Below, piece by piece: positions 1-57,698 of a stretch of 57,698 nucleotides of DNA. The stretch is from a virus (Duplodnaviria > Caudoviricetes), in the IMG/VR virus record IMGVR_UViG_3300032053_000088, positions 1-57,698 of that record. One strand, 5' to 3'. The notes beneath the pieces were generated by a model. It worked only from the letters and a program-made list of their open reading frames with translations, had not been told where the DNA came from and did no database searches. The position numbers were made by a program, and so were the translations under genes. Positions within the stretch are counted from its first letter, which is position 1. The number at the start of each line of letters is the position of its first letter.

Positions 1-140
1 TTAGCGGCCTGGCGATCAAGATCACACTCATCTTGAAGATACTGAGCGGCACCATACATATTGGTCCGACCACTGGATTGCAGGTCAAAGAGATAACGGA
101 AGTTGTCTGCGTTTTCGAGAATTTGTTCTTTTGTTTATTC

Positions 141-170
141 CCACGGCCTTACGACGGCCGGGGGTTTTTT
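141..170 (+). terminator. Intrinsic terminator
   Basis: cggcc-ttacgac-ggccg hairpin followed by T-tract. Confidence 0.6.
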
Positions 171-182
171 GTTTATAGAAAT

Positions 183-212
183 AAAAAAGGGCTGACTCAC
201 AAGAGCCAGCCC
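183..212 (-). terminator. Intrinsic terminator of 230..844 gene
   Basis: gggctg/cagccc stem preceded by A-tract on + strand. Confidence 0.6.
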
Positions 213-229
213 AGGGAACCAAGGAACTT

Positions 230-844
230 CTACTTATTTATCAGGTACTTCTGGAAACTCTGTCTTAACCTTGGGTTTAAGATCAATTGAATTGTTTCAC
301 TATTAATAGGCAATCCACAGTCATAAACATTTTCAGCGACGTTAAGAACTAATGAAACTTCTAACGTTCGTAAAGATCCTTCACTATCAGGTAGATGTTT
401 TACAATCAGAGTTCTCTTCACTAAACGTTGATAATTATCCTCTAGTTGGACCTTAGTCCTATTGATACCAATCTTCTCTACATTACATACTACACCATCT
501 TTGACTAACTCATACTCAATAATACGTTTAGTATTGGCATCCACATCCTCAACGACTTTATAAAAATACGGATTATATACCATACCATTCATCAACACAT
601 GAGCACGGGGTGTCATATAATGCCATTTATTCGATTTCTTTATATTATACACAACCCCATCAACAATACGAAAATCATCAAGAGCAGCATATTCTATTGG
701 TTTTGGTGTTTCGGGTTTAACCGGCGCAGTGTATGGCAGATAATTGGCTGTCGCTACTGGTCTATATCCGGCTAACGGTGGTCCAGCAACAAGATTTAAG
801 GTGGTCACCAGTGTTAGAATTAATACGATATATTGTTTTCTCAT
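230..844 (-). CDS. Hypothetical secreted protein
   Basis: 204-aa ORF with signal-peptide-like N-terminus; TTGACA-N16-TATAGT promoter 6 nt upstream of ATG. Confidence 0.8.
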   Translation of the reverse strand: MRKQYIVLILTLVTTLNLVAGPPLAGYRPVATANYLPYTAPVKPETPKPIEYAALDDFRIVDGVVYNIKKSNKWHYMTPRAHVLMNGMVYNPYFYKVVEDVDANTKRIIEYELVKDGVVCNVEKIGINRTKVQLEDNYQRLVKRTLIVKHLPDSEGSLRTLEVSLVLNVAENVYDCGLPINSETIQLILNPRLRQSFQKYLINK

Positions 845-850
845 GTCGAT

Positions 851-878
851 ACTATACCACAGGTTTATAAAATGTCAA
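851..878 (-). promoter_or_regulatory. Sigma70-type leaderless promoter
   Basis: TTGACA-16nt-TATAGT-6nt-ATG on minus strand. Confidence 0.75.
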
Positions 879-1024
879 TCATTATTTTCAACATTATTTA
901 AACTTACGATACCGTTAAAGTATATGTGCAGATGCCGGTCCCCCATTCTCTGGCCTATTTCAGCCGCATCCAACTATACTCAATTTACCATATCTTTTTA
1001 TATTGTCAAGAGGAAAAATATAAT

Positions 1025-1052
1025 TTGACAAATAGCCGGATTATGGTAAAGT
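1025..1052 (+). promoter_or_regulatory. Sigma70-type leaderless promoter
   Basis: TTGACA-16nt-TAAAGT-6nt-ATG(1059). Confidence 0.7.
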
Positions 1053-1058
1053 ATGGAC

Positions 1059-1352
1059 ATGAACAATGAACTTGAAAATGTTTTGGTCAATATTATCAAT
1101 AAGCAGAAAGCCATTCTGGCTGCACTTGAAGCCCAACTGAACGATCTCCGAAATCCTCGTGCTTATAGCCATGAGGGTCGTCGTTCAGCAGCCGAGTGGT
1201 GCAAAATCACCGGCATTGAAGTTCTTGACCCAGACGGTTGGGACCGGGCCGACGTTAATTTCATGGATAACTGGAACCATAAGCCCATTAGTCATTCTGA
1301 GTTTAAGGCACGGGCCGACATGTCAACATGTAGTCACCGCCGGTTTTCATAA
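1059..1352 (+). CDS. Hypothetical protein
   Basis: ORF; start moved from 1053 to 1059 by promoter geometry. Confidence 0.75.
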   Translation: MNNELENVLVNIINKQKAILAALEAQLNDLRNPRAYSHEGRRSAAEWCKITGIEVLDPDGWDRADVNFMDNWNHKPISHSEFKARADMSTCSHRRFS

Positions 1353-1363
1353 AAGAAAACCAC

Positions 1364-1391
1364 TTGACATTTTATAAAAGTATAGTATACT
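1364..1391 (+). promoter_or_regulatory. Sigma70-type leaderless promoter
   Basis: TTGACA-16nt-TATACT-6nt-ATG. Confidence 0.8.
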
Positions 1392-1397
1392 TCTACT

Positions 1398-1898
1398 ATG
1401 AGACTGAAAGTAGAATCCGAATCCTGGTTCGTCAAACCCGAAATGATGGGTCACAAGTGGGCGGCTGAACAAGTCGCTCTCGTCAAAGAGTTGGTCAACA
1501 AATACACAAGAAAGGCTCAGAAAGAAGTTTTGGATTGGGCCTTTGACTTGGAGTGTACCGACTGGCACTATTGGAACAACGTCGTTTCCAAGAAGTATGT
1601 CGCTCAGGTCCGATACGTTCTCCGTAGGGTTGGTAAGGCAGAGTGGCTCAGTCTACTCTGGCATCACTACGCTACGAGCGGCTGTCTCAAAGACAGTTTG
1701 ACCCGGTATCTTGAACTTCAATCCTACCGAATGCAGCCTGCCGATTACTTTGATAGTTACAAAGTTGTCTATATGGGGCTTGGGATGACTGAAGATGATT
1801 GCCGACAACGGTTTACTGAATACCACGAAAAGTTGGCGAACAAGATGGAATTTGACTTGACAAGTGGAAAGAATGCTTGTAAGTTAATCACGTTATGA
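1398..1898 (+). CDS. Hypothetical protein
   Basis: 166-aa ORF with own promoter. Confidence 0.8.
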   Translation: MRLKVESESWFVKPEMMGHKWAAEQVALVKELVNKYTRKAQKEVLDWAFDLECTDWHYWNNVVSKKYVAQVRYVLRRVGKAEWLSLLWHHYATSGCLKDSLTRYLELQSYRMQPADYFDSYKVVYMGLGMTEDDCRQRFTEYHEKLANKMEFDLTSGKNACKLITL

Positions 1899-1939
1899 GC
1901 CTGACAGCGGGCGGCCAGGGATGAGCCGCCCAATTTTTC

Positions 1940-2001
1940 GGAGTAGGTCCAGGACGGATATTTGTGCACAAAGAATCGGGTTCGAGTCCCGAACTACTCC
2001 A
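1940..2001 (+). ncRNA. Reduced tRNA-like element
   Basis: GGAGTAG/CTACTCC acceptor-like stem; T-arm tcggg-TTCGAGT-cccga; shrunken D and anticodon arms. Confidence 0.5.
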
Positions 2002-2009
2002 GTTTTTTC

Positions 2010-2037
2010 TTGACAAATATAAAAAGTAGAGTATATT
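2010..2037 (+). promoter_or_regulatory. Sigma70-type leaderless promoter
   Basis: TTGACA-16nt-TATATT-6nt-ATG. Confidence 0.8.
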
Positions 2038-2043
2038 CCTACC

Positions 2044-2592
2044 ATGAAAACATTCGGAGTTTCGCCTGAGATTATTAAACAAATTGAGGATAAAATCATC
2101 TGGTGTCTCGAAACAGTTCATATGGCCACCGGTAAACTTCTGGAAGTTCCCACCTGGGAGTTTCGGCAGTCAGGTCAAATTGCTGGTTACGCTGACTGTG
2201 GACAAAACTTTGTTTCGATCAATCCCGATTTCATTAACAACGGACAGGCGGAATATATTGTGGATCAGACCGTTCCCCATGAAGTTGCTCATCTTATTTC
2301 AGTTGCTCTTTACGGACTAGACATGGGGGGGGCCCACAAATACGGTTGGAAGGCTGTAATGAGGATGTTGGGTTGCCCGGCAGATCGTTGCCACAGTTTG
2401 AGTATGGAGGGAGTTAAGACAAAAACAAGAAAACGTTGGGAGTATAAGTGTGTCTGTTGTGGTAAAATTCTTTATCTTACTACCAACAAACATAACAAAA
2501 TTCAAAAGCCTAACTGTTCATCCGCTTTCGTGCACTCCCAGTGTGGACGTAACGGAACTCTCCAGTTCACCGGCAGTCTCAAAGTTCTATAA
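2044..2592 (+). CDS. sprT: SprT-like zinc metalloprotease
   Basis: HEVAH motif, HKYGWK, C-terminal Cys/His zinc ligands. Confidence 0.85.
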   Translation: MKTFGVSPEIIKQIEDKIIWCLETVHMATGKLLEVPTWEFRQSGQIAGYADCGQNFVSINPDFINNGQAEYIVDQTVPHEVAHLISVALYGLDMGGAHKYGWKAVMRMLGCPADRCHSLSMEGVKTKTRKRWEYKCVCCGKILYLTTNKHNKIQKPNCSSAFVHSQCGRNGTLQFTGSLKVL

Positions 2593-2599
2593 AAACAAT

Positions 2600-2627
2600 T
2601 TGACTTTTTATAAAAATAGAGTATATT
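2600..2627 (+). promoter_or_regulatory. Sigma70-type leaderless promoter
   Basis: TTGACT-16nt-TATATT-6nt-ATG. Confidence 0.8.
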
Positions 2628-2633
2628 CTTACC

Positions 2634-3104
2634 ATGAACGAAAAAACGGTATACTCTAAAGAATATAAAGTAGTCGCTCTCAGAGAATGTCCTCTTCCTG
2701 AAAGTCTCCAGTTATGTGATACTCCTGATAAAGCGGCCGAATATTGGAATCTTCACGTTGCACAACATCCCTACTTCAACCCCGAAGTAGAATGTTGCGT
2801 GGCGCTAATGTTGAACACCCGCCGCAAGGTCAAGGGTCATTATCTCATTTCCACCGGTACACTAGATACACTTCTCATTCACCCTAGGGAAGTCTTTCGT
2901 CCGGCCATTGTTGCCTCAGCGGCTTCCGTCATTCTCATGCATAACCACCCAAGCGGCGATGCATCGCCGTCGGAGGCGGATATCAAAGTTACCCGTGATA
3001 TGGTTCGCGCTGGTCAATTGTTGAAAATCGAACTATTGGATCATGTTATTGTTGGTATCAATACCCATGCTTCTCTCAGAGGACTTGGTTATATTCAATG
3101 CTAA
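2634..3104 (+). CDS. radC: RadC-like JAB/MPN domain protein
   Basis: HPREVF, HNHPSGD-SPSEAD and LLDHVIVG motifs. Confidence 0.92.
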   Translation: MNEKTVYSKEYKVVALRECPLPESLQLCDTPDKAAEYWNLHVAQHPYFNPEVECCVALMLNTRRKVKGHYLISTGTLDTLLIHPREVFRPAIVASAASVILMHNHPSGDASPSEADIKVTRDMVRAGQLLKIELLDHVIVGINTHASLRGLGYIQC

Positions 3105-3111
3105 AAAGAAT

Positions 3112-3139
3112 TTGACTTTCTCTAAAAATAGAGTATAAT
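3112..3139 (+). promoter_or_regulatory. Sigma70-type leaderless promoter
   Basis: TTGACT-16nt-TATAAT-6nt-ATG. Confidence 0.8.
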
Positions 3140-3145
3140 ATCAGC

Positions 3146-3379
3146 ATGAATATTTTGTTGGATCAAGCTGAAAAATGGTTGAAGGAATTAGGAATTTCCA
3201 CCATTAGAATTGACGGCGGCGACCTTGCCGTTAGCCGTAAGGACATGGTTAATCTCCTTGGTTCAGACGAAGATAAAACTTATGGGGAAATATTGAAAGA
3301 ATTGAAATCAGGTTGTTATTCTAACAAGTTCTGTTGGATGGGCAAGGATGATGATTATCTTTATCTTGGTTGTTTCTAA
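3146..3379 (+). CDS. Hypothetical protein
   Basis: 77-aa ORF with own promoter. Confidence 0.75.
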   Translation: MNILLDQAEKWLKELGISTIRIDGGDLAVSRKDMVNLLGSDEDKTYGEILKELKSGCYSNKFCWMGKDDDYLYLGCF

Positions 3380-3633
3380 TGATATACGAACCAAAATTCC
3401 GTCTGGGTCAAACCGTGAAAGTTGTTCTTCATGGGTTTATGGATGGGTTCCCGCTTGATACTACTTGTGACGGTTGGATAATATCAATCGAAATCAAGAA
3501 AATCTCGCCTCATAGTGTATATCATTATCAATATGGTATTAGTTCCTCTAATCCGGCAGAAGTAGGAAGTGTTGAAATTTGTATTAAAAGAACTGAGGAT
3601 GAACTATTTGAATTAAATCCGATTTGCCCTTGA
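3379..3633 (+). CDS. Hypothetical protein
   Basis: TAATG overlap with upstream stop. Confidence 0.65.
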   Translation: MIYEPKFRLGQTVKVVLHGFMDGFPLDTTCDGWIISIEIKKISPHSVYHYQYGISSSNPAEVGSVEICIKRTEDELFELNPICP

Positions 3634-3657
3634 CTTTCTATAAAAGTGTAGTACAAT
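3630..3657 (+). promoter_or_regulatory. Sigma70-type leaderless promoter
   Basis: TTGACT-16nt-TACAAT-6nt-ATG. Confidence 0.75.
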
Positions 3658-3663
3658 AACATC

Positions 3664-3813
3664 ATGGAAATTACAATTACTTTCTCCGAAGACTGCCTCA
3701 AGGACATTATCAAGATTCTTAACAGCGTCTCCAGTAATGAAGTGGTCACCAGTGGGAGGATGGGGAGCGTAAGGAAAGATTATAAATCACCCCCATATGG
3801 GGCCACCAGCTAG
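3664..3813 (+). CDS. Small hypothetical protein (49 aa)
   Basis: ORF MEITITFSEDCLKDIIK...; same promoter geometry as neighbours. Confidence 0.55.
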   Translation: MEITITFSEDCLKDIIKILNSVSSNEVVTSGRMGSVRKDYKSPPYGATS

Positions 3814-4130
3814 GGGCTTAAAAACCCTAAAAAACCCCCTAAAACCCCCACGTACGGGACAGCGGGGGTGGCCTTCTTGATAGGGGTCGCGAGGGGGCTG
3901 CGACACCCCCTCTTACCAGTTCGCTATACGGGGCCAACTTTTCCCGAAAAAAGAAATAAGTATTCATGGGTAGAACGCAACTCGGTTATCCAACAATTTT
4001 AAAATTTTTCCCCGTGCCAATAATTTTCAACCATTGACATACGTATCTACTTATGATATATTGATGTCAAATGGAAAAGAAATATAACATATGTTAAAAA
4101 AGCGATCCCCCCCCATGCTGCGATCCCACA

Positions 4131-5069
4131 TTGTTTTTATTTCATACCGTTTTCATGTCGTCACATGCCAGTCGGCGCCGATTTTACGTCAACAACCCTT
4201 CTTCACCTATGAACAACAAAATATCCCCTCCTTCTCCGCCACCGAAATCGCTACCTTTCAATATGTGGTTCAAGGATGTTGATGATGATGATGATAACAT
4301 TTTATGTGGTACCACAACAACCGCTGCTCCTCCTCAAACAAATACAGATATATATACAGATACATTCGATTTCCCCGTCACATTTGGTGCGATGCCAACT
4401 TGTCCTGTTCGTCTATTATATGAAAAAACGTGCGTGCTTCATGAAATGACAAGTAGAGGCAATCCGCATCCCAACCCCAATGATAAAATATTTTGTGAAG
4501 CGGTGGAGGATTTTAATAGAAAACAAACATCGATATTTCAATCTAATGGAATCATTTCCGGTAAAACGTTTAATCTTTCAATGGTTCCAGTGCCTATGGC
4601 TTATAAAGATATTTTACGAATCAACGATTCGTCTATATATGTTCCTTCTTATGACGCATCGAACGGCTATACGACTTTTTTAAATGTAAACTTGATAGGC
4701 ATGGGAATTAGTATGTGTATGTCTCCGCGGGGTGTTGCAGCGCCTCGTGTAGTTAGTTATGTTAAAGATTATGGATATGGTAATTTAAATACTCCGGAAT
4801 GGTTGGATAATTGTGAGGTGGATGAGTGTTATTTTTATTTAAAGGTTCAGTATAGATATCCGGCGTCAAAGGTTAATATGGAAACAGAAAAGAAACAAAT
4901 AGAATATAGTTTTAATGAATATTTAAACCGCGGGTTTTTGTATTTTACTGGAGATGTGGAGGTCGATGACTATGGTGAAGTTATAAAAAGTTTGACCATT
5001 AAGAGTCTCCGTTATAAACATACATTTGCCGGGCGGTTTCTTCCTTCGGATTTTGGGGTGTTGGTGTGA
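4131..5069 (+). CDS. Hypothetical protein (true start probably downstream)
   Basis: Long ORF. Confidence 0.65.
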   Translation: MFLFHTVFMSSHASRRRFYVNNPSSPMNNKISPPSPPPKSLPFNMWFKDVDDDDDNILCGTTTTAAPPQTNTDIYTDTFDFPVTFGAMPTCPVRLLYEKTCVLHEMTSRGNPHPNPNDKIFCEAVEDFNRKQTSIFQSNGIISGKTFNLSMVPVPMAYKDILRINDSSIYVPSYDASNGYTTFLNVNLIGMGISMCMSPRGVAAPRVVSYVKDYGYGNLNTPEWLDNCEVDECYFYLKVQYRYPASKVNMETEKKQIEYSFNEYLNRGFLYFTGDVEVDDYGEVIKSLTIKSLRYKHTFAGRFLPSDFGVLV

Positions 5070-5110
5070 TGACAAATGTTGTTGTTATCTGGGCAAATTG
5101 TAGTAAATAA

Positions 5111-5743
5111 GTGTACAATTGTATGTTTATACCGAACGATAAACTATTGAATGATTATGTGTATAAAGTTGCCATCTACTTTCCTACACAAATTTTGGGT
5201 ATATCGGTATCTATGGATTCTCAGGGAAGACCATTGCACAATAGTTCTAGTGCAACGTATTATGCCGCAGTTGAAAGATTAAAAGAAAATATAAACAAAA
5301 ATGACGGTGTTCTTTTTGGTTCTTTTCATAATTCTTGTGAATGGGTTAATCATGATATGAATACTTCTGATTTTTGTATCTGTGAAGTTAGTGGTGTTCA
5401 CAGAGAAACCAAAACACAGGGTCGGCAGAGATTGTTCGTGGAAGCGAGCATGAAGTTGTTAAATACCACATGTGGCATTACTTTAAGTATGGCAACAGGT
5501 AATGAAAATAAAGTGTTGTATTTTTTTCGCGGAGATGCCTATACCTCAGATGGTGGACAAATATATGATTTAGATATAAAATATGTGAGCGCGGTAATTC
5601 CTTTAATAGAGAGCGGTAAAACGTATCTTAAAAAAATGTTTAACGAATCGTTGTTGAAACGAGGGTGTACTATCCTTAGTAATATTCCTGAAAAAGACGT
5701 AGCTGATGAGATTGTTAAAATGTTGTCTCACGAAGTAATTTAA
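5111..5743 (+). CDS. Hypothetical protein
   Basis: 210-aa ORF. Confidence 0.65.
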   Translation: MYNCMFIPNDKLLNDYVYKVAIYFPTQILGISVSMDSQGRPLHNSSSATYYAAVERLKENINKNDGVLFGSFHNSCEWVNHDMNTSDFCICEVSGVHRETKTQGRQRLFVEASMKLLNTTCGITLSMATGNENKVLYFFRGDAYTSDGGQIYDLDIKYVSAVIPLIESGKTYLKKMFNESLLKRGCTILSNIPEKDVADEIVKMLSHEVI

Positions 5744-5774
5744 CGAAAACTGTATAATATTTATACTTTGACAT

Positions 5775-6269
5775 ATGTATGGATTAATCAAAATATTATA
5801 CGATTATGAAAAACGACTAACGTTTGAGAATTTGTATGTTAATTCAGATTTAGCAGACCAATTTCTTCTAAGAGCTACTTTAGCTGCTTCATTAAAGGAT
5901 TGTCCAAAGTTATTACCATCCAACGGAACAGATTGGATATTATGCACTCTTTGTCAGTTTAATAAAACGGAGGAGGATACAGCCCGAGTTTTTCAATCCT
6001 TGATGACAATGCTATTTGAAGTGCGTGATATCGGTGTTTTAAATAGCAAGATAGAGATTAGGCCAGCATCGGAAATAGCGGATAGTTGTTTGGTTAACAT
6101 CGGTTTATTTAAATCCAAAGTTGAAATGATGTGTAAACGAAGAGGGGCACCATCTGTAGAATATTATTCACATTTAGGGTCGTTAGCGTTTCACCAAATA
6201 GGATATGATGGTATTGCTGATGATTTTAATGGGTGGACAGATTTTTTGGAGAAAGAATTTACATTATGA
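5775..6269 (+). CDS. Hypothetical protein
   Basis: 164-aa ORF, TATTTATA motif upstream. Confidence 0.75.
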   Translation: MYGLIKILYDYEKRLTFENLYVNSDLADQFLLRATLAASLKDCPKLLPSNGTDWILCTLCQFNKTEEDTARVFQSLMTMLFEVRDIGVLNSKIEIRPASEIADSCLVNIGLFKSKVEMMCKRRGAPSVEYYSHLGSLAFHQIGYDGIADDFNGWTDFLEKEFTL

Positions 6270-6712
6270 TGATTTATCATTCATACGAAAGTAATAAAGG
6301 ATTTGATATAAACAAGATGGATTACGAACGGGGAATTTTCGCTATGGAACCGTGGTGGGTAGGTAAGCCTAAATATGAAAAATATTCACAGTGGTATCCA
6401 AATGAGTTTGGAGACGCTGTGGTTGAACTTGATATTGATGAAAATGTTAAAACGTATAAAATCGGAGAACAGATAGATGCTTTGACGGAGTTGTTTCCAA
6501 ATCGTCCAGAAGTTCAACAAATAATTGATAAATATGAATCTGGAAATTGGAGCCGAGAGGATTGGCAAAAGTTAGATAAAGCGATAGGTAAAAGGTTAAG
6601 AAAAATGGGATACAAGTTAATTCATTATACTGACGATCCCATGTATGGGGATGTTTGGGTAATAGTGAATAAGGACGTAATCGAAGGAGTCAAATACCCA
6701 CCGAAAGGATGA
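6266..6712 (+). CDS. Hypothetical protein
   Basis: ATGA overlap with upstream gene. Confidence 0.7.
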   Translation: MMIYHSYESNKGFDINKMDYERGIFAMEPWWVGKPKYEKYSQWYPNEFGDAVVELDIDENVKTYKIGEQIDALTELFPNRPEVQQIIDKYESGNWSREDWQKLDKAIGKRLRKMGYKLIHYTDDPMYGDVWVIVNKDVIEGVKYPPKG

Positions 6713-6715
6713 TAC

Positions 6716-7033
6716 ATGAAAAAATTATTTGTTTTGTTATTTTCTATAATGATGGTGTTAATAACGAGCGGTTGTGAAACTACTGGCGTAGTTTATTATG
6801 GCCCGGTTCCACCTCCGGTAGTATGGGTTGAACCAGCTCCTTTCCCGTTTATTTTTTACGCCACACCACCATATCATTATCGTCATTACAATGATTATTA
6901 TCATCGTAATCCGGTTGTAATCCAACGACCTCCTGTTATTATAAATAGGGCGCCGCCGCCAAGGGTGTCACCACCACAAAGACCACCAACAATTATTAGA
7001 CCTCAACCTCCACAGAGATCACCACGTAGATAA
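6716..7033 (+). CDS. Proline-rich lipoprotein
   Basis: Hydrophobic N-terminus, lipobox-like TSGC, Pro/Arg-rich tail. Confidence 0.7.
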   Translation: MKKLFVLLFSIMMVLITSGCETTGVVYYGPVPPPVVWVEPAPFPFIFYATPPYHYRHYNDYYHRNPVVIQRPPVIINRAPPPRVSPPQRPPTIIRPQPPQRSPRR

Positions 7034-7076
7034 TAAATGTTGACATTTGGTTGGTTTGTAGTATACTTATTTATAT

Positions 7077-7472
7077 GGGGCTGTAATGGTTTCGATCAAG
7101 ATCTTTGAATATTGAGAGCATGTAGTAGTTGGTCAGTTGGCTACTTAAAAAGCAGACTAAAAATCAAATGCCAAACTTAATCGTTTAGCTAACGTCGATT
7201 TCGCATTCGACATGAATGCTGAAGTTGCCGAAGCAGTAGCTTAAGGTTACTCCGTCATATCAGGCGATATCTGATAACTTGGTATGGCGTTAATTATCAG
7301 AGGTAGGGTGATTATTTAGATTTTTATAATTACTTGAAATTAAAAATTGAAATCTCGGTGCGTAATGACTTTTGTTAAGTTAGTCCATCTCACCTAAATT
7401 AAAACTTAAATAAACATGTAGTGCTTGATATAATAAGAATTTGACACGCGGGTTCGACTCCCGCCAGCTCCA
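7077..7472 (+). ncRNA. ssrA: tmRNA; tag reading frame 7170-7244 AKLNRLANVDFAFDMNAEVAEAVA*
   Basis: GGGGCTG/CAGCTCC acceptor with G3.U70, ggtttcga 5' motif, T-arm gcggg-TTCGACT-cccgc, tag ending AVA; promoter at 7040-7067. Confidence 0.92.
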
Positions 7473-7583
7473 GTTCGTAATGATTGACGCCTCCACGCGG
7501 CTACGAATGGATAACGCTAAGATCAATCTTTTATGGTATTATTTTCCATCTTCATTATATTTATAATTGTAGAATAATATCAT

Positions 7584-7928
7584 ATGGAAAAAACTAAACT
7601 AAAAAACTTGTTAGAATCTCTTGTTAAGGAGATATTAAATGAAGAATTAGTTAATTTAGAACGACTTCAAGCGGGCGTATCAAGATCTACAACAATATTA
7701 GGTAAACACTGGACAAATATGATTCAATCTCTGGAAGGTGTTTATGATGATGTAAAAGATTTCCACGATCTATATGTGACTGCTAAACAACCTCCTTCCG
7801 TTGAAGTCATCAAAAATGTTCAGACCAAGTTGGACCAAGTTATTAAACTTTTGGAAGAAATTCGGCCCGTCATAGTTCAGTTAGATAAAATTCAACGAGA
7901 AGATTTATACAACGAAGGAAAAGAATAA
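7584..7928 (+). CDS. Hypothetical protein, possible internal virion protein
   Basis: N-terminal K.KLKNLLESLVKE motif; TATTTATA upstream. Confidence 0.75.
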   Translation: MEKTKLKNLLESLVKEILNEELVNLERLQAGVSRSTTILGKHWTNMIQSLEGVYDDVKDFHDLYVTAKQPPSVEVIKNVQTKLDQVIKLLEEIRPVIVQLDKIQREDLYNEGKE

Positions 7929-7932
7929 TATA

Positions 7933-8277
7933 ATGAAAATTTCTGATTTAAAAAGAGCTATTAAAGAGTGTATCGTTGATATGGTTAATGAAATCGCAGA
8001 GGATGATCTTAACGCTAAACTCGATAGATTAATGGCAGTATCTCCTAACCTAAAACATAATCTTAAAAAGTTGAGAGCGGAACCTGTTGGATCTGGGTCT
8101 ACGTGGGCCGTTGTTCTTTATGATAAGAGAGACAACAAAATCATTTTAGTTGGTGGTCTTGATCAAAACGCTGCCAAAGGTATGCTTCCACAAATTAAAG
8201 ATATTGTGTTGGCTAAGTTTGGTGTAAAGAAAGATGATTCTTCATCCACCGATACGTCGTTTTTTGTGAAGGAATAA
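7933..8277 (+). CDS. Hypothetical protein, possible internal virion protein
   Basis: N-terminal MKISDLKRAIKE motif. Confidence 0.75.
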   Translation: MKISDLKRAIKECIVDMVNEIAEDDLNAKLDRLMAVSPNLKHNLKKLRAEPVGSGSTWAVVLYDKRDNKIILVGGLDQNAAKGMLPQIKDIVLAKFGVKKDDSSSTDTSFFVKE

Positions 8278-8302
8278 TTTCGCTCCGCTCGCTCGCCCAC
8301 AG

Positions 8303-8334
8303 CCGCCGGTAGAGAAATTTACCGGCGGATTTTT
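8303..8334 (+). terminator. Intrinsic terminator
   Basis: ccgccggta/taccggcgg stem plus T-tract. Confidence 0.7.
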
Positions 8335-8357
8335 ATTATAAACTCTATTTATTTTAT

Positions 8358-8951
8358 ATGACATACCACATCAATAGTCCGGAAGTTCAGGAAATAGCGA
8401 AACTCGCTTTTCCAGATTATACAGGCAAAAAATTTAAAGTATCCGCTTTTAGCGGCCCGATGGATTTAACATCATATTGGGATGGTGGGTCCAGATCTTA
8501 TTATGCTATAGTTAATTTATCCACCAATAAGGTCAAATCTGTTCCTGAAAATGGTAGCATGCAGACAAGAAAATCGTTTAGGATCACCAAGTTGCCTCCA
8601 AATTTTGCGGTGGTGGAAAATTCGATTTTTATGGGAAAAGATTCTGGTATAACCATTCATATCAATACTGAAAATATTTCCAAGATGTTACCGCCGGCCG
8701 ATGAAGTATCGTGGGCTGAAAAAGTAGTATTGTCGGCAACCAGATCGTTCAAGTCGAGTTATGCCGGTATAAAAGATTATCGTTTTCATGAAGCGTTAAA
8801 AGATACTGGTATCAACAAACAAGAATGGGATGACGCTAAGAAATCTCTGATTGATAAGGGTATGTTAAACAAGGCTGGTGCTATTACTGATAAAGGAAGA
8901 AATACTATAGGTAGAACAGACCTTCGTGATCTAAAAGATAAACCACAATAA
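8358..8951 (+). CDS. Hypothetical protein
   Basis: 197-aa ORF. Confidence 0.8.
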   Translation: MTYHINSPEVQEIAKLAFPDYTGKKFKVSAFSGPMDLTSYWDGGSRSYYAIVNLSTNKVKSVPENGSMQTRKSFRITKLPPNFAVVENSIFMGKDSGITIHINTENISKMLPPADEVSWAEKVVLSATRSFKSSYAGIKDYRFHEALKDTGINKQEWDDAKKSLIDKGMLNKAGAITDKGRNTIGRTDLRDLKDKPQ

Positions 8952-8971
8952 TATAATATCTAAATTTAAAG

Positions 8972-9001
8972 ACCGCTAGCAGAAATGTTGGCGGTTTTTT
9001 T
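8972..9001 (+). terminator. Intrinsic terminator
   Basis: accgctagca/tgttggcggt stem plus T-tract. Confidence 0.7.
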
Positions 9002-9077
9002 GTTTATTAGATATGTATTGTCATACACACAGAGTTGAAAAATACTCTATAACACAGATACACAGAAAGGCAGTTTT

Positions 9078-9587
9078 ATGAGTGCAATCCGAGAATCGGA
9101 AATGGGCTTCGGCGGCAGCGATCAGGAAGAAAAGACCAACCCCAATGTTCAATATATTCTGGAATCTTTAGACGAAGTAAAGGAAATACGAAGAAAACAG
9201 ATTATAGACGAAGCGGAATCAAAGTTAAAAGAAAAACTGGACGCGTTGGATGGAACGCCAAAAGATACTAAAAAGTTTGTCCCAGAGTTAAATATAGACG
9301 CCACAAATTTACCACAAGAAGGTGTAGCGGAGTGTAAAAAACTCATCCTCAACTTCAAAAAATTTCTCTACGAAAAGAAAAAAGATAGCGAAACACAAAA
9401 AGCAGAATCTCAAGTAATTCAGTCGGTGAATAAAAATGCGTATGAGTTGAGGCATATGATACTTGAAAATGCTATACATGTTGTTAGTGAAAATTTAAAA
9501 AATAAAAATGTTTCATTGGATCAATTTGTAGATAGTATAATGAAAGTTTCAGACAGATTTTATTCGTTTGTAGAAAATAGAAAATAA
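9078..9587 (+). CDS. Hypothetical protein
   Basis: 169-aa ORF, GAAAGG upstream. Confidence 0.75.
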   Translation: MSAIRESEMGFGGSDQEEKTNPNVQYILESLDEVKEIRRKQIIDEAESKLKEKLDALDGTPKDTKKFVPELNIDATNLPQEGVAECKKLILNFKKFLYEKKKDSETQKAESQVIQSVNKNAYELRHMILENAIHVVSENLKNKNVSLDQFVDSIMKVSDRFYSFVENRK

Positions 9588-9601
9588 AAACACAGAATAA
9601 T

Positions 9602-10219
9602 ATGAATGAAAATGAAATGTCTTTAATGACAATATTGAGAACTACCAATTCAGATTTGGCAGAACGACTGAAACGGTTGACCGTAGAAGTTAAACAGGAT
9701 AAGGAAAATTTATCGGAGGCGTCTCAAGAATACTCTAACAAATATAAAGATGAAATTGAAGAGGGAACCAAGAAAAGACAAAATTTTCTCACCGAAGGAA
9801 AGAACAGAGGGATGTCGGATGAAGAGGCTGAAAAATATGCTTATAGAGGTGGGTTTATGCCTACCGTTTATACTCCTATTTTGAATATGTTGTATTTCTT
9901 GTTAAGAGAGACGGATGACATTGATCGCGAGTTGAATCAGAAGAGAAAAGAGTATGACCAGAGGTATGGTCATTTGGTTGATAATACTATTCTATCGGAG
10001 AATATTACTCCTCCACCGGATATGGCTACATATCTTTATGGTAATATAACTCTTGATACGTTTGATAAATTGAAGAAATTGAAAGCATTAACTCAGAGTC
10101 CTAATGAACAGGAATCGTTTTTAGCTTATAGGAAATGTCTGGAGTTATGTAAGAAATTTGGATTAGAATTCGAAAAAATACCGTGTTATTGTACTAAACA
10201 ACAAAAAATTATAAAATGA
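9602..10219 (+). CDS. Protein with C-terminal DUF2786-like motif
   Basis: KLKKLKALTQSPNEQES...LCKKFGL resembles DUF2786. Confidence 0.6.
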   Translation: MNENEMSLMTILRTTNSDLAERLKRLTVEVKQDKENLSEASQEYSNKYKDEIEEGTKKRQNFLTEGKNRGMSDEEAEKYAYRGGFMPTVYTPILNMLYFLLRETDDIDRELNQKRKEYDQRYGHLVDNTILSENITPPPDMATYLYGNITLDTFDKLKKLKALTQSPNEQESFLAYRKCLELCKKFGLEFEKIPCYCTKQQKIIK

Positions 10220-11031
10220 AAATTGGTATAGTTTATTTAATAACAAATAACGTAAATAATAAAAAATACGTTGGAGTCACTACGTTGAAATTAAATCGTA
10301 GGTGGGATTCTCATAAAAGTGATAGTAAAAGATTAAAATATCCTTTATATAGATCGATTCGTAAATATGGAATTAATAATTTTAGTATAAAGCCTATAAA
10401 AGTTATACGTCATAAAAATAAAAATGTTATTATAGAAAAGTTAAATAAATTAGAAATAAAATATATTAAAAAATATAAAAGTTTTATAGAATGGAATAAA
10501 GGAGGATATAATCTTACAAGAGGAGGAAATATATCAAATATAAGTGAAAATAGTAGAAAAAAACAATCAAAAACTATGAAAGAACGTTATATTGATAATC
10601 CCACGCTAAGTAAAGAATATGGAAATAGAATAAAAATGGCATACAAAAACAAACCTGAATTAAGAAAAAAACTGAGTGAAGCACAAAAATGTAGGTTTAG
10701 AAATAAAGAGGAACGCCATAAATTGAGTCAATCTATTAAACAAGCTTATATAAACGATCCAAAATTGAGAGAAAAAATAAGTAAAATACATAAACAATTA
10801 AATGTTAATCGACCTGAATTAGGAATACAACATAGTAAAAGAATGAGGGGGATTAATCATCCACAATTTGATCATACAATTTATACATTTAAAAATTTAA
10901 TGACCGGTAATGTTTTTGTTGGAACTCGTTACGATTTTTACACAAAATATAATTTAGATAAAAATAAAATTTCTTTGTTAGTTAGTAAACAACGAAATCA
11001 TCATAAAAAATGGTATATAGAAAAGGATTAA
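10216..11031 (+). CDS. Free-standing GIY-YIG homing endonuclease
   Basis: GIVYLITN-KYVG, GYNLTRGG, basic NUMOD-like repeats. Confidence 0.88.
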   Translation: MKIGIVYLITNNVNNKKYVGVTTLKLNRRWDSHKSDSKRLKYPLYRSIRKYGINNFSIKPIKVIRHKNKNVIIEKLNKLEIKYIKKYKSFIEWNKGGYNLTRGGNISNISENSRKKQSKTMKERYIDNPTLSKEYGNRIKMAYKNKPELRKKLSEAQKCRFRNKEERHKLSQSIKQAYINDPKLREKISKIHKQLNVNRPELGIQHSKRMRGINHPQFDHTIYTFKNLMTGNVFVGTRYDFYTKYNLDKNKISLLVSKQRNHHKKWYIEKD

Positions 11032-11033
11032 AT

Positions 11034-11252
11034 ATGAAAGGTAGTTATCATTATCATTGTAAAGACACACCAGAATATCAAGAAGGTTATAGTGTCGGAT
11101 GTGTATCTGATAATCCCCATAAAAGTGACACGATAGAGTGGTTGAATTGGTATATAGGAGCGTCTGATTATGAAAAAGATTATTGTTGTTGGCTTTCTAG
11201 GATGATGAGTTGGGATCATTCTCCTAAAACGTATAACGATTTCCTGAGATAA
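11034..11252 (+). CDS. Hypothetical protein
   Basis: Small ORF after GIY-YIG gene. Confidence 0.55.
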   Translation: MKGSYHYHCKDTPEYQEGYSVGCVSDNPHKSDTIEWLNWYIGASDYEKDYCCWLSRMMSWDHSPKTYNDFLR

Positions 11253-11265
11253 AACAATACAGAGT

Positions 11266-11445
11266 ATGAATAGACGAAATTTTATATATAAATCAAGTTT
11301 AGCTACCACACTCATAAGTTTCGGTGGAATTCTTAACCTTGTTCCCGAAGTTAAATCTTTAACAGAAAAGTGGAAACCAACCGGTTTTTTAGATGGGTTG
11401 TCTGAAAGTCAATGTGAGGAAATGGCCTCAATACAAAAATGTTAA
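11266..11445 (+). CDS. 59-aa protein with twin-arginine-like signal and capsid-N-terminus-like motif
   Basis: MNRRNFI...; LTEKWKPTGFLDGL. Confidence 0.5.
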   Translation: MNRRNFIYKSSLATTLISFGGILNLVPEVKSLTEKWKPTGFLDGLSESQCEEMASIQKC

Positions 11446-11705
11446 GGTTTCGGATCAAACTAAACTGATAAGTGCTTGGAAATTATGAAAATAACCCCAA
11501 TATTTGGTATGAATGTTTGAATTGGAATGCTGTAGATTTCACTGCGAATGGGATGTATGGATGTATTCTGATGTTGGTGATTTGACCCGTCCAAACAAAT
11601 TTTTATATTGACAAATACTAATTTTGTGTTATAGTTATTATAGTAGAGAATTTATGACGTAATAACACTTGAAATTAGTGTTAAAATGTCATAGTAATTT
11701 TAAAT

Positions 11706-11790
11706 GGCGGTGTGGACGAAAGGGAAACAGCAGAACCGCTCGGCTTAGAACCGAATGTCCTTGGAGGTGCAATTCCTCTCACCGCTACCA
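11706..11790 (+). tRNA. tRNA-Leu(TAG), short variable region
   Basis: Cloverleaf, loop ctTAGaa, CCA. Confidence 0.75.
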
Positions 11791-11796
11791 TTTAAT

Positions 11797-11871
11797 GGGG
11801 ATATCTGTATAACGGTAATACGGTAGTTTTGCAGACTACAAATCGGCGTTCGATTCGCCGTATCTCCACCA
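11797..11871 (+). tRNA. tRNA-Ala(TGC)
   Basis: G3.U70, loop ttTGCag, CCA. Confidence 0.85.
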
Positions 11872-12050
11872 AACTTAACCAGAAGAGAAATCGTTTGGTT
11901 TTTGTTTATATCTTGGGATCGTAAAACCCCAGTGAGTTTTCACTCGTAGATATACCTAGAAAAAGATTTTTATATTTTTGTCCATATACTTATTTGTGGT
12001 GGCGATTGAGTATGCTGCCATTTTTATAAAACATAAAGAAAGGACAAAAA

Positions 12051-12203
12051 ATGTCAACATTGTTAGTAGGATTAGTATGTCTAGTAGTAGGTGCAGTCGG
12101 CGGCTGGGTCGCTTCATATTTGGTATTGAGAAACAATCCAAAAGTTAAGGGCAAAGTCGATGGCGTAGTTGGTGGTGTTGAAACCATCATCAAAAATAGA
12201 TAA
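12051..12203 (+). CDS. Small membrane protein (50 aa)
   Basis: MSTLLVGLVCLVVGAVGGWVASYLVL...; GAAAGGA upstream. Confidence 0.65.
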   Translation: MSTLLVGLVCLVVGAVGGWVASYLVLRNNPKVKGKVDGVVGGVETIIKNR

Positions 12204-12237
12204 TAACAAACAACACAGGCTCCGACAGGAGCCAACT

Positions 12238-12315
12238 GGTCATGTAGCCCAATTGGTAGGAGGCACTACTTTCAGGAAGTAGATAGCGTGAGTTCGAATC
12301 TCACCATGACCACCA
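12238..12315 (+). tRNA. tRNA-Leu(CAG), short variable loop
   Basis: ctact-ttCAGga-agtag, CCA. Confidence 0.85.
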
Positions 12316-12384
12316 TTTTATATCTTGACTTTTCTTTTTTCGCCTTTATATTTATTAGATGGAGAATTATTTTATTATACTCAT

Positions 12385-12834
12385 ATGAAAAAAAGTCAAT
12401 TGAAAGCATTAATTAAAGAAGTAGTTTCAGAAACAAGAAGACAAAGAGACGTAGTTAGACATGACTGGTTTAAAACATTTGCCTATTTCGAATCATTAGA
12501 AATTCCAGGGTTATCTACTGCTGATAATGAAGTTGAGATCACCGCTAATTTTGAATATGATTTTGATCCAGGCCAAAAATGGACTCGGGATTCTCCTGAA
12601 TTTCCACCATCCGTCGATATGTTGGATTCAGAGCCTATTAAAGTCGATGTATTTGGTGACGGTGGACGGTTGGTCGTTTCCAAAAAGTTTGATGAGTTAA
12701 ATGGCGAACAACAAAAAATAATTGGTGAGGCACTTGTATATTTCATGAAAGACAAAATCGGAAAACAACATCTTGAGGATACTTTTTGGGATATGAGAAA
12801 TAGTGCTTCCCAACGTTACGATCCCGAAGGTTAA
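12385..12834 (+). CDS. Hypothetical protein, possible internal virion protein
   Basis: MKKSQLKALIKEVVSE N-terminus; TATTTATT upstream. Confidence 0.75.
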   Translation: MKKSQLKALIKEVVSETRRQRDVVRHDWFKTFAYFESLEIPGLSTADNEVEITANFEYDFDPGQKWTRDSPEFPPSVDMLDSEPIKVDVFGDGGRLVVSKKFDELNGEQQKIIGEALVYFMKDKIGKQHLEDTFWDMRNSASQRYDPEG

Positions 12835-12907
12835 TTTTAACATTGACTTTCTCCAAATCTGTGGTATTATATCTCAAAAGGTTAACAACCTTGTTATAAT
12901 ATAAGTT

Positions 12908-13600
12908 ATGCCATCAGAACAACCAATGCCGTTTACAATGGCCGAAATAACGGCCATGAAAAATGATTTTTACAAATATTACCCCAAAGATTTTTCTCAT
13001 CCAGAAGATGAAGGTGTTTATCATTATAAGTGGATATCAGAGTGGGAACCCCTTATACAATATCTTGTTGGTGTAGATGATGTAGTTGGTGTAGAAATTG
13101 GAACTAATTATGGAGCATTCGCATCTTGGGCCTCTCGGAACGTTTTGACTGGTAAGAACACAATGCTCTATACCATCGATGTAAATTATAACAAATATAT
13201 ACTTCACAATTTAAAAAATCTACCCAATGTTACTTTTATACAAGGTGAAAGTGGTGATGTATTAAAAACTTTAACCCATAAAGGACAGAAAAAAGAATTT
13301 GCATATTTTGTTTATGTTGATGGTAATCACTTCGCTGCTAATGTGTTGGAAGATGCAGTATTAGGATTTTCTCTGTTAAAAGAGGATGGTTTAATTATAT
13401 TTGACGATTATGGTTGGGGGATTCATACGGAAGATGAATCAGTTAAGCCAAAGACAGGAGTGGATGCATTCTGCCACGGTTACAAAGGACATTATGATGT
13501 TGTAGCGACGGGGTGGCAAATATTTCTGCAAAAAAAGAAACACACATTTGATCCAAAGGAAATAGAAAATAACTATTATGGGATGAAACACTCGTTGTGA
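12908..13600 (+). CDS. Class I SAM-dependent methyltransferase (Methyltransf_24-like)
   Basis: VEIGTNYG, YVDGNH, IIFDDY motifs. Confidence 0.85.
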   Translation: MPSEQPMPFTMAEITAMKNDFYKYYPKDFSHPEDEGVYHYKWISEWEPLIQYLVGVDDVVGVEIGTNYGAFASWASRNVLTGKNTMLYTIDVNYNKYILHNLKNLPNVTFIQGESGDVLKTLTHKGQKKEFAYFVYVDGNHFAANVLEDAVLGFSLLKEDGLIIFDDYGWGIHTEDESVKPKTGVDAFCHGYKGHYDVVATGWQIFLQKKKHTFDPKEIENNYYGMKHSL

Positions 13601-13992
13601 AACCAAAATGTGAAAGATGTAAAGTAGATTTGGAACTTGTAGATGCTCACGAGCCGTGGTCGGATGAACACTATCAATGCCCTCAATGTGATGGAACGTA
13701 TAATATAGAAGAATTCTGTGAATTTTGTGGTTTGAGAACGATTACAAGGAATCATCACTTGACACCCAGAAGTAAAGGTGGTAAAGATACTGCTCTATGT
13801 TGTGAAAATTGTGAAAATTTCATTCATTCTACTTGGTCGCATAATGAACTAAGAGATATGTATAATAATGTTGAAACCATTGTTCAAAATGAAAAATTTC
13901 AGAAGTTTCTTAAGTGGAGATTGAAACAACCGACGACTGTTGTGTTCAAGTCGGATCGTGGTAACAATCGGTGTAAGAGAAAGTATAGTTAA
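13597..13992 (+). CDS. Zn-finger HNH family protein
   Basis: CxxC pairs, HHLTPRSKGG...CENCENFIH. Confidence 0.75.
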   Translation: MKPKCERCKVDLELVDAHEPWSDEHYQCPQCDGTYNIEEFCEFCGLRTITRNHHLTPRSKGGKDTALCCENCENFIHSTWSHNELRDMYNNVETIVQNEKFQKFLKWRLKQPTTVVFKSDRGNNRCKRKYS

Positions 13993-13993
13993 T

Positions 13994-14170
13994 ATGAATG
14001 ATGAATATAATGAAGACAGAGAGTGGTTGATTCGTGAAATCTATAGTTTGATAGATGAATTGGATAATAAAGAAAGAGAGATTGCTAATCTTTATACAAA
14101 AAAAGTTAAATATGAAAAAATACTTAAATTGTTAAATAAACAACAAAAGGTATCACGAAAAGGAAAATGA
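13994..14170 (+). CDS. Small coiled-coil hypothetical protein
   Basis: ATG after repeated GAAAGTATAGTT motif. Confidence 0.55.
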   Translation: MNDEYNEDREWLIREIYSLIDELDNKEREIANLYTKKVKYEKILKLLNKQQKVSRKGK

Positions 14171-14212
14171 TATAAAATACAAATACCGTGAGTAAACGAA
14201 AGTATAGTTGAT

Positions 14213-14458
14213 ATGACAAAAAAAATAAAAAATGTGTGGGTTATTGAAAAATTTTATAGAGAAGATCTCCTCGTTGGAGATTCATATAACGGAAATGGGT
14301 TATCATCAGTTTTAAACGATACTGTTGTCAAGTATCCAAATATATTTACGAATCGAAGAGATGCTAGAATTATTTTAACATCCTTAAGAAGAGCACAAAA
14401 AACTGGAGAAGTCCAAAAATATTATAAGTTTAAACTTAATAGATTTAAGAAAGTATAG
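14213..14458 (+). CDS. Hypothetical protein
   Basis: 81-aa ORF. Confidence 0.65.
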   Translation: MTKKIKNVWVIEKFYREDLLVGDSYNGNGLSSVLNDTVVKYPNIFTNRRDARIILTSLRRAQKTGEVQKYYKFKLNRFKKV

Positions 14459-14463
14459 TTGAT

Positions 14464-14598
14464 ATGAAAAAACTGACTAAAAAAGAAAAACAGATAGTTA
14501 AAGAGTTTCAAGAAGTATTGGAGAAACATAAAAAGTTGGGGTCGTTGAAACTGGCCACGTTGATTAGTCCGTGTTTTCCGATAAGAAAGGATGAATAA
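14464..14598 (+). CDS. Small hypothetical protein
   Basis: 44-aa ORF after repeated motif. Confidence 0.45.
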   Translation: MKKLTKKEKQIVKEFQEVLEKHKKLGSLKLATLISPCFPIRKDE

Positions 14599-14636
14599 TA
14601 TGACCAAAGATGTAACTGGAATGCCTAATCGATAAT

Positions 14637-14882
14637 ATGAATGAAGACGAAAAAATCACAATACGGGAAGTAAAAGAAGATGATTTTAGAAAAGGAATTC
14701 TTTCGGGAGAAGTTATACCACATGATGTCGAAATAATCATCAAGTTCAAAAATGGAAAAGTTATGAACAGTTTTGTATCTTGGGAAACAATATATACACT
14801 TTACAAATTTCACAACAAGTGTGCTGTAGGAGAAATTTACGAACTGATGATAGAAAATTCATTATTATCAAATGTGATGTGA
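14637..14882 (+). CDS. Hypothetical protein
   Basis: 81-aa ORF. Confidence 0.6.
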   Translation: MNEDEKITIREVKEDDFRKGILSGEVIPHDVEIIIKFKNGKVMNSFVSWETIYTLYKFHNKCAVGEIYELMIENSLLSNVM

Positions 14883-14890
14883 GGGGTAAT

Positions 14891-15106
14891 ATGAGAATAT
14901 TAAGACTTATAAAGATTTCATTCGATAGTTTAGAAAATCATCATCCGTGGGTTGAGGAAACAATAGCCTCGTTTTGTGATGATGAAAATGATACTGCTTA
15001 CGCTAAGGCAAAAAACCATATAAATAATATATCTGAAAAGGTATATGTCGGTTACGATTTAGAAGTGTATCCAAAATATAAGTTAATAGAAGAAACTGCG
15101 ATTTAA
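14891..15106 (+). CDS. Hypothetical protein
   Basis: GAGGGG upstream of ATG. Confidence 0.6.
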   Translation: MRILRLIKISFDSLENHHPWVEETIASFCDDENDTAYAKAKNHINNISEKVYVGYDLEVYPKYKLIEETAI

Positions 15107-15108
15107 AT

Positions 15109-15351
15109 ATGTTCTTTGTTTACATGGTTCTATGTTCCGATAAAACGTTATACACCGGATATACGAAAGATCTTGACAAACGTATCAAAGAACATAATGA
15201 AGGAAAACGAGGATCAAAATATACAAAATCTAGAAGACCAGTAAAGTTAATTTATAAAGAAAAATATTTAGATAAATCGTCTGCAATGAAAAGAGAGTAT
15301 CAGATTAAACAATTGAGTAAAAAAGAAAAGTTAAAGTTATTACACGATTAG
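15109..15351 (+). CDS. GIY-YIG nuclease, UPF0213 (YhbQ/YazA)-like
   Basis: FVYMVLCSDKTLYTGYT...GSKYTKSRRPV...AMKREYQIK. Confidence 0.88.
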   Translation: MFFVYMVLCSDKTLYTGYTKDLDKRIKEHNEGKRGSKYTKSRRPVKLIYKEKYLDKSSAMKREYQIKQLSKKEKLKLLHD

Positions 15352-15375
15352 AAAAAAGAAAGGTAAAAGAATATA

Positions 15376-15663
15376 ATGAATCCAAACATTCCAAGTTTTA
15401 ATCCGAGTGTTCCTCCACAGAGACAACAGCAAGTAAGAATTCAACTTAATAACACTCAGCCAGTTGTTTGTAGTAAATGTGGTGGTCAAGTATTTGCCGA
15501 AGGTGTGGTTTTTCGTAAAGTTAGTCGCTTGTTGACTGGTCAACCTGATGATGGGGTAATGCCTATTCCAGCCTTTTATTGTGTTAAATGCCAAGAGCCA
15601 TTGGAAGAAATGCTTCCTGACGAATTGAAGGAAGAATTGAACAAGGGTAAGATCATTAGTTAA
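15376..15663 (+). CDS. Zn-ribbon phage protein
   Basis: Two CxxC motifs. Confidence 0.75.
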   Translation: MNPNIPSFNPSVPPQRQQQVRIQLNNTQPVVCSKCGGQVFAEGVVFRKVSRLLTGQPDDGVMPIPAFYCVKCQEPLEEMLPDELKEELNKGKIIS

Positions 15664-15667
15664 AATC

Positions 15668-16246
15668 ATGAATATGGTGGAGTTTACTATTTCCAATTAT
15701 AAAGTATCCCAACAAAAACAATGGGATATTTTATTATTTTTATATAAAAAATATTTACATAAAGATAAAATTTGGCATTTCTTTTATGAACTTTATACAA
15801 ACATAATTCGATGTTCTAGAAGATTCGAAGGTAAAGTTCAACGATATTTAAAAAAACAAAAAGTGGATTTTGAAGTAAAGAATGAATGGGTAGATAATCA
15901 AGAAATTACCAGAAAATATCAAGATCAATTTCAGAATGTATTTCATGCTAATTCTGAAATTATTATGAGAATGGCTCTTGATCCAACATATAAATCTATG
16001 GATATTTTTTTTGTTGGTGATAGATTTATTCATTGTTTTTTGTTAAATTGTAATTATATTGCTAAATCATGGAAATCGGATTCAAATGGAAAAGATCATT
16101 GGGAATCTTATTTAACACACGTAATTGCAGATCAAAGAAGAAAATATATTGAATTTCTTCAAGATGAACTTTCAAAATCAACATGTAAACCAGAAGATTA
16201 CGATTTAGATTATTTTGAAAAAAAGGATAAAAACGATGAAACATAA
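15668..16246 (+). CDS. Hypothetical protein
   Basis: 192-aa ORF. Confidence 0.7.
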   Translation: MNMVEFTISNYKVSQQKQWDILLFLYKKYLHKDKIWHFFYELYTNIIRCSRRFEGKVQRYLKKQKVDFEVKNEWVDNQEITRKYQDQFQNVFHANSEIIMRMALDPTYKSMDIFFVGDRFIHCFLLNCNYIAKSWKSDSNGKDHWESYLTHVIADQRRKYIEFLQDELSKSTCKPEDYDLDYFEKKDKNDET

Positions 16247-16415
16247 AACTACAAGAAAACAAAGAAAAGAAACTGCTAATAAATCATATAAATCCTTTTA
16301 CGAAAGTCAGTTAGGATTATCTAGACGGAAGAGCGCGATTCGCCAGTGGGTTCCACCTGTTAAAGAAAAAACCGAAGAAAAAGTTGAAAATACCCAAGAA
16401 GTTAAGGAATTGTAA
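16236..16415 (+). CDS. Small basic hypothetical protein
   Basis: AGGA upstream of ATG. Confidence 0.5.
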   Translation: MKHKTTRKQRKETANKSYKSFYESQLGLSRRKSAIRQWVPPVKEKTEEKVENTQEVKEL

Positions 16416-16462
16416 AAAATTACTTGACGGGTTTTAAAATTGGTGTATATTTATAATTGAAT

Positions 16463-16536
16463 GGCAGTATCGTTCAACAGAAGGACCGGCGAATCATAAT
16501 CGCAAAACATCCGTGCGACTCGGATTACTGCTACCA
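16463..16536 (+). tRNA. tRNA-Met/Ile2(CAT)
   Basis: Loop atCATaa, CCA; promoter at 16424-16451. Confidence 0.75.
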
Positions 16537-16539
16537 AAT

Positions 16540-16614
16540 GGACTGATGGTGAAATGGATATCACGCAACCCTGCGGAGGTTGAGTTCCGGGTTCGACTCC
16601 CGGTTGGTCCGCCA
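16540..16614 (+). tRNA. tRNA-Arg(GCG)
   Basis: caacc-ctGCGga-ggttg, canonical T-arm, CCA. Confidence 0.88.
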
Positions 16615-16622
16615 GATTTTGT

Positions 16623-16952
16623 ATGGAAAAAGAAAAAGTGGTTATATATACGATTACTTCTCTTGTTGAAGATAATAATGGTGATATAGTGGAAGATAGG
16701 GTGGTGGGATGGTATTCGGACCTTAAAATTGCCAAACAATGTGTGGAAGAAGATTGGGCAGATTTTGATGAGGCTGGATATTACAATTATGTTGTAATTG
16801 AACGGAACGTTGAAGGTTTGTATAACATAAATGGATTTGAACTTGACATACAGACCGAATGGTGGTATAAGTTTGATGACGACAACAATAAATGGGTTGT
16901 GTGTGAAAAACCCGATTGGTCAGTAGGTATAGTTGGGTGGGGATTGGGTTAG
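16623..16952 (+). CDS. Hypothetical protein
   Basis: 109-aa ORF between tRNAs. Confidence 0.75.
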   Translation: MEKEKVVIYTITSLVEDNNGDIVEDRVVGWYSDLKIAKQCVEEDWADFDEAGYYNYVVIERNVEGLYNINGFELDIQTEWWYKFDDDNNKWVVCEKPDWSVGIVGWGLG

Positions 16953-16960
16953 AATTTTAA

Positions 16961-17044
16961 GCCGAAGTGGCACCAGTGGCGACTGCGCCGCTTTTGTAAA
17001 GCGGAATACAAACATCGGGGGTTCGAGTCCCTCCTTCGGCTCCA
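16961..17044 (+). tRNA. tRNA-Thr(TGT), enlarged variable region
   Basis: ccgct-ttTGTaa-agcgg; G1-C72, C2-G71. Confidence 0.8.
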
Positions 17045-17136
17045 TTTTTCTATAGAAACTAAGGTTAGTTGAAGGAACCTTAAACTAAAAATTCAACGCT
17101 TCTTTGGTATTTTGTTGTTGAAATGAAAATACCAAT

Positions 17137-17210
17137 GCCAGGTTGATGTAAAAGTAGCCTGTTAGTTTCGTAAACTAAATGAGTCGGAGCGTTACCGACA
17201 CTTGGCTCCA
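17137..17210 (+). tRNA. tRNA-Thr(CGT)
   Basis: ttagt-ttCGTaa-actaa; non-canonical T-loop agcgtta. Confidence 0.8.
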
Positions 17211-17276
17211 GTTTTTTCTTGACATTTTTCTGTTATGATGTATATTAAATAGTAGTAAAGAAATAAAGGAAAATAA

Positions 17277-17456
17277 ATGAAAAATATAGTAAGTATGTTA
17301 GTCGGTTTACTTCTTCTCGTGTCTATTGTAGGATGTGCAACTACCCCGCCAGCGCCAATGATTGAGAGTTCAGAGTATAGTAAGTCTCTTAAGTTTCAGT
17401 CGGATTTGATGAATGGAAATCCGAACGTTGTTCCTGTTCCTGCTTGGGTTCAGTAA
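17277..17456 (+). CDS. Small lipoprotein (59 aa)
   Basis: MKNIVSMLVGLLLLVSIVGC lipobox; promoter 17219-17246. Confidence 0.7.
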   Translation: MKNIVSMLVGLLLLVSIVGCATTPPAPMIESSEYSKSLKFQSDLMNGNPNVVPVPAWVQ

Positions 17457-17610
17457 TATGTGATTGATGTTTAGGAAGTTATAAAAAGCCAAAAATAGTT
17501 CTTGACAAACAATGGAGATGTGGTAAAGTATGTATGGTAAAAGAAAAAAGACCAAAAAAAGTCAAAAAAAGATTTGACAAAAACAGATTTGAATGATATA
17601 TATAGTTAGT

Positions 17611-17697
17611 ATGACAATGTGGCATAGACAATTTAAATATAGTGAATCACCTTCTATTGAAGATAATAGAGGTATCGGCGGAGGAGGAACCGCGTAA
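17611..17697 (+). CDS. Putative attenuator leader peptide MTMWHRQFKYSESPSIEDNRGIGGGGTA
   Basis: Short ORF between promoter (TTGACA 17574) and terminator; its 3' end carries the antiterminator strand. Confidence 0.6.
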   Translation: MTMWHRQFKYSESPSIEDNRGIGGGGTA

Positions 17698-17757
17698 GAA
17701 AGTAGAAGATTTTGCCCTCCAACGCCGATCTGAAAAGGTCGGCGTTTTTTGTTTTTT
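17674..17757 (+). promoter_or_regulatory. Attenuator: antiterminator (17674-17687 with 17716-17729) versus terminator (17721-17757)
   Basis: atcggcg-ga-ggagg pairs with cctcc-aa-cgccgat; terminator aacgccgatct-gaaa-aggtcggcgtt plus T-tract. Confidence 0.65.
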
Positions 17758-17758
17758 G

Positions 17759-17941
17759 GAGTGGTTTTGGTATGATACTATTTGAACCGAGAATCAAGTA
17801 TCCGTAGAGGCGAGCCGTAGGGAATGTCGGAGACGCCAGTTCAAGTGGGGACACTTGGGCCACCAACGTAGGTCAAAAAACCCTAATATTGATAGTTGTA
17901 TAATTTTCGGGTATTCTATGGAACAACCTGTCACCGCACTC
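17759..17941 (+). ncRNA. Putative multibranch structured RNA
   Basis: gagtg/cactc closure; helices gatac/gtatc, ggcg/cgcc, caagtg/cacttg, tgatag/ctgtca. Confidence 0.4.
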
Positions 17942-17994
17942 TCAGGCCATAGATTTCGAACGTTTCGTGTGTAACGTCCCGAAGACACACAAAT

Positions 17995-18068
17995 AGGCGG
18001 TTCGTATAATGGTATTACTCTGGTCTCCAGAACCAAGAATGTGGGTTCGATTCCTACACCGCTTGCCA
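17995..18068 (+). tRNA. tRNA-Trp(CCA)
   Basis: Loop ctCCAga, G73, CCA. Confidence 0.85.
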
Positions 18069-18073
18069 ACTTC

Positions 18074-18133
18074 TGCGCTCTACATAGTGAAACTCTATGG
18101 TAAAGCCGAGGCGCATTTCTCAAAAATATCGGC
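18074..18133 (+). ncRNA. Pseudoknot RNA, copy 1
   Basis: Homologous to 24011-24068 with compensatory changes. Confidence 0.65.
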
Positions 18134-18139
18134 AAATAT

Positions 18140-18172
18140 AGTCCTGTAATTTAACGGTAGAATATCTTTTTA
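18140..18172 (+). pseudogene. 5' tRNA fragment before endonuclease gene
   Basis: agtcctg-ta-attt-aacggt-agaat acceptor strand and D-arm without a 3' half. Confidence 0.45.
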
Positions 18173-18215
18173 TTGGTTGTTTGGAAGAAAGCATACTACT
18201 TATTAATGTAATGGT

Positions 18216-19019
18216 ATGAATAAAGAAGAATTAATAAAAGATATTGAAAATAACTTAAGTAGTTATGATATAGCTAAAAAATATAATAAAAGTCAAGGTT
18301 CTATATCATATTGGATTAAAAAATATAAAATAAAAACCAAGTTCAATAAAATAGGACAAAAGAAGTTAAATTGTTTAGATCCTCAAAAAAATAAAATAAA
18401 TTTAGAATATGATTGGAATTGGAAGGAAATTCAAAAAGATCATAATGTCGGTATGTCTTGGGATGAATTAACAAAAAAGTATAAAATTTGTAGGGTTACT
18501 TTACAAAAAGCAAAAAATCAAAAACTTGTTCAGTTTCGTAATCATAAAGAATCTATGAATTTTATTCATGAAATTGGTAAAGTTGATTATTCTCCATACA
18601 GAACCGAATCGTTTAGAAGAAAAATGTCAAAATTTGGAGGATTTAAAGATAAAGCAAGTGGAAGAGTTAAAGGGTCATATTATATTAAAAAAGATGATTC
18701 GAAAGTATGGTTACAGGGATCGTGGGAAATAAAATTTGCTACATTTTTAGATAAAAAAAATATACAATGGGATCGAAACAAAATAGGATATAGATATATT
18801 TTTGAAGGGAAGGATCGAAAATATTTCCCAGATTTTTTCTTAAAAGAATTCAATCTTTATGTGGAAGTAAAAGGAAGAGAAAAAGAAATGGATTATGAAA
18901 AATGGAAACAGTTTCCACTTAAACTTTTGATAGTAAAAAGAAATGATATATCAAATTTAGAAAAGTGGTATAATAACTATTTACGGCCAAATGGTGTAAC
19001 TGGTAACACTCGCTCTTGA
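18216..19019 (+). CDS. PD-(D/E)XK free-standing endonuclease (TnsA-N-like) with N-terminal HTH
   Basis: GSWE...YFPDFFL...YVEVKG. Confidence 0.8.
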   Translation: MNKEELIKDIENNLSSYDIAKKYNKSQGSISYWIKKYKIKTKFNKIGQKKLNCLDPQKNKINLEYDWNWKEIQKDHNVGMSWDELTKKYKICRVTLQKAKNQKLVQFRNHKESMNFIHEIGKVDYSPYRTESFRRKMSKFGGFKDKASGRVKGSYYIKKDDSKVWLQGSWEIKFATFLDKKNIQWDRNKIGYRYIFEGKDRKYFPDFFLKEFNLYVEVKGREKEMDYEKWKQFPLKLLIVKRNDISNLEKWYNNYLRPNGVTGNTRS

Positions 19020-19059
19020 TGTGGGCGGTATATAGGTTCGATTCCTGTTTTGGCTACCA
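18985..19059 (+). tRNA. tRNA-Ile(GAT)
   Basis: cgctc-ttGATgt-gggcg; overlaps end of endonuclease ORF. Confidence 0.8.
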
Positions 19060-19063
19060 ATTT

Positions 19064-19162
19064 AGGCGAGAGGGGTTGGAAGTATGACCTGTAGCTACAT
19101 AACTGGGTAACTTCAAGTCGAGATAGACTTCAATGGAACGTACGTGAAATCCTGTTAACGCA
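19064..19162 (+). ncRNA. Putative structured RNA sharing ACGTGAAATCC with 20585-20680
   Basis: Shared 11-mer and similar 5' end. Confidence 0.4.
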
Positions 19163-19169
19163 TTTTAAT

Positions 19170-19243
19170 TCCCGCCTGATGTAATAGTAGCCTGAGTGAC
19201 TGTTAATCACTATGTCTTCGTGCGATTCGAAGGGTGGGAGCCA
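19170..19243 (+). tRNA. tRNA-Asn(GTT)
   Basis: U1-A72, G73, loop ctGTTaa. Confidence 0.85.
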
Positions 19244-19248
19244 ATTTT

Positions 19249-19334
19249 GAGTGTGTGACCGATAAAGCGTAGAGGTAGCGCGGCCTTTGATGAAGGCTCG
19301 GAATACGTAGGTTCAATTCCTATCATACTCACCA
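19249..19334 (+). tRNA. Atypical tRNA (GAT-like loop on extended anticodon arm)
   Basis: GAGTGTG/CATACTC, T-arm, CCA; about 4 extra nt before anticodon stem. Confidence 0.5.
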
Positions 19335-19335
19335 A

Positions 19336-19437
19336 TTTTCAACAGAATCCCGTATAATGGAAATGTTCAGATAATTAGTATATTCTGGAACATACGGATC
19401 GGAAGATTACTAAATACACCGTTAATTCTGTTGAAAA
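19336..19437 (+). ncRNA. Stem-closed structured RNA
   Basis: 13-bp ttttcaacagaat/attctgttgaaaa terminal stem; possible ttagta/tactaa loop pairing. Confidence 0.5.
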
Positions 19438-19444
19438 CTTTTTC

Positions 19445-19599
19445 GCTCGCCCTTCGGAAGTATCTGTTGACTCCCAGATCGTGCCAGAGGACCGCCCTCC
19501 GAATCTGTTGGTGGACGGCTGCTAATCACAGTGAAGTTATCATGTGGAGAAATGCCGATTTTGCACAGATAGGCAGATCGACACTGCCGGCGAGCATCA
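19445..19599 (+). ncRNA. tRNA-like chimeric RNA (acceptor and T-arm with about 120-nt insert)
   Basis: GCTCGCC/GGCGAGC; ggcag-atcgaca-ctgcc. Confidence 0.55.
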
Positions 19600-19604
19600 T
19601 TTTA

Positions 19605-19693
19605 GTAGAATAAGGACATCTAAGCATTGCAATGCCAAGCGGAAAGGAACCGCTTAATGATGGGATGAGGTGCAATTCCCCACCGTATTCTAC
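19605..19693 (+). ncRNA. tRNA-like structured RNA
   Basis: gtagaata/tattctac closure; T-loop-like ggtgcaattcc. Confidence 0.4.
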
Positions 19694-19708
19694 AATATAA
19701 GATATTAT

Positions 19709-19783
19709 GGTGTTCATGGTGTATGGGCAGCATTTAAGCCTGTGGAGCTTAAGGAGCGATTTCAATAATATCGGCGGAACGGG
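19709..19783 (+). pseudogene. Degenerate tRNA-His(GTG)
   Basis: Intact D and anticodon arms (taagc-ctGTGga-gctta); broken T-arm and acceptor. Confidence 0.55.
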
Positions 19784-19842
19784 TTTTGTTCCCGCTAGTC
19801 GTATGAGTCATGGAGTCATGTTTCGGTATTATATTTTTGTAT

Positions 19843-19920
19843 GGAGTAGGTAGCATAATTGGTTAATGCCCTTGATTGTGAGTCAAGCAGATGCGGATTC
19901 GAATTCCGTTCTACTCCCCA
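19843..19920 (+). tRNA. tRNA-His(GTG)
   Basis: G-1:C73, cttga-ttGTGag-tcaag, CCA. Confidence 0.88.
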
Positions 19921-20031
19921 ACTTTCAAATCCGAAGGAACAGATTGCGAATTCTGTTGAGTTATTCTCTCTCATAGTGTAAAGTAGCACCTTGAACATCG
20001 GAGATTCTGGAACAAAAGAGAAAATATTTTT

Positions 20032-20294
20032 TCATACACCAGTCAACGAGATTCCGTAACCGGAAAAGTTGAAGGTGAAAGAAGAGGTTGTAGATTTTAC
20101 TCTAAAGTAAATGGAATGATATACGACTCGGACATCAATGCTGCTATCAACATTGGAAAAATGTCCAAACATCCCGTATCACAGACCACAAATCTGACTT
20201 ATGGGCAGGCGTCAGTCAATACGCCACACGAATATAAGTCCCCGCTCCTCGGGGCCGTTCAAGCACCTATCCCTTTAGGGTAGGTGTTGTTGAC
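20032..20294 (+). mobile_element. tnpB: IS200/IS605-family tnpB 3' remnant with right end
   Basis: Frame SYTSQ...DSDINAAINI...GQASVNTP; right-end hairpin cacctatcc-cttta-gggtaggtg followed by TTGAC. Confidence 0.8.
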
Positions 20295-20296
20295 AT

Positions 20297-20497
20297 TCGA
20301 TGTATAGGGTATGACGGGCGGAGAAAATCCCGTAAGTTGTGGTCCGTATAGGGATACCCACATTTCTCTAGTTGTCAGGAAATCTTCGAACTTTTCTGAC
20401 ACACGATTTAGCTAAACTAATATAGTGAGTGGCCGGACACTTAAAATGAGGCACTTCACAGTGTATATAACCTGTAGAAAATAGCAGCTATATTCGA
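20297..20497 (+). ncRNA. Multibranch structured RNA (about 200 nt)
   Basis: tcga.gtatag/ctatat.tcga closure; at least 5 internal hairpins. Confidence 0.5.
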
Positions 20498-20505
20498 TTT
20501 TTCAT

Positions 20506-20581
20506 GGCCTGCTCATCTATCGGCTAGGATATCAGGTTTTCAACCTGGAGAGCGTGGGTTCGATTCCCCGGCAGGCTACCA
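20506..20581 (+). tRNA. tRNA-Glu(TTC)
   Basis: tcagg-ttTTCaa-cctgg, CCA. Confidence 0.82.
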
Positions 20582-20584
20582 ATT

Positions 20585-20680
20585 TAGACGAAAAGGATAG
20601 GCGACTCCTACCGGCCGTTCGAATCGGTAAGGTAAACGGGAAGAGTTGCAACGTCGCACGTGAAATCCCTGAGTAGTCTA
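20585..20680 (+). ncRNA. Structured RNA with loop-E-like GAA/AGUA internal loop
   Basis: tagac/gtcta, ggat/atcc and gcgac/gtcgc stems. Confidence 0.5.
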
Positions 20681-20711
20681 TTTTTGTATAATATTTTAAT
20701 ATTTATAGTAT

Positions 20712-21080
20712 ATGAGAATACTATTTTTATCATTATTTGTCGGTTTGTTTTTAATAACGACTGCGTGCAACAGTGGAAACAATGTTGAGTTGAATTACTC
20801 TAAAATGGAAAAACAATACGTTGAATTAACTGAATATTATGGAATAGCAGTTGATGAAGGATTCAAAAATGAAAAAGAAGCCAGCGAATTCGTAAGACAT
20901 TATTTACGAACACGAGATTCAATAAATTATTATAACCATCCTTTAAGAGATAGAAGATATGACGTTTCTGTATTGTGGAATATGAAATGGGAATTAAACG
21001 AAGCATGTAAACATACTAATTCGTTAATGAATAATTTAGATCCGGAATACGTCAAAAAACATCCTAAGTATTCTAAATAA
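20712..21080 (+). CDS. Putative lipoprotein
   Basis: Signal peptide with ITTAC lipobox. Confidence 0.75.
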   Translation: MRILFLSLFVGLFLITTACNSGNNVELNYSKMEKQYVELTEYYGIAVDEGFKNEKEASEFVRHYLRTRDSINYYNHPLRDRRYDVSVLWNMKWELNEACKHTNSLMNNLDPEYVKKHPKYSK

Positions 21081-21086
21081 GTTTTC

Positions 21087-21165
21087 GGGTCTGTGGTGTT
21101 TAATGGTATAACATGTCAGCCTTTTAAGCTGAACGATGTCGGTTCGACTCCGACCGGGCCCACCA
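21087..21165 (+). tRNA. tRNA-Lys(TTT)
   Basis: tcagc-ctTTTaa-gctga, CCA. Confidence 0.9.
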
Positions 21166-21168
21166 AAA

Positions 21169-21302
21169 ATTTGTAATACTAATAGTTAGTGCGATATCTT
21201 GACTTCCACCAAGCCGATCTACTGGCCATAGACGGAAGCAAAGTTGGGCAGCATGAATTAATTATTCAATAAGTCTGTAAAACCTTGGATAGTATTACAA
21301 AT
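21169..21302 (+). ncRNA. Stem-closed structured RNA
   Basis: 13-bp atttgtaatacta/tagtattacaaat terminal stem. Confidence 0.5.
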
Positions 21303-21314
21303 AATTAGAAAAAT

Positions 21315-21390
21315 GCTCTCTTAGCTTAATTGGAAGAGCGGTTGTCTTCGAAACAATCAGGTACAGGTTCGAATCCTGTAGGGAGTACCA
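21315..21390 (+). tRNA. tRNA-Arg(TCG)
   Basis: gttgt-ctTCGaa-acaat, CCA. Confidence 0.88.
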
Positions 21391-21394
21391 TTTT

Positions 21395-21468
21395 GGCTCT
21401 GAAGCTCAGTGGCGAGCAGTCGGCCGTTAACCGACTGGAATTGGGTTCGATTCCCATCGGAGCCTCCA
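21395..21468 (+). tRNA. tRNA with GTT anticodon, C33, G1-C72 and U73
   Basis: gtcgg-ccGTTaa-ccgac; GGCTCTG/CGGAGCC-T-CCA. Confidence 0.75.
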
Positions 21469-21479
21469 ATTTAAAAAAT

Positions 21480-21558
21480 GCACTCGTAGTCTAACTGGAT
21501 AGGCACCTGACTTCTAATCAGGATTTATGGTTGGGTTCGAATCCCCCCGAGTGTACCA
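21480..21558 (+). tRNA. tRNA-Arg(TCT)
   Basis: cctga-ctTCTaa-tcagg, CCA. Confidence 0.82.
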
Positions 21559-21664
21559 TTTTAAAGGTGTAAATTATTTGTTTCCATAAGTTTGTTGATA
21601 TTTATATATGCTTACAAAAAATGTAAGTAGTTTTGAAAACTCAACAAAAGAGGGATGAAATAAT

Positions 21665-22204
21665 ATGACTTATACTGTAAATCTGACATGGACTCCAAGT
21701 CCGGTCGAACAAAAAGTTACATCGTATAATGTTTTCATGGCGGCAGGTGGTGGAATGGAAACATTTATAGGATCTACAGCGGAACCACATTATTCTATAG
21801 TAGTTGATCAAGGATCGGTTTATCATTTTAAAGTTCAAGCAGTCAACTTAGCCGGTGGTGGTGTGATATCTAACGAAGTAGATACGCCATCTTTGCCAAC
21901 TAAAGCTGCAACTCCAGTAATGGTTATTACTGGAAATGACGTAACGTTGAATTGGGATGTTAATCCTACAGAACAACTGGTAACTTCATATAAAGTTCAT
22001 ATGAATGTTAATGGTGGAATGACCATGGAAGCTGTAGAAGTATTGGGAACAAGTCATACTTTAGTAGATTTGGTTCCTGGTGTATATAACTTCTTTGTTC
22101 AGGCCGTTAATTTGGCCGGCGCCGGTGCATTATCTGATGCCGCAGTTACCCCATCATTACCAAGTGCTCCACTGGATTTAGTATTAACAATCGCCGTTAG
22201 CTAA
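21665..22204 (+). CDS. Tandem fibronectin type III domain protein
   Basis: Two repeats V.L.W..P.EQ.VTSY.V...Y.F.VQAVNLAG. Confidence 0.8.
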   Translation: MTYTVNLTWTPSPVEQKVTSYNVFMAAGGGMETFIGSTAEPHYSIVVDQGSVYHFKVQAVNLAGGGVISNEVDTPSLPTKAATPVMVITGNDVTLNWDVNPTEQLVTSYKVHMNVNGGMTMEAVEVLGTSHTLVDLVPGVYNFFVQAVNLAGAGALSDAAVTPSLPSAPLDLVLTIAVS

Positions 22205-22308
22205 AAATAATTAAATGAAGTTAAAACGACCAACTGCTCCTACAAATGTTAGATTAACTATTACTATTAGTAAATAATACGAATTAGTTGGTAAAATAAC
22301 AACAATTA

Positions 22309-22340
22309 GAGGCGCATGAGGGTGCGCCTTTTCTTTTTTC
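22309..22340 (+). terminator. Intrinsic terminator
   Basis: aggcgca/tgcgcct stem plus T-tract. Confidence 0.6.
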
Positions 22341-22343
22341 TAT

Positions 22344-22419
22344 CGTCTCGTAGCTCATTCAGTTAGAGCAACGTCTTGATATATCAAGGTGGTTGGGGCA
22401 GAGTCAACCGGGACGACCA
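22344..22419 (+). pseudogene. tRNA with aberrant anticodon arm (possibly Ile-GAT derived)
   Basis: Intact acceptor, D and T arms and CCA; cttga-tata-tcaag replaces the normal arm. Confidence 0.55.
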
Positions 22420-22424
22420 ATTTC

Positions 22425-22500
22425 GGTCATGAGGACAAACAGCAGAGTCGTCTCCCTGTCACGGAGAAAATAGCGAGGGCAGCACTCGTCTTGACCGCCA
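22425..22500 (+). tRNA. tRNA-Asp(GTC)
   Basis: tctcc-ctGTCac-ggaga, G73; T-loop ggcagca. Confidence 0.78.
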
Positions 22501-22506
22501 TTTTAC

Positions 22507-22593
22507 TGGGGCGTGGTGTAACTGGTAACACAGCTCGCTTTGAACGAGAAGACGGAATCGCTTGTGTGGGTTCGAATCCTACTGCCCCAGCCA
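22507..22593 (+). tRNA. tRNA-Gln(TTG) with long variable arm
   Basis: U1-A72, G73, loop ctTTGaa, about 16-nt variable region. Confidence 0.78.
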
Positions 22594-22596
22594 ATT

Positions 22597-22671
22597 TGGG
22601 ACTGGTGTATGTCTTAAGCACGCTACCCGGTTTAGGTAGAAGACGGTGTATTAAATCCCGGTCCTGAGCCA
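22597..22671 (+). pseudogene. Degenerate tRNA
   Basis: D and anticodon arms (ctacc/ggtag), broken T-arm, CCA. Confidence 0.45.
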
Positions 22672-22673
22672 AT

Positions 22674-22765
22674 TTGAATCATACACACCGTTCTCAGAAA
22701 GATATACGGGGCTTACGAAAGTAAGAAATGCGAAACTCCACGTAACGGGAATCTATATGATTCAA
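22674..22765 (+). ncRNA. Stem-closed structured RNA
   Basis: ttgaatcata/tatgattcaa terminal stem; cttac-gaaa-gtaag hairpin. Confidence 0.5.
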
Positions 22766-22772
22766 TCTATTT

Positions 22773-22832
22773 AAGATGCCTTCCAGCAACCAAAAAAACT
22801 TGCCTTATACGCAAACCAAAAACCGGCATCTT
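22773..22832 (+). ncRNA. Skipping-rope-like RNA bearing an isolated anticodon-like hairpin (TAT)
   Basis: aagatgcc/ggcatctt stem, CAGCAA, A/C-rich linkers, ttgc-ctTATac-gcaa. Confidence 0.5.
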
Positions 22833-22866
22833 GTTTTTATACAAAATTTATGATATTTATAGTCAT

Positions 22867-23142
22867 ATGAATTTTACTATAACAATTGAAGATAGTTCCG
22901 ATAGAAAAAACAAATCGTTTCATCCAAGAGGACATTCTGATTGGGTCAATGTAAAGGATGAACTTAAAAAATTTATTAAAAAAGAGTTAAAGTTGACTAA
23001 TAAAGAACTTAATGATTTGAAAATTTTGTGTAGAGAATGTAATAATATTACTGGCACCGTCTTGATTAAAGGAATTATATTAAGTAATTCGAGTGATGCT
23101 CGTGATAAACTTCTTAAAAAAATTCACAATAAAAAGATTTAA
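22867..23142 (+). CDS. Hypothetical protein
   Basis: TATTTATA just upstream of ATG. Confidence 0.7.
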   Translation: MNFTITIEDSSDRKNKSFHPRGHSDWVNVKDELKKFIKKELKLTNKELNDLKILCRECNNITGTVLIKGIILSNSSDARDKLLKKIHNKKI

Positions 23143-23143
23143 T

Positions 23144-23223
23144 GGCTCTATGGTGTTTAACGGTAATAGCATAACTGCCTCTTAAGCAGCTAGGTTCGGG
23201 TTCGAATCCCGGTGGGGCCACCA
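23144..23223 (+). tRNA. tRNA-Lys(CTT)
   Basis: ctgc-ctCTTaa-gcag, CCA. Confidence 0.88.
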
Positions 23224-23238
23224 ATTTAAAATTATTTA

Positions 23239-23331
23239 TTATTACATACGGACAAGGCTTAAGGATCGTTGAAGACCAATGCAAATTTGGTATGTATAAA
23301 CGTAGGTGGGTAGCGAATGGTGATGTAATAA
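23239..23331 (+). ncRNA. Stem-closed structured RNA
   Basis: ttattacat/atgtaataa terminal stem. Confidence 0.4.
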
Positions 23332-23342
23332 GAGTTTAAAAT

Positions 23343-23430
23343 GGTGCGTTATCCCGTAGGGGTAGCGGTATGCGCTGTAAACGCATTGTCTTAAATGGCT
23401 CGGGTGGTTCAACTCCATCACGCACCACCA
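23343..23430 (+). tRNA. tRNA-Tyr(GTA)
   Basis: atgcg-ctGTAaa-cgcat, long variable arm, CCA. Confidence 0.88.
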
Positions 23431-23432
23431 AT

Positions 23433-23548
23433 TTTGATGGTTGTAGGAATCGTATGTAGAAGACGAGAATCCGGGAAAAACGGTGTTGTGCTAGATTGGC
23501 CAAGAGACACAACAAATAATAGGTGCAAATCCTATCACAATCATCAAA
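23433..23548 (+). ncRNA. tRNA-like RNA with 12-bp terminal stem and T-arm
   Basis: tttgatggttgt/acaatcatcaaa; atagg-tgcaaat-cctat. Confidence 0.5.
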
Positions 23549-23555
23549 TTTTTAT

Positions 23556-23630
23556 GGGGTAGTGGTCGAAAAATAAGGCAGCTCTCTGCAAAAGAGCATT
23601 ATGAATGTGTAAATCATTCCTATCCCTCCA
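23556..23630 (+). tRNA. tRNA-Cys(GCA)
   Basis: gctct-ctGCAaa-agagc, U73, CCA. Confidence 0.82.
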
Positions 23631-23649
23631 AATTTCAAAATAAAAATTT

Positions 23650-23736
23650 TGAATCGGTTAGGTTGGTGTTTTGTTCCGCCAACGTTGAGTTATCAGATTG
23701 AGTCATACGAACATTATGTGCTGATGCACCGATTCA
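23650..23736 (+). ncRNA. Stem-closed structured RNA
   Basis: tgaatcggt/accgattca terminal stem with two internal hairpins. Confidence 0.45.
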
Positions 23737-23741
23737 TTTTT

Positions 23742-23806
23742 TCGTCTAATAGTTTAAAATCTAAAATACCAGCTTTGGTGAAGGTGAAGTCTCACTTGAG
23801 CGACCA
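23742..23806 (+). pseudogene. Highly degenerate tRNA-like sequence
   Basis: D-arm-like, short middle hairpin, T-arm-like, CCA end. Confidence 0.3.
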
Positions 23807-23810
23807 ATTT

Positions 23811-23929
23811 TCCTTAAACTCGTAGAGATAAACTCTGCTAAAACACAATCGGTTGAAGGCGCCAAATGCTGATAATTGAAGGCTTTTCGTCGGACGCATT
23901 CGCGACCTAACGGGAACGAGGTTTAAGGA
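23811..23929 (+). ncRNA. Stem-closed structured RNA
   Basis: tccttaaac.tcgt/acga.gtttaagga terminal stem. Confidence 0.5.
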
Positions 23930-23930
23930 T

Positions 23931-24005
23931 AGGGATAAAAGAGACTAGGCCATCGCTTACCCTGTCACGGTAAGAAGGCGGGTGCGATCCCCGTTATCCC
24001 TGCCA
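23931..24005 (+). tRNA. tRNA-Asp(GTC), second copy
   Basis: ttacc-ctGTCac-ggtaa, G73, CCA; weak D-arm. Confidence 0.7.
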
Positions 24006-24010
24006 TTTTC

Positions 24011-24068
24011 CGCGCTCTACACGGTGTAACTCTGTGGTAAAGCCGAAGCGCGACTTAAAAATATCGGC
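24011..24068 (+). ncRNA. Pseudoknot RNA, copy 2
   Basis: Homologous to 18074-18133. Confidence 0.65.
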
Positions 24069-24075
24069 ACAATTT

Positions 24076-24221
24076 GGGACTAAAAGGCAAATCTTCTGTG
24101 AGTGAAAACTAGAACTGTTCGTTAACAAAAACGTAATTGACTTTTGTTGAACTGATGGTCGGAAAACGATCTTTAAGTAGGCCAACACGGATGGACGGTT
24201 CAAATCCGTCTAGTTCCACCA
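24076..24221 (+). ncRNA. Mini tmRNA-like RNA with alanine-type acceptor
   Basis: GGGACTA/TAGTTCC (G3.U70), A73, CCA, T-arm gacgg-ttcaaat-ccgtc, no D-stem, about 95-nt internal domain. Confidence 0.6.
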
Positions 24222-24268
24222 ATTTTATAAGAAGTTGACTTCCATATATTATGAAGTAAAATGTTCAC

Positions 24269-24880
24269 ATGAATTACGTTTGTCATAGTGGCGGCTGTCC
24301 CGGCTCAGATATGGAATGGGAAACTCAGTGTGAAAAATATGGGATAAAAACCATCGCTTACTCATTTCCTAACCATGTTCAAAAAGGAAAAAATCAAAGA
24401 ATTTTGACCAATTCTGAACTGGACGAAGGATACGATAACGTATTGATTGCTAGTAAAACACTAAAACGTAACATTTATAATCCTAATATTACCACCTATA
24501 CCATGAGCTTATTAAGTCGGAATTGGTTTCAAGTGAAAAATGCCGAAGCTATATTCGCCATAGCCAAGTCTATGACCGACAAGATAGTTGAAGGTGGAAC
24601 TGGTTGGGCAGTTAACTGCCCAACTTGGGCAGTTCAAATGGCTATTGACAATCGGAAGCCGGTTTTTGTTTTCGACCAAGAGAAGAATTGGTGGTTTCGG
24701 TATCAATACAACATCTGTCAGGAAGGATTTGTTGTTAATATGCAACAGAAAAACTATGATACACCAAACACCAACATTCCACATCCATTAACAGAAAATT
24801 TCGCTGGTATCGGAACCAGAGATATAAACGAAAATGGTAAACTTGCCATTCAGAAGATTTTAGAATACAATTTGAGATAG
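24269..24880 (+). CDS. SLOG/YpsA-like nucleotide-binding protein
   Basis: HSGGCPGSD, GGTGWAV, FAGIGTR motifs; leaderless promoter 24235-24262. Confidence 0.7.
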   Translation: MNYVCHSGGCPGSDMEWETQCEKYGIKTIAYSFPNHVQKGKNQRILTNSELDEGYDNVLIASKTLKRNIYNPNITTYTMSLLSRNWFQVKNAEAIFAIAKSMTDKIVEGGTGWAVNCPTWAVQMAIDNRKPVFVFDQEKNWWFRYQYNICQEGFVVNMQQKNYDTPNTNIPHPLTENFAGIGTRDINENGKLAIQKILEYNLR

Positions 24881-24887
24881 ACGTTGT

Positions 24888-24959
24888 GACAGGTGGTGTA
24901 AACGGAGAAGCACACCGCCCGAAAGAGCGAAGGTGGAGGTTCAATTCCTCACGGTCACA
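24888..24959 (+). pseudogene. Degenerate tRNA
   Basis: gtgac/gtcac, D-arm, T-loop gg-ttcaatt-cc; no valid anticodon loop. Confidence 0.4.
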
Positions 24960-25020
24960 TTAAACGGAACTTTAAGTTTTCTCAATCGCGCGCACGAGAA
25001 TTCTTTGTGAAATCCTCAAT

Positions 25021-25761
25021 TTATTCCGGAAATAGCTGAGACAGATTAGCATCTGCCTGAAGAGCAGAAGAGGTTGGGGCAGTACCAACTTTCCGGGCCA
25101 ATTTTTCGTTGATGATATCAACAACAATATCCAAAAATTTCTTATCTCTCTCTTTTTTGAGATATTTTGTGTTGTGGACGTCGATAACACATAAGCTAAT
25201 ACTCAATTCTGAACATACTTGAAATTTCCTTTGATCGTTGGTTTGTGTCTTTTTGAGTTTTTCCTCACTAAAAATAGGCTCATAATGAAAAACTCCATTT
25301 AGTTCAAAAGCCAATTTTAACGAAGGAATGTAAATATCTAATTCAGCGTTTATAGCGTTTGTTTTATTATAATGAATTTCTAAATGCGGATATTTTTCTG
25401 TAAGTATTTTTTCTATCCACATTTCAAGTTTTGACCGACGACAACCAAAATGTTTGTGAGAGTTATGATAAATTGCCGCACACGAACGGGAACAAAAGTG
25501 ATGATTGAATCTATTAAGTTGATGAGGATTAACTAAAATTGGTTTTTGGCATTGTTCACACATCGAATCGATTCGTTTAGACATCGTTTTGTTTCTACAT
25601 TTCTCTGAACAGTATTTGAATCTATACCCGTTGTGATTCAACACCCACTGAATTTTGTGTTTAGGCCCATAGAACGTTTTGCGACAACACTCACATTCAA
25701 GTGGAATTTTTTCTCGGCTTTTGTATTTTCCTATATCTTTTTGGTCTATCAACAACTTCAT
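25021..25761 (-). CDS. Free-standing Vsr/DUF559-like endonuclease with Zn-ribbon repeats
   Basis: CxxC...YCSxxC repeats; ELDIYIPSLKLAFELNGVFHY. Confidence 0.8.
   Translation of the reverse strand: MKLLIDQKDIGKYKSREKIPLECECCRKTFYGPKHKIQWVLNHNGYRFKYCSEKCRNKTMSKRIDSMCEQCQKPILVNPHQLNRFNHHFCSRSCAAIYHNSHKHFGCRRSKLEMWIEKILTEKYPHLEIHYNKTNAINAELDIYIPSLKLAFELNGVFHYEPIFSEEKLKKTQTNDQRKFQVCSELSISLCVIDVHNTKYLKKERDKKFLDIVVDIINEKLARKVGTAPTSSALQADANLSQLFPE
25026..25100 (+). tRNA. tRNA-Phe(GAA)
   Basis: tctgc-ctGAAga-gcaga, CCA; antisense to endonuclease C-terminus. Confidence 0.8.
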
Positions 25762-25886
25762 GTTAATAAATAGTATTGAATTTTTGATTTCGATTCAAAA
25801 AGGCGGGACCAATTTACATATTACCGTTCGGTAACATTAGTAGATAAAAACTATAAAAACTATAAAATATTACCGATAGGGAATAA

Positions 25887-25961
25887 CAGAGTGTAGCCTA
25901 ATGGTCAGGCACTTGTTTCGGGAACAAGATCAAGTGAGTTCGATTCTCACCACTTTGACCA
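25887..25961 (+). tRNA. tRNA-Pro(CGG)
   Basis: C1-G72, cttgt-ttCGGga-acaag, CCA. Confidence 0.88.
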
Positions 25962-25965
25962 CCTT

Positions 25966-26041
25966 AGATGGGTAGTCCAACTTTTAGAGACGCCGGTATA
26001 CAATCCGGGTCAACGTGTAGGTGTAAATCCTACTCCATCTA
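25966..26041 (+). pseudogene. tRNA of undetermined identity (8-nt anticodon loop)
   Basis: AGATGGG/TCCATCT, D and T arms, ccgg-tatacaat-ccgg; no CCA. Confidence 0.5.
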
Positions 26042-26051
26042 CTTATGAAAC

Positions 26052-26127
26052 GGCCTCGTAGTGTAATGGAAACACACAACACTCTCATTGTTGAAAAGTT
26101 AGGGTTCAATTCCCACCGGGGCTACCA
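26052..26127 (+). tRNA. tRNA-Glu(CTC)
   Basis: caaca-ctCTCat-tgttg, CCA. Confidence 0.75.
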
Positions 26128-26134
26128 ATTTCAT

Positions 26135-26209
26135 GGATTCGTGGTGAAAAGGATATCACAGAAATTTCCTAAATTTCAGTTTTGGGTTCGATTCCCAACG
26201 GATCTACCA
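26135..26209 (+). tRNA. tRNA-Arg(CCT)
   Basis: gaaat-ttCCTaa-atttc, CCA. Confidence 0.85.
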
Positions 26210-26252
26210 TTTCGTTCTTGACAATGAGATGTTATGTGGTAAGTTATACTAT

Positions 26253-26696
26253 ATGAATAAAGAATATATTACAAGATTTTCAGCGTTCGCATTTTATGTT
26301 GGTGCTGCTTTATCGTATATTAATGGAATAGAATGGGCCATGTGGGTGTATAATTTATCTTTTCTGTTCGTTATACTTCCTATTGTTTTAGTTAATTTGT
26401 TGGGAATTTGTGTGATGTATGTGGGATTCGATGCTGTTGCCGAACAAGGATTACAGAAAATGTTGGAAACGAACGTTAAAGACTTTAAAAAACAATCAGA
26501 AAAAATTTACGAAAGATGGAATGATATGTTTATATTGTGCCAACTTTGTTTGTCAATGATATGTGCATATTCTGGACATTACTTTATGAGCACAGTATTG
26601 TTTTTATTAGTTGTTTTTAATGCTTTGTCTACCAGTTTGGCAAGAAGTATTTATTGTAAATTTTTAAGAGTTTGGAATAAGATTGCTGAAAAATAG
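26253..26696 (+). CDS. Multi-pass membrane protein
   Basis: About 4 hydrophobic segments; promoter 26218-26245. Confidence 0.7.
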   Translation: MNKEYITRFSAFAFYVGAALSYINGIEWAMWVYNLSFLFVILPIVLVNLLGICVMYVGFDAVAEQGLQKMLETNVKDFKKQSEKIYERWNDMFILCQLCLSMICAYSGHYFMSTVLFLLVVFNALSTSLARSIYCKFLRVWNKIAEK

Positions 26697-26859
26697 AATA
26701 CGGAAACGGATTCTGAATCGCTCTGATAACAACTTCCCGTGCTAGCCGGATGGAAACATGAGGATATGCTAGGGAGTTTTATACTCCGCGAAATATTTCG
26801 TTCCAAGTTGGAGGATGTGTTAGTATCTTGTAGAATCAGGAGCTATTGACACACACACA

Positions 26860-26947
26860 GGAAGGTTGCAGGAGTGGTAACTGGTCAGCCTGCTAAGCTG
26901 AAGCCTGGGTAATACCAGCAAGAGTTCGATTCTCTTACCTTCCGCCA
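26860..26947 (+). tRNA. tRNA-Ser(GCT)
   Basis: tcagc-ctGCTaa-gctga, long variable arm, CCA. Confidence 0.88.
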
Positions 26948-26950
26948 TTT

Positions 26951-27085
26951 TTGACCGTTTGGTGTACAGATACGATCCATAAACTGCACGCCTCATAAGT
27001 TAAGGCCATAATGTCAACATAAACGGCGTTGAATGATAAAGAGGAAGACAGGGGTGGAGAATCGGGATTCCCCTGGAACGGTCAA
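26951..27085 (+). ncRNA. tRNA scaffold with expanded D, anticodon and T loops
   Basis: ttgaccgtt/aacggtcaa, gtgt/gcac, cctc/gagg and cagggg/cccctg in cloverleaf order. Confidence 0.55.
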
Positions 27086-27108
27086 CATGGTAAGGATAAT
27101 AATAGAAC

Positions 27109-27678
27109 ATGAAAACAAGTCTAAGAATTAGAGCCGACAGGTGCAAGAAACTTAGGTGTAAAAACCTTATAGCCGTTCTTGAAAATCCAAAAACTTTGGA
27201 AAATATAGGGTCTACCGTCAGAAATATAGATGCTTTAGGAGTTCACAAACTATATGTTATTGATGGATATAAACTACTTCCTGACGATTGGCAGACAATG
27301 CGGGAGAGAAAAACTCTCAATAACATTTCGGTATCTGCTATCAAGTGGGCATTTGTTAAACGATACTCCGATACAGAATCGTGTATTAAATATCTTAAAA
27401 GTAAGAATTTTACATCTGTAGTCACTTCTCCTCATTTAAAAGGTAAAAAGAATATGTTGTTGGAGGAAGCCAAATTTACTCAAAAACGAGTAGCGGTTTG
27501 GTTTGGTAATGAAAGTCAAGGAGTTAGTGATAAAGCCGTAGAAAACGCCGAGTTTTGTGTAAATATTCCAATGTGTGGTATCATAGAAAGTTTAAACCTT
27601 GGAACGAGCACCGGTATAGTTCTTTATGAAGCTACAAGACAACGAAGACAATTTTTAAAAAATAAAGGAAAGTTATGA
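27109..27678 (+). CDS. trmH: SpoU/TrmH-family tRNA 2'-O-methyltransferase
   Basis: VLENP..NIG..VR, FGNESQGVS, IPMCGIIESLNL SPOUT motifs. Confidence 0.9.
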   Translation: MKTSLRIRADRCKKLRCKNLIAVLENPKTLENIGSTVRNIDALGVHKLYVIDGYKLLPDDWQTMRERKTLNNISVSAIKWAFVKRYSDTESCIKYLKSKNFTSVVTSPHLKGKKNMLLEEAKFTQKRVAVWFGNESQGVSDKAVENAEFCVNIPMCGIIESLNLGTSTGIVLYEATRQRRQFLKNKGKL

Positions 27679-27971
27679 AACGTGTAGGTTATTGGAGATC
27701 AAAACAAGATGATGTTGGGGATTTACCTTGGCCAGAAGAAGGTCATCTTCCAACGGAAACAAAAAACTTTGTTGGTGATTATTTACGATCTGGAAAATTA
27801 CATGAGGCTTGGATGGGGTGGTCAAATTGTAGAATTTGTGGAAAAGAAAATGGTAGTGTTTGTTTGACCGATGGGGAATTCGTTTGGCCAGAGGGATATA
27901 TACATTATATTTTAGATCATAATATTATGGCCGATTCGGAATTATTAGTTAAAATATTACTTAAAAAATAA
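27675..27971 (+). CDS. Hypothetical protein
   Basis: WMGWSNCRICG...WPEGYIHYI. Confidence 0.75.
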   Translation: MKRVGYWRSKQDDVGDLPWPEEGHLPTETKNFVGDYLRSGKLHEAWMGWSNCRICGKENGSVCLTDGEFVWPEGYIHYILDHNIMADSELLVKILLKK

Positions 27972-28189
27972 AGGAAAGTTATGAAGTTATGTAAAGATTG
28001 TAAACATTGTGGGTATAATCGCCCAACAGATGGATACTATATTGTATCTACATTACCGTGTCTTTGGACTCGTTCTAAATTCATATCCACTTGTGGAGCC
28101 GTATCCTTGGAAAGTATTACATCCTATTTAGATGGTCAAAAAGGAAAATAACTTGATTTCCAAGTGTTAATGTGATATACTCTTCCATT

Positions 28190-28567
28190 ATGAGTGATTT
28201 CAAAGTTATAGAAAAAGTGTATCCGAGCAGAGAACCCGAAAGCGGTATTCCACCAGAAACAAGATGGATTATTGTTGATGCCAACGACAAACTATTGGAT
28301 GATGCTGGTGGATATGGATATAAGACCAAACAGAATGCTCTCAAAGCAGGTTGGTATAAGTTTCAAGGCGGTAGGAACAAGATTGATGACATCAAGGCGT
28401 GGTGGAAACAAAACAAAGCATTCTCAAATAAGTTAAACAAATTTCAGTTGAATTGGTTCAAGGAGATTGCCCGTGATGAAGTTAATTTTGAGGAAGAAGC
28501 AGTCAAGATTGCCAAAGAAATGAATGTAGAAGGATTTGAAATAAAATTCCTCCGTTACATGATATGA
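28190..28567 (+). CDS. Hypothetical protein
   Basis: LLDDAGGYGYKT motif; promoter upstream. Confidence 0.75.
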   Translation: MSDFKVIEKVYPSREPESGIPPETRWIIVDANDKLLDDAGGYGYKTKQNALKAGWYKFQGGRNKIDDIKAWWKQNKAFSNKLNKFQLNWFKEIARDEVNFEEEAVKIAKEMNVEGFEIKFLRYMI

Positions 28568-29154
28568 AAATAAAACACGGATATGCTATAAGAAATAATT
28601 TACATCCTCTATACAGATGTTGGATTGGTATAAAAGTTAGATGCTACAATATAAATTGTAAAGGATTTGAATATTATGGTGCTCGTGGAATAAAAATGTG
28701 CGATGAATGGTTAAATGACCCACAACTATTTGTGACTTGGGGATTATTACACGGGTGGAAAAGAGGACTGCAAATTGACCGAATAGATAATAATGGAAAT
28801 TATACTCCAAATAATTGTAGATTCATTACCAAATCTATAAACAATTCCAATCGTAGAAGGACTACAAAATGTCAAAAACAATCAATACTACCAATGGGAG
28901 TGTGGAAAAATAAAAATGGTGGAAAATTTTGTGTCGCTATCCGCAGTAAAGGAAAAAAGATTTATCTTGGGACATTTGATACTATTGAGGATGCCTCACG
29001 AACATACCAAGACGCAGCATTCAACATAGGTAAGTCGTCTATAATGTGTGGAAATTTTCTACAAGAAAGAGATTGTAGAAAGAGCACCACTGATAGTGCT
29101 CAAGCGGAAATGACAACGAATGTTGTGTCAACCGCAGAACCCATTGCCCTTTAG
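28564..29154 (+). CDS. HNH-type endonuclease with AP2 domain; tail reads into TnpB-like 3' end
   Basis: YGARGI...IDRIDNNGNY.PNNCRF; GVW...YLGTFDTIEDA. Confidence 0.8.
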   Translation: MKIKHGYAIRNNLHPLYRCWIGIKVRCYNINCKGFEYYGARGIKMCDEWLNDPQLFVTWGLLHGWKRGLQIDRIDNNGNYTPNNCRFITKSINNSNRRRTTKCQKQSILPMGVWKNKNGGKFCVAIRSKGKKIYLGTFDTIEDASRTYQDAAFNIGKSSIMCGNFLQERDCRKSTTDSAQAEMTTNVVSTAEPIAL

Positions 29155-29170
29155 GGCATGGAGTAAGTCA
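29014..29170 (+). mobile_element. TnpB/IS605-like omegaRNA and right-end remnant
   Basis: AAFNIG codons, gagcac-cactgata-gtgctc hairpin, ccat.gccc-ttta-gggc.atgg hairpin then gtaagtca. Confidence 0.6.
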
Positions 29171-29515
29171 GGGTCCTGCTAAGATATACAAACTAGAAGT
29201 AGCATTTCCTGATCCAGTTTGAGAAGCTCTAATATATCCCCGTCTAACCGATAAACTTGCCGTGGATACAGATCCCGTTCCAGTAGTATTCAAAATAAAA
29301 TCATTCCACCAATGAGCGTTGTCAAGAGAAGATTCTATAGCAAAACTTCCGGTTGACCCTACGCTAGAAGCAGATCCAGTCATTACGGCTTGAAATGTAA
29401 TATTATTATAATCTCCAACAGCCCAAGCGGATGCTGTGGTAGATGTTCCAGGAGCTGGTGCCCAAACTCCGTCTAATCTTTGAATAAATCCATATCCTTG
29501 TGTTTCGTTAGCCAT
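29168..29515 (-). CDS. Hypothetical Ser/Thr/Gly-rich protein, possibly virion-associated
   Basis: 115-aa ORF, TATTTATA upstream. Confidence 0.75.
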   Translation of the reverse strand: MANETQGYGFIQRLDGVWAPAPGTSTTASAWAVGDYNNITFQAVMTGSASSVGSTGSFAIESSLDNAHWWNDFILNTTGTGSVSTASLSVRRGYIRASQTGSGNATSSLYILAGP

Positions 29516-29641
29516 AAGTTTATATTATCAGGGTTAAAAGTTATCATTTATAAATATAATCAAACAAATCAAATACGTTATATTTATCGACACGATTTTT
29601 ACTTGACATTTGAAAAAGGTGTAGTATATTTATAATCAAAC

Positions 29642-29716
29642 GGGCGATTAGCTCAGTGGTAGAGCAGGTTCCCTACACGGACAAGGTCAGCGGTTCAAAT
29701 CCGTTATCGCCCACCA
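29642..29716 (+). tRNA. tRNA-Val(TAC), C33
   Basis: Canonical Val body, loop ccTACac, CCA; promoter 29603-29630. Confidence 0.85.
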
Positions 29717-29806
29717 TTTTAGACGGCTGATGGTATCGCCGGATAAAGGTCATTTTAGACCAATGAGTTAGAGCGTATAAAATTAACTTTAACAACCATC
29801 TATTTA

Positions 29807-29884
29807 CGGAGTGTAGCGCAGCCTGGCTAGCGCATCTGTTTTGGGTACAGAGGGTCGCAGGTTCGAATCCTGTCACTCCGACCA
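29807..29884 (+). tRNA. tRNA-Pro(TGG)
   Basis: Canonical bacterial Pro cloverleaf. Confidence 0.92.
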
Positions 29885-29897
29885 TTTTTTGTTAGTT

Positions 29898-29983
29898 GGC
29901 AGATTGCCGGAACGGTAACGGGCCCGCCTTGAACGCGGAGGCAAGTAATACTTGAGTGGGTTCGACTCCTACATCTGCCGCCA
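29898..29983 (+). tRNA. tRNA-Ser(TGA)
   Basis: Loop ctTGAac, long variable arm, G73. Confidence 0.85.
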
Positions 29984-29984
29984 C

Positions 29985-30062
29985 GCTGCTCTAGCCCAAT
30001 TGGCAGGAGGCGTTACTTTGAGAGAGTAAATAGTATGAGTTCGAATCTCATGGGCAGCACCA
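29985..30062 (+). tRNA. tRNA-Leu(GAG), short variable loop
   Basis: ttact-ttGAGag-agtaa, CCA. Confidence 0.85.
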
Positions 30063-30072
30063 AATTTATATT

Positions 30073-30477
30073 ATGTTAATTCTAATGCATAGAGAAGCGA
30101 AAGACGCGGTTGAGGCTTATCCTCATAAATTCAACGTCATTGGTGTAGAACCAACGTTGAAGGTGGATACTAGTTTGTGTAAAAATCATTTACAGCTTAT
30201 CGTGGATGATTTGGATACGGATGTAGAATTATATCCTCAATATCATTACGCACATAAAGAGGACATTATGAAGGCTGTGGATTTCGGTAAGAAACATAAG
30301 GTCCATATTATTCATTGTGCGGCAGGATTATCCAGAAGTCCGGCAATAGCTTATGCTATTTTTAGAAGTCAGGGAATGTCCAAGAAAGAGGCCATGGATA
30401 AAGTTTTAGAAATTCAACCAGAAGCTATTCCAAACAAAAGAATAGTCAAATTAACGGATGAAATTTTCGGTAAATAA
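30073..30477 (+). CDS. Protein-tyrosine/dual-specificity phosphatase-like
   Basis: HCAAGLSRS (HCX5R) motif. Confidence 0.88.
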   Translation: MLILMHREAKDAVEAYPHKFNVIGVEPTLKVDTSLCKNHLQLIVDDLDTDVELYPQYHYAHKEDIMKAVDFGKKHKVHIIHCAAGLSRSPAIAYAIFRSQGMSKKEAMDKVLEIQPEAIPNKRIVKLTDEIFGK

Positions 30478-30482
30478 AATAT

Positions 30483-30752
30483 ATGCAAAAAGAATTTTCA
30501 TTTATTAAATTGTTTGAACAGGTATTAGATGATAATCCAATTCTTAATACAAAGTTTAGACAAGACGTTCCAACTAATGATTGTTTGTATTATACACTTA
30601 AATGTGGAGAATCGTGGCCATTAGATCCTTGGAACAGACCTTGGAAAGAAGAATCGGTATGTGAATTTCATTCATTTTCAGGTCAAACCTCTTGGATTCA
30701 ACACACTTATATTGATGGTTATAAAATAAGATGTTGTATATCAAATTTTTAA
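30483..30752 (+). CDS. Hypothetical protein
   Basis: 89-aa ORF. Confidence 0.6.
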   Translation: MQKEFSFIKLFEQVLDDNPILNTKFRQDVPTNDCLYYTLKCGESWPLDPWNRPWKEESVCEFHSFSGQTSWIQHTYIDGYKIRCCISNF

Positions 30753-30765
30753 TTGTATAAACAAT

Positions 30766-30924
30766 ATGAAAAATCTTTGTTGTGGTAAAAACAAATACGA
30801 TTCAAAGAAAGAAGCTATGGATTTAATAGCTTTAATCAAACACGAATCGTTCGGTGGTGTTGTAGATTTAAAACCGTATAAGTGTAAAAAATGTCATAAA
30901 TGGCATCTAACCAAATCGTTTTGA
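30766..30924 (+). CDS. Small Zn-finger protein (52 aa)
   Basis: CGKNKY...YKCKKCHKWHLT. Confidence 0.65.
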   Translation: MKNLCCGKNKYDSKKEAMDLIALIKHESFGGVVDLKPYKCKKCHKWHLTKSF

Positions 30925-30937
30925 TATACATATTAAT

Positions 30938-31192
30938 ATGAGATTACAAGAATTTTTAATGGATGGTAAAGGAAAGTATTCAGCTATAAGATTATCTTTT
31001 CTTTGTTGGATGCTTGGAGTATTGGTCATGTGGGGGTGGGTGTCTTTTCAACAAAAAAGTTTACAACCAATTCCCGAATCGGTCATTACTCTGATTGGTA
31101 TAGCAGTAGGTGGAAAAGTTGTTCAACGTATTGGTGAAAAGGAAAATACAACTACACCGACAGAAACCAACAAACAGATTTTGAATGGTTAA
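30938..31192 (+). CDS. Two-TM membrane protein, holin-like
   Basis: GKYSAIRL plus two hydrophobic helices and charged tail. Confidence 0.6.
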   Translation: MRLQEFLMDGKGKYSAIRLSFLCWMLGVLVMWGWVSFQQKSLQPIPESVITLIGIAVGGKVVQRIGEKENTTTPTETNKQILNG

Positions 31193-31200
31193 GATTTTAG

Positions 31201-31274
31201 GCCCCTGTAGTTTAAAAGAAAAACGACTGCATGGTAAGCAGGAAACGATAGAGCGTTACTATCGCGGAGCTCCA
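31201..31274 (+). tRNA. tRNA-Thr(GGT), imperfect acceptor stem
   Basis: ctgc-atGGTaa-gcag, T-loop agcgtta, CCA. Confidence 0.6.
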
Positions 31275-31359
31275 TTAATTTGTTATGAAAACTTTTATAG
31301 CTTGTGATCACATAATAACGATTGAGTATATTTGAATAGAATATTAAATTAAAAATAAC

Positions 31360-32238
31360 ATGATATTAAATAATTATCCTACAAATTGTCCGTTTACTGT
31401 GTCAGATGTTCAACAACAAAATCCGAATATTAACCGCATGACTTTGTATCAGAGGATGCGCAAATCCATTAGACAAGGACAAATTATATCTATCGGTGTG
31501 GTTTCTCAAGGCCGCGGCCGGCCTCTGTGTGTTTATGCGACGGTTCCAATTTCTTCAAAAGTTGCTGAAATATCTAAACAGATGGGAATACGAAATGTTG
31601 AAACAAGCACCGTTAAATCTGTAAATGTGAACACTACACAATCTACTAAGAAAGTTTATCCTCAAGGACAATTGAACGAAATACAACAACAGTTTCTTGA
31701 AAGAGCATTTTCACCGGAAATGATCAAGAAGATTATGCAACGGTCTAAACAAGAGATTGACAACATAATATCTGCCTCAGAATATACTAAAGGATTCAGA
31801 ACCGCTCTTAAATCTGATATGTTTAGCTCGTTATTTGGGTCAGTAGTTGCCGATATTATACGTAAAGAGATAGGATGTAAAGTTGAGACATCTGAGAACG
31901 ATGACAACAAACCTGATTTGTATTTTCCGGAAATTGATCTTAGTGTAGAAATTAAGGCTATGACGGGCACTTCATGGCAAGGAGGACAATACAGCAATCG
32001 TCCATATCCTACGCTGTTGGTCAGCCGGACACACGATAATAATTTGTTTTGGGTCGGGTTGGTCCCAGAAGTGGAGTGGGGATCAAACATGGATAAAGGT
32101 AAACGAAGATATGCAACAACATGTTCTTGGGCATGGGTTAGAGACAATCCATATCTTAAAATACTTATGGGTAGTATTTCTACAGTTAATGAAAATGGTA
32201 GAAAAGTTAAAGGTAATATGCAAATGGAAAAGATATAA
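31360..32238 (+). CDS. PD-(D/E)XK nuclease with N-terminal wHTH, putative restriction endonuclease
   Basis: KPDLYF...VEIK; adjacent to DNA methyltransferase. Confidence 0.6.
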   Translation: MILNNYPTNCPFTVSDVQQQNPNINRMTLYQRMRKSIRQGQIISIGVVSQGRGRPLCVYATVPISSKVAEISKQMGIRNVETSTVKSVNVNTTQSTKKVYPQGQLNEIQQQFLERAFSPEMIKKIMQRSKQEIDNIISASEYTKGFRTALKSDMFSSLFGSVVADIIRKEIGCKVETSENDDNKPDLYFPEIDLSVEIKAMTGTSWQGGQYSNRPYPTLLVSRTHDNNLFWVGLVPEVEWGSNMDKGKRRYATTCSWAWVRDNPYLKILMGSISTVNENGRKVKGNMQMEKI

Positions 32239-32239
32239 A

Positions 32240-33013
32240 ATGACTAATACACATCAAATTATTAACGGAGACTGTGTAAAAGAATTAAGAAAAATAAACA
32301 CAGAAAGTATTGGGTTGATTATTACAGATCCCCCTTTCAACATTGGAAAGAAATACAATTCTTATGCCGACAATAAAAATAAAGATGAGTATATTTGGTG
32401 GTGTCAAGTTTGGTTAATGGAATGTGTTCGTGTTTTGTCTGTAGGTAGTGCATTGTATCTTATTAACTATCCTGAGAATAATGCGTATCTTATGCCATTT
32501 CTTGATAAATATTTAACATTCAAGCGATGGATGACATGGCACTATCCTACCAATACCGGAATGTCACCAACAAACTATACTAGAAGCCAACATTCTATTC
32601 TTTTTTATGTTAAAGGAAATGAACCGAGAGTTTTTAATAAGGATGATATTGCCGAACCATATAGAAACCCGAAAGACAAGAGAATACTGCAACGAATCAA
32701 AAATGGTAGTAAAGGAAAAACTCCGTATGATGTGTTTGAATTTAATATTGTTAAAAATGTTAGTAAAGATAAGACAGACCATCCCTGTCAAATTCCTGTA
32801 TCTTTATTAGAAATATTTGTTAAAGCATCAAGTAACAAGGGTGACATAATTTTAGATCCATTTGGAGGAAGTTTTTCTACTGCTGTAGCATGTCAGAAAA
32901 ATGGAAGAAATTCTGTATCAATTGAATTGGATAAAATATATTGTGAAATTGGAAAAAATAGGTTAAATACACACGAACCTCATACGGAGTTAAATTTTCA
33001 CAATTTTTTTTAA
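32240..33013 (+). CDS. Beta-class N6A/N4C DNA methyltransferase
   Basis: TDPPFN before LDPFGGS motif; HPCQIP. Confidence 0.92.
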   Translation: MTNTHQIINGDCVKELRKINTESIGLIITDPPFNIGKKYNSYADNKNKDEYIWWCQVWLMECVRVLSVGSALYLINYPENNAYLMPFLDKYLTFKRWMTWHYPTNTGMSPTNYTRSQHSILFYVKGNEPRVFNKDDIAEPYRNPKDKRILQRIKNGSKGKTPYDVFEFNIVKNVSKDKTDHPCQIPVSLLEIFVKASSNKGDIILDPFGGSFSTAVACQKNGRNSVSIELDKIYCEIGKNRLNTHEPHTELNFHNFF

Positions 33014-33088
33014 TGGTAAATTTATACTTATAAACTCCAAATATTTTTATTTGACAAAACAACAAAAAGTTATATAGTTATTTATGAT

Positions 33089-33330
33089 TTTTGACATAAT
33101 CGACCTTGCGCGGATAGAAATATCTGAGGAAGTTCGGAACACTAAAGCAGCCGATTGGGAGAGTCAATTAATTCCGCTTAATTCAAAAAGGTGTAGTTAG
33201 TTGATTCGTTAAAACCACAAGGTAAGTGCAACTCAAACAGGACTAGAGTAGTGCTTCTCTATGATGTCCGGGTTGAGGCATAGACAAATGCAAGGATAAT
33301 AACAGAATTCCGGCTATGGATGTGTCAAAT
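33089..33330 (+). ncRNA. rnpB: Minimal RNase P RNA
   Basis: P1 tttgacat/gtgtcaaa; CR-I GAGGAAGTTCGG; CR-V AACAGAATTCCGGCTA; AGACAAATG. Confidence 0.85.
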
Positions 33331-33347
33331 ATTGTTGATAGAAATCA

Positions 33348-33433
33348 ACTGGTGGAGGTGACGTAGTTAAAAAACCTAGTCTTGAGTATTGGGCTGGTAA
33401 AAACTTTAGATTCCAGCAGCTACGCCCCCCAGT
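33348..33433 (+). ncRNA. Three-way-junction structured RNA
   Basis: cgtagtt/agctacg and actgg/ccagt closure; two internal hairpins. Confidence 0.4.
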
Positions 33434-33531
33434 GGGGCCATCGTTTATATTGGATCGGTTGGAGGTCCGTTTGTTTTGAACTGAAAAAGTTCTTGACATT
33501 TTGTAGAGTTGATGTATATTTATACATCGTT

Positions 33532-33574
33532 GGGGCCATCGTTCAACGGTAGGGCATTCCCCGTGGCTCCACCA
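33532..33574 (+). pseudogene. Internally deleted tRNA-Ala (acceptor, D-arm, CCA)
   Basis: GGGGCCA/TGGCTCC-ACCA with G3.U70; promoter 33493-33520. Confidence 0.65.
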
Positions 33575-33590
33575 AATTTGATCTTTGAAT

Positions 33591-33677
33591 TGCGGGGACA
33601 GGCCGGAAGATGCCGGGGACGCTCATAACGTCCGTTCGAAAGAACTATGGTTGGTGTAACTCCAACCTCCGCTACCA
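33591..33677 (+). tRNA. tRNA-Met(CAT), initiator-like acceptor with long variable arm
   Basis: 1:72 mismatch, GCGGGG, ggacg-ctCATaa-cgtcc, gttc-gaaa-gaac variable arm. Confidence 0.7.
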
Positions 33678-33681
33678 ATTT

Positions 33682-33882
33682 AAGGTGTGGTAACTGCAAT
33701 CATATTATATTGCATAAAATAAAAAATAAAAATCCGCCTCAGTCAGCACTTAGGAAATGAACTGAGAATCGGTCAAAGGTGATGCTTTGTAAAAAACATT
33801 CAACAAGGTAAGTTGTTAAAATTCTCCCAACAGGGAAAAGTTGTAAAAAGACACTCTCAGATAAGAGTAAATTCCACATCTT
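33682..33882 (+). ncRNA. Putative structured RNA
   Basis: aaggtgtgg/ccacatctt closure, several hairpins, followed by GC hairpin 33897-33918. Confidence 0.35.
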
Positions 33883-33924
33883 GTGATAGTTAAAACGGGC
33901 CTCCTTTCTGGAGGCCCAATTTTT

Positions 33925-33998
33925 TGGGGATTGATGTAATGGTAGCATAGAACTCTCTGAAAGTTAAAGCGAAGGCTCGAATCCTTCATTCCCAACCA
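33925..33998 (+). tRNA. tRNA-Gln(CTG)
   Basis: U1-A72, loop ctCTGaa, CCA. Confidence 0.82.
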
Positions 33999-34043
33999 AA
34001 TTCTATTTGACATTTTTTCTTTCTGTGTTATATTTATTTGTAC

Positions 34044-34197
34044 AAGGCGGATACCTTATTTATTCCCCGTCGTATATTATACATGGGGTAATCGTGGAGA
34101 AGAAGTAGATAATTAAATTTATCGAAGACCGCGAAAGGATGCTCTAACCTAAATATGAGCTTTGAATCAGACAAGACACTGATAGACTATCCGCCTT
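34044..34197 (+). ncRNA. Stem-closed structured RNA with own promoter
   Basis: aaggcggata/tatccgcctt stem; promoter 34007-34034. Confidence 0.55.
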
Positions 34198-34204
34198 ATT
34201 TTTT

Positions 34205-34293
34205 GGACGGGTGGCTGAGTGGACTAAGGCGCGCGCTTGGAGAGCGTGAGTGGTTAATACCCACCGCAGGTTCAAATCCTGCTCCGTCCGCCA
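34205..34293 (+). tRNA. tRNA-Ser(GGA)
   Basis: Loop ttGGAga, long variable arm, CCA. Confidence 0.9.
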
Positions 34294-34306
34294 ATTCATA
34301 TATGTT

Positions 34307-34729
34307 ATGATGAAAGCTGGTTGTATTCCGTTTGTGGTTGAAGATGGTATAATTTATATGATGTTTTTTATACCATCCGATCCTCATTATGGTGGCGATA
34401 GATGGCAAATAGCTAAAGGAAAAGTTGAATCGTCGGATTTTGAGCGAGAATCATTAAGAGAAGCCAAGGAAGAATTGGGGTTAAAAAAATCCAACATCAA
34501 ATCGATTTATAGTGCCGGTATACACGAATTTCGTGGTGATCATAAAAAATACAAAATGAAGGTTTTTTATGCTAAAATTAAAGATAAAAAAGATTTTGAC
34601 GATCCTGAATATGAAACTAAAGACGTTGATTGGCTTACGATTGATGATTTTAGAGAATTAGGAAGACCGTCTCAACTACATATTGTTGAGTATGTTTATA
34701 ACTTGATAAAAAAGACGTTGTTATTTTAA
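34307..34729 (+). CDS. NUDIX hydrolase
   Basis: KGKVE...LREAKEELG Nudix box. Confidence 0.88.
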   Translation: MMKAGCIPFVVEDGIIYMMFFIPSDPHYGGDRWQIAKGKVESSDFERESLREAKEELGLKKSNIKSIYSAGIHEFRGDHKKYKMKVFYAKIKDKKDFDDPEYETKDVDWLTIDDFRELGRPSQLHIVEYVYNLIKKTLLF

Positions 34730-34732
34730 AGC

Positions 34733-34821
34733 GGAGGATTGCCAGAGTGGTAATTGGGCCAGTTTCGAAAACTGAGGCTGCGTTTAGACGCACATAAGTT
34801 CAACCCTTATATCCTCCGCCA
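34733..34821 (+). tRNA. tRNA-Ser(CGA)
   Basis: Loop ttCGAaa, long variable arm, CCA. Confidence 0.85.
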
Positions 34822-34923
34822 TTTTTATGTACAGAAACGACTTGACATAACCGTAGTTTTACGGTATGGTTATCAGTTGAAACATTAAACATTATTAACA
34901 AAAACCGATTAACAAATTATATT

Positions 34924-35577
34924 ATGAAAAAACTAATGGCAGCGATCACGCTGATACTACTATCATTCATTACTCCTGTAAACGCAGGCACTGTTACACT
35001 CGCCTGGGACCCGAATCCTGAGCCGGATATCGCTGGTTATAGGATATATTACAGAGAAATGGGTCAGTCATATGATACAAATAGAATTGGATCGGTTGTC
35101 ACAAACAGAACTACTGCTACTATCACAAACCTTTCCGATGGTAAAACATATTTCTTTGTAGCTACTGCATATAACACATCCGCGTTGGAAAGCGATTATT
35201 CCAATGAAGTGTGGACAGAAATGCCTCCTGCTTACAACATAACTACGTTGGGTGCAACTAATATAATCGCTAATAGAGCTACGCTACGATGTGAAATGAC
35301 CGGAGTTACAAATACTTGTGAAGTGTGGTTTGTATATGGAGTATCGTCTAACTCTCTTATCTTCACAAGTGTGAGAACGACCGAATTTCCAACTAACTCA
35401 ACTATTAAATCGTCTATTACGATTAGTAATCTTATCGCTTCCGTATATTGGTATCGTGCTAAGGTGTGGATGCCTTACAGAAATACAGAAGCATCCGGAA
35501 ATATTTTGTCATTCAGGAGAACTCCGCCGTCGCCGACAAATTTGAAGATCACAAATGTAGAAAAAATTGAAAGGTAA
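34924..35577 (+). CDS. Secreted fibronectin type III protein
   Basis: Signal peptide; VTLAWDPNPEPDIAGYRIYY...YFFVATAYN..LESDYSNEV. Confidence 0.88.
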   Translation: MKKLMAAITLILLSFITPVNAGTVTLAWDPNPEPDIAGYRIYYREMGQSYDTNRIGSVVTNRTTATITNLSDGKTYFFVATAYNTSALESDYSNEVWTEMPPAYNITTLGATNIIANRATLRCEMTGVTNTCEVWFVYGVSSNSLIFTSVRTTEFPTNSTIKSSITISNLIASVYWYRAKVWMPYRNTEASGNILSFRRTPPSPTNLKITNVEKIER

Positions 35578-35597
35578 AATATAGTTATATTATATAT

Positions 35598-35978
35598 ATG
35601 AAAAAATTCATCGCATCATTATTATTGGTATCTGGATTATCATTGACCTCTTTTGGGGCAACCTATCTGGATGTGTATTTAACATGGACCGGCAACTTTT
35701 CAGAAACAAATCTCGTAAGTAATTACGTTGTATATTGTGCTAGAGATGGAGGCACCAACTTTGTTCCGACAGTCACGGTTCCAGCGTCTACAAACGCGAC
35801 AAAGGCTAGAGTTCAGATTACTCCTGGAGTGACAAAGAAATTGACATTCAAGGTTACGGCCAAAAATGTAATAGGCGAATCCATCCCATCAAATCCAGTA
35901 GACGTTCCACAGGCCAACCCAACGGGTCCCATTCAATTGAATGTATTAAAGACAGAGGTTTATATTCCTCAAGAATAA
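35598..35978 (+). CDS. Secreted FN3-like protein
   Basis: Signal peptide; FKVTAKNVIGESIPSN. Confidence 0.75.
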   Translation: MKKFIASLLLVSGLSLTSFGATYLDVYLTWTGNFSETNLVSNYVVYCARDGGTNFVPTVTVPASTNATKARVQITPGVTKKLTFKVTAKNVIGESIPSNPVDVPQANPTGPIQLNVLKTEVYIPQE

Positions 35979-36022
35979 TATAATATATTGACAATTTCAT
36001 ATCGGCGTTGTATATTTTGTAT

Positions 36023-36346
36023 ATGACGCCGATAATTTTTTTGTGGTTCGGTATAGCAATGATATTTTACAGTTTCGCTGAATACTTTGTGAAGCTGTAT
36101 GCTCAATCGCCACGGTTAAGTATGGTATATGTATCGTTATTGTTTTATACGTTAAATACATTGTGTTGTTATCCAATCTTAGCTAAGTATAATTCAATAA
36201 CCATCACTGGAATGTTATGGGCAATGTGTAATATAATAATGTGTTTATTTGTTGGGATTATAATATTTGATGAGCCCTTGACATATAAACAAATTTTTGG
36301 TATAGTATTAGGTATAGTAGCAGTAATATTATTAAGTTGTAAATGA
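36023..36346 (+). CDS. SMR/EamA-like four-helix membrane protein
   Basis: 4 TM helices, FDEPLTYKQIFG motif. Confidence 0.75.
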   Translation: MTPIIFLWFGIAMIFYSFAEYFVKLYAQSPRLSMVYVSLLFYTLNTLCCYPILAKYNSITITGMLWAMCNIIMCLFVGIIIFDEPLTYKQIFGIVLGIVAVILLSCK

Positions 36347-36499
36347 AAAAACCAAAGTTATCAGATTATTTTATTGAATTACATAAGTTGTATGTTAGGA
36401 TACTTCGTCAAAAGGATGGATCACTAATAGAATATCTTAACGTCACAAAAGCACACTCAAAAGTATTTAAGACATACAGTAAAGGAGATTAAAAAAGTT

Positions 36500-37180
36500 A
36501 TGATTGAAAAATTAGAATTAAACGAACAAGAATTACAGGCCAATTACGAAGAATTCATTAAATTTATAAGTGGATTCTTCAAAGATGAAAGAAAAGAAAA
36601 ACTTCTACACATGTATTCTGAAAATGAAATGGGCTTGAGAGCGTGTATGGCCCCGGCCTCTATGGCAGAACATTTTCATTTGGCTGTTCCGGGAGGTTAT
36701 CTTCTTCACATTATGCACGTCGTTAAAGCAGCATATGGAATTAAAAAGATCTATAAAACGATGGGAGCCGCTATTAACTTTACCGACGAAGAAATGGTAT
36801 TCGCTGCTCTTCATCACGATCTTGGAAAGTTGGGTGACGATACTGGAGAATACTATATTGATCAAGACGAGGATTGGCAGAGAAGAAAAGGTTTCGTTTA
36901 CAAAATGAATTCAACCATTCAGTATCTTGAAGTGACTGATAGAGCAGTATACAATCTTCAACGATACGGAGTTGTTTATACTTGGAGGGAATATCTTGGT
37001 ATCAAACTAGCCGATGGTATGTATAATGATGACGCCGCGAAGTATCTTAAGACCACCAATGTTAATACATATCTCAAAACGAATCTACCACGAATTATTC
37101 ATGCTGCTGATTATGTTAGTACGGTATCAGAAAGAGACACACAATTTTTCGGCGGGCTAGTTAATCCTCTTACAGATTAA
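36500..37180 (+). CDS. HD-domain phosphohydrolase
   Basis: HLAVPGGYLLH, ALHHDLGK, IHAAD. Confidence 0.88.
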   Translation: MIEKLELNEQELQANYEEFIKFISGFFKDERKEKLLHMYSENEMGLRACMAPASMAEHFHLAVPGGYLLHIMHVVKAAYGIKKIYKTMGAAINFTDEEMVFAALHHDLGKLGDDTGEYYIDQDEDWQRRKGFVYKMNSTIQYLEVTDRAVYNLQRYGVVYTWREYLGIKLADGMYNDDAAKYLKTTNVNTYLKTNLPRIIHAADYVSTVSERDTQFFGGLVNPLTD

Positions 37181-37332
37181 AAAACGCTCGAAAAATCCCT
37201 TTAGTATAAAACAATCCTCTCTTCGTGTAAACGCTGAGAGGAATTTTTCTGTGAAATAGAACATCTCTGTTGAGACGGTATAGACATCTTGCGTGCAGTT
37301 TCATGTGCAACCACCTAGCACTAAAGGACCAT

Positions 37333-38715
37333 TTACATTTTTTCAATTTTTCCATTTTTGATCATCGTAGTAGGTTGTCCGCTGTATTTGTCAACTTCTT
37401 GCGCTTTAACGATGCCTGTAATCGGATAGGTTTCTCCGACGGTGAGTTTAAGATCTTTGGATGTCCACCACTTGATGTGGTTTCCGTCTAAATCTTCAAA
37501 CGCATACATAATAACAATACCCCCACGCCCCCAAGCAGATGGCTTGGGTCCATATACGGAAAGTAGTCTTCCATGAAACGACATTTTATCTCCTATTTTA
37601 CCAATGTAATCTTTACCTTTGGCCGCTGCTGCTTTTTTAATTTCGTTTTCTTTACGAATGTAAGAGTTAAAAACCCCCGCTAAATACCCAGCATTTTTTA
37701 TATTTAATGTAGAGGAATGGGCCACTACATGCAAATTGTGATAGTAGTTTGCCCATTCTGGAGCCTTGTCTCCCAAAATGTGAAAATCTTCTTTACGCAT
37801 CCATTCGATAGCGTTTTTGGCCAATCGTTCCGCTTCGTCTTTCAATGCCATATTTCCTTCTATTTTACCAAACACAAACGATTCTTCCGGGCGAGAAGAA
37901 AACATGACACTCGTAGCTTCATCGGATGTAGAAGGAAGATCGTATCCAGCCGATTTTTTTGAAATAAACTTTCCTCTGGCGACATACGTGAGAGCGATAT
38001 ATTTCATCAATGTATCTGTGCTGACGTGGTTTCGATAAGCATTGGGGGAATTTCGCTCGGCAGCATCCCACGATTCAGAATCAGGATCACCTTCACTTGA
38101 GATGGATTTTCTGAGTTCTTCAATCAGTTTAGCGTAGTTCAACAAAGCGTCAACACTGACACCAGGTAAAAATCTTTTTAAACAAGCACTACCGACTTGA
38201 ACCAAATCTCCACGTTTCTTATCGGTAAAATGTTCCGATGTATCCGTGTCAACTTGAAGTATAAAAGTGTTGAAACGTTCTCGTTTTTCCTTACAAACAT
38301 CACATTCGCCTTTAATCGTTTGATAGATTTCCGGAAGGTTTTTAACAGGAGAATTTGGAGCGATATTTAAAATGTTTTCTCCTTCGGGAGTATGTTGGAT
38401 TTTTCCAACTAACGTAAATCCTTCAATTCTAGGGGAATCTCCCTCAACTCTAATTTTATAATAAACTTCTATTCCAGCGACTTCTTCCTCCCCCCACGGA
38501 TTTTTTCTTTTAATTGGTTCTTCCCGTTTACTAATGGTTTGAATGGAAATGGGAGGAACTTTCCATTTTAACGCTTTTTTGTTTAATTCATCAATTTTGT
38601 ATTGTAAAAAATCCATCCCTTTCTGACCTACTTCAATTTCTCCCGAAAGATCGTTAACCTTAACTTCGTTCTCTTGTATGATAGTTTTTACAATATCCGT
38701 CAATGTGTTGTTCAT
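37333..38715 (-). CDS. Hypothetical phage protein with probable C-terminal OB-fold
   Basis: 460-aa ORF; CDVC...QVGSACL; YIGKIGDK. Confidence 0.8.
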   Translation of the reverse strand: MNNTLTDIVKTIIQENEVKVNDLSGEIEVGQKGMDFLQYKIDELNKKALKWKVPPISIQTISKREEPIKRKNPWGEEEVAGIEVYYKIRVEGDSPRIEGFTLVGKIQHTPEGENILNIAPNSPVKNLPEIYQTIKGECDVCKEKRERFNTFILQVDTDTSEHFTDKKRGDLVQVGSACLKRFLPGVSVDALLNYAKLIEELRKSISSEGDPDSESWDAAERNSPNAYRNHVSTDTLMKYIALTYVARGKFISKKSAGYDLPSTSDEATSVMFSSRPEESFVFGKIEGNMALKDEAERLAKNAIEWMRKEDFHILGDKAPEWANYYHNLHVVAHSSTLNIKNAGYLAGVFNSYIRKENEIKKAAAAKGKDYIGKIGDKMSFHGRLLSVYGPKPSAWGRGGIVIMYAFEDLDGNHIKWWTSKDLKLTVGETYPITGIVKAQEVDKYSGQPTTMIKNGKIEKM

Positions 38716-38830
38716 AATAGTAATAAATATATTTATTCTCTTTACAATTTACAAAAAAGTTGACAACCGAATGTCACCGTGATACAATTATAACACAATA
38801 TGAGAAAAAAACAAGTAAGAAAGATAAAAA

Positions 38831-39292
38831 ATGATGATGGAAACAGAAATGGCCGTAATTGAAAAATCGTTTAATCATAAAGAGTATTGTGATCGAGCGT
38901 CTAAAGTGTTTAGCCCGATATCTATGATGAAACATGTCATCTTTTTGGGTATTAAGGAATATCAAAAAGTAATAGAATCTACTCCAATTGGATCTCGGCT
39001 AGCCGTGGCGAAGTATCCAAATTTTTATAAACTTTATCTTTATTCATACCATTCTCCTGGAGAACCGTCATATCCTAGAGGAGGCGTTAAAGTGTGGAAC
39101 GAAACAGATCGTCAAATGCAGTCGTTTTATTTAGAGTCAGTTGCCATTCACCCACACCCAAATGGAGGAATGAAAAAATTCCGTGATCCAGTAGAAATAG
39201 ATGTTGACAATTTGGATGTTGTGAGCGAAGATATAGAAGAATCAAACAAAGAGGCTCCAAAGAAACGAAAAAGATTGGTTAATAGAAAGTAA
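38831..39292 (+). CDS. Hypothetical protein
   Basis: 153-aa ORF. Confidence 0.7.
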   Translation: MMMETEMAVIEKSFNHKEYCDRASKVFSPISMMKHVIFLGIKEYQKVIESTPIGSRLAVAKYPNFYKLYLYSYHSPGEPSYPRGGVKVWNETDRQMQSFYLESVAIHPHPNGGMKKFRDPVEIDVDNLDVVSEDIEESNKEAPKKRKRLVNRK

Positions 39293-39293
39293 T

Positions 39294-39557
39294 ATGAAAT
39301 TATCTAACAGGATTATTTTACCGTGCGATTGTTCTACTCACTCGCTGCAGATTGATAGAATAAATGAATGGAAGTGTTTTGAAATATCCGTTTGGCATCT
39401 TGGTCATTGTAGTCGTCCCCTCACTTGGAAAGAAAGAATCCGTTGGATATGGAGAATATTAACTACAGGAAATCCTTGGGCCGATTCTGTCATTTTAAAG
39501 GATTCGGATATGTTAAAAATATCCAAGTTTACTAATAAACAATTTACCAAAAAATAA
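39294..39557 (+). CDS. Hypothetical protein
   Basis: Operon-packed ORF. Confidence 0.7.
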   Translation: MKLSNRIILPCDCSTHSLQIDRINEWKCFEISVWHLGHCSRPLTWKERIRWIWRILTTGNPWADSVILKDSDMLKISKFTNKQFTKK

Positions 39558-39558
39558 T

Positions 39559-39864
39559 ATGTCTCATTTATCCAATAAAAAAATTTTAGATGTTAAACCA
39601 TGTATATGCCATGTATGTCAGTTATCTAGTAGAATACGAAATTTTTTGGATAAACTTCCATCAGAAATAAAAGTTGAGGGAGAACTTTTGATAGAAAACT
39701 TACGGAACGAAATGGAAGATGATAATACAAATTTAGAAGCTTTGCGTTTGAAAATTGCCGGCGTGTGGCCTAATGACCATACCGGAGGGAAGTATTACGA
39801 ACGCATTAATGGTGAACTATATGAAGTTCACGGAATAAAGGTAGATGAAAATGCCGAAAAATAA
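39559..39864 (+). CDS. Hypothetical protein
   Basis: Operon-packed ORF. Confidence 0.7.
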   Translation: MSHLSNKKILDVKPCICHVCQLSSRIRNFLDKLPSEIKVEGELLIENLRNEMEDDNTNLEALRLKIAGVWPNDHTGGKYYERINGELYEVHGIKVDENAEK

Positions 39865-40123
39865 CACAGAAAAGAAGGTTGAACAGGATGTCGTTCCTAC
39901 TCCAGTTCAAACTACAGTTGTATCCGCGGAACAAAATATTGAACCTACAAAATATGTTGTTGTGAGAAGTGGTCTGAGAGTATCTGATACAGAATATCTA
40001 ACCTCAAACAATCCGTCGGCTTTGGCGGAAAGAGATTTTTGGCAAAGAATTATCAACAAATACCCCGATGGGACCAAAATGGCTATCGTGGAATACAACA
40101 AAAAACTTCATAGGAATTGGTAA
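39845..40123 (+). CDS. Hypothetical protein
   Basis: Operon-packed ORF. Confidence 0.7.
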   Translation: MKMPKNNTEKKVEQDVVPTPVQTTVVSAEQNIEPTKYVVVRSGLRVSDTEYLTSNNPSALAERDFWQRIINKYPDGTKMAIVEYNKKLHRNW

Positions 40124-40130
40124 TAAAATT

Positions 40131-40493
40131 ATGAATGACAAAGTTATATTTTCAGAAGGTAACACACCAACTGAACCCATTAATCCCAATCCAAATAGTA
40201 AAATAGTTACTGATATAAATAAAGCTATGGAATTGATGGAAAAATGGAAGAGAAATCAATCTAATAAACCCACATCAGCTAACTATGGAGATACACCGGT
40301 CCTTTATATCCCCAAGAAACGTTGGCTCAAACCGGAAACAAAACCTGGTATTGTCGATCAGATTCTTGCCGCTACTACAAAATCGGAAGTAGAATCTTTA
40401 CTTAAAAAGGCAGCTGAATATAAAGGAATCAGTCCAAAAACATTGAGAAAAGCGGCAAAAGCCGTTGACAAGAAACTATTGTTTCTAAAGTAA
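40131..40493 (+). CDS. Hypothetical protein
   Basis: Operon-packed ORF. Confidence 0.7.
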   Translation: MNDKVIFSEGNTPTEPINPNPNSKIVTDINKAMELMEKWKRNQSNKPTSANYGDTPVLYIPKKRWLKPETKPGIVDQILAATTKSEVESLLKKAAEYKGISPKTLRKAAKAVDKKLLFLK

Positions 40494-40618
40494 TAGTTCA
40501 AAATTAAATAAATTACACTGCGCCGATTCTGCGCTGATAATGCGCTGATTGGCGCATTTTTTGTGCTCTTTACATTCGATTGATTGATATTTATATGTGT
40601 AAATACTAATATAACAAA

Positions 40619-41029
40619 ATGCCATGGCAGATGAAAAAAATCACACCTAAATATTTATTTACCGAATACATTTTACCATCTAATGATGTAGAATTACAGA
40701 AGTTTTCAAAAAATTATAAACTTGATATGATGGAACAAGTTGTGTCTTCTATTGATTACGCTTTTAAACACAATTTACCATTTATTGAAGTTTTTCAATT
40801 TAAAAACTCAGATTACGTAATAACTTTATCTGAGAAGGATTACCCAGCCAACCTAGATCATATATACAATTTTTATTTAGAAATAGAATTATATGAATTG
40901 TGTAATAGGGCGGCTAAGTTACAACAAGCGATTAGGGATAAATCCAAAAATAATGAAAAAAAACAAAAGAACTCAAGAAAAGGCGTTGGACAAAAGTCCA
41001 ATAATTCCACAGAGAGACAAAATCCGTGA
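40619..41029 (+). CDS. Hypothetical protein
   Basis: 136-aa ORF upstream of phoH. Confidence 0.7.
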   Translation: MPWQMKKITPKYLFTEYILPSNDVELQKFSKNYKLDMMEQVVSSIDYAFKHNLPFIEVFQFKNSDYVITLSEKDYPANLDHIYNFYLEIELYELCNRAAKLQQAIRDKSKNNEKKQKNSRKGVGQKSNNSTERQNP

Positions 41030-42761
41030 GTTGTTAAAAATTCGTGAAAGGGAATTGACTCCAACTCAACAAAAATTCTTAGAAATAGCTACAGACAAAA
41101 ACACAAAATTGATGTTCGTATCAGGGCCTGCCGGAACATCAAAAACATATATGTCAATATATGTGGCACTTCACTTACTTAATGAAAGACGGATTAGTGA
41201 TATTATTTATATTAGAAGTGCAGTCGAATGTTCAGACGCAAAAATCGGATTTTTACCTGGAGAAATTGATGAAAAAATGTCTCCGTATATTCAACCACTT
41301 TTAGATAAAATGGCTGAACTTCTGTCAAAAGGAGATGTGGACACCCTTATGAAAGAAGAACGAGTAACAGGAGTTCCTGTGGGATTTTTGAGAGGATTAA
41401 ACTGGAACGCTAAAGTTATTATCGCAGACGAGTGTGTATCCGGAAATCAATTTATACAAACATCCGATGGAAAAATAAAATTGAAATCTCTTTATAATAA
41501 ATTTGTTCATAAAACCCCATTACCACTAATAAAAACTTATAATGAACATACGACTCATTTTGAAGATAAAAGAATTATACGTGTTATGAATAGGGGAATA
41601 CAAAAAACCGTTTCCGTGGTTTTAGGAAATAGAAATGTTGTTTGTACTTCTGATCATAAATTTTTAACAGAAAATGGATGGATAGAAGCTAAAAATCTTA
41701 CTTCATTTACTCCAGTTATAGCAAATAATGAACTAAAATTACAAACATTAGATGTCATGAATGACGATCAATTACAAATTTTTTTGGGATCGTTTTTGGG
41801 CGACGGACATGTTTCAAAAGTAGGAAATAACAGATATAGATTACGAATCATTCATGGAGAAAAACAGAAAGAATATTGTAGTTGGAAATCCAACATTTTT
41901 CATTCTAAACTTGAATTTATAAAGGAGAATGGATATTCTAAAAAACCAGCATTTCGATTTTCTACAAAATGTTTTGCTATGCCGTTTTCTATTCCAACAG
42001 ACCAAAAGAAAACATGTCCGAAATGGATAATTGATAAACTCGACGTGCGTGGTATATCCATTTGGTATATGGATGATGGAAGCATCAATAAATCCAAGAA
42101 TAATATAAAAATATCAACTTGTAGTTTTGATATTGATACTCAAAAATTATTTGTGGAAAAGTTCAAAACGTTTGGAATCGATTGCTCAATAAATGAAGAT
42201 AAAGGAAACGATTATTTGTATTATTATCTAAATTTTGATGCAGAAAATTCCAGAAAATTGATGGAGTTGGTTCGCCCATATATTCATGAAAATTTAGAAT
42301 ATAAATTGGATGTAGTTAGCAAAAATAAATACGTATTTAACAATAAATTTTTAAATTATCGTCATATTGTTCCTGACAAGATTATAAATAACGAGAATGA
42401 AGAGGTAGTATATGATATAGAAGTAGAAGATAATCACAATTTCATAATAACTTCAGGAACTCGTGGTAAATTGTTAAGAAGTTATTCGGGAGTTGTGGTT
42501 CATAATTGTCAAAATATGACCTATAAGGAGCTTTTTACATTAATAACACGCATTGGTCAGTTTAGTAAAGTATTTATTTTAGGTGATCCTGACCAATCGG
42601 ATATCAACGGAAAGAGCGGTTTTATAAAAATGTTGTCCAATTTCGAGGATGAAGAAAGTAAAGAAAATGGTATTCACGTTTTTAAATTTACCGACGAAGA
42701 TATCGTAAGAAGTGGGTTAGTTCAATTTATTATTAAAAAGGTCAAAAAAACAAATCAATAA
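40953..42761 (+). CDS. phoH: PhoH-family ATPase containing an intein
   Basis: GPAGTSKT, GFLPG, LRGL, ADE/CQN, GDPDQSD, DIVRS. Confidence 0.92.
   Translation: MKKNKRTQEKALDKSPIIPQRDKIRELLKIRERELTPTQQKFLEIATDKNTKLMFVSGPAGTSKTYMSIYVALHLLNERRISDIIYIRSAVECSDAKIGFLPGEIDEKMSPYIQPLLDKMAELLSKGDVDTLMKEERVTGVPVGFLRGLNWNAKVIIADECVSGNQFIQTSDGKIKLKSLYNKFVHKTPLPLIKTYNEHTTHFEDKRIIRVMNRGIQKTVSVVLGNRNVVCTSDHKFLTENGWIEAKNLTSFTPVIANNELKLQTLDVMNDDQLQIFLGSFLGDGHVSKVGNNRYRLRIIHGEKQKEYCSWKSNIFHSKLEFIKENGYSKKPAFRFSTKCFAMPFSIPTDQKKTCPKWIIDKLDVRGISIWYMDDGSINKSKNNIKISTCSFDIDTQKLFVEKFKTFGIDCSINEDKGNDYLYYYLNFDAENSRKLMELVRPYIHENLEYKLDVVSKNKYVFNNKFLNYRHIVPDKIINNENEEVVYDIEVEDNHNFIITSGTRGKLLRSYSGVVVHNCQNMTYKELFTLITRIGQFSKVFILGDPDQSDINGKSGFIKMLSNFEDEESKENGIHVFKFTDEDIVRSGLVQFIIKKVKKTNQ
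41433..42506 (+). mobile_element. Intein with LAGLIDADG homing endonuclease (358 aa)
   Basis: Starts CVSG, CTSDHKFLT block B, GSFLGDG and WYMDDG, ends VVHN before Cys+1. Confidence 0.92.
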
Positions 42762-42782
42762 CTATTTATAGGTTATAGTAAT

Positions 42783-43946
42783 ATGAGTGAAAAACGAATA
42801 TCTGAATTAGTAAAACTACCAGCAGGCAGTATTCAAGGCACCGATTTGATGGTAATAAACGATGTTAGTGCTCTTGAAACTAAGAAAATTGCGATAGATG
42901 ACATCATTAGTTATATGGGTGCTAGCGGAAGTTTTATAGCTACTACAGCAGCCACAGCTCTTACTGCGTCATACATCAATCCCGTAAACGTTGGTCTCAT
43001 TCCATCATCTAGTTTTTCTATATCATCTTCTCATGTAATAATATCGGATACATCGTTTAATTCTACGTCAGCATCATTTTTAATATATAGTAATGCAAAT
43101 GGATCGGCTTCTTATGCAGTATCGTGTTCTTATGCTTTGGTGGTCACTTCTCTTTCTTCGGCTAGTTATGCAACATCTGCATCACACGCTTTGGTTGCCA
43201 AGTCGTCGTCATTTTTAGTTTATACAGGTGTTTATAACGGAACATCATCTTATGGTGTGAATAGTTTATCATCATCATATTCAACGTTATCTGATACCGC
43301 ATCGTATTTTAATTCTTCTATCGGAAATGTAAGCACAGCATCACACGCTGGATTTGCGAAAAGTTCAAGTTATTTGAATTATGATGGAGTGAAACCAACA
43401 GGAACAGCATCGTATGCGGTCATCGCTGCCACGAGTTTATTAGCGAACACGGCATCGTTAGCTACGGAGTTGGATGGATATATGCCTTTTGGTCCAAGAG
43501 GTAAAAATCCATTTTCAGGATCACAACTTAATTCATCTGCTAGTCAACATATAGAAATAGTTCCAGGGGGAACCACTGCCAAAGATACGTTTATTCAAGC
43601 TTGGGGAGATATGTGGTATCCGATTGTTAATGCTATGCCTGATAAACCCGCGTCGTTAAGTTTACATCTTTATGATTATGCTGCTTCTACAACTACATCT
43701 TTGGATAGAATAGTTCCTGTAATGGTTGGTATTGTTACCCCAACGGCAAGTGTTTATGCTCCATTTAATTTGATGGGTACAGCTTCTTTAGCATTATCAG
43801 GAAGTTATACGGTAGTAGTATCTGGTTCGGATTTGAGATCAATAAGCACTCCCGAACATTGGGTGACATTATCTCCATATAGACCTATAAACTTTGTAAT
43901 CACAACAAAGAGTAGAAGAGTGAACTTCACCATACCAATAGTATAA
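42783..43946 (+). CDS. Ser/Ala-rich tail fibre-like protein
   Basis: KRISEL N-terminus, repeated SASYA motifs. Confidence 0.7.
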   Translation: MSEKRISELVKLPAGSIQGTDLMVINDVSALETKKIAIDDIISYMGASGSFIATTAATALTASYINPVNVGLIPSSSFSISSSHVIISDTSFNSTSASFLIYSNANGSASYAVSCSYALVVTSLSSASYATSASHALVAKSSSFLVYTGVYNGTSSYGVNSLSSSYSTLSDTASYFNSSIGNVSTASHAGFAKSSSYLNYDGVKPTGTASYAVIAATSLLANTASLATELDGYMPFGPRGKNPFSGSQLNSSASQHIEIVPGGTTAKDTFIQAWGDMWYPIVNAMPDKPASLSLHLYDYAASTTTSLDRIVPVMVGIVTPTASVYAPFNLMGTASLALSGSYTVVVSGSDLRSISTPEHWVTLSPYRPINFVITTKSRRVNFTIPIV

Positions 43947-43955
43947 AATAAATTT

Positions 43956-45167
43956 ATGTCATCCATTAAAATTAGTCAATTAATTAGATTTTCGAGTATA
44001 TCTTCCGAAGATTTTATTCCCTTGGTTGATAGCAGTTCCTTGACTACTTATCATTCTACAATCGAAACATTTAATAGTTGGTCAGCAGCCAGTGGAAGTT
44101 CATTTAGTAGTATATCCGCATCATATGCTGTATCTGCTTCAAGGTCTGAAATGGGCCTGACGGCATCTTATGCTATTTCTTCCTCAAAGGCCCAATCAGG
44201 ATCATATTCTGAAACGTCTTCATACGCTTGGTTGAGCCCCACTTCATCGTTTGCAATTACTACAAGTTATGCATATGGTGGATCGGTTGATAGTTCTTCT
44301 TATGCTTTAACGTCATCTATGGCTTGGACATCTTCTCATGCTTTGGTGGCTAGCAGTTCCATTACAGCATCATTTGCGTTAGCTATTCAAACTCAGGGAG
44401 CATCAATTATTCCAGGTGTAGTTCCGATTGGAACTTTAATAGATTTTGCCGGCATAACAAATCCAGATCCAACAATTTGGGCTATATGTTCAGGTAGCGC
44501 TGTAAGTAGAACAGGAATTTATGTAGCTTTGTTTGCGGTTATTGGAGAAACGTGGGGAGCTGGAGATACTACGACCACGTTTAACTTGCCTGACTTAAGA
44601 AAGAGAATGAGTTTGGGGGCCTTTGATATGCCAGCTGCTGCCGATGTTACTCCTCCTGGATCTGCATCTTGGATTACAGGATCTGTAGGAACAAGAGCCG
44701 GCGGAGAGTGGTATAATCAACATTATCATTGCTCTGCACATCAATATGTTCCTATTAATACCTCCGATATGGCGCGAGGAGACAATCCTCTATTTTATTG
44801 GCATGGAAGACAAATAAAAACTCCTCTTCGCTTGGCTGCTCCTAGTATAGGAGAACAACAAAATAGAGAATCGTGGCTACCATGCAAGCCGTGGCTTTCT
44901 GAAGCTAATTTATTTACACTGTGGGTATACGGAAATCTCGGCCACGCTAATTTCCCCCAACCGTTTGGAACTGACGGGTCGGATGGATATTCGCCGGCAA
45001 TTCCAGGACTAAATGATTATGCCTTGCTTATGACTACATTTGGAATAGCTCAAACACAATCGGCCAATTATGATGGGTCCAAATCCACCCTACAAAATCA
45101 AGATTCTTCCAGAGTAGATTTGTCAATGCCTTTCGCAGTATGTAATAAGTTGATTCGCTTCGCATAA
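43956..45167 (+). CDS. Tail collar domain fibre protein
   Basis: PIGTLIDFAG...LFAVIG..WGAGD..TTFNLPDLR. Confidence 0.85.
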   Translation: MSSIKISQLIRFSSISSEDFIPLVDSSSLTTYHSTIETFNSWSAASGSSFSSISASYAVSASRSEMGLTASYAISSSKAQSGSYSETSSYAWLSPTSSFAITTSYAYGGSVDSSSYALTSSMAWTSSHALVASSSITASFALAIQTQGASIIPGVVPIGTLIDFAGITNPDPTIWAICSGSAVSRTGIYVALFAVIGETWGAGDTTTTFNLPDLRKRMSLGAFDMPAAADVTPPGSASWITGSVGTRAGGEWYNQHYHCSAHQYVPINTSDMARGDNPLFYWHGRQIKTPLRLAAPSIGEQQNRESWLPCKPWLSEANLFTLWVYGNLGHANFPQPFGTDGSDGYSPAIPGLNDYALLMTTFGIAQTQSANYDGSKSTLQNQDSSRVDLSMPFAVCNKLIRFA

Positions 45168-45435
45168 AAATAAAAAATATAATTAGTTGACAAATTCTTC
45201 TAATAGGACTAAATTTATTCATAATAAGTTGGCGTTTATTTAATGATTAGACTATATATGCTTCTGACGGAGTCCGTATAAGTCAAAACTTATGATGAAT
45301 CAAGAAGATATAAATGAAATTGTCAAGTTGTTAATAAGTGCTATTAAAACTCAAGATTGGGAAGTTGTAGACGAAGCGTTAGAATATCTAAAAGAGTTTC
45401 AAGACGACCCCTACGACGAAGAAGAATAATAAGTT

Positions 45436-45732
45436 ATGTTAACGTTGATACTTTGTTTGGTGTTTCTTTTAATTTTGTTATGTGGTTCGGGATTTTTAAA
45501 TATTATTTTATTTAAGAAAGCAGAACTGCAACTTAGTCGATCAGAAATACACGAAACGTGGATAATAGAATTCAGAAAAGACGTAGAACACATCTATAAT
45601 TCTATGAAAGATATAGATAATAGACAGATGTTTGAAAAAGATGATGATGTAGGCGTTATTTTTCAAGAAATGGTAGAACTTATTAATAAGTTAAATTCCC
45701 GATCTCAAGATCAAGAAGAAATTGAAAGATAA
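45436..45732 (+). CDS. Membrane-anchored hypothetical protein
   Basis: N-terminal TM; FEKDDDVG. Confidence 0.7.
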   Translation: MLTLILCLVFLLILLCGSGFLNIILFKKAELQLSRSEIHETWIIEFRKDVEHIYNSMKDIDNRQMFEKDDDVGVIFQEMVELINKLNSRSQDQEEIER

Positions 45733-46651
45733 TGGAAATATGAAACAACAAAAAAACATACTCAGCAAGATTCGTTTACCAAAATATAAACCGCGAAAAA
45801 CAAATAGACCCACTAAAAAAGTTAACAACACACCACCGTTGTCAACAGTCAAGAAAATAAAACAAAAGAAAAATCTTCCTTGTGTAGAAATACAACCAAT
45901 AACCATTGAACCGGAAAAGAAGGTTAGAAAATCGAGACGTAGTAAATCTCCATCGATGAGCAAAATGTATTTCACCGACGATACGGAACTGGCTATAATG
46001 GAATATAATAGAGAAACCAATATAGAAAATAGAGAAGTTATATTTAATACACGAATACAACACCCGTTTGAAAAATTGGTGGAAAATATTTTTAATACCT
46101 TTAAATTTTCTTATTTTGAAACCGGCCCACTGGATGTTCAGAAGGAAACGGTTTCTCATTTGGTGGCTAACATTCATAAATTCGATTCTCAAAAGGGGAA
46201 AGCGTTTTCATATTTTTCTATTGTAGCTAAAAATTATCTAATATTTCTAAATAACTCTACATATAAGAGATTTAATCAGCACGTTGATATAACGGAAGAA
46301 AGAGAAGATAACAAAATTCAATTACAATGTGAAGACGGCCATTTTAAACAGGTTGAATTGAAGGAGTTCATGTTACTGATGGTTCGATTTTGGGATAACA
46401 ATATCAATAAAATCTTTATAAAACAGAGAGATTTGGGGATAGCAAACGCTATAATAGAATTGTTACGACATTCTGACCGTGTAGACGCCTTTAATAAGAA
46501 GGCGTTGTATCTTTACATCAGAGAGATTTCCAATTGCAAAACTCAACAAATTACTAAGGTTATAAATAAAATGAAGCAATATCACTTAAATATTGCTAAA
46601 ACCTACCTCAATGTAGGATTCATAAATACTAACACTTATATAAATTCCTAA
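45722..46651 (+). CDS. Phage sigma factor, gp55-like late sigma (start uncertain)
   Basis: MYFT...AI..YN; KFD..KGKAFSYFSIVAKNYLI region-2-like motif. Confidence 0.7.
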   Translation: MKDNGNMKQQKNILSKIRLPKYKPRKTNRPTKKVNNTPPLSTVKKIKQKKNLPCVEIQPITIEPEKKVRKSRRSKSPSMSKMYFTDDTELAIMEYNRETNIENREVIFNTRIQHPFEKLVENIFNTFKFSYFETGPLDVQKETVSHLVANIHKFDSQKGKAFSYFSIVAKNYLIFLNNSTYKRFNQHVDITEEREDNKIQLQCEDGHFKQVELKEFMLLMVRFWDNNINKIFIKQRDLGIANAIIELLRHSDRVDAFNKKALYLYIREISNCKTQQITKVINKMKQYHLNIAKTYLNVGFINTNTYINS

Positions 46652-46679
46652 AAATACCCATATAAATATATTTATTGAT

Positions 46680-47063
46680 ATGAGTATGGATTTTGAAATT
46701 TATAGCGGTAAGTCATTCCAAGATTTGTGTAGAGACATAGTTTCTAATCAGGAACATCGAAAAGAACAAGTTGAAAGCATGATGGGAGATTTGCGACCAT
46801 TGATCAAAACTGTTGAAGATGCTATGCGGGTGGTTCCACTGATAAGATTATACATGGATGTTGGAGTGCATAATGATGAACATCTTGTAAGATTAGCATC
46901 AATCGTTCAAAAAATCATATCATCTAAAGTAGAATCTGGAGATAATAGTGGATCTTTGACTGCAGATGAAAGGGAACAACTACTCAAACAGGTAGAGGAT
47001 GAAGTTAAACAGATAGAAAAAGAACAGGCTATCATGGTCAGATCTGTAAAGAAAGATCAATAA
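46680..47063 (+). CDS. Hypothetical protein
   Basis: 127-aa ORF. Confidence 0.75.
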   Translation: MSMDFEIYSGKSFQDLCRDIVSNQEHRKEQVESMMGDLRPLIKTVEDAMRVVPLIRLYMDVGVHNDEHLVRLASIVQKIISSKVESGDNSGSLTADEREQLLKQVEDEVKQIEKEQAIMVRSVKKDQ

Positions 47064-47064
47064 C

Positions 47065-48717
47065 ATGGCATATTGGGATTCAAAAACAAATAAGTCTTCT
47101 GCTCGATTAGACAATTTTGGGTTGGGGTCAAACGGTGGTACCGACGCACCTGTGCCATTTTATGAATTTGAACCTGCTGTAGTTTTAGATTCGGTTTTGG
47201 ATAATACACATATTATATTCAAAACTAACGTTGCGCCGATAGATACTAATCACTGGCCTCCCAATGTTAACGGAAAATCTCCTTTGCCAGTCGAATTTGA
47301 TTATTCGTGGGTAGGAAGGGTGTTGGTAAGAATGTTATATACGCAGAAAAACGTTGAAAAAGAGGAGTTAATATGGGCGTATCCTCTAGAATCAGGGTTT
47401 TCAGAATATCCGGTTGTAAATGAGATTGTGTCGGTAGTAAAATATTTAGACAAATTTTTCTACACAAGAAAAGTTAATTATTTCAATTTTCCTAACAATA
47501 ACGTCGATTTTAATCAAGAAGTATCTAGTGGAGGTTATCTAACTTCTGATAAAAGAGTGATCGGCAACAGAGAATTGATGACCGGCTCTAAGGAAGCGTA
47601 TAGACCGTATGTTGGGCCGAAAAGTCAAACTCGACTCGGCGGCGGGTATGGATATGAAGGTGCTATGGGGCGGTATTTTCATACAAATTATCGTATTAGA
47701 TATTTGAAAAGAAGAGAGGGAGATTTGATAGTTGAAAGCCGATTCGGACAATCCATCCGGATGGGTTCGTATGATGACAACAGAGAAAATGACAAAGGAT
47801 ATAATGAAGATTTTCCTGGTTATAAAGATTACAAAGGGCCTGGCAGCGGAAGTGGATACAAAAACATAGATGGTAAAATTTATGAATCAGGCGGTGGAAA
47901 TCCAATGATATTGATAAGAAACCGTCAACGACCTGTTGGTCCAAAAGGTAGTAATAAAATATACGAAAATTTACCACCGATAGAGAATAAAGACGAAGAA
48001 AAAGATGCTGCCGGATATGTTGTTGAAGATGTAAATAATGATGGAACGTCTATTCACATTACATCAGGAACCACCAAAAGTAGTTTCGTAACCAACTGTT
48101 TTAAAAAAATGTGGGGGACCGGCGAAGAAATACCCGCTTTTCAACCTATTGGATCGACTTCTTTTATTTTTCCAAAGCTGGTCGGTGATCAAATTGTAAT
48201 TCATAGCGATAGAGTCATTTTGGCAGCAAGAACTGGAGAAACCTTTCATTATTCTAAAAAAAGGTATGCTGTGGTCACTGATAGTGAATACACCGTGGAT
48301 GCTCAAAATCAAATTGTTTTGACCACTAATAATAAAACCATTATAAATTCTCCAGCTATTTATTTAGGAGAGTATGATAAGACAGATGAGCCTGTGTTAT
48401 TGGGACAAACTACTGTAAATTGGTTGTCTGATTTATGTGAGTGGTTGTTAGTTCATACACATTGGTATTATCATACTAATCGTAAGGCCGGCGGTGCTTC
48501 ACCGTCAAGTACGCAATTGACGGTTGAAACGGAGAAGTTAGTGTTGTTGCAGAATAAGTTAAACACATTAATGAGCCGAAGAGTGTTTGTAACTGGAGGC
48601 GGATCGTCGCCTGGTCAAAATGGTGGTAAAATAACAAACGGAACTGCTCCGGTGAGAGTAGATCCAGCATCTGGTGCTGGTGTTCCGGGGGGATTTAAAG
48701 GAAAAAATAAAAGTTAA
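47065..48717 (+). CDS. Baseplate hub/spike (gp5/VgrG-like)
   Basis: EGDLIVESRFGQSIR, QIVIHSDRV, EPVLLG, HTH near C-terminus. Confidence 0.7.
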   Translation: MAYWDSKTNKSSARLDNFGLGSNGGTDAPVPFYEFEPAVVLDSVLDNTHIIFKTNVAPIDTNHWPPNVNGKSPLPVEFDYSWVGRVLVRMLYTQKNVEKEELIWAYPLESGFSEYPVVNEIVSVVKYLDKFFYTRKVNYFNFPNNNVDFNQEVSSGGYLTSDKRVIGNRELMTGSKEAYRPYVGPKSQTRLGGGYGYEGAMGRYFHTNYRIRYLKRREGDLIVESRFGQSIRMGSYDDNRENDKGYNEDFPGYKDYKGPGSGSGYKNIDGKIYESGGGNPMILIRNRQRPVGPKGSNKIYENLPPIENKDEEKDAAGYVVEDVNNDGTSIHITSGTTKSSFVTNCFKKMWGTGEEIPAFQPIGSTSFIFPKLVGDQIVIHSDRVILAARTGETFHYSKKRYAVVTDSEYTVDAQNQIVLTTNNKTIINSPAIYLGEYDKTDEPVLLGQTTVNWLSDLCEWLLVHTHWYYHTNRKAGGASPSSTQLTVETEKLVLLQNKLNTLMSRRVFVTGGGSSPGQNGGKITNGTAPVRVDPASGAGVPGGFKGKNKS

Positions 48718-48725
48718 AAAGATAT

Positions 48726-49367
48726 ATGAAAGCTAATGAATTAAAAAAATTGATCGGAGAAGTTGTTAAAAAAGAAATAAAACAACAGGTCATCCAAGAA
48801 GTAAATAAAGCATTATCTCATATAATCGCTGAACTTATTAAAAGTAAGTCGGCGCCTGCATCTACCAAAAGTAAACCAGCACCGGCTCTGCCACACCGGG
48901 AAATATCGGAAGATGCTAGAAAGATATTGGATGATGCTGATCATCTACTTAACGAATCGGTATCGAACCCCCCAACCCCAAAAATAAAGATTAGCACAGG
49001 AAATCCAATGTTGGATGCTGCGTTGGCGGAAACAGCAAAAACGTATACTCCAAATTCACAACCAACAGGAGAATTTAATAATAACTTGTCAAATTTAATA
49101 AGCAGCGGATTTGATAAAATCGGAAATGAAGAAGAGGCAATTACAACCAAATCGAATCGAAACGTGCCAAAAACTAACATTGGGCGATTGAGAGAAATTG
49201 TGTCGGAGGCTTCGTGTAATCCCTCCGTCACCGAAACTGCCGTAGTTCCTGATGCGTTGAAAAAAATATTCAATAGAGATTTTCGCAGTTTGATGAAAGC
49301 TATCGATCAGAAAAAGAATGCCGGACCTACTGGAATTATCGATCCTTCTAAAGTAATAAGTGGATAA
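48726..49367 (+). CDS. Hypothetical protein
   Basis: MKANELKKLIGE N-terminus; RDFRSLMKAID. Confidence 0.75.
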   Translation: MKANELKKLIGEVVKKEIKQQVIQEVNKALSHIIAELIKSKSAPASTKSKPAPALPHREISEDARKILDDADHLLNESVSNPPTPKIKISTGNPMLDAALAETAKTYTPNSQPTGEFNNNLSNLISSGFDKIGNEEEAITTKSNRNVPKTNIGRLREIVSEASCNPSVTETAVVPDALKKIFNRDFRSLMKAIDQKKNAGPTGIIDPSKVISG

Positions 49368-49370
49368 TAT

Positions 49371-49772
49371 ATGGAAAACAACAAACCCATCGGAATAATA
49401 TTACCAATTAGAAATGGTAACGGTGGTTATTTTGATCAGTCATTTGACACTCTCACTCAAGTAAAGTCTAATATTTATAATTTATTAAGTACCAGACCAG
49501 GAGAAAGAAGAATGCAGCCCACGTTTGGGTCTAGGTTGTGGAGCCTCGTTTTTGAACAAAGTATAGAAGAAATTTCAGAAATAGCTGTAAATATTATAAA
49601 AGAAGACATAGCATCTTGGATTCCTGGAGTAACAGTGGTAAATGTTACTACAGCGTTATTAAAAAACGAAGATAAAGATATTTATAAATTGAATATATCT
49701 GTTTTATTTGCATTAAACATCGGACAACAGACATCCACGGTAGATATAACAATCGATAATATGACGATATAA
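49371..49772 (+). CDS. Baseplate wedge protein gp25-like
   Basis: NLLSTRPGERRMQPTFGS. Confidence 0.9.
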   Translation: MENNKPIGIILPIRNGNGGYFDQSFDTLTQVKSNIYNLLSTRPGERRMQPTFGSRLWSLVFEQSIEEISEIAVNIIKEDIASWIPGVTVVNVTTALLKNEDKDIYKLNISVLFALNIGQQTSTVDITIDNMTI

Positions 49773-49778
49773 AATTGT

Positions 49779-51761
49779 ATGGCAACAAAAACGAACAAAT
49801 TATTTACTCCAAAAAGCAGAGAAGTCAAATATCTCAATAAAGATTTTTCTCAGTTTAAAGACGCTCTCATAGACTTTGCAAAATATTATTTTCCAAACAC
49901 ATATAGAGATTTTTCTGATTCTTCTCCAGGAATGATGTTTATTGAAATGGCATCGTATGTTGGCGATGTGTTATCATATTATACAGATTATGTATTTAAA
50001 GAAAGTATTCTATCTGAAACCAAAGAAAGAAGAAACATCATTTCTTTGGCCAGATATTTGGGTTACAAAGTAAAACCGGCTAGAGCGTCTGCGGGAAAAG
50101 TAGATGTGTATCAACTTATACCACCAAAAGAAGAAAATGGAGAATATTCTCCAAATTATGATTATGCTCTTAATATTAGAGAGAACATGCAAGTGTCAAA
50201 CAATGCTGGATCGACGTTTTTGACCTCAGAACCTGTTAACTTTTCTGTTGACACAGATTCTTCTCCATTAGAAATATCCGTTTATTCAAGAGGAACATCA
50301 AACATCCCAACTTTCTTTTTGTTGAAAAAAACTGTTAACATAAGATCGGGTAAAATAATAAAAAAGAATTTTTCGGTGGGTGGTAAACAATCATTTTTAA
50401 GATTGACATTAGACGAAGATAATGTATTGGAAATCATCAGCGTGACAGATTCTGACAACAATAAATGGTATGAGGTAGACTATTTAGCACAAGATGTGGT
50501 GTTGTCTGGGGTTCCAAATGATGATAATATAGAAGGACATTTGGCTCAATATAAAGACACCGTTCCATATATCCTCAAATATTTGAGAACGTCTAAACGA
50601 TTTACTACCAACGTTAATGAAAATAATAAAACATACTTGGAATTTGGCGCTGGTTCTACGGAAGTATCAGATCAGTTAGTCAATATCAGTTCTCAAAAAG
50701 TGGGCGTAGGATTATCTAACTTTAATAGTTTAAATATTCCTCTTGATCCATCCAATTTTTTGAATAATGATTCTTATGGATTGTCTCCAGCCAATACTAT
50801 TATAACCGTCACGTATTCCATAGGTGGCGGATATGAAGCCAATTCTCCGTCAAACGGAATTACCAACACCGATTCCTATGAAATGGAAAATTCCACCGAA
50901 GGAATGACGCCGGATGAAATAAACTTGTTAAATACAGTTCGTTCTTCGTTACGAGTTAACAACGAAGAAGCTACCACCGGTGGCAAAGGAGAAGAAACAA
51001 ACGAAGAAATAAAACAAAATGCGGTAGCGCTGTTTGCCGCTCAAAATAGATCTGTAACTAGAGACGATTATTTAATGAGATTATATTCACTTCCAGCAAA
51101 ATATGGAACGATTGCTAAAGCGCATATAACCACTAATAACTCGTTGGAAGTTGGTGAAAAACAGATTTTGGTTGGTACTGTGTCGGGAAGTTTAGCTACC
51201 GTAGATAAAACTAATGTAGAAGAATATCTTAGAAAAATTGTTTATGATAGAAGTAACCCATTTGCTATCAACGCTTATATTTTAACATACGATTCCAATA
51301 AGAATCTGATTGTATCAAATACTGCTCTAATCAATAATTTATTAAATTATATGAAACAGTATAGAATATTGACCGATAGCATTAACTTTATCGATGGATA
51401 TGTGATTAATATTGGTGTAGAGTTTTCTATTAAAGTTTATAAAGGATATAATAAAAAAGAAATTTTGACAAATGTTCTCGATACCGTCAAAGGATTTTTT
51501 AATATCGATCAGTGGGAAATGAATCAACCAATCAATTTAAGCCAACTTAGGTTGGAAATAGCAAATGTAGAAGGAGTTCAATCCATTGTATCGCTAACTG
51601 TAAAAAACAAAACGCCTCTTACTACTGGTGGTCAAAATTATTCGTCAGTAGAATATGATATTGAGGCGGCTTCTAAAGATGATATAATTTATCCATCTTT
51701 GGACCCGTGTATATTCGAAGTAAAATATCCTGATAGCGATATAAAAGGAACTGTGTTGTAA
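49779..51761 (+). CDS. Baseplate wedge protein gp6/J-like
   Basis: YLNKDF, ASYVGDVLSYY, AQNRSVTRDDY. Confidence 0.9.
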   Translation: MATKTNKLFTPKSREVKYLNKDFSQFKDALIDFAKYYFPNTYRDFSDSSPGMMFIEMASYVGDVLSYYTDYVFKESILSETKERRNIISLARYLGYKVKPARASAGKVDVYQLIPPKEENGEYSPNYDYALNIRENMQVSNNAGSTFLTSEPVNFSVDTDSSPLEISVYSRGTSNIPTFFLLKKTVNIRSGKIIKKNFSVGGKQSFLRLTLDEDNVLEIISVTDSDNNKWYEVDYLAQDVVLSGVPNDDNIEGHLAQYKDTVPYILKYLRTSKRFTTNVNENNKTYLEFGAGSTEVSDQLVNISSQKVGVGLSNFNSLNIPLDPSNFLNNDSYGLSPANTIITVTYSIGGGYEANSPSNGITNTDSYEMENSTEGMTPDEINLLNTVRSSLRVNNEEATTGGKGEETNEEIKQNAVALFAAQNRSVTRDDYLMRLYSLPAKYGTIAKAHITTNNSLEVGEKQILVGTVSGSLATVDKTNVEEYLRKIVYDRSNPFAINAYILTYDSNKNLIVSNTALINNLLNYMKQYRILTDSINFIDGYVINIGVEFSIKVYKGYNKKEILTNVLDTVKGFFNIDQWEMNQPINLSQLRLEIANVEGVQSIVSLTVKNKTPLTTGGQNYSSVEYDIEAASKDDIIYPSLDPCIFEVKYPDSDIKGTVL

Positions 51762-51770
51762 GAAAGACTT

Positions 51771-53984
51771 ATGCATCATTTTATTTATTCAGATAAAGAT
51801 ACCTACCTCACCAATCAAACATATTTACCAAACAAAAATTTTGGGTTGGATGAGATATTGAGAGTGGGCACTTCGACGGTTACTACGAAAGTGACCTCAC
51901 CAACTAAGACACAAACTTACAACGGAGGATTAGTTCAAAACACATATTTATATAGGTTCACCGGGTCTGTCTCATCTGCTTCTTTTTGTGGAACCGTAGA
52001 TTATGCGTCGGGAAGTATAATCGGAAGTGCAATCACTACGTCATTTCAAGCTGAATATTTTTCTGGAAGTTTATCGGGAACATTTGTTGGATGGATGATG
52101 CCAGGAGCTATATCCGTAAATTCGTCTTCTGAAACGTATTCAGGAAGTTTGATCAATTTCAGTGGAAGCGTTTCATCTAGCAATTATATTAACGGGTTTG
52201 TTTCAGGAAATTTGATTACATATTATTCGGCAAGCAGCGATACAAACACCGTATTTTCCATGTTTTCAACCTATAACGGAATATTAAGTGGATCAACGGG
52301 AACAATGTTATATGGATATTTGACCGGAGATGATGTAACTAACGTTCAAAACATACAACTACAAACTAAGAAGTTTATGGAAAGATCGTTGTTATACTTC
52401 GATTTAGCAGAAATATCAAAATCCATAGTAGATGGCAGCATAACCGCCCCACAATTCACGCTTCGTCTTAGAGTTTCAAGAGAAGAAAATCTTCCGGTAA
52501 CGTTTAGTTTATACGCCTTCCCTGTTAGTCAAAGTTGGGAAATGGGTGACGGATATCTATCAGACGGAAATGGATCGTTAAAAGGTGCCAGTTGGAACTT
52601 TAAAAATTACTATTCTGGAAGTTCGTGGTATCCGTATACTGATACATTAGCTTTATCACCTATTAACTTCGTATCTAATCCGGACTCAGCTACTGAATCG
52701 TTCGCTCGCGGTGGCGGAACGTGGCATACATCTTCAGCATATATTTGTAGCCAATCGTTTGATTACGAATCCTCGGATATATCGATGAGCGTTAACAGAA
52801 TTGTGTTGCCGTGGTTAAGTGGAACAATTCCAAATGAAGGATTTATACTCGTCACATCAGATGAGTTTACTTACACGGGATCGCAAATGAGTCTGTTGTA
52901 TTTTAGCCACGATTCCAATACAATTTATCAACCATATTTAGATACTGCTTGGAATGACAGTAGTTGGGTGACAGGTAGTATTACAACTTCTAGCGTTGTG
53001 ATTTCGATTCGTCCTGCTGGAGTTAGTGGAAGTTTGATTAGTGGTTCGTCAATCACCGGCAGTAGCGTCAGCGGAAGTTTTACAGGCCAAGGTGAAATAC
53101 ATTATGATACTAATACATCGGCAAGTGGGTTTGTTTATCTTCAAGGATCAGGCGGGACGATTAACGGAGTTACTATATTAGGAGATATAACGGGGTCAAA
53201 AATAAGTTCTACGTTGATGGCTACTTTAATTAACGGAGATTTTAGTGCCAGTGTAATAACAGCTAGTATAGATGCGTTAAACTATTTACTTACCGCGGGA
53301 ACTATTACTGGTTCTTGGAGTGGAGCACATCTGATGAGTAGTTCGATCAGTCAAAGCATCGGAACAGGATTTAACTCCCGTGTATTCGTAGACATTTCAG
53401 GAAGTTATATCACCGGCAAAGCATTGGGAGTCTATACATCTAACGTAAATCTTCCAACCGGAAGCGGAACTTTTAACGGCGTATTTGTTAATGGGGTTTA
53501 CGCTGGAGCGTCGGTGTTTGCCACATTTAGTGGAAGCGCTTTAACATCGTCATATTCTTATACATCAAGCGTCGAATATGAGAACAATTCTTTGGACCCT
53601 CTACAAACTAACAAACCGTTTGCGGTGGTTGTTCAAAACATTCCATCAAAAATTAGTGGTGATAATATAGTTCGTATTAACGTGTTTGGCAGAGAAGAAT
53701 TCCCACTTAAGAATTTTACAAGAGCGACCCAACTTACACAATATTTGACGCCTAAGTATTTACCATTAACATCATTTTATGCTATTAAGGATAATGAAAC
53801 GGAATATATGATATTACCGTTTGATGCTTACACAAACTTAAGCTGCGATGTAAACGGGAATTATTTTTTGTTAGATGCTACAGGGATTCCACAAGAAAGG
53901 TATTACCGATTGTTAATTAAGGTAGAACAAAGTGGGTCTACATATACATTCGATAATAATAATGTATTCAAAATTATAAGATAA
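51771..53984 (+). CDS. Baseplate/tail-associated structural protein
   Basis: KDTY...NFGLDEIL, RSLLYFD; Gly/Ser-rich inserts. Confidence 0.7.
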   Translation: MHHFIYSDKDTYLTNQTYLPNKNFGLDEILRVGTSTVTTKVTSPTKTQTYNGGLVQNTYLYRFTGSVSSASFCGTVDYASGSIIGSAITTSFQAEYFSGSLSGTFVGWMMPGAISVNSSSETYSGSLINFSGSVSSSNYINGFVSGNLITYYSASSDTNTVFSMFSTYNGILSGSTGTMLYGYLTGDDVTNVQNIQLQTKKFMERSLLYFDLAEISKSIVDGSITAPQFTLRLRVSREENLPVTFSLYAFPVSQSWEMGDGYLSDGNGSLKGASWNFKNYYSGSSWYPYTDTLALSPINFVSNPDSATESFARGGGTWHTSSAYICSQSFDYESSDISMSVNRIVLPWLSGTIPNEGFILVTSDEFTYTGSQMSLLYFSHDSNTIYQPYLDTAWNDSSWVTGSITTSSVVISIRPAGVSGSLISGSSITGSSVSGSFTGQGEIHYDTNTSASGFVYLQGSGGTINGVTILGDITGSKISSTLMATLINGDFSASVITASIDALNYLLTAGTITGSWSGAHLMSSSISQSIGTGFNSRVFVDISGSYITGKALGVYTSNVNLPTGSGTFNGVFVNGVYAGASVFATFSGSALTSSYSYTSSVEYENNSLDPLQTNKPFAVVVQNIPSKISGDNIVRINVFGREEFPLKNFTRATQLTQYLTPKYLPLTSFYAIKDNETEYMILPFDAYTNLSCDVNGNYFLLDATGIPQERYYRLLIKVEQSGSTYTFDNNNVFKIIR

Positions 53985-53986
53985 TT

Positions 53987-54454
53987 ATGGATTTTACAAA
54001 AAATGTTGACGAGTTTAATTCAAGGGGGACATACAATTACCAATTTGATGAAGTTGGAAATTTGTTGTTGAATCCTTCGTCGTCAGTATTTGAACAGCAG
54101 TATTTTTCTATTCCCTTAATGCGATCCAAATATAATGATGCTAAAATTAATTCGTTTTATGACACAAATTTTACAGAATTTATAAAATCGCCTACAACAG
54201 GATCAGATAGTGAAGAAACAATAGCATTAAAAGACGAATTGAATAGAATAGAAAAGGAAAACGCCGAATTTAAGAAACAGTTGGATGTTATTATAGCTAA
54301 AGATGAACAAGGATCGGTTGAGGCTCAGAGGGATGCTATTAGGAATATTATTTTAGAGTTACGAATTAAACTGAAACAGGGAGAAACGTTGGATGATTTT
54401 GAAGTTGACTTTCCATATTTTCCAAACGCGAGTCAGGAAAATAATTTGATATAA
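53987..54454 (+). CDS. Hypothetical structural-region protein
   Basis: 155-aa ORF with coiled coil. Confidence 0.7.
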   Translation: MDFTKNVDEFNSRGTYNYQFDEVGNLLLNPSSSVFEQQYFSIPLMRSKYNDAKINSFYDTNFTEFIKSPTTGSDSEETIALKDELNRIEKENAEFKKQLDVIIAKDEQGSVEAQRDAIRNIILELRIKLKQGETLDDFEVDFPYFPNASQENNLI

Positions 54455-54455
54455 T

Positions 54456-57400
54456 ATGTCATTACCATTTTCACATTTAGTTCCTTATACGGGAAGTTTG
54501 AGTGCCGTCTCAGTATTGAGCGAAACAGACGCCAACTTATTTTCTACGGGGTCGTTGAGAGACATATGGTATGGTATCTCTGATGATGATTATATAGAAC
54601 TTTCTGTGTTCAGTTCAGATACCGAAGATCAGATAGCATTCAAGTGTTTTAATCAAGAAAAAAACTTTAAGACAGTCACGTTAACGTTTTTGGATAATAA
54701 AGACAGCCCCATTACATACACGTATGACGAATTACAAACTGATTTTGACATATACAAATCCGAAAAAATACTAACACATACCGTAGAACAATTGTATGAA
54801 GCTGGTATATACTCTGGTGAATATAAAGTTTCTTATAATTTTGTAAGGTTGATGGCTGGTAATCAAAATAGCCCGCTTACTATTAAAGATATTTCACCGT
54901 CTAGAAAAGAGATCAAACTTGTTCCATCTGAACGAACCGACAATAATTTTACAGCGTTTTGTTTGAAGAAATTTCATTTAAGAGATGTTATACCGGTTGT
55001 TATATCCGTCACAAAACAGTGCCCATATGATCAGATTTATGCGAGAGTTAAAGATAACTATGTAAATGAAATAAATCTTCTTCGAACCATATTCTTTTTA
55101 AATTATGATGGAAACGTTTTAACATTTTTAAAAGAATTGTATGAAGATTTTATTAAATATACCCTTCTTACTACTGAACAGATTTCTGACAAACTGAATC
55201 CTGATAAAATCTATAGAATACAAGGTATTAGGACATATTTTAATAATTACATGTTGTCTAATTACGATACAATATCAGATTTTGAAACGTTGGATATAAA
55301 ATTTGTAGAATATGTAGAAAAAAGAGTCGATCAAAAATTTAAACCGTTCATTTCTCAATTAAAAAATTCAAAAGAATTTCTAAACACAAGAAAATTTGTT
55401 ATAGAATTTTTTGTTGATCACTTTTATAGATATGCAATCAACCCGTTAATCAAAGAGTATAAAGAAAAATACTACTCATATCTCAAAAATGCATTAAATT
55501 TCGGAGATAATAGATTTTATACAATTCTTGCTCACGATTATTTGGATGAAAGAAATTCCACATCAGATCCTCTTACATTAATTGTTAAATTAAGTTCAGA
55601 ACTTCCTACAGACATATCAATAAAGAATTATTGTTGGGTGACTAACTACGGAATGGTTCCTTACGTGTTTAATGCCGTTGTTCAAGATCCTATAAAATAT
55701 CCAACTACAAGAATTGGTGCTCCAAATTTTAATATTGATGTAGCTACGGTAAGTAAAAAAAATGTAAATAAATTATATTCAATAGACGATCTTAAAATGA
55801 CAAACACCGATTTGGGGGATCGAGTGTCTTTAAATAAAAAGATTTCTGAATTGAATATCGATTATACCGATTTTAAAAACTTCGTCGTTTTTTCGTCGGT
55901 TGCGACTCGATTAACTGTATTTAAAAATAAAATTGTAGATTGGTCCGATTTAAGTTCTTCTTTGGTATCGTTAGAATATAAATATTCATCATCATTAAGT
56001 TCGTCGGTTGTGTATCCATATTATACAGTAGAACAATCGGATTATCAAACACGAATGACGGATATAATAAATTCGTTTGATGGATATGAATCTTTTCTTT
56101 TTAAAGGTGGAGATTATACATATAACATAAATTCCGGCTCATTTTTTAATGCAAGTTACGTAATCATTAAAGATGAAGACGCGGTGGAGTTTGATAGAAA
56201 TAACAGAGATAGTTTGGTCAATAACGTTCCTGAATATCTTGTGAACGACGAAGACAGCGTGGAATATTTGACCTTCCTATCAATGGTCGGGCATCATTTT
56301 GATAACATTTATACTTACATTTCGAGTTTACCCATTCAAAAATTTGTTCAAAACAGTTTGACTAGTAGTTTATCTACAGGCGTTTTGAAGGATGCTCTAT
56401 ATTCTCTTGGGTGGAATGTATCAGATCTTATTGGTGATGAAGACATCGATGATGTGTATTTGAATAGTATTGATAATTCTTCATATAATATCCTCTCATC
56501 CGAAGAGAGATTAAGATATATTTGGAATCGGTTATTAGTTACTTTGCCTCAAATTTACAAGACAAAAGGAACCGAAGCGTGTATCCATCTTTTAACTTCT
56601 TGTTATGGAATACCATCTACTCTATTAAGTTTGAGAGAATATGGCGGCGGCGACTACGCATCTGATGCTGCAATCACATATACAGACTACAAAAAAGTGT
56701 ATATGTGCAAGTTTAACGGAGAATATATTTCAGCATCGGTTCCAGCTAAAGACTTCATTTGTGGCCCGTGGGCAACCAATTTTAGAACCGTAGAATTTGC
56801 GTTTTCATCTGATGATGAAAAACATTTTGAATTATATGAAAAAGTTCCTATATTCACGTCGATTCCGTGGCCAGGAAACGGGTGGCCGAATGTATCATGG
56901 GCTATAGGAGTATACAAATTGCCTGAAAAATATTTTGGGAAAGTATTTTTTCAAATGTATTCGGGTTCCACGGCAAACACGATTCTTACAAGTAGTGCGT
57001 TGCCAATATTCAATGGAGATGTATTTAGTGTAATGCTGAGAAGAAACATTCCCATTAACGCATTCAATAGTAGCAGTATTCCAACATCAAGTGTATCATA
57101 TTTGAACAACATCGACTATATTCCTGCAAAATATGATTTGATCGTTCAAAGAAACGAATATGGAGATATATTATTTCAATCGACTAGCAGTGTCATATTA
57201 AATACTCTACAAGACAATAGAGCATTTAGTTCGTTTGGAAAGTTTTATGTAGGAAACACGTTAACGTCAGCTAGTTTTAGAGGAACAATTGATAAAATAA
57301 AGATTTGGGATATTCCTGCTACAAATGATGCCTTTAACGATTATGTTAATGATTATGAATCATATAGTTATTCTGGATCAGATGCTTACACACATTTATG

Positions 57401-57698
57401 GGTGGATCTTCATTGGAATTATCCAGAATCATTATATACAGCATCAATTACACCTAGTTCAGTAATAATAACAAACAACGCCGAATATTATTCTGTTATA
57501 AATTATTACAATGGAGTATACACATCGTCAACAGACATAACACAACAATCAAAATCGTTTGAAGCACAAAATCGGTGGAGAACATATCTTCCGTCAGGGT
57601 CTTTAGATATAGTAGCGCATCAATTTCCGATTTATATTGTTCCAAATATAAGTGTTTCTTATGATTCTACTATTTGTGAAAATTATACGGCCTCGGCG
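54456..57698 (+). CDS. Large baseplate/tail structural protein, truncated by window end
   Basis: ATG at 54456 and frame appears open to the end; MVGHHFDNI, KTKGT..CYGIP..LREYGG. Confidence 0.75.
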   Translation, partial: MSLPFSHLVPYTGSLSAVSVLSETDANLFSTGSLRDIWYGISDDDYIELSVFSSDTEDQIAFKCFNQEKNFKTVTLTFLDNKDSPITYTYDELQTDFDIYKSEKILTHTVEQLYEAGIYSGEYKVSYNFVRLMAGNQNSPLTIKDISPSRKEIKLVPSERTDNNFTAFCLKKFHLRDVIPVVISVTKQCPYDQIYARVKDNYVNEINLLRTIFFLNYDGNVLTFLKELYEDFIKYTLLTTEQISDKLNPDKIYRIQGIRTYFNNYMLSNYDTISDFETLDIKFVEYVEKRVDQKFKPFISQLKNSKEFLNTRKFVIEFFVDHFYRYAINPLIKEYKEKYYSYLKNALNFGDNRFYTILAHDYLDERNSTSDPLTLIVKLSSELPTDISIKNYCWVTNYGMVPYVFNAVVQDPIKYPTTRIGAPNFNIDVATVSKKNVNKLYSIDDLKMTNTDLGDRVSLNKKISELNIDYTDFKNFVVFSSVATRLTVFKNKIVDWSDLSSSLVSLEYKYSSSLSSSVVYPYYTVEQSDYQTRMTDIINSFDGYESFLFKGGDYTYNINSGSFFNASYVIIKDEDAVEFDRNNRDSLVNNVPEYLVNDEDSVEYLTFLSMVGHHFDNIYTYISSLPIQKFVQNSLTSSLSTGVLKDALYSLGWNVSDLIGDEDIDDVYLNSIDNSSYNILSSEERLRYIWNRLLVTLPQIYKTKGTEACIHLLTSCYGIPSTLLSLREYGGGDYASDAAITYTDYKKVYMCKFNGEYISASVPAKDFICGPWATNFRTVEFAFSSDDEKHFELYEKVPIFTSIPWPGNGWPNVSWAIGVYKLPEKYFGKVFFQMYSGSTANTILTSSALPIFNGDVFSVMLRRNIPINAFNSSSIPTSSVSYLNNIDYIPAKYDLIVQRNEYGDILFQSTSSVILNTLQDNRAFSSFGKFYVGNTLTSASFRGTIDKIKIWDIPATNDAFNDYVNDYESYSYSGSDAYTHLWVDLHWNYPESLYTASITPSSVIITNNAEYYSVINYYNGVYTSSTDITQQSKSFEAQNRWRTYLPSGSLDIVAHQFPIYIVPNISVSYDSTICENYTASA

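What the first reader, a model, noticed from the sequence alone, without database searches (positions are those of the whole stretch)
17574..17757. Multi-amino-acid leader-peptide attenuator at the head of the phage tRNA/ncRNA array
Seen: TTGACA promoter, a near-leaderless 28-codon ORF (MTMWHRQFKYSESPSIEDNRGIGGGGTA), then a strong terminator (17721-17757) directly before the densest tRNA array. Nucleotides 17674-17687 (codons IGGGG) pair over 12 of 14 nt with 17716-17729, which includes the terminator's left arm, so the two folds exclude each other. Codons 2-12 are 11 different amino acids, 17 of 20 occur overall, and the three Ser codons (AGT, TCA, TCT) match three different isoacceptors. Nearly every codon is read by a tRNA encoded in this window. 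Known: trp/his-type attenuators use this logic but with runs of one amino acid. Inference: a stall at any early codon (starvation or host anticodon-nuclease attack) leaves the antiterminator free and turns on the phage tRNAs, making a general tRNA-pool sensor.
Basis: partly seen in the sequence, partly recalled or inferred. Interest (0 to 1): 0.85.

Follow-up and report, generated by a model that had tools for sequence, protein, structure and literature searches.

The report
Phage leader-ORF attenuator before ncRNA/tRNAs
A short open reading frame, an antiterminator and a strong terminator form what looks like a translation-sensing transcription switch, conserved in three lineages of tRNA-rich phage-like contigs just upstream of an unknown small RNA and tRNA genes, which would let the phage tie these RNAs to how well ribosomes are working.

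Summary
A TTGACA promoter (17574), a 28-codon ORF (17611-17697) and the strongest terminator of the region (17721-17757) are there, and 17674-17687 pairs with 17716-17729 (0 of 1000 shuffles as good).

Two other lineages, L002 and L007, have the same layout with different sequences. Each has a promoter, a near-leaderless ORF (46 and 30 codons) and a segment ending 6-8 nt before the stop that copies the terminator's right arm. In all three the nascent RNA folds into the antiterminator, which is more stable than the terminator. Among 61 and 148 terminator-like hairpins, no other combines this pairing with such an ORF. The E. coli thrL attenuator behaves the same way in the same test.

My reading is a ribosome-mediated attenuator, confidence 0.6.

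- Amino-acid diversity is not conserved.
- Leader codons are no better covered by phage tRNAs than ordinary genes (20 of 28 against 69%).
- Six tRNA genes lie upstream, so it is not the head of the array.

The conserved downstream partner is a two-hairpin ncRNA (17802-17885). There is no expression data. It is a new variant of a known kind.

The parts
17502..17529 (+). Upstream promoter-like site (TTGACA, 16 nt, TAAAGT, with TG). It may be a tandem promoter feeding the same leader.
   Evidence: 10 of 12 matches. Function not shown.
17574..17602 (+). Leader promoter: A-rich tract, -35 TTGACA (17574-17579), 17-nt spacer, -10 TATATA (17597-17602). Predicted start about 17609.
   Evidence: Not listed by the consensus scan because the -10 lacks T6. 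It is homologous in position to the L002 promoter 5167-5194 (11 of 12), and window and L002 share a 19-nt run around the -35. L026 has the same promoter with TATAAT.
17611..17697 (+). Leader ORF of 28 codons plus TAA, near-leaderless, with no Shine-Dalgarno motif.
   Evidence: An ORF with this geometry appears in 1.1% of shuffles. Only 7 of 40 genes of the window have an SD-like motif.
17651..17672 (+). Hairpin P1 inside the ORF, directly 5' of the antiterminator strand. It may be an RNA polymerase pause hairpin (inferred).
   Evidence: -6.7 kcal/mol. A hairpin sits in the same place in L002 (-8.9) and L007 (-21.8).
17674..17687 (+). 5' strand of the antiterminator (segment A). It copies the terminator's right arm and ends 8 nt before the stop codon.
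17716..17729 (+). 3' strand of the antiterminator: 5 nt upstream of the terminator plus its left arm.
   Evidence: duplex -23.4 kcal/mol, 0 of 1000 shuffles as good. (antiterminator domain 17670-17731, -22.6 kcal/mol, with the stop codon inside the helix).
17721..17757 (+). Intrinsic terminator: hairpin 17721-17746 followed by a T run.
   Evidence: 11 pairs, 6 G-C; -17.4 kcal/mol.
17802..17885 (+). Conserved two-hairpin ncRNA of unknown family and the first product of read-through. Conserved single-stranded flanks are CGUAGAGGCG and CACCAACG(A)UAGGUCAA.
   Evidence: No Rfam family at E up to 10.
17995..18068 (+). tRNA-Trp (CCA), the first tRNA gene downstream. A tRNA-Trp also follows in L002.

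Best explanation
This is a ribosome-mediated (leader-ORF) transcription attenuator.

How it would work:
1. Transcription starts about 17609, and the near-leaderless 28-codon ORF is translated.
2. The last third of the ORF, through the stop codon, is the 5' half of a long irregular antiterminator hairpin. Its 3' half is the left arm of the terminator plus 5 nt upstream.
3. The antiterminator is made before the terminator's right arm exists, and it is the more stable of the two.
4. If no ribosome is near the end of the ORF, because it never loaded or stalled upstream, the antiterminator forms. RNA polymerase then reads through into the conserved ncRNA (17802-17885), tRNA-Trp and the genes beyond.
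5. If a ribosome runs to the stop codon, it covers or melts the 5' strand. The terminator then forms and transcription stops at 17747-17757.

The output is therefore high when leader translation is poor and low when it is efficient. It is a sensor of translation capacity with no amino-acid specificity.

Shown: the sequence elements, their mutual exclusion, their significance, and their conservation with covariation in three lineages.
Inferred: the start site, translation of the ORF, the kinetic competition, hairpin P1 acting as a pause site, and the physiological signal.
For: 1. Pairing beyond chance in each of three lineages. Best duplex of leader against left arm:
- window: -23.4 kcal/mol, 0 of 1000 shuffles as good
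- L002: -14.7, 3 of 1000
- L007: -16.5, 0 of 1000
In each case the best partner is the segment just 5' of the ORF stop.

2. The sequences differ, but segment A tracks the right arm in each lineage. In the window AUCGGCG/GGAGG pairs with CCUCC/CGCCGAU. In L002 UCGGAGGUUG pairs with CAACCACCGA. In L007 UCUGAUGG pairs with CCGUCAGA.

3. The nascent transcript, cut before the right arm, folds into the antiterminator at minimum free energy in 3 of 3.

4. The antiterminator domain is more stable than the terminator: -22.6, -18.0 and -14.9 against -17.4, -15.6 and -12.5 kcal/mol. The stop codon lies inside the antiterminator helix in all three.

5. The geometry is conserved.
- ATG 2, 4 and 8 nt from the predicted start.
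- Stop 8, 8 and 6 nt after A.
- Stop to end of terminator hairpin 51, 55 and 54 nt.
- Such an ORF arises in 1.1%, 0.41% and 0.46% of shuffles.

6. Specificity.
- Of 61 terminator-like hairpins in window, L003, L007 and L010, the four with z of -3.5 or lower are exactly the leader terminators, and the next is -1.6.
- In the 250-kb genome of L002, 4 of 148 have z below -3. Only the leader one has a nearby partner and an ORF stop.

7. Positive control. The same script on E. coli thrL gives z -5.2, 0 of 500 shuffles as good, with the partner at the thrL stop.

8. No consensus promoter lies between the terminator and the ncRNA in the window or in L002. The ncRNA there most simply depends on read-through.

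9. SD-less, promoter-adjacent starts are the norm in this phage: 33 of 40 genes have no SD-like motif. Leaderless leader peptides are documented in Deinococcus deserti (PMC4007540, passages read).

10. The peptide is not a conserved protein. The three peptides are unrelated. An exhaustive HMMER search with the 46-aa L002 peptide found itself and two repeat-type hits only.
Against: - There is no expression, start-site, termination or ribosome data of any kind.
- The window's -10 is sub-consensus and is not listed by the scan.
- 5' UTRs of 2-8 nt are short but not strictly leaderless.
- There is no cluster of regulatory codons and no consistent anti-antiterminator (1:2) pairing: 10, 178 and 210 of 1000 shuffles are as good.
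- At equilibrium the full transcript prefers the terminator. A simulated early-stalled ribosome flips the fold to the antiterminator only in L007, not in the window or L002. The switch must therefore be kinetic.
- L007 has two promoter-like sites (9 and 10 of 12) between the terminator and the ncRNA, so read-through is not needed there. The window has a TGgTATGAT stretch at 17768-17776 that could be an extended -10 (read, not scored).
- Only three lineages were found, and the L002 signal is modest (3 of 1000; rank 4 of 148 in its genome).
- The ORF-geometry criteria were set after seeing the data.
Confidence: 0.6

Rival explanations
1. General tRNA-pool sensor. The leader is composed to sample many amino acids and phage-decoded codons, so that depletion of any tRNA (starvation or an anticodon nuclease) switches on the phage tRNA array.
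For: - It uses the same anatomy as the best explanation, in which any stall upstream of the last 5 codons or so would free the antiterminator.
- The window leader has 17 of 20 amino acids, P about 0.03-0.04. L002 has all 20 in 46 codons, or 19 after the first Met, P about 0.08-0.12.
- tRNA genes lie downstream in all three lineages.
- Phage tRNAs are known to counter tRNA-cleaving defences (PMC10264068 and PMC11464382, search listing and abstract starts only).
Against: - L007's leader has only 13 amino acids in 30 codons, P about 0.8-0.9.
- 20 of 28 leader codons are read by window tRNAs against 69% of codons in ordinary ORFs, P = 0.48. Asp and all five Gly codons have no window tRNA.
- Six tRNA genes lie upstream of the element.
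- The conserved downstream neighbour is an ncRNA, while the tRNAs that follow differ: Trp in the window and L002, Val in L007.
Confidence: 0.2
2. Translation-independent attenuator. The same terminator/antiterminator switch is set by a phage or host protein, a small RNA or tRNA, or a metabolite that binds the P1/A region. The ORF is incidental.
For: - The alternative structures and a hairpin directly 5' of segment A are conserved.
- The peptides are unrelated.
- There is no Shine-Dalgarno motif.
- There are no regulatory codons.
Against: - The ORF geometry recurs in 3 of 3 lineages, at 0.4-1.1% chance each.
- The stop codon is always inside the antiterminator helix.
- No sequence motif is shared by all three leaders that could form a binding pocket. 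L007 shares no alignable leader sequence with the others.
- No Rfam family, T-box included, matches at E up to 10 in any of the three.
Confidence: 0.12
3. A separate small transcription unit: a small RNA or small-protein gene that simply ends at its own terminator. The ncRNA and tRNAs are driven by their own promoters, and the upstream complement of the terminator arm has another role or none.
For: - L007 has two promoter-like sites between the terminator and the ncRNA.
- The window has a possible extended -10 at 17768-17776.
- Terminated attenuator RNAs and leader peptides can act in trans in Sinorhizobium (PMC6614838 and PMC7298713, abstract starts only).
Against: - A pairing that excludes the terminator is found only at these terminators, among 61 and 148 candidates.
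- The antiterminator is more stable than the terminator.
- No consensus promoter lies downstream in the window or L002.
- The peptide is not conserved.
Confidence: 0.08

Closest known systems
Leader-peptide transcription attenuators of amino-acid operons (thrL, trpL, hisL, pheL)
   Same: - A promoter-proximal short ORF.
- An intrinsic terminator before the regulated genes.
- An antiterminator whose 5' strand lies at the end of the ORF and whose 3' strand is the terminator's left arm.
- My scan gives thrL z -5.2 with the partner at its stop codon, against -6.0, -4.9 and -3.5 here.
   Different: - No run of codons for one amino acid.
- No consistent 1:2 anti-antiterminator, so the untranslated state should read through rather than terminate.
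- Near-leaderless start.
- The regulated products are an ncRNA and tRNAs in a phage, not biosynthetic enzymes.
Leaderless leader peptides upstream of tRNA-synthetase and amino-acid genes in Deinococcus deserti (PMC4007540, passages read)
   Same: The leader peptide starts at or next to the transcription start, in a genome where leaderless mRNAs are common. The predicted role is transcription attenuation of translation-related genes.
   Different: Those peptides are rich in the cognate amino acid and sit upstream of protein-coding genes in a bacterium. Here there is no enrichment, and the setting is a phage tRNA/ncRNA region.
Ribosome-stalling attenuators of ABC-F resistance genes (vmlR, PMC9226507; msrD, 10.1101/2021.11.29.470318; listing and abstract starts only)
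   Same: A short leader ORF with a terminator/antiterminator switch. It reports a general problem with translation rather than the supply of one amino acid.
   Different: Those respond to drug-induced stalling at defined leader positions and control a ribosome-protection protein. Here no stall motif is known and the products are RNAs.
pheM leader of the E. coli pheST operon
   Same: Leader-peptide attenuation controlling a component of the translation apparatus.
   Different: It has a run of Phe codons, it is specific for one amino acid, and the product is a protein.
T-box riboswitch
   Same: A terminator/antiterminator switch that reports tRNA status. The window has a GGAGGAACCGCG stretch that loosely recalls the T-box sequence (recalled motif).
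   Different: No match to any Rfam family, T-box included, at E up to 10 in three lineages. The leader is only about 110 nt before the terminator, and the stretch is not kept in L002 or L007.

Membership tests
Leader-peptide (ribosome-mediated) transcription attenuator | Short ORF at the 5' end of the transcript, upstream of the terminator | tested here: met
   ORFs of 28, 46 and 30 codons start 2-8 nt after the predicted start sites. The chance of this geometry is 0.4-1.1% each. Start sites are predicted, not measured.
Leader-peptide (ribosome-mediated) transcription attenuator | Intrinsic terminator between the leader ORF and the regulated genes | tested here: met
   Hairpins of -17.4, -15.6 and -12.5 kcal/mol followed by U runs. 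The ncRNA starts about 45-55 nt downstream in the window and L002.
Leader-peptide (ribosome-mediated) transcription attenuator | Antiterminator that excludes the terminator and overlaps the 3' end of the leader ORF | tested here: met
   with covariation across three lineages.
Leader-peptide (ribosome-mediated) transcription attenuator | Cluster of codons for the regulating amino acid | tested here: not met
   None of the three leaders has a run or shared enrichment. The four Gly codons of the window lie inside the pairing strand and are not kept in L007.
Leader-peptide (ribosome-mediated) transcription attenuator | Anti-antiterminator (1:2) pairing or pause hairpin that synchronises ribosome and polymerase | tested here: inconclusive
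   A hairpin lies directly 5' of segment A in 3 of 3. Pairing of segment A with upstream sequence is not consistently beyond chance: 10, 178 and 210 of 1000 shuffles are as good.
Leader-peptide (ribosome-mediated) transcription attenuator | Leader is translated and read-through responds to ribosome position | not testable with these tools
   Needs reporters, coupled in vitro transcription-translation, Term-seq or Ribo-seq.
T-box riboswitch | Stem I with specifier loop and the conserved T-box antiterminator, as in the Rfam model | tested here: not met
   No match to any Rfam family at E up to 10 in the window, L002 or L007.
ABC-F / antibiotic-responsive ribosome-stalling attenuators | Leader ORF with a terminator/antiterminator switch, upstream of a resistance or ribosome-protection gene | tested here: not met
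   The switch is present, but downstream lie an ncRNA, tRNA-Trp and a 267-aa protein with only weak HTH/DUF7487 matches. No ABC-F gene.
Any described RNA family (Rfam 15) | Score at or above a family's gathering threshold | tested here: not met
   Only tRNAs and the tmRNA reach threshold in the window. The best sub-threshold hits over the leader are terminator-driven sRNA look-alikes at E 0.9-7.7.

The most novel reading that the evidence does not exclude
tRNA-rich large phages carry a dedicated sensor of translation capacity. A near-leaderless leader ORF, when translated efficiently, shuts off a promoter-proximal terminator switch. When host translation falters, through ribosome shortage, starvation or tRNA-cleaving defence, the switch opens. 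It then induces a conserved small RNA and downstream phage tRNAs as a countermeasure. That small RNA has an 8-9-bp helix followed by a conserved single-stranded ACCA stretch, which looks like a tRNA acceptor end.
Probability: 0.25. Interest if true: 0.85.

Novelty: new variant of a known kind. Interest (0 to 1): 0.7.

Why it matters
Leader-peptide attenuation is a textbook mechanism. It is known for amino-acid operons, some tRNA-synthetase genes and some resistance genes. My four full-text searches found no paper that links it to phage tRNA or ncRNA genes.

If real, it would show three things:
- Phages regulate their own translation-related RNAs by feedback from ribosome performance.
- An attenuator can work with no amino-acid specificity and from a leaderless start.
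- The unknown ncRNA is probably translation-related, because it is induced when translation is poor. That gives a functional hint for it.

It also gives a compact, testable part of about 190 nt that reports translation stress.

Tried and rejected
1. T-box or riboswitch idea. Rfam at E up to 10 on the window, L002 and L007 gave only terminator-driven sRNA look-alikes. Rejected.

2. Codon-diversity and tRNA-coverage signals. Not conserved and not enriched.

3. Trp-style 1:2 pairing. Not consistent.

4. More relatives through neighbouring proteins.
- The 109-aa protein found only L002.
- The 59-aa lipoprotein-like ORF found none.

5. More relatives through DNA patterns.
- L004, L006, L008, L009, L012, L013 and L014-L018 are chance matches in G+C-rich or coding DNA.
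- The promoter 18-mer gave 48 loci, of which only L003 (the same phage as L002) and L026 were relevant.
- L026 belongs to a 37-kb provirus without the ncRNA motif.

6. GenBank phages. Only tRNA-Trp matches.

7. Expression data.
- No RNA holder listed.
- Laid DNA contigs were identical over the leader, so they gave no natural variants to test covariation.
- Stretches without cover in X5, X7 and X9 say nothing.

8. MAFFT of the three switch regions (A4) did not put the pairing strands in common columns. I did not use the count of structure pairs and give per-sequence pairings instead.

9. Other attenuators of this kind.
- None in the window, L003, L007 or L010.
- In the 250-kb genome G001, three other hairpins have z below -3. 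They are weak (-8.6 to -10.2 kcal/mol), their partners lie 59-119 nt away, and no ORF stop is nearby. I take them as false positives.

10. The second strong terminator (22308-22331), with a 20-codon ORF before it, is not among the 25 lowest z values.

11. Peptide homologues. Only the query itself and two multi-stretch hits, P0004 and P0005, which I did not follow.

12. Equilibrium folding with simulated ribosome footprints. It flips to the antiterminator only in L007.

Full report
CONTEXT. The window is an IMG/VR virus record of 57,698 bases. CheckV estimates it at about 16% complete, which would imply a much larger phage genome. G+C is about 30-42%. It carries a tmRNA and 30 tRNA genes between 11.7 and 34.8 kb: 24 found by ARAGORN and 6 more by Rfam. 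Only 7 of 40 checked genes have a Shine-Dalgarno-like motif, and many have a -10-like box a few bases before the ATG. Short or absent 5' leaders are therefore normal in this phage.

THE OBSERVATION.
- The -35 TTGACA is at 17574-17579, followed by a 17-nt spacer and TATATA at 17597-17602.
- The ORF runs 17611-17697 and gives MTMWHRQFKYSESPSIEDNRGIGGGGTA*.
- The terminator hairpin is 17721-17746, followed by a T run. It is the top terminator-like site in 11000-30500.
- The segment 17674-17687 pairs with 17716-17729 in 12 of 14 positions.
- The best duplex between the whole leader and the left-arm region is this one, at -23.4 kcal/mol. Shuffles give -10.1 +/- 2.2, and 0 of 1000 are as good.

Three caveats apply.
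- The -10 lacks T6, so the consensus scan does not list this promoter. It does list a second one at 17502-17529.
- Six tRNA genes lie upstream, so this is not the head of the array.
- The overall fold of 17609-17760 is not unusually stable, z -1.45. That is expected for a switch.

RELATIVES. GenBank phages share only the tRNA-Trp.

The neighbouring 109-aa protein led to one distant relative. This is L002, on a 250-kb IMG/VR contig, with 45% identity over the best segment and 50% in the alignment. L002 has the same layout:
- a promoter at 5167-5194 (11 of 12)
- an ORF at 5205-5345 of 46 codons
- a terminator at 5370-5398
- then a block that shares CGTAGAGGCG and CACCAACG(A)TAGGTCAA with window 17803-17876

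A pattern built from that block found a third lineage in metagenomes: L007, L010 and L011, which are near-identical to one another. L007 has a promoter-like site at 7577-7604, an ORF at 7620-7712 of 30 codons, a terminator at 7738-7764, and the ncRNA about 170 nt further on.

All other pattern hits were chance matches.

A 1553-nt contig in run X3 joins the same promoter to a tRNA-Trp across 378 unrelated bases. At least one more relative therefore exists that I could not read.

THE SWITCH IS CONSERVED BY STRUCTURE, NOT SEQUENCE. In each lineage the best partner of the terminator's left arm is the segment just before the ORF's stop codon:
- Window: AUCGGCG..GGAGG pairs with CCUCC..CGCCGAU.
- L002: UCGGAGGUUG pairs with CAACCACCGA, at -14.7 kcal/mol, with 3 of 1000 shuffles as good.
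- L007: UCUGAUGG plus flanks pairs with CCGUCAGA, at -16.5 kcal/mol, with 0 of 1000 as good.

The terminator stems differ among the three, and the upstream segment changes in parallel.

Window and L002 keep exactly 51 nt between TATCGG and the loop CTGAAAAG.

Cut before the right arm, the nascent RNA folds into the antiterminator in 3 of 3. As an isolated domain the antiterminator is more stable than the terminator: -22.6, -18.0 and -14.9 against -17.4, -15.6 and -12.5 kcal/mol. The stop codon lies inside the antiterminator helix each time. A hairpin sits directly 5' of the pairing strand in all three.

THE ORF GEOMETRY IS CONSERVED. The ATG lies 2, 4 and 8 nt from the predicted start. The stop comes 8, 8 and 6 nt after the pairing strand. 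Stop to end of terminator hairpin is 51, 55 and 54 nt. In dinucleotide shuffles such an ORF appears in 1.1%, 0.41% and 0.46% of cases. The criteria were chosen after seeing the data, so the product overstates the case.

The peptides are unrelated. An exhaustive search with the 46-aa peptide found only itself and two repeat-type hits. What is kept is the act of translation to a fixed point, not the product.

SPECIFICITY AND A CONTROL. I scanned every terminator-like hairpin for an upstream complement of its left arm.
- In the window, L003, L007 and L010 (61 hairpins), the four lowest z values are the leader terminators: -6.0, -5.1, -4.9 and -3.5. The next is -1.6.
- In the whole 250-kb genome of L002 (148 hairpins), 4 have z below -3. 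The three others are weak hairpins with distant partners and no ORF stop.
- The same script on the E. coli thr leader gives z -5.2, 0 of 500 shuffles as good, with the partner at the thrL stop codon.

So the phage elements look like a textbook attenuator by this measure.

MECHANISM. A ribosome that reaches the stop codon covers 8 of the 14 nt of the window's pairing strand, taking a footprint from 15 nt before the stop, and unwinds the helix through the stop codon. The terminator can then form. A ribosome that never loads, or that stalls further upstream, leaves the antiterminator free, and polymerase reads on. I found no consistent upstream partner for the pairing strand. Unlike trp, the untranslated state should therefore read through.

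At equilibrium the terminator wins in the full transcript. A simulated early stall flips the fold only in L007. The decision must be kinetic, and this is inferred.

No consensus promoter lies between the terminator and the ncRNA in the window or L002. L007 has two promoter-like sites there.

WHAT IS REGULATED. The constant downstream neighbour is an ncRNA of about 85 nt with two hairpins that show compensatory changes. It has invariant single-stranded flanks and no Rfam match. Its second helix is followed by a conserved ACCA stretch that recalls a tRNA acceptor end; this is my reading and is untested.

The tRNAs beyond differ: Trp in the window and L002, Val in L007. The next strong same-strand terminator in the window is at 22308. 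Read-through could therefore reach tRNA-Trp, Ile, His, Glu, Lys, Arg, Asn and Arg, unless internal promoters and processing dominate.

High amino-acid diversity is marginal in the window (P about 0.03-0.04), weak in L002 (about 0.1) and absent in L007 (about 0.8-0.9). 20 of 28 leader codons are read by window tRNAs, against 69% of 8784 codons in 35 ORFs, P = 0.48. The leader is therefore not visibly tuned to the tRNA set. The anatomy makes it a general sensor of leader translation. Whether tRNA supply is the natural signal is open.

COMPARISON AND NOVELTY. It works like the thr/trp class and like ribosome-stalling attenuators of resistance genes. It shares its leaderless start with predicted leader peptides of Deinococcus deserti (PMC4007540, passages read).

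It fails two defining features of the classical family: a regulatory codon cluster and a clear 1:2 pairing. Its targets are RNAs in a phage.

Four full-text searches found no report of attenuation upstream of phage tRNA or ncRNA genes. Supplements were not available, and subscription journals are not covered. I rate it a new variant of a known kind.

VERDICT.
- Observation: confirmed.
- Attenuator architecture: supported by comparative evidence, confidence 0.6.
- 'Multi-amino-acid tRNA-pool sensor' details: not supported.
- Interest: 0.7.

Noticed in passing
window 17802-17885; L002 5452-5535; L007 7936-8010: A conserved ncRNA of about 85 nt with two hairpins that show compensatory changes. 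It has invariant flanks, CGUAGAGGCG on the 5' side and CACCAACG(A)UAGGUCAA on the 3' side, and no Rfam match. The second helix is followed by a single-stranded ACCA stretch, like a tRNA acceptor end. It occurs once in the window and once in the 250-kb relative.
   Followed up: partly
window 17886-17994; L007 8020-8290: The stretch between the ncRNA and the next tRNA has inverted repeats (CTATGG...CCATAG and GTGTGT...ACACAC). It shares a short TGTAAC..GAAGA similarity with L007. It may be a second small RNA.
   Followed up: no
window, 40 gene starts: 33 of 40 genes have no Shine-Dalgarno-like motif. Many have a -10-like box 6-8 nt before the ATG, and three early genes (1398, 2044, 2634) share TAGAGTATATTC-like boxes. 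This suggests widespread leaderless or SD-independent initiation and an SD-poor host.
   Followed up: partly
window 7077-7475: A phage-encoded tmRNA at 108 bits, with tag peptide AKLNRLANVDFAFDMNAEVAEAVA.
   Followed up: no
window 11706, 16463, 20506, 23556, 25026, 33925: Six tRNA genes found by Rfam but missed by default ARAGORN. Relaxed ARAGORN calls Arg-CCG, Met-CAT, Glu-TTC, Cys-GCA and Gln-CTG. The gene at 25026 got no call, and I read its anticodon by eye as GAA (Phe). No Asp or Gly tRNA was found in the window.
   Followed up: partly
window 19166-19330: The stretch between tRNA-Ile and tRNA-His is tRNA-like. At a relaxed threshold ARAGORN calls a tRNA-Asn-like gene and a tRNA-like gene with a four-base anticodon. 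Rfam gives a partial tRNA match at 19266-19323 with E 0.22.
   Followed up: partly
window 22216-22331: A 20-codon ORF (MKLKRPTAPTNVRLTITISK) followed by the second-strongest terminator, just upstream of tRNA-like sequence and tRNA-Gln. It shows no significant antiterminator pairing in my scan.
   Followed up: partly
window 40893-42761: A PhoH-like ATPase interrupted by an intein with a LAGLIDADG endonuclease. A free-standing GIY-YIG domain protein lies at 15109-15351.
   Followed up: no
L026 1703-1830: A 37-kb provirus record carries almost the same promoter (TTGACA, the same 17-nt spacer with three changes, TATAAT), here driving a tRNA gene directly with no leader.
   Followed up: no
run X3, contig record 2 (1553 nt), laid on window 17565-17590 and 17993-18069: An unseen relative in a sediment metagenome has the identical 26-nt promoter stretch, 378 unrelated bases, then a tRNA-Trp with 11 differences. 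The loose end after it resembles the tRNA-Thr start that follows tRNA-Trp in L002.
   Followed up: no
L002 5608-6020: In the relative, an ORF that I take by eye to be an HNH-type endonuclease, with its own strong promoter (5573-5600), sits between the ncRNA and tRNA-Trp. It is absent from the window at that place. No family search was run on it.
   Followed up: no

Follow-up and report, generated by a model that had tools for sequence, protein, structure and literature searches.

Two copies of a compact structured RNA element, an uncatalogued small RNA family without a match in Rfam 15, lie within the tRNA array carried by the window (the 57,698-nucleotide stretch of caudoviricete phage DNA analysed here). 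The family spans this uncultured sediment jumbo phage, other uncultured phages, Mycobacterium abscessus prophages and cluster-M mycobacteriophages, and its members stand on the tRNA strand in every case, within tRNA arrays of phages from several unrelated lineages. We tentatively propose, at a probability of roughly 45%, that the element is a small RNA gene which occupies a tRNA slot, is excised by the tRNA-processing enzymes, and uses an invariant stacked helix as its specific binding or active core.

Both copies are on the + strand, 5.9 kb apart, where a sequence-only reading of this DNA had placed them, and each begins, as that reading held, 5 nt after an encoded CCA (Table 1). A 35-nt degenerate pattern common to the two has exactly 2 matches in the window, against 0 expected (100 shuffles), and a covariance model (R3), run over the window with filters off, recovered both copies, with no further match better than E=0.14. 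The gene preceding copy 1 is the tRNA-Trp that had been proposed, while the gene preceding copy 2, read earlier as tRNA-Asp, is Asp-like only: it combines an acceptor stem of 7 bp and a T arm with an anticodon loop that reads CUGUCAC (GUC, Asp) and an encoded GCCA end, its D arm and T loop being odd, and as neither ARAGORN nor Rfam called it a tRNA we refer to it as 'tRNA-Asp-like' and not as a canonical tRNA-Asp. Copy 1 is followed by a probable 5′ tRNA remnant, whose counterpart in a metagenome contig (L142) syntenic with window positions 16441-18148 resembles an intact tRNA 5′ end; no tRNA 3′ half matching this remnant was found in the window, and no tRNA was called by ARAGORN or Rfam between 18134 and 18985. 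The 146-nt tRNA-like gene that follows copy 2 has a T arm, an ACCA end and a 7-bp acceptor stem (24076-24082 with 24211-24217) that is retained in its fold; it contains about 70 extra nt, lacks a clear anticodon arm and gives only weak, tmRNA-type matches in Rfam.

Table 1. Positions in the window of the two element copies, their segments and their neighbouring genes.
Feature	Position	Strand	Basis
tRNA-Trp(cca), encoded CCA, upstream neighbour of copy 1	17995-18068	+	ARAGORN; Rfam tRNA 50.1 bits
Element copy 1, 60 nt	18074-18133	+	sequence, segment parse; R3 68.0 bits, E 5.4e-15
Copy 1 helix A, 5′ and 3′ strands	18074-18079, 18110-18115	+	segment parse
Copy 1 J1	18080-18082	+	
Copy 1 hairpin B (loop)	18083-18099 (18088-18094)	+	
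Copy 1 J2	18100-18104	+	
Copy 1 helix C, 5′ and 3′ strands	18105-18109, 18129-18133	+	segment parse
Copy 1 linker L3, purine/A-rich	18116-18128	+	
Conserved unpaired A directly 3′ of copy 1	18134	+	
Probable remnant, 5′ part of a tRNA, 7 nt 3′ of copy 1	18141-18165	+	
tRNA-Asp-like gene, upstream neighbour of copy 2	23931-24005	+	read from sequence
Element copy 2, 58 nt	24011-24068	+	sequence, parse; R3 72.5 bits, E 4.4e-16
Copy 2 helix A, 5′ and 3′ strands	24011-24016, 24047-24052	+	parse
Copy 2 J1	24017-24019	+	parse
Copy 2 hairpin B	24020-24036	+	parse
Copy 2 J2	24037-24041	+	parse
Copy 2 helix C, 5′ and 3′ strands	24042-24046, 24064-24068	+	parse
Copy 2 linker L3	24053-24063	+	parse
Conserved A directly 3′ of copy 2	24069	+	
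146-nt tRNA-like gene, 7 nt 3′ of copy 2	24076-24221	+	read from sequence

The family comprises 12 distinct sequences: the two window copies and ten further relatives, identical elements being counted once. The uncultured members, besides the window copies, are L142 and two IMG/VR phages (L189 and L190); M. abscessus prophages contribute prophiGD54-2 and prophi86-1 (to which prophiT49-2 is identical); and the cluster-M mycobacteriophages contribute Nanosmite, Rey, Estes, MrMagoo (to which GardenSalsa is identical) and Aziz. Their source loci range from 36% to 60% GC, and the element is 49-63 nt long in most members, or 89-99 nt in those with an insert in the linker. The element is single-copy, at one tRNA junction per genome, with two in the window: R3, run over 10 whole phage records, gave one match each in 7 of the 10, and two in the window. 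Type III antitoxin RNAs are tandem short repeats beside a toxin endoribonuclease gene, and a ToxI-like antitoxin was rejected on the one copy per genome (7 records), the separation of the window copies and their tRNA neighbours.

When parsed into segments, the strands of the element run in the order A, hairpin B, C, A′, linker, C′. Helix A (4-6 bp, with an invariant CGC/GCG core) encloses the variable hairpin B (5 bp, loop 7-10 nt), and directly 5′ of its 3′ strand stands GCCGA, which is complementary to a distal UCGGC (together, helix C) lying 10 to 56 nt away among members. Because zero nucleotides lie between them, helices C and A can stack, giving about 10-11 bp. A makes up 38-75% of the last 8 or fewer nt of the linker (L3), where the background is 21-34%; J1 varies (CUA, CU, CUC, GU, GUC), as does J2 (GUAAA, UAAA, GUGAA, UAUA, AUC).

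To test pairing, the 12 sequences were aligned with MAFFT, blind to structure (16 pairs, 180 pair cells, 500 shuffles). The cells are paired in 95.6% of cases, against 83.4 ± 1.5% in the shuffles, 0/500 of which reach the observed value; slid controls pair at 25.7-44.4%, and both-sided change is seen in 9 of the 16 pairs (2/500 shuffles). Between the two window copies alone, pairing is kept at every stem difference, and all the compensatory differences named by the sequence-only reading proved right: the outer pair of helix A is T-A in copy 1 and C-G in copy 2, its inner pair T.G and T-A respectively, and in hairpin B two pairs differ, T-A against C-G and A-T against G.T. The view that this is a structured RNA under selection, with H-type pseudoknot topology, is thereby upheld by ten further distinct relatives in which helices A and B covary. 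Plain nested folds of the two window copies are of ordinary stability (z = 0.01 and -0.65), so that support for the structure comes from covariation and not from energy.

Helix C deserves separate consideration, as 4 of its 5 pairs (and 3 of the 6 in helix A) never vary across the 12 sequences. The pairing of GCCGA with TCGGC had been proposed from the window, and the two strands are indeed complementary in both copies; but since they are the same in both, two copies alone give this stem no covariation. Some support is added by the Estes and Rey elements, which differ at three positions, two of them making a G-C to U-A swap in helix C, so the putative pseudoknot stem is thinly backed, by one compensatory change in one sequence. 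Taken alone, helix C is matched by 160/2000 shuffles. Its invariance is partly an ascertainment effect, because GCCGA or UCGGC formed part of the words or patterns through which all distant members were found. One change in helix C also occurs in a doubtful paralogue at L189(-) 4117-4149.

These patterns bear on whether the element acts as RNA at all. It might instead be a DNA-level repeat (a recombination site, homing-endonuclease site or promoter remnant) with no RNA function, and homing-endonuclease-like ORFs and repeated promoter-like modules are indeed frequent in the window array. However, the both-sided compensatory changes argue against this, as do the variable distance between GCCGA and UCGGC and the presence of G.U pairs in helices A and B, which are consistent with an RNA of the tRNA strand and would read A.C on the other; we regard this already disfavoured explanation as highly improbable. 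A coding function is excluded by indels of 2-5 nt.

The earlier failure to match the element to a named family also held when catalogued RNAs were searched. Rfam 15 gave 29 matches over the window, all to tRNA or tmRNA and none overlapping either copy; the only weak overlap with a copy came from a nematode snoRNA model (14.2 bits versus a threshold of 48, E=5.2). Neither copy matched Rfam ribozyme or riboswitch models, the ribozyme models even at E<=10 (251-nt search space), and HDV-type models gave nothing at E<=10 for either copy or at E<=1 for L191 and L192. The Rfam tRNA and Tymo_tRNA-like models match the neighbouring tRNA or tRNA-like genes and not the element.

Inside the T4 tRNA cluster, RNAs C and D (species 1 and 2) are stable non-tRNA RNAs of unexplained function, probably co-transcribed with the tRNAs and excised along with them, and the element is like them in being encoded in a phage tRNA cluster on the tRNA strand. 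A blastn search of copy 1 against 50,697 phage records returned 15 weak chance hits (E of 2 or more), with no T4-type tRNA region among them. Among H-type folds, the preQ1-I, SAM-II, telomerase RNA and frameshift pseudoknots have stacked helices with zero nt between, an A-rich loop along the first helix, and helix sequences conserved beyond complementarity. The element shares with preQ1-I and SAM-II its H-type fold, A-rich third loop and conserved helix sequences, and like them has zero nt between its helices, so that it could be a ligand-binding aptamer through which a metabolite alters processing of, or read-through into, the next tRNA. We consider this very unlikely, as it is a tRNA and not an mRNA that lies downstream, no Rfam riboswitch model matches, and the element, unlike H-type aptamers and frameshift pseudoknots, lacks an expression platform (neither a terminator-like site nor a ribosome-binding site was found after either window copy), a slippery site or an ORF. 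It also differs from all four pseudoknot types in having a whole hairpin in loop 1.

GOLLD and tmRNA, as described in passages from PMC5966550 and PMC9569102, are like the element in being structured non-tRNA RNAs that travel with tRNA arrays, but they are 350-800 nt long and catalogued, whereas the element is about 55 nt; those passages contain no mention of it. Theta ribozymes are minimal HDV-like ribozymes beside phage tRNA genes (Kienbeck et al. 2024, PMC10879173); that paper counts a ribozyme as tRNA-associated if its cleavage site is no more than 5 nt to either side of the tRNA 3′ end, and gives 4.5% as the share of theta-associated tRNAs that encode CCA. The element is likewise a small (about 50-60 nt), pseudoknotted Caudoviricetes RNA that adjoins tRNA genes on the same strand, with helix A beginning 0-5 nt past the 3′ end of a tRNA in 6 of the 12 members. 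Together with the ribozyme-like size, compact fold and conserved core, this might indicate a new class of small self-cleaving ribozyme, with a role in the array like that of theta ribozymes beside gut-phage tRNAs; we find this distinctly unlikely. HDV-like RNAs have the order P1, P2, P3, L3, P3′, P1′, (P1.1), P4, J4/2, P2′, with a catalytic C in J4/2, which is not the order of the element, and hand mapping led us to reject an HDV-like nested double pseudoknot: the sole hairpin lies between the A 5′ and C 5′ strands, and directly 5′ of the helix A 3′ strand only C pairs, with a distal partner. Further, J1 and J2 vary where ribozyme cores are usually fixed, no Rfam ribozyme model matches, and half of the members, unlike theta ribozymes, have no upstream tRNA. 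The theta hosts are gut Bacteroidota, whereas the element's are mycobacteria and a sediment organism. Unlike most theta-associated tRNAs (PMC10879173), window tRNAs encode CCA, and because of this and the 5-nt spacer a cut at the element 5′ end would leave a non-mature tRNA end.

The position just after a tRNA, which had been noted for both window copies, is thus not general to the family: L189, Nanosmite, Rey, Estes, MrMagoo and Aziz have no tRNA just upstream. A tRNA or tRNA-like gene does lie 5-14 nt downstream of the element in 11 of the 12 members. The identity of either neighbour varies, being Trp, Asp-like, Lys, Cys or none upstream and Leu(tag), Phe or others downstream. A tmRNA is also encoded in the window array, and another is present in that of L190.

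The near-constant closeness to a downstream tRNA would fit a cis-acting leader equally well. The element might be a structured 5′ leader or 3′ trailer of a tRNA precursor, with no role once released, which either determines in what order or how efficiently RNase P, RNase Z or RNase E cut, or keeps exonucleases or 5′-end-dependent RNases out of the downstream tRNA. The 5-14 nt spacing is about the single-strand length that RNase P needs, and as six members have no tRNA just upstream, the downstream tRNA is the only constant partner. However, the identity of that tRNA differs between lineages, copy 1 is conserved despite its apparently truncated downstream tRNA, the element is carried at only one tRNA junction per genome, and 7 base pairs invariant over genomes of 36-60% GC would not be needed for a roadblock or insulator, while hairpin B varies freely. 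We therefore judge a purely cis-acting element possible but somewhat unlikely. The changing identity of the neighbours, and the intact state of copy 1 beside a truncated-looking tRNA, argue instead for a function of its own; and the 9-10 base pairs fixed across very different genomes point to a conserved partner or chemistry.

In the small RNA gene that we propose, the element would be transcribed within a polycistronic tRNA precursor; RNase P, cutting where the next tRNA starts 5-14 nt downstream, would free its 3′ side, and 3′-end processing of the upstream tRNA, where present, its 5′ side. The compact pseudoknot may then persist as a stand-alone small RNA, in which the purine/A-rich 3′ end of the linker could sit in the groove of helix A, and the invariant stacked helix and junction may present a sequence-specific surface, for binding or activity, to a partner that very different hosts share. 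Such a role would be trans-acting. In weighing this small-RNA reading we also counted the other non-tRNA RNAs of such arrays, namely tmRNA (window and L190) and GOLLD (G003).

What the surface might engage can be considered further. The proposed topology of the element, a 3′-terminal strand closing a pseudoknotted stack, is that of viral tRNA-like structures, and the stacked C and A helices (10-11 bp), with an unpaired base and often CCA or CAA thereafter, could imitate a tRNA acceptor/T minihelix. Enzymes or toxins whose targets are tRNA 3′ ends could then bind or modify the element, which would serve as decoy or handle. The base 3′ of UCGGC is unpaired in 12/12 members (A in 8, U in 4), and the three bases after it are CCA in 5/12, CAA in 4/12 and other in 3/12; the hairpin B loop is T-loop-like, U(G/U)NRA, in 4 members, and in a fifth, Rey (identical in Estes), it starts UUCAA. 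Yet the CCA cases are confined to two related mycobacterial lineages, the window copies have AAU and CAA although nearly all window tRNAs encode CCA, the stack falls 1-2 bp short of a tRNA minihelix, and the Rfam tRNA and Tymo_tRNA-like models miss the element; we hold acceptor-arm mimicry to be very doubtful. A broader possibility, also unlikely, is that the element works as an active RNA whose partner is universal, and not as a passive spacer: either a new self-cleaving ribozyme class for array maturation or a pseudoknotted acceptor-arm mimic by which phages of very different hosts would tie up enzymes or defence toxins that target tRNA 3′ ends. This would be directly testable, given the invariance over genomes of 36-60% GC and the cultured mycobacteriophage members.

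Phage tRNA arrays hold more than tRNAs, including tmRNA, GOLLD, theta ribozymes and the T4 RNAs C and D, and the element is a compact and well supported new family in that setting. Should it turn out to work as a ribozyme, as a decoy or as a processing signal, a new piece would be added to the picture of how phages assemble and protect their own translation toolkit. The cultured cluster-M members grow on the laboratory M. smegmatis strain mc2 155, so that expression, processing, structure and deletion phenotype can be tested by routine means. In G003, GOLLD, tmRNA and this element occur together in one array.

The window's IMG/VR virus record, whose completeness is judged to be 16%, carries a tmRNA and 24 tRNAs on its plus strand according to ARAGORN, and Rfam places 28 tRNA matches and the tmRNA in it. 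Both stretches that the sequence-only reading had described as copies of a pseudoknot RNA are present where it placed them, and a 35-nt degenerate pattern derived from the two matches the window exactly twice, with no match expected from 100 shuffles. Compared column by column, the copies are 90% identical; every difference between them in the outer helix (A) and in the inner hairpin (B) preserves a standard pair, so that the compensatory changes claimed for these stems hold at each position, and the strands of the pseudoknot stem (C) are the same in both. Their nested minimum-energy folding is ordinary (z = 0.01 and -0.65). The suggestion that each copy follows a tRNA stands for copy 1, which follows tRNA-Trp, but only in part for copy 2, whose neighbour is a tRNA-Asp-like gene with an irregular D arm and the T loop UGCGAUC, and is called as a tRNA by neither ARAGORN nor Rfam. 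Contigs from three sediment DNA runs hold a relative of copy 2 that, where helix A borders on the linker, has gained 1 nt by insertion and lost 2 nt by deletion.

Positions of the element and of other features (window coordinates unless a locus is named)
Feature	Position	Strand	Remarks
Element copy 1	18074-18133	+	starts 5 nt past CCA of tRNA-Trp
ORF, 267 aa	18216-19019	+	weak HTH and DUF7487 matches
tRNA-Asp-like gene	23931-24005	+	acceptor stem, GUC anticodon loop, T arm, encoded CCA
Element copy 2	24011-24068	+	starts 5 nt past CCA of gene 23931-24005
Indels in sediment relative of copy 2	24050-24054		
tRNA-like gene, 146 nt	24076-24221	+	perfect 7-bp acceptor stem, canonical T arm, ACCA end
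tRNA-type 3' ends	19310-19338, 25784-25814, 33653-33681	+	T arm and NCCA
Promoter-like module	16415-16484, 17216-17246, 17498-17531, 26214-26247, 29594-29663, 33484-33553, 34004-34038	+	
Second short motif	19035-19079, 20557-20601, 29692-29736	+	CCA, (A/T)TTT, AGRCG
PhoH-like ATPase gene	40893-42761	+	
Minimal H-type pseudoknot, locus L189	4117-4149	-	
GOLLD RNA, locus L192	258-681		191.6 bits
Spacer, Bongo locus L235	~192-300		

In all, we found 12 distinct sequences of the element. The metagenome pattern scan returned 45 stretches, one of them real. On the metagenome contig L142 the element lies 3 nt past a tRNA-Lys(ttt) and 7 nt ahead of the start of another tRNA; this contig is syntenic with window positions 16441-18148, which makes its element the orthologue of copy 1, with an extra tRNA-Lys between tRNA-Trp and the element. 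At locus L189 the element has no tRNA directly ahead of it and ends 14 nt before tRNA-Leu(tag), and at locus L190, in a 78-kb provirus record, it fills the gap from tRNA-Cys to tRNA-Leu(tag). BLAST with L190 led to the Mycobacterium abscessus prophages prophiGD54-2, prophi86-1 and prophiT49-2, and subsequent BLAST to the cluster-M mycobacteriophages Nanosmite, Rey, Estes, MrMagoo, GardenSalsa and Aziz, where the element is found 5-6 nt upstream of tRNA-Phe and is preceded by a small annotated ORF and not by a tRNA. As cultured members exist, the element is directly testable. A covariance model of the element (R3) found two copies in the window and, among 10 whole records searched, one copy in each of seven and none in Bongo, Reindeer or the jumbo-phage relative (G001). 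The prophage tRNA array of the L190 provirus record also holds a tmRNA and a GOLLD RNA. The Bongovirus phages (Bongo, SlimJimmy, Reindeer) are without the element; between their tRNA-Ser and tRNA-Phe there is instead a 109-nt spacer of another kind, in which an acceptor-like stem of 7 bp and a hairpin resembling a T arm can be seen.

Several other searches yielded no further relatives. The pattern GGTAAAGCCGANGCGC matched at least 118 stretches of viral contigs, with no resemblance to the element among the matches listed; CTCTACNNNNTGNAACTNNNNGGTAAAG matched none in viral contigs; and the matches to CTANNNNNTGNAACTNNNNNGTAAAGCC, three from viral contigs and 18 from genome contigs, were all spurious. 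A pattern that left the two middle pairs of helix C free gave L189 and L190 again, with one chance match in a coding region. With TAAAGCCGA..AAATNTCGGC we obtained 32 stretches, and the 30 new ones, which are without the G+C-rich helix A and hairpin, form a useful negative control. The single match in the plasmid collection was due to chance, BLAST with L189 as query gave no matches, and no related viral locus was found for a 737-aa ORF.

The element represents a real, uncatalogued RNA family of phage tRNA arrays, with a supported pseudoknot. The 4-6 bp of helix A include an invariant CGC/GCG core, and its 5' strand is followed by a junction (J1) of 2-3 nt that starts with CU in most members; in hairpin B a stem of 5 bp closes a loop of 7-10 nt, for which four sequence types occur. 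The second junction, J2, reads GUAAA in seven members, UAUA in two, and UAAA, GUGAA and AUC in one each. Helix C consists of GCCGA and UCGGC and adjoins the 3' strand of A with no intervening nucleotide, and an unpaired A or U directly follows UCGGC. The linker (L3) is 6-13 nt long except in MrMagoo and Aziz, where an insert brings it to 43 and 51 nt, and its 3' end is rich in purines and in A (38-75% A in the last 8 nt or fewer, versus a background of 21-34%). A pairing between loop B and L3 was rejected: copy 1 and L190 could form 4 bp there, but other members do not keep them.

When pairs were counted from a MAFFT alignment of the 12 sequences made with no structure input, 95.6% of 180 cells held standard pairs, compared with 83.4 +/- 1.5% after shuffling (reached in 0 of 500 shuffles), and nine of the 16 pairs changed on both sides (reached in two of 500), which bears out the earlier proposal of a structured RNA under selection. 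The covariation score was 0.341 against 0.128 in the shuffles, and sliding the partners by 1-3 columns left 25.7-44.4% of cells paired. Three of six pairs in helix A covary on both sides and three never vary; in hairpin B all five covary; in helix C one of five does so and four never vary. Eight cells are unpaired: three are the outermost A pair in members with a 5-bp helix A, and five lie in two B columns that MAFFT gapped in L189, Rey and Estes, and do pair in an anchor-based parse. That parse pairs all 170 cells of 11 sequences, although, as it selects pairing segments, it cannot count as independent evidence. Helices A and B contain G.U pairs, which are consistent with the tRNA strand; that the element is instead a repeat acting at the level of DNA is scarcely credible beside these pair changes.

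Helix C is the weak point of the structure. All but one of the 12 members share it unchanged, in part an effect of ascertainment, since the words or patterns that led to the distant members all contain the C strands. Taken alone, its observed pairing is equalled in 160 of 2000 shuffles, so that the pseudoknot has support but falls short of proof. The GCCGA/UCGGC pairing put forward from the window, where the C strands of the two copies do not differ, does gain from the comparison of Rey with Estes: their elements differ at three positions, and two of these convert the outer G-C of helix C to U-A. Less certain as a second compensatory case is a minimal H-type pseudoknot with the second C pair flipped, which lies upstream of the canonical copy at L189 at a distance of 39 nt. 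It has the linker length and the AAAUAUCG tail of that copy, with its hairpin 5' of helix A and not within loop 1, and could represent a paralogue that has diverged or been rearranged.

Regarding known families, Rfam 15 at gathering thresholds gives nothing on either copy, in agreement with the sequence-only reading, which could name no family. With E values up to 10, a short stretch containing copy 1 matches through its neighbouring tRNA only, and the sole match overlapping copy 2 is a meaningless snoRNA hit of 14.2 bits. The strands of the element run in the order A 5', hairpin B, C 5', A 3', linker, C 3'. In the HDV-like nested double pseudoknot, the P3 hairpin immediately precedes the 3' strand of P1. 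The strand order of the element cannot be mapped on this fold; and when HDV-like, pistol, hammerhead and twister ribozymes were mapped by hand from their consensus features, strand order or core motifs were absent. The nearest published concept is the theta ribozyme, outlined in its report as a minimal HDV-like ribozyme with a cleavage site at phage tRNA 3' ends (PMC10879173), and a new self-cleaving ribozyme is an improbable reading of the element. Full-text literature searches returned no description of it. The motif could be listed among the 10,006 candidate viral RNAs that have been catalogued (PMC10690425), or in the supplements of the theta-ribozyme paper. The non-tRNA RNAs of mycobacterial arrays named in excerpts of two further reports are tmRNA, a structured RNA of ~430 nt and GOLLD (PMC5966550, PMC9569102), and those excerpts do not mention the element. 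A promoter within the element, given the variable spacing, and a role in coding, given that copies differ by indels of 2-5 nt, were rejected.

What constantly adjoins the element is a downstream tRNA or tRNA-like gene, at a distance of 5-14 nt (11 of 12 members), while six of 12 have a tRNA 3' end 0-5 nt upstream, and the identities of these neighbours vary from lineage to lineage. A cis-acting leader or trailer element, which such constancy of position would suit and such change of partner less so, is a somewhat unlikely possibility. The element keeps the distance that separates neighbouring tRNAs in these arrays and so takes up a tRNA slot, and the simplest route to a mature RNA would be excision by tRNA-processing enzymes. 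A mimic of the acceptor arm is a quite improbable reading. Neither GCCGA nor UCGGC is complementary to the downstream tRNA. Our tentative preference is for a small RNA that stands alone and has a conserved partner (probability about 0.45), because seven base pairs are invariant across genomes of 36% to 60% GC beside a freely covarying hairpin, a pattern that speaks for sequence-specific recognition, groove triples or chemistry and not for a mere structural roadblock. An aptamer is very doubtful.

Downstream of copy 1 there is only a probable remnant of the 5' part of a tRNA, adjoining the 267-aa ORF. This ORF occupies the position of an apparent tRNA in the syntenic contig L142, and perhaps arrived as a homing-endonuclease-like insertion by which the tRNA after copy 1 was truncated. 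The 146-nt tRNA-like gene past copy 2 has ~70 extra nt, no clear anticodon arm and only weak tmRNA-type matches in Rfam; candidate identities are a mini tmRNA-like RNA and an intron-bearing tRNA. Three tRNA-type 3' ends elsewhere in the array are called by neither ARAGORN nor Rfam, and the array probably has more non-canonical tRNA-like genes than those listed. In the tRNA region, many sub-operons are headed by a repeated promoter-like module (TTGACA and, after ~16 nt, TATATT or a similar sequence), and a second short motif directly follows some of the tRNAs. Further along the same strand, a PhoH-like ATPase gene is split by an intein with a LAGLIDADG endonuclease.
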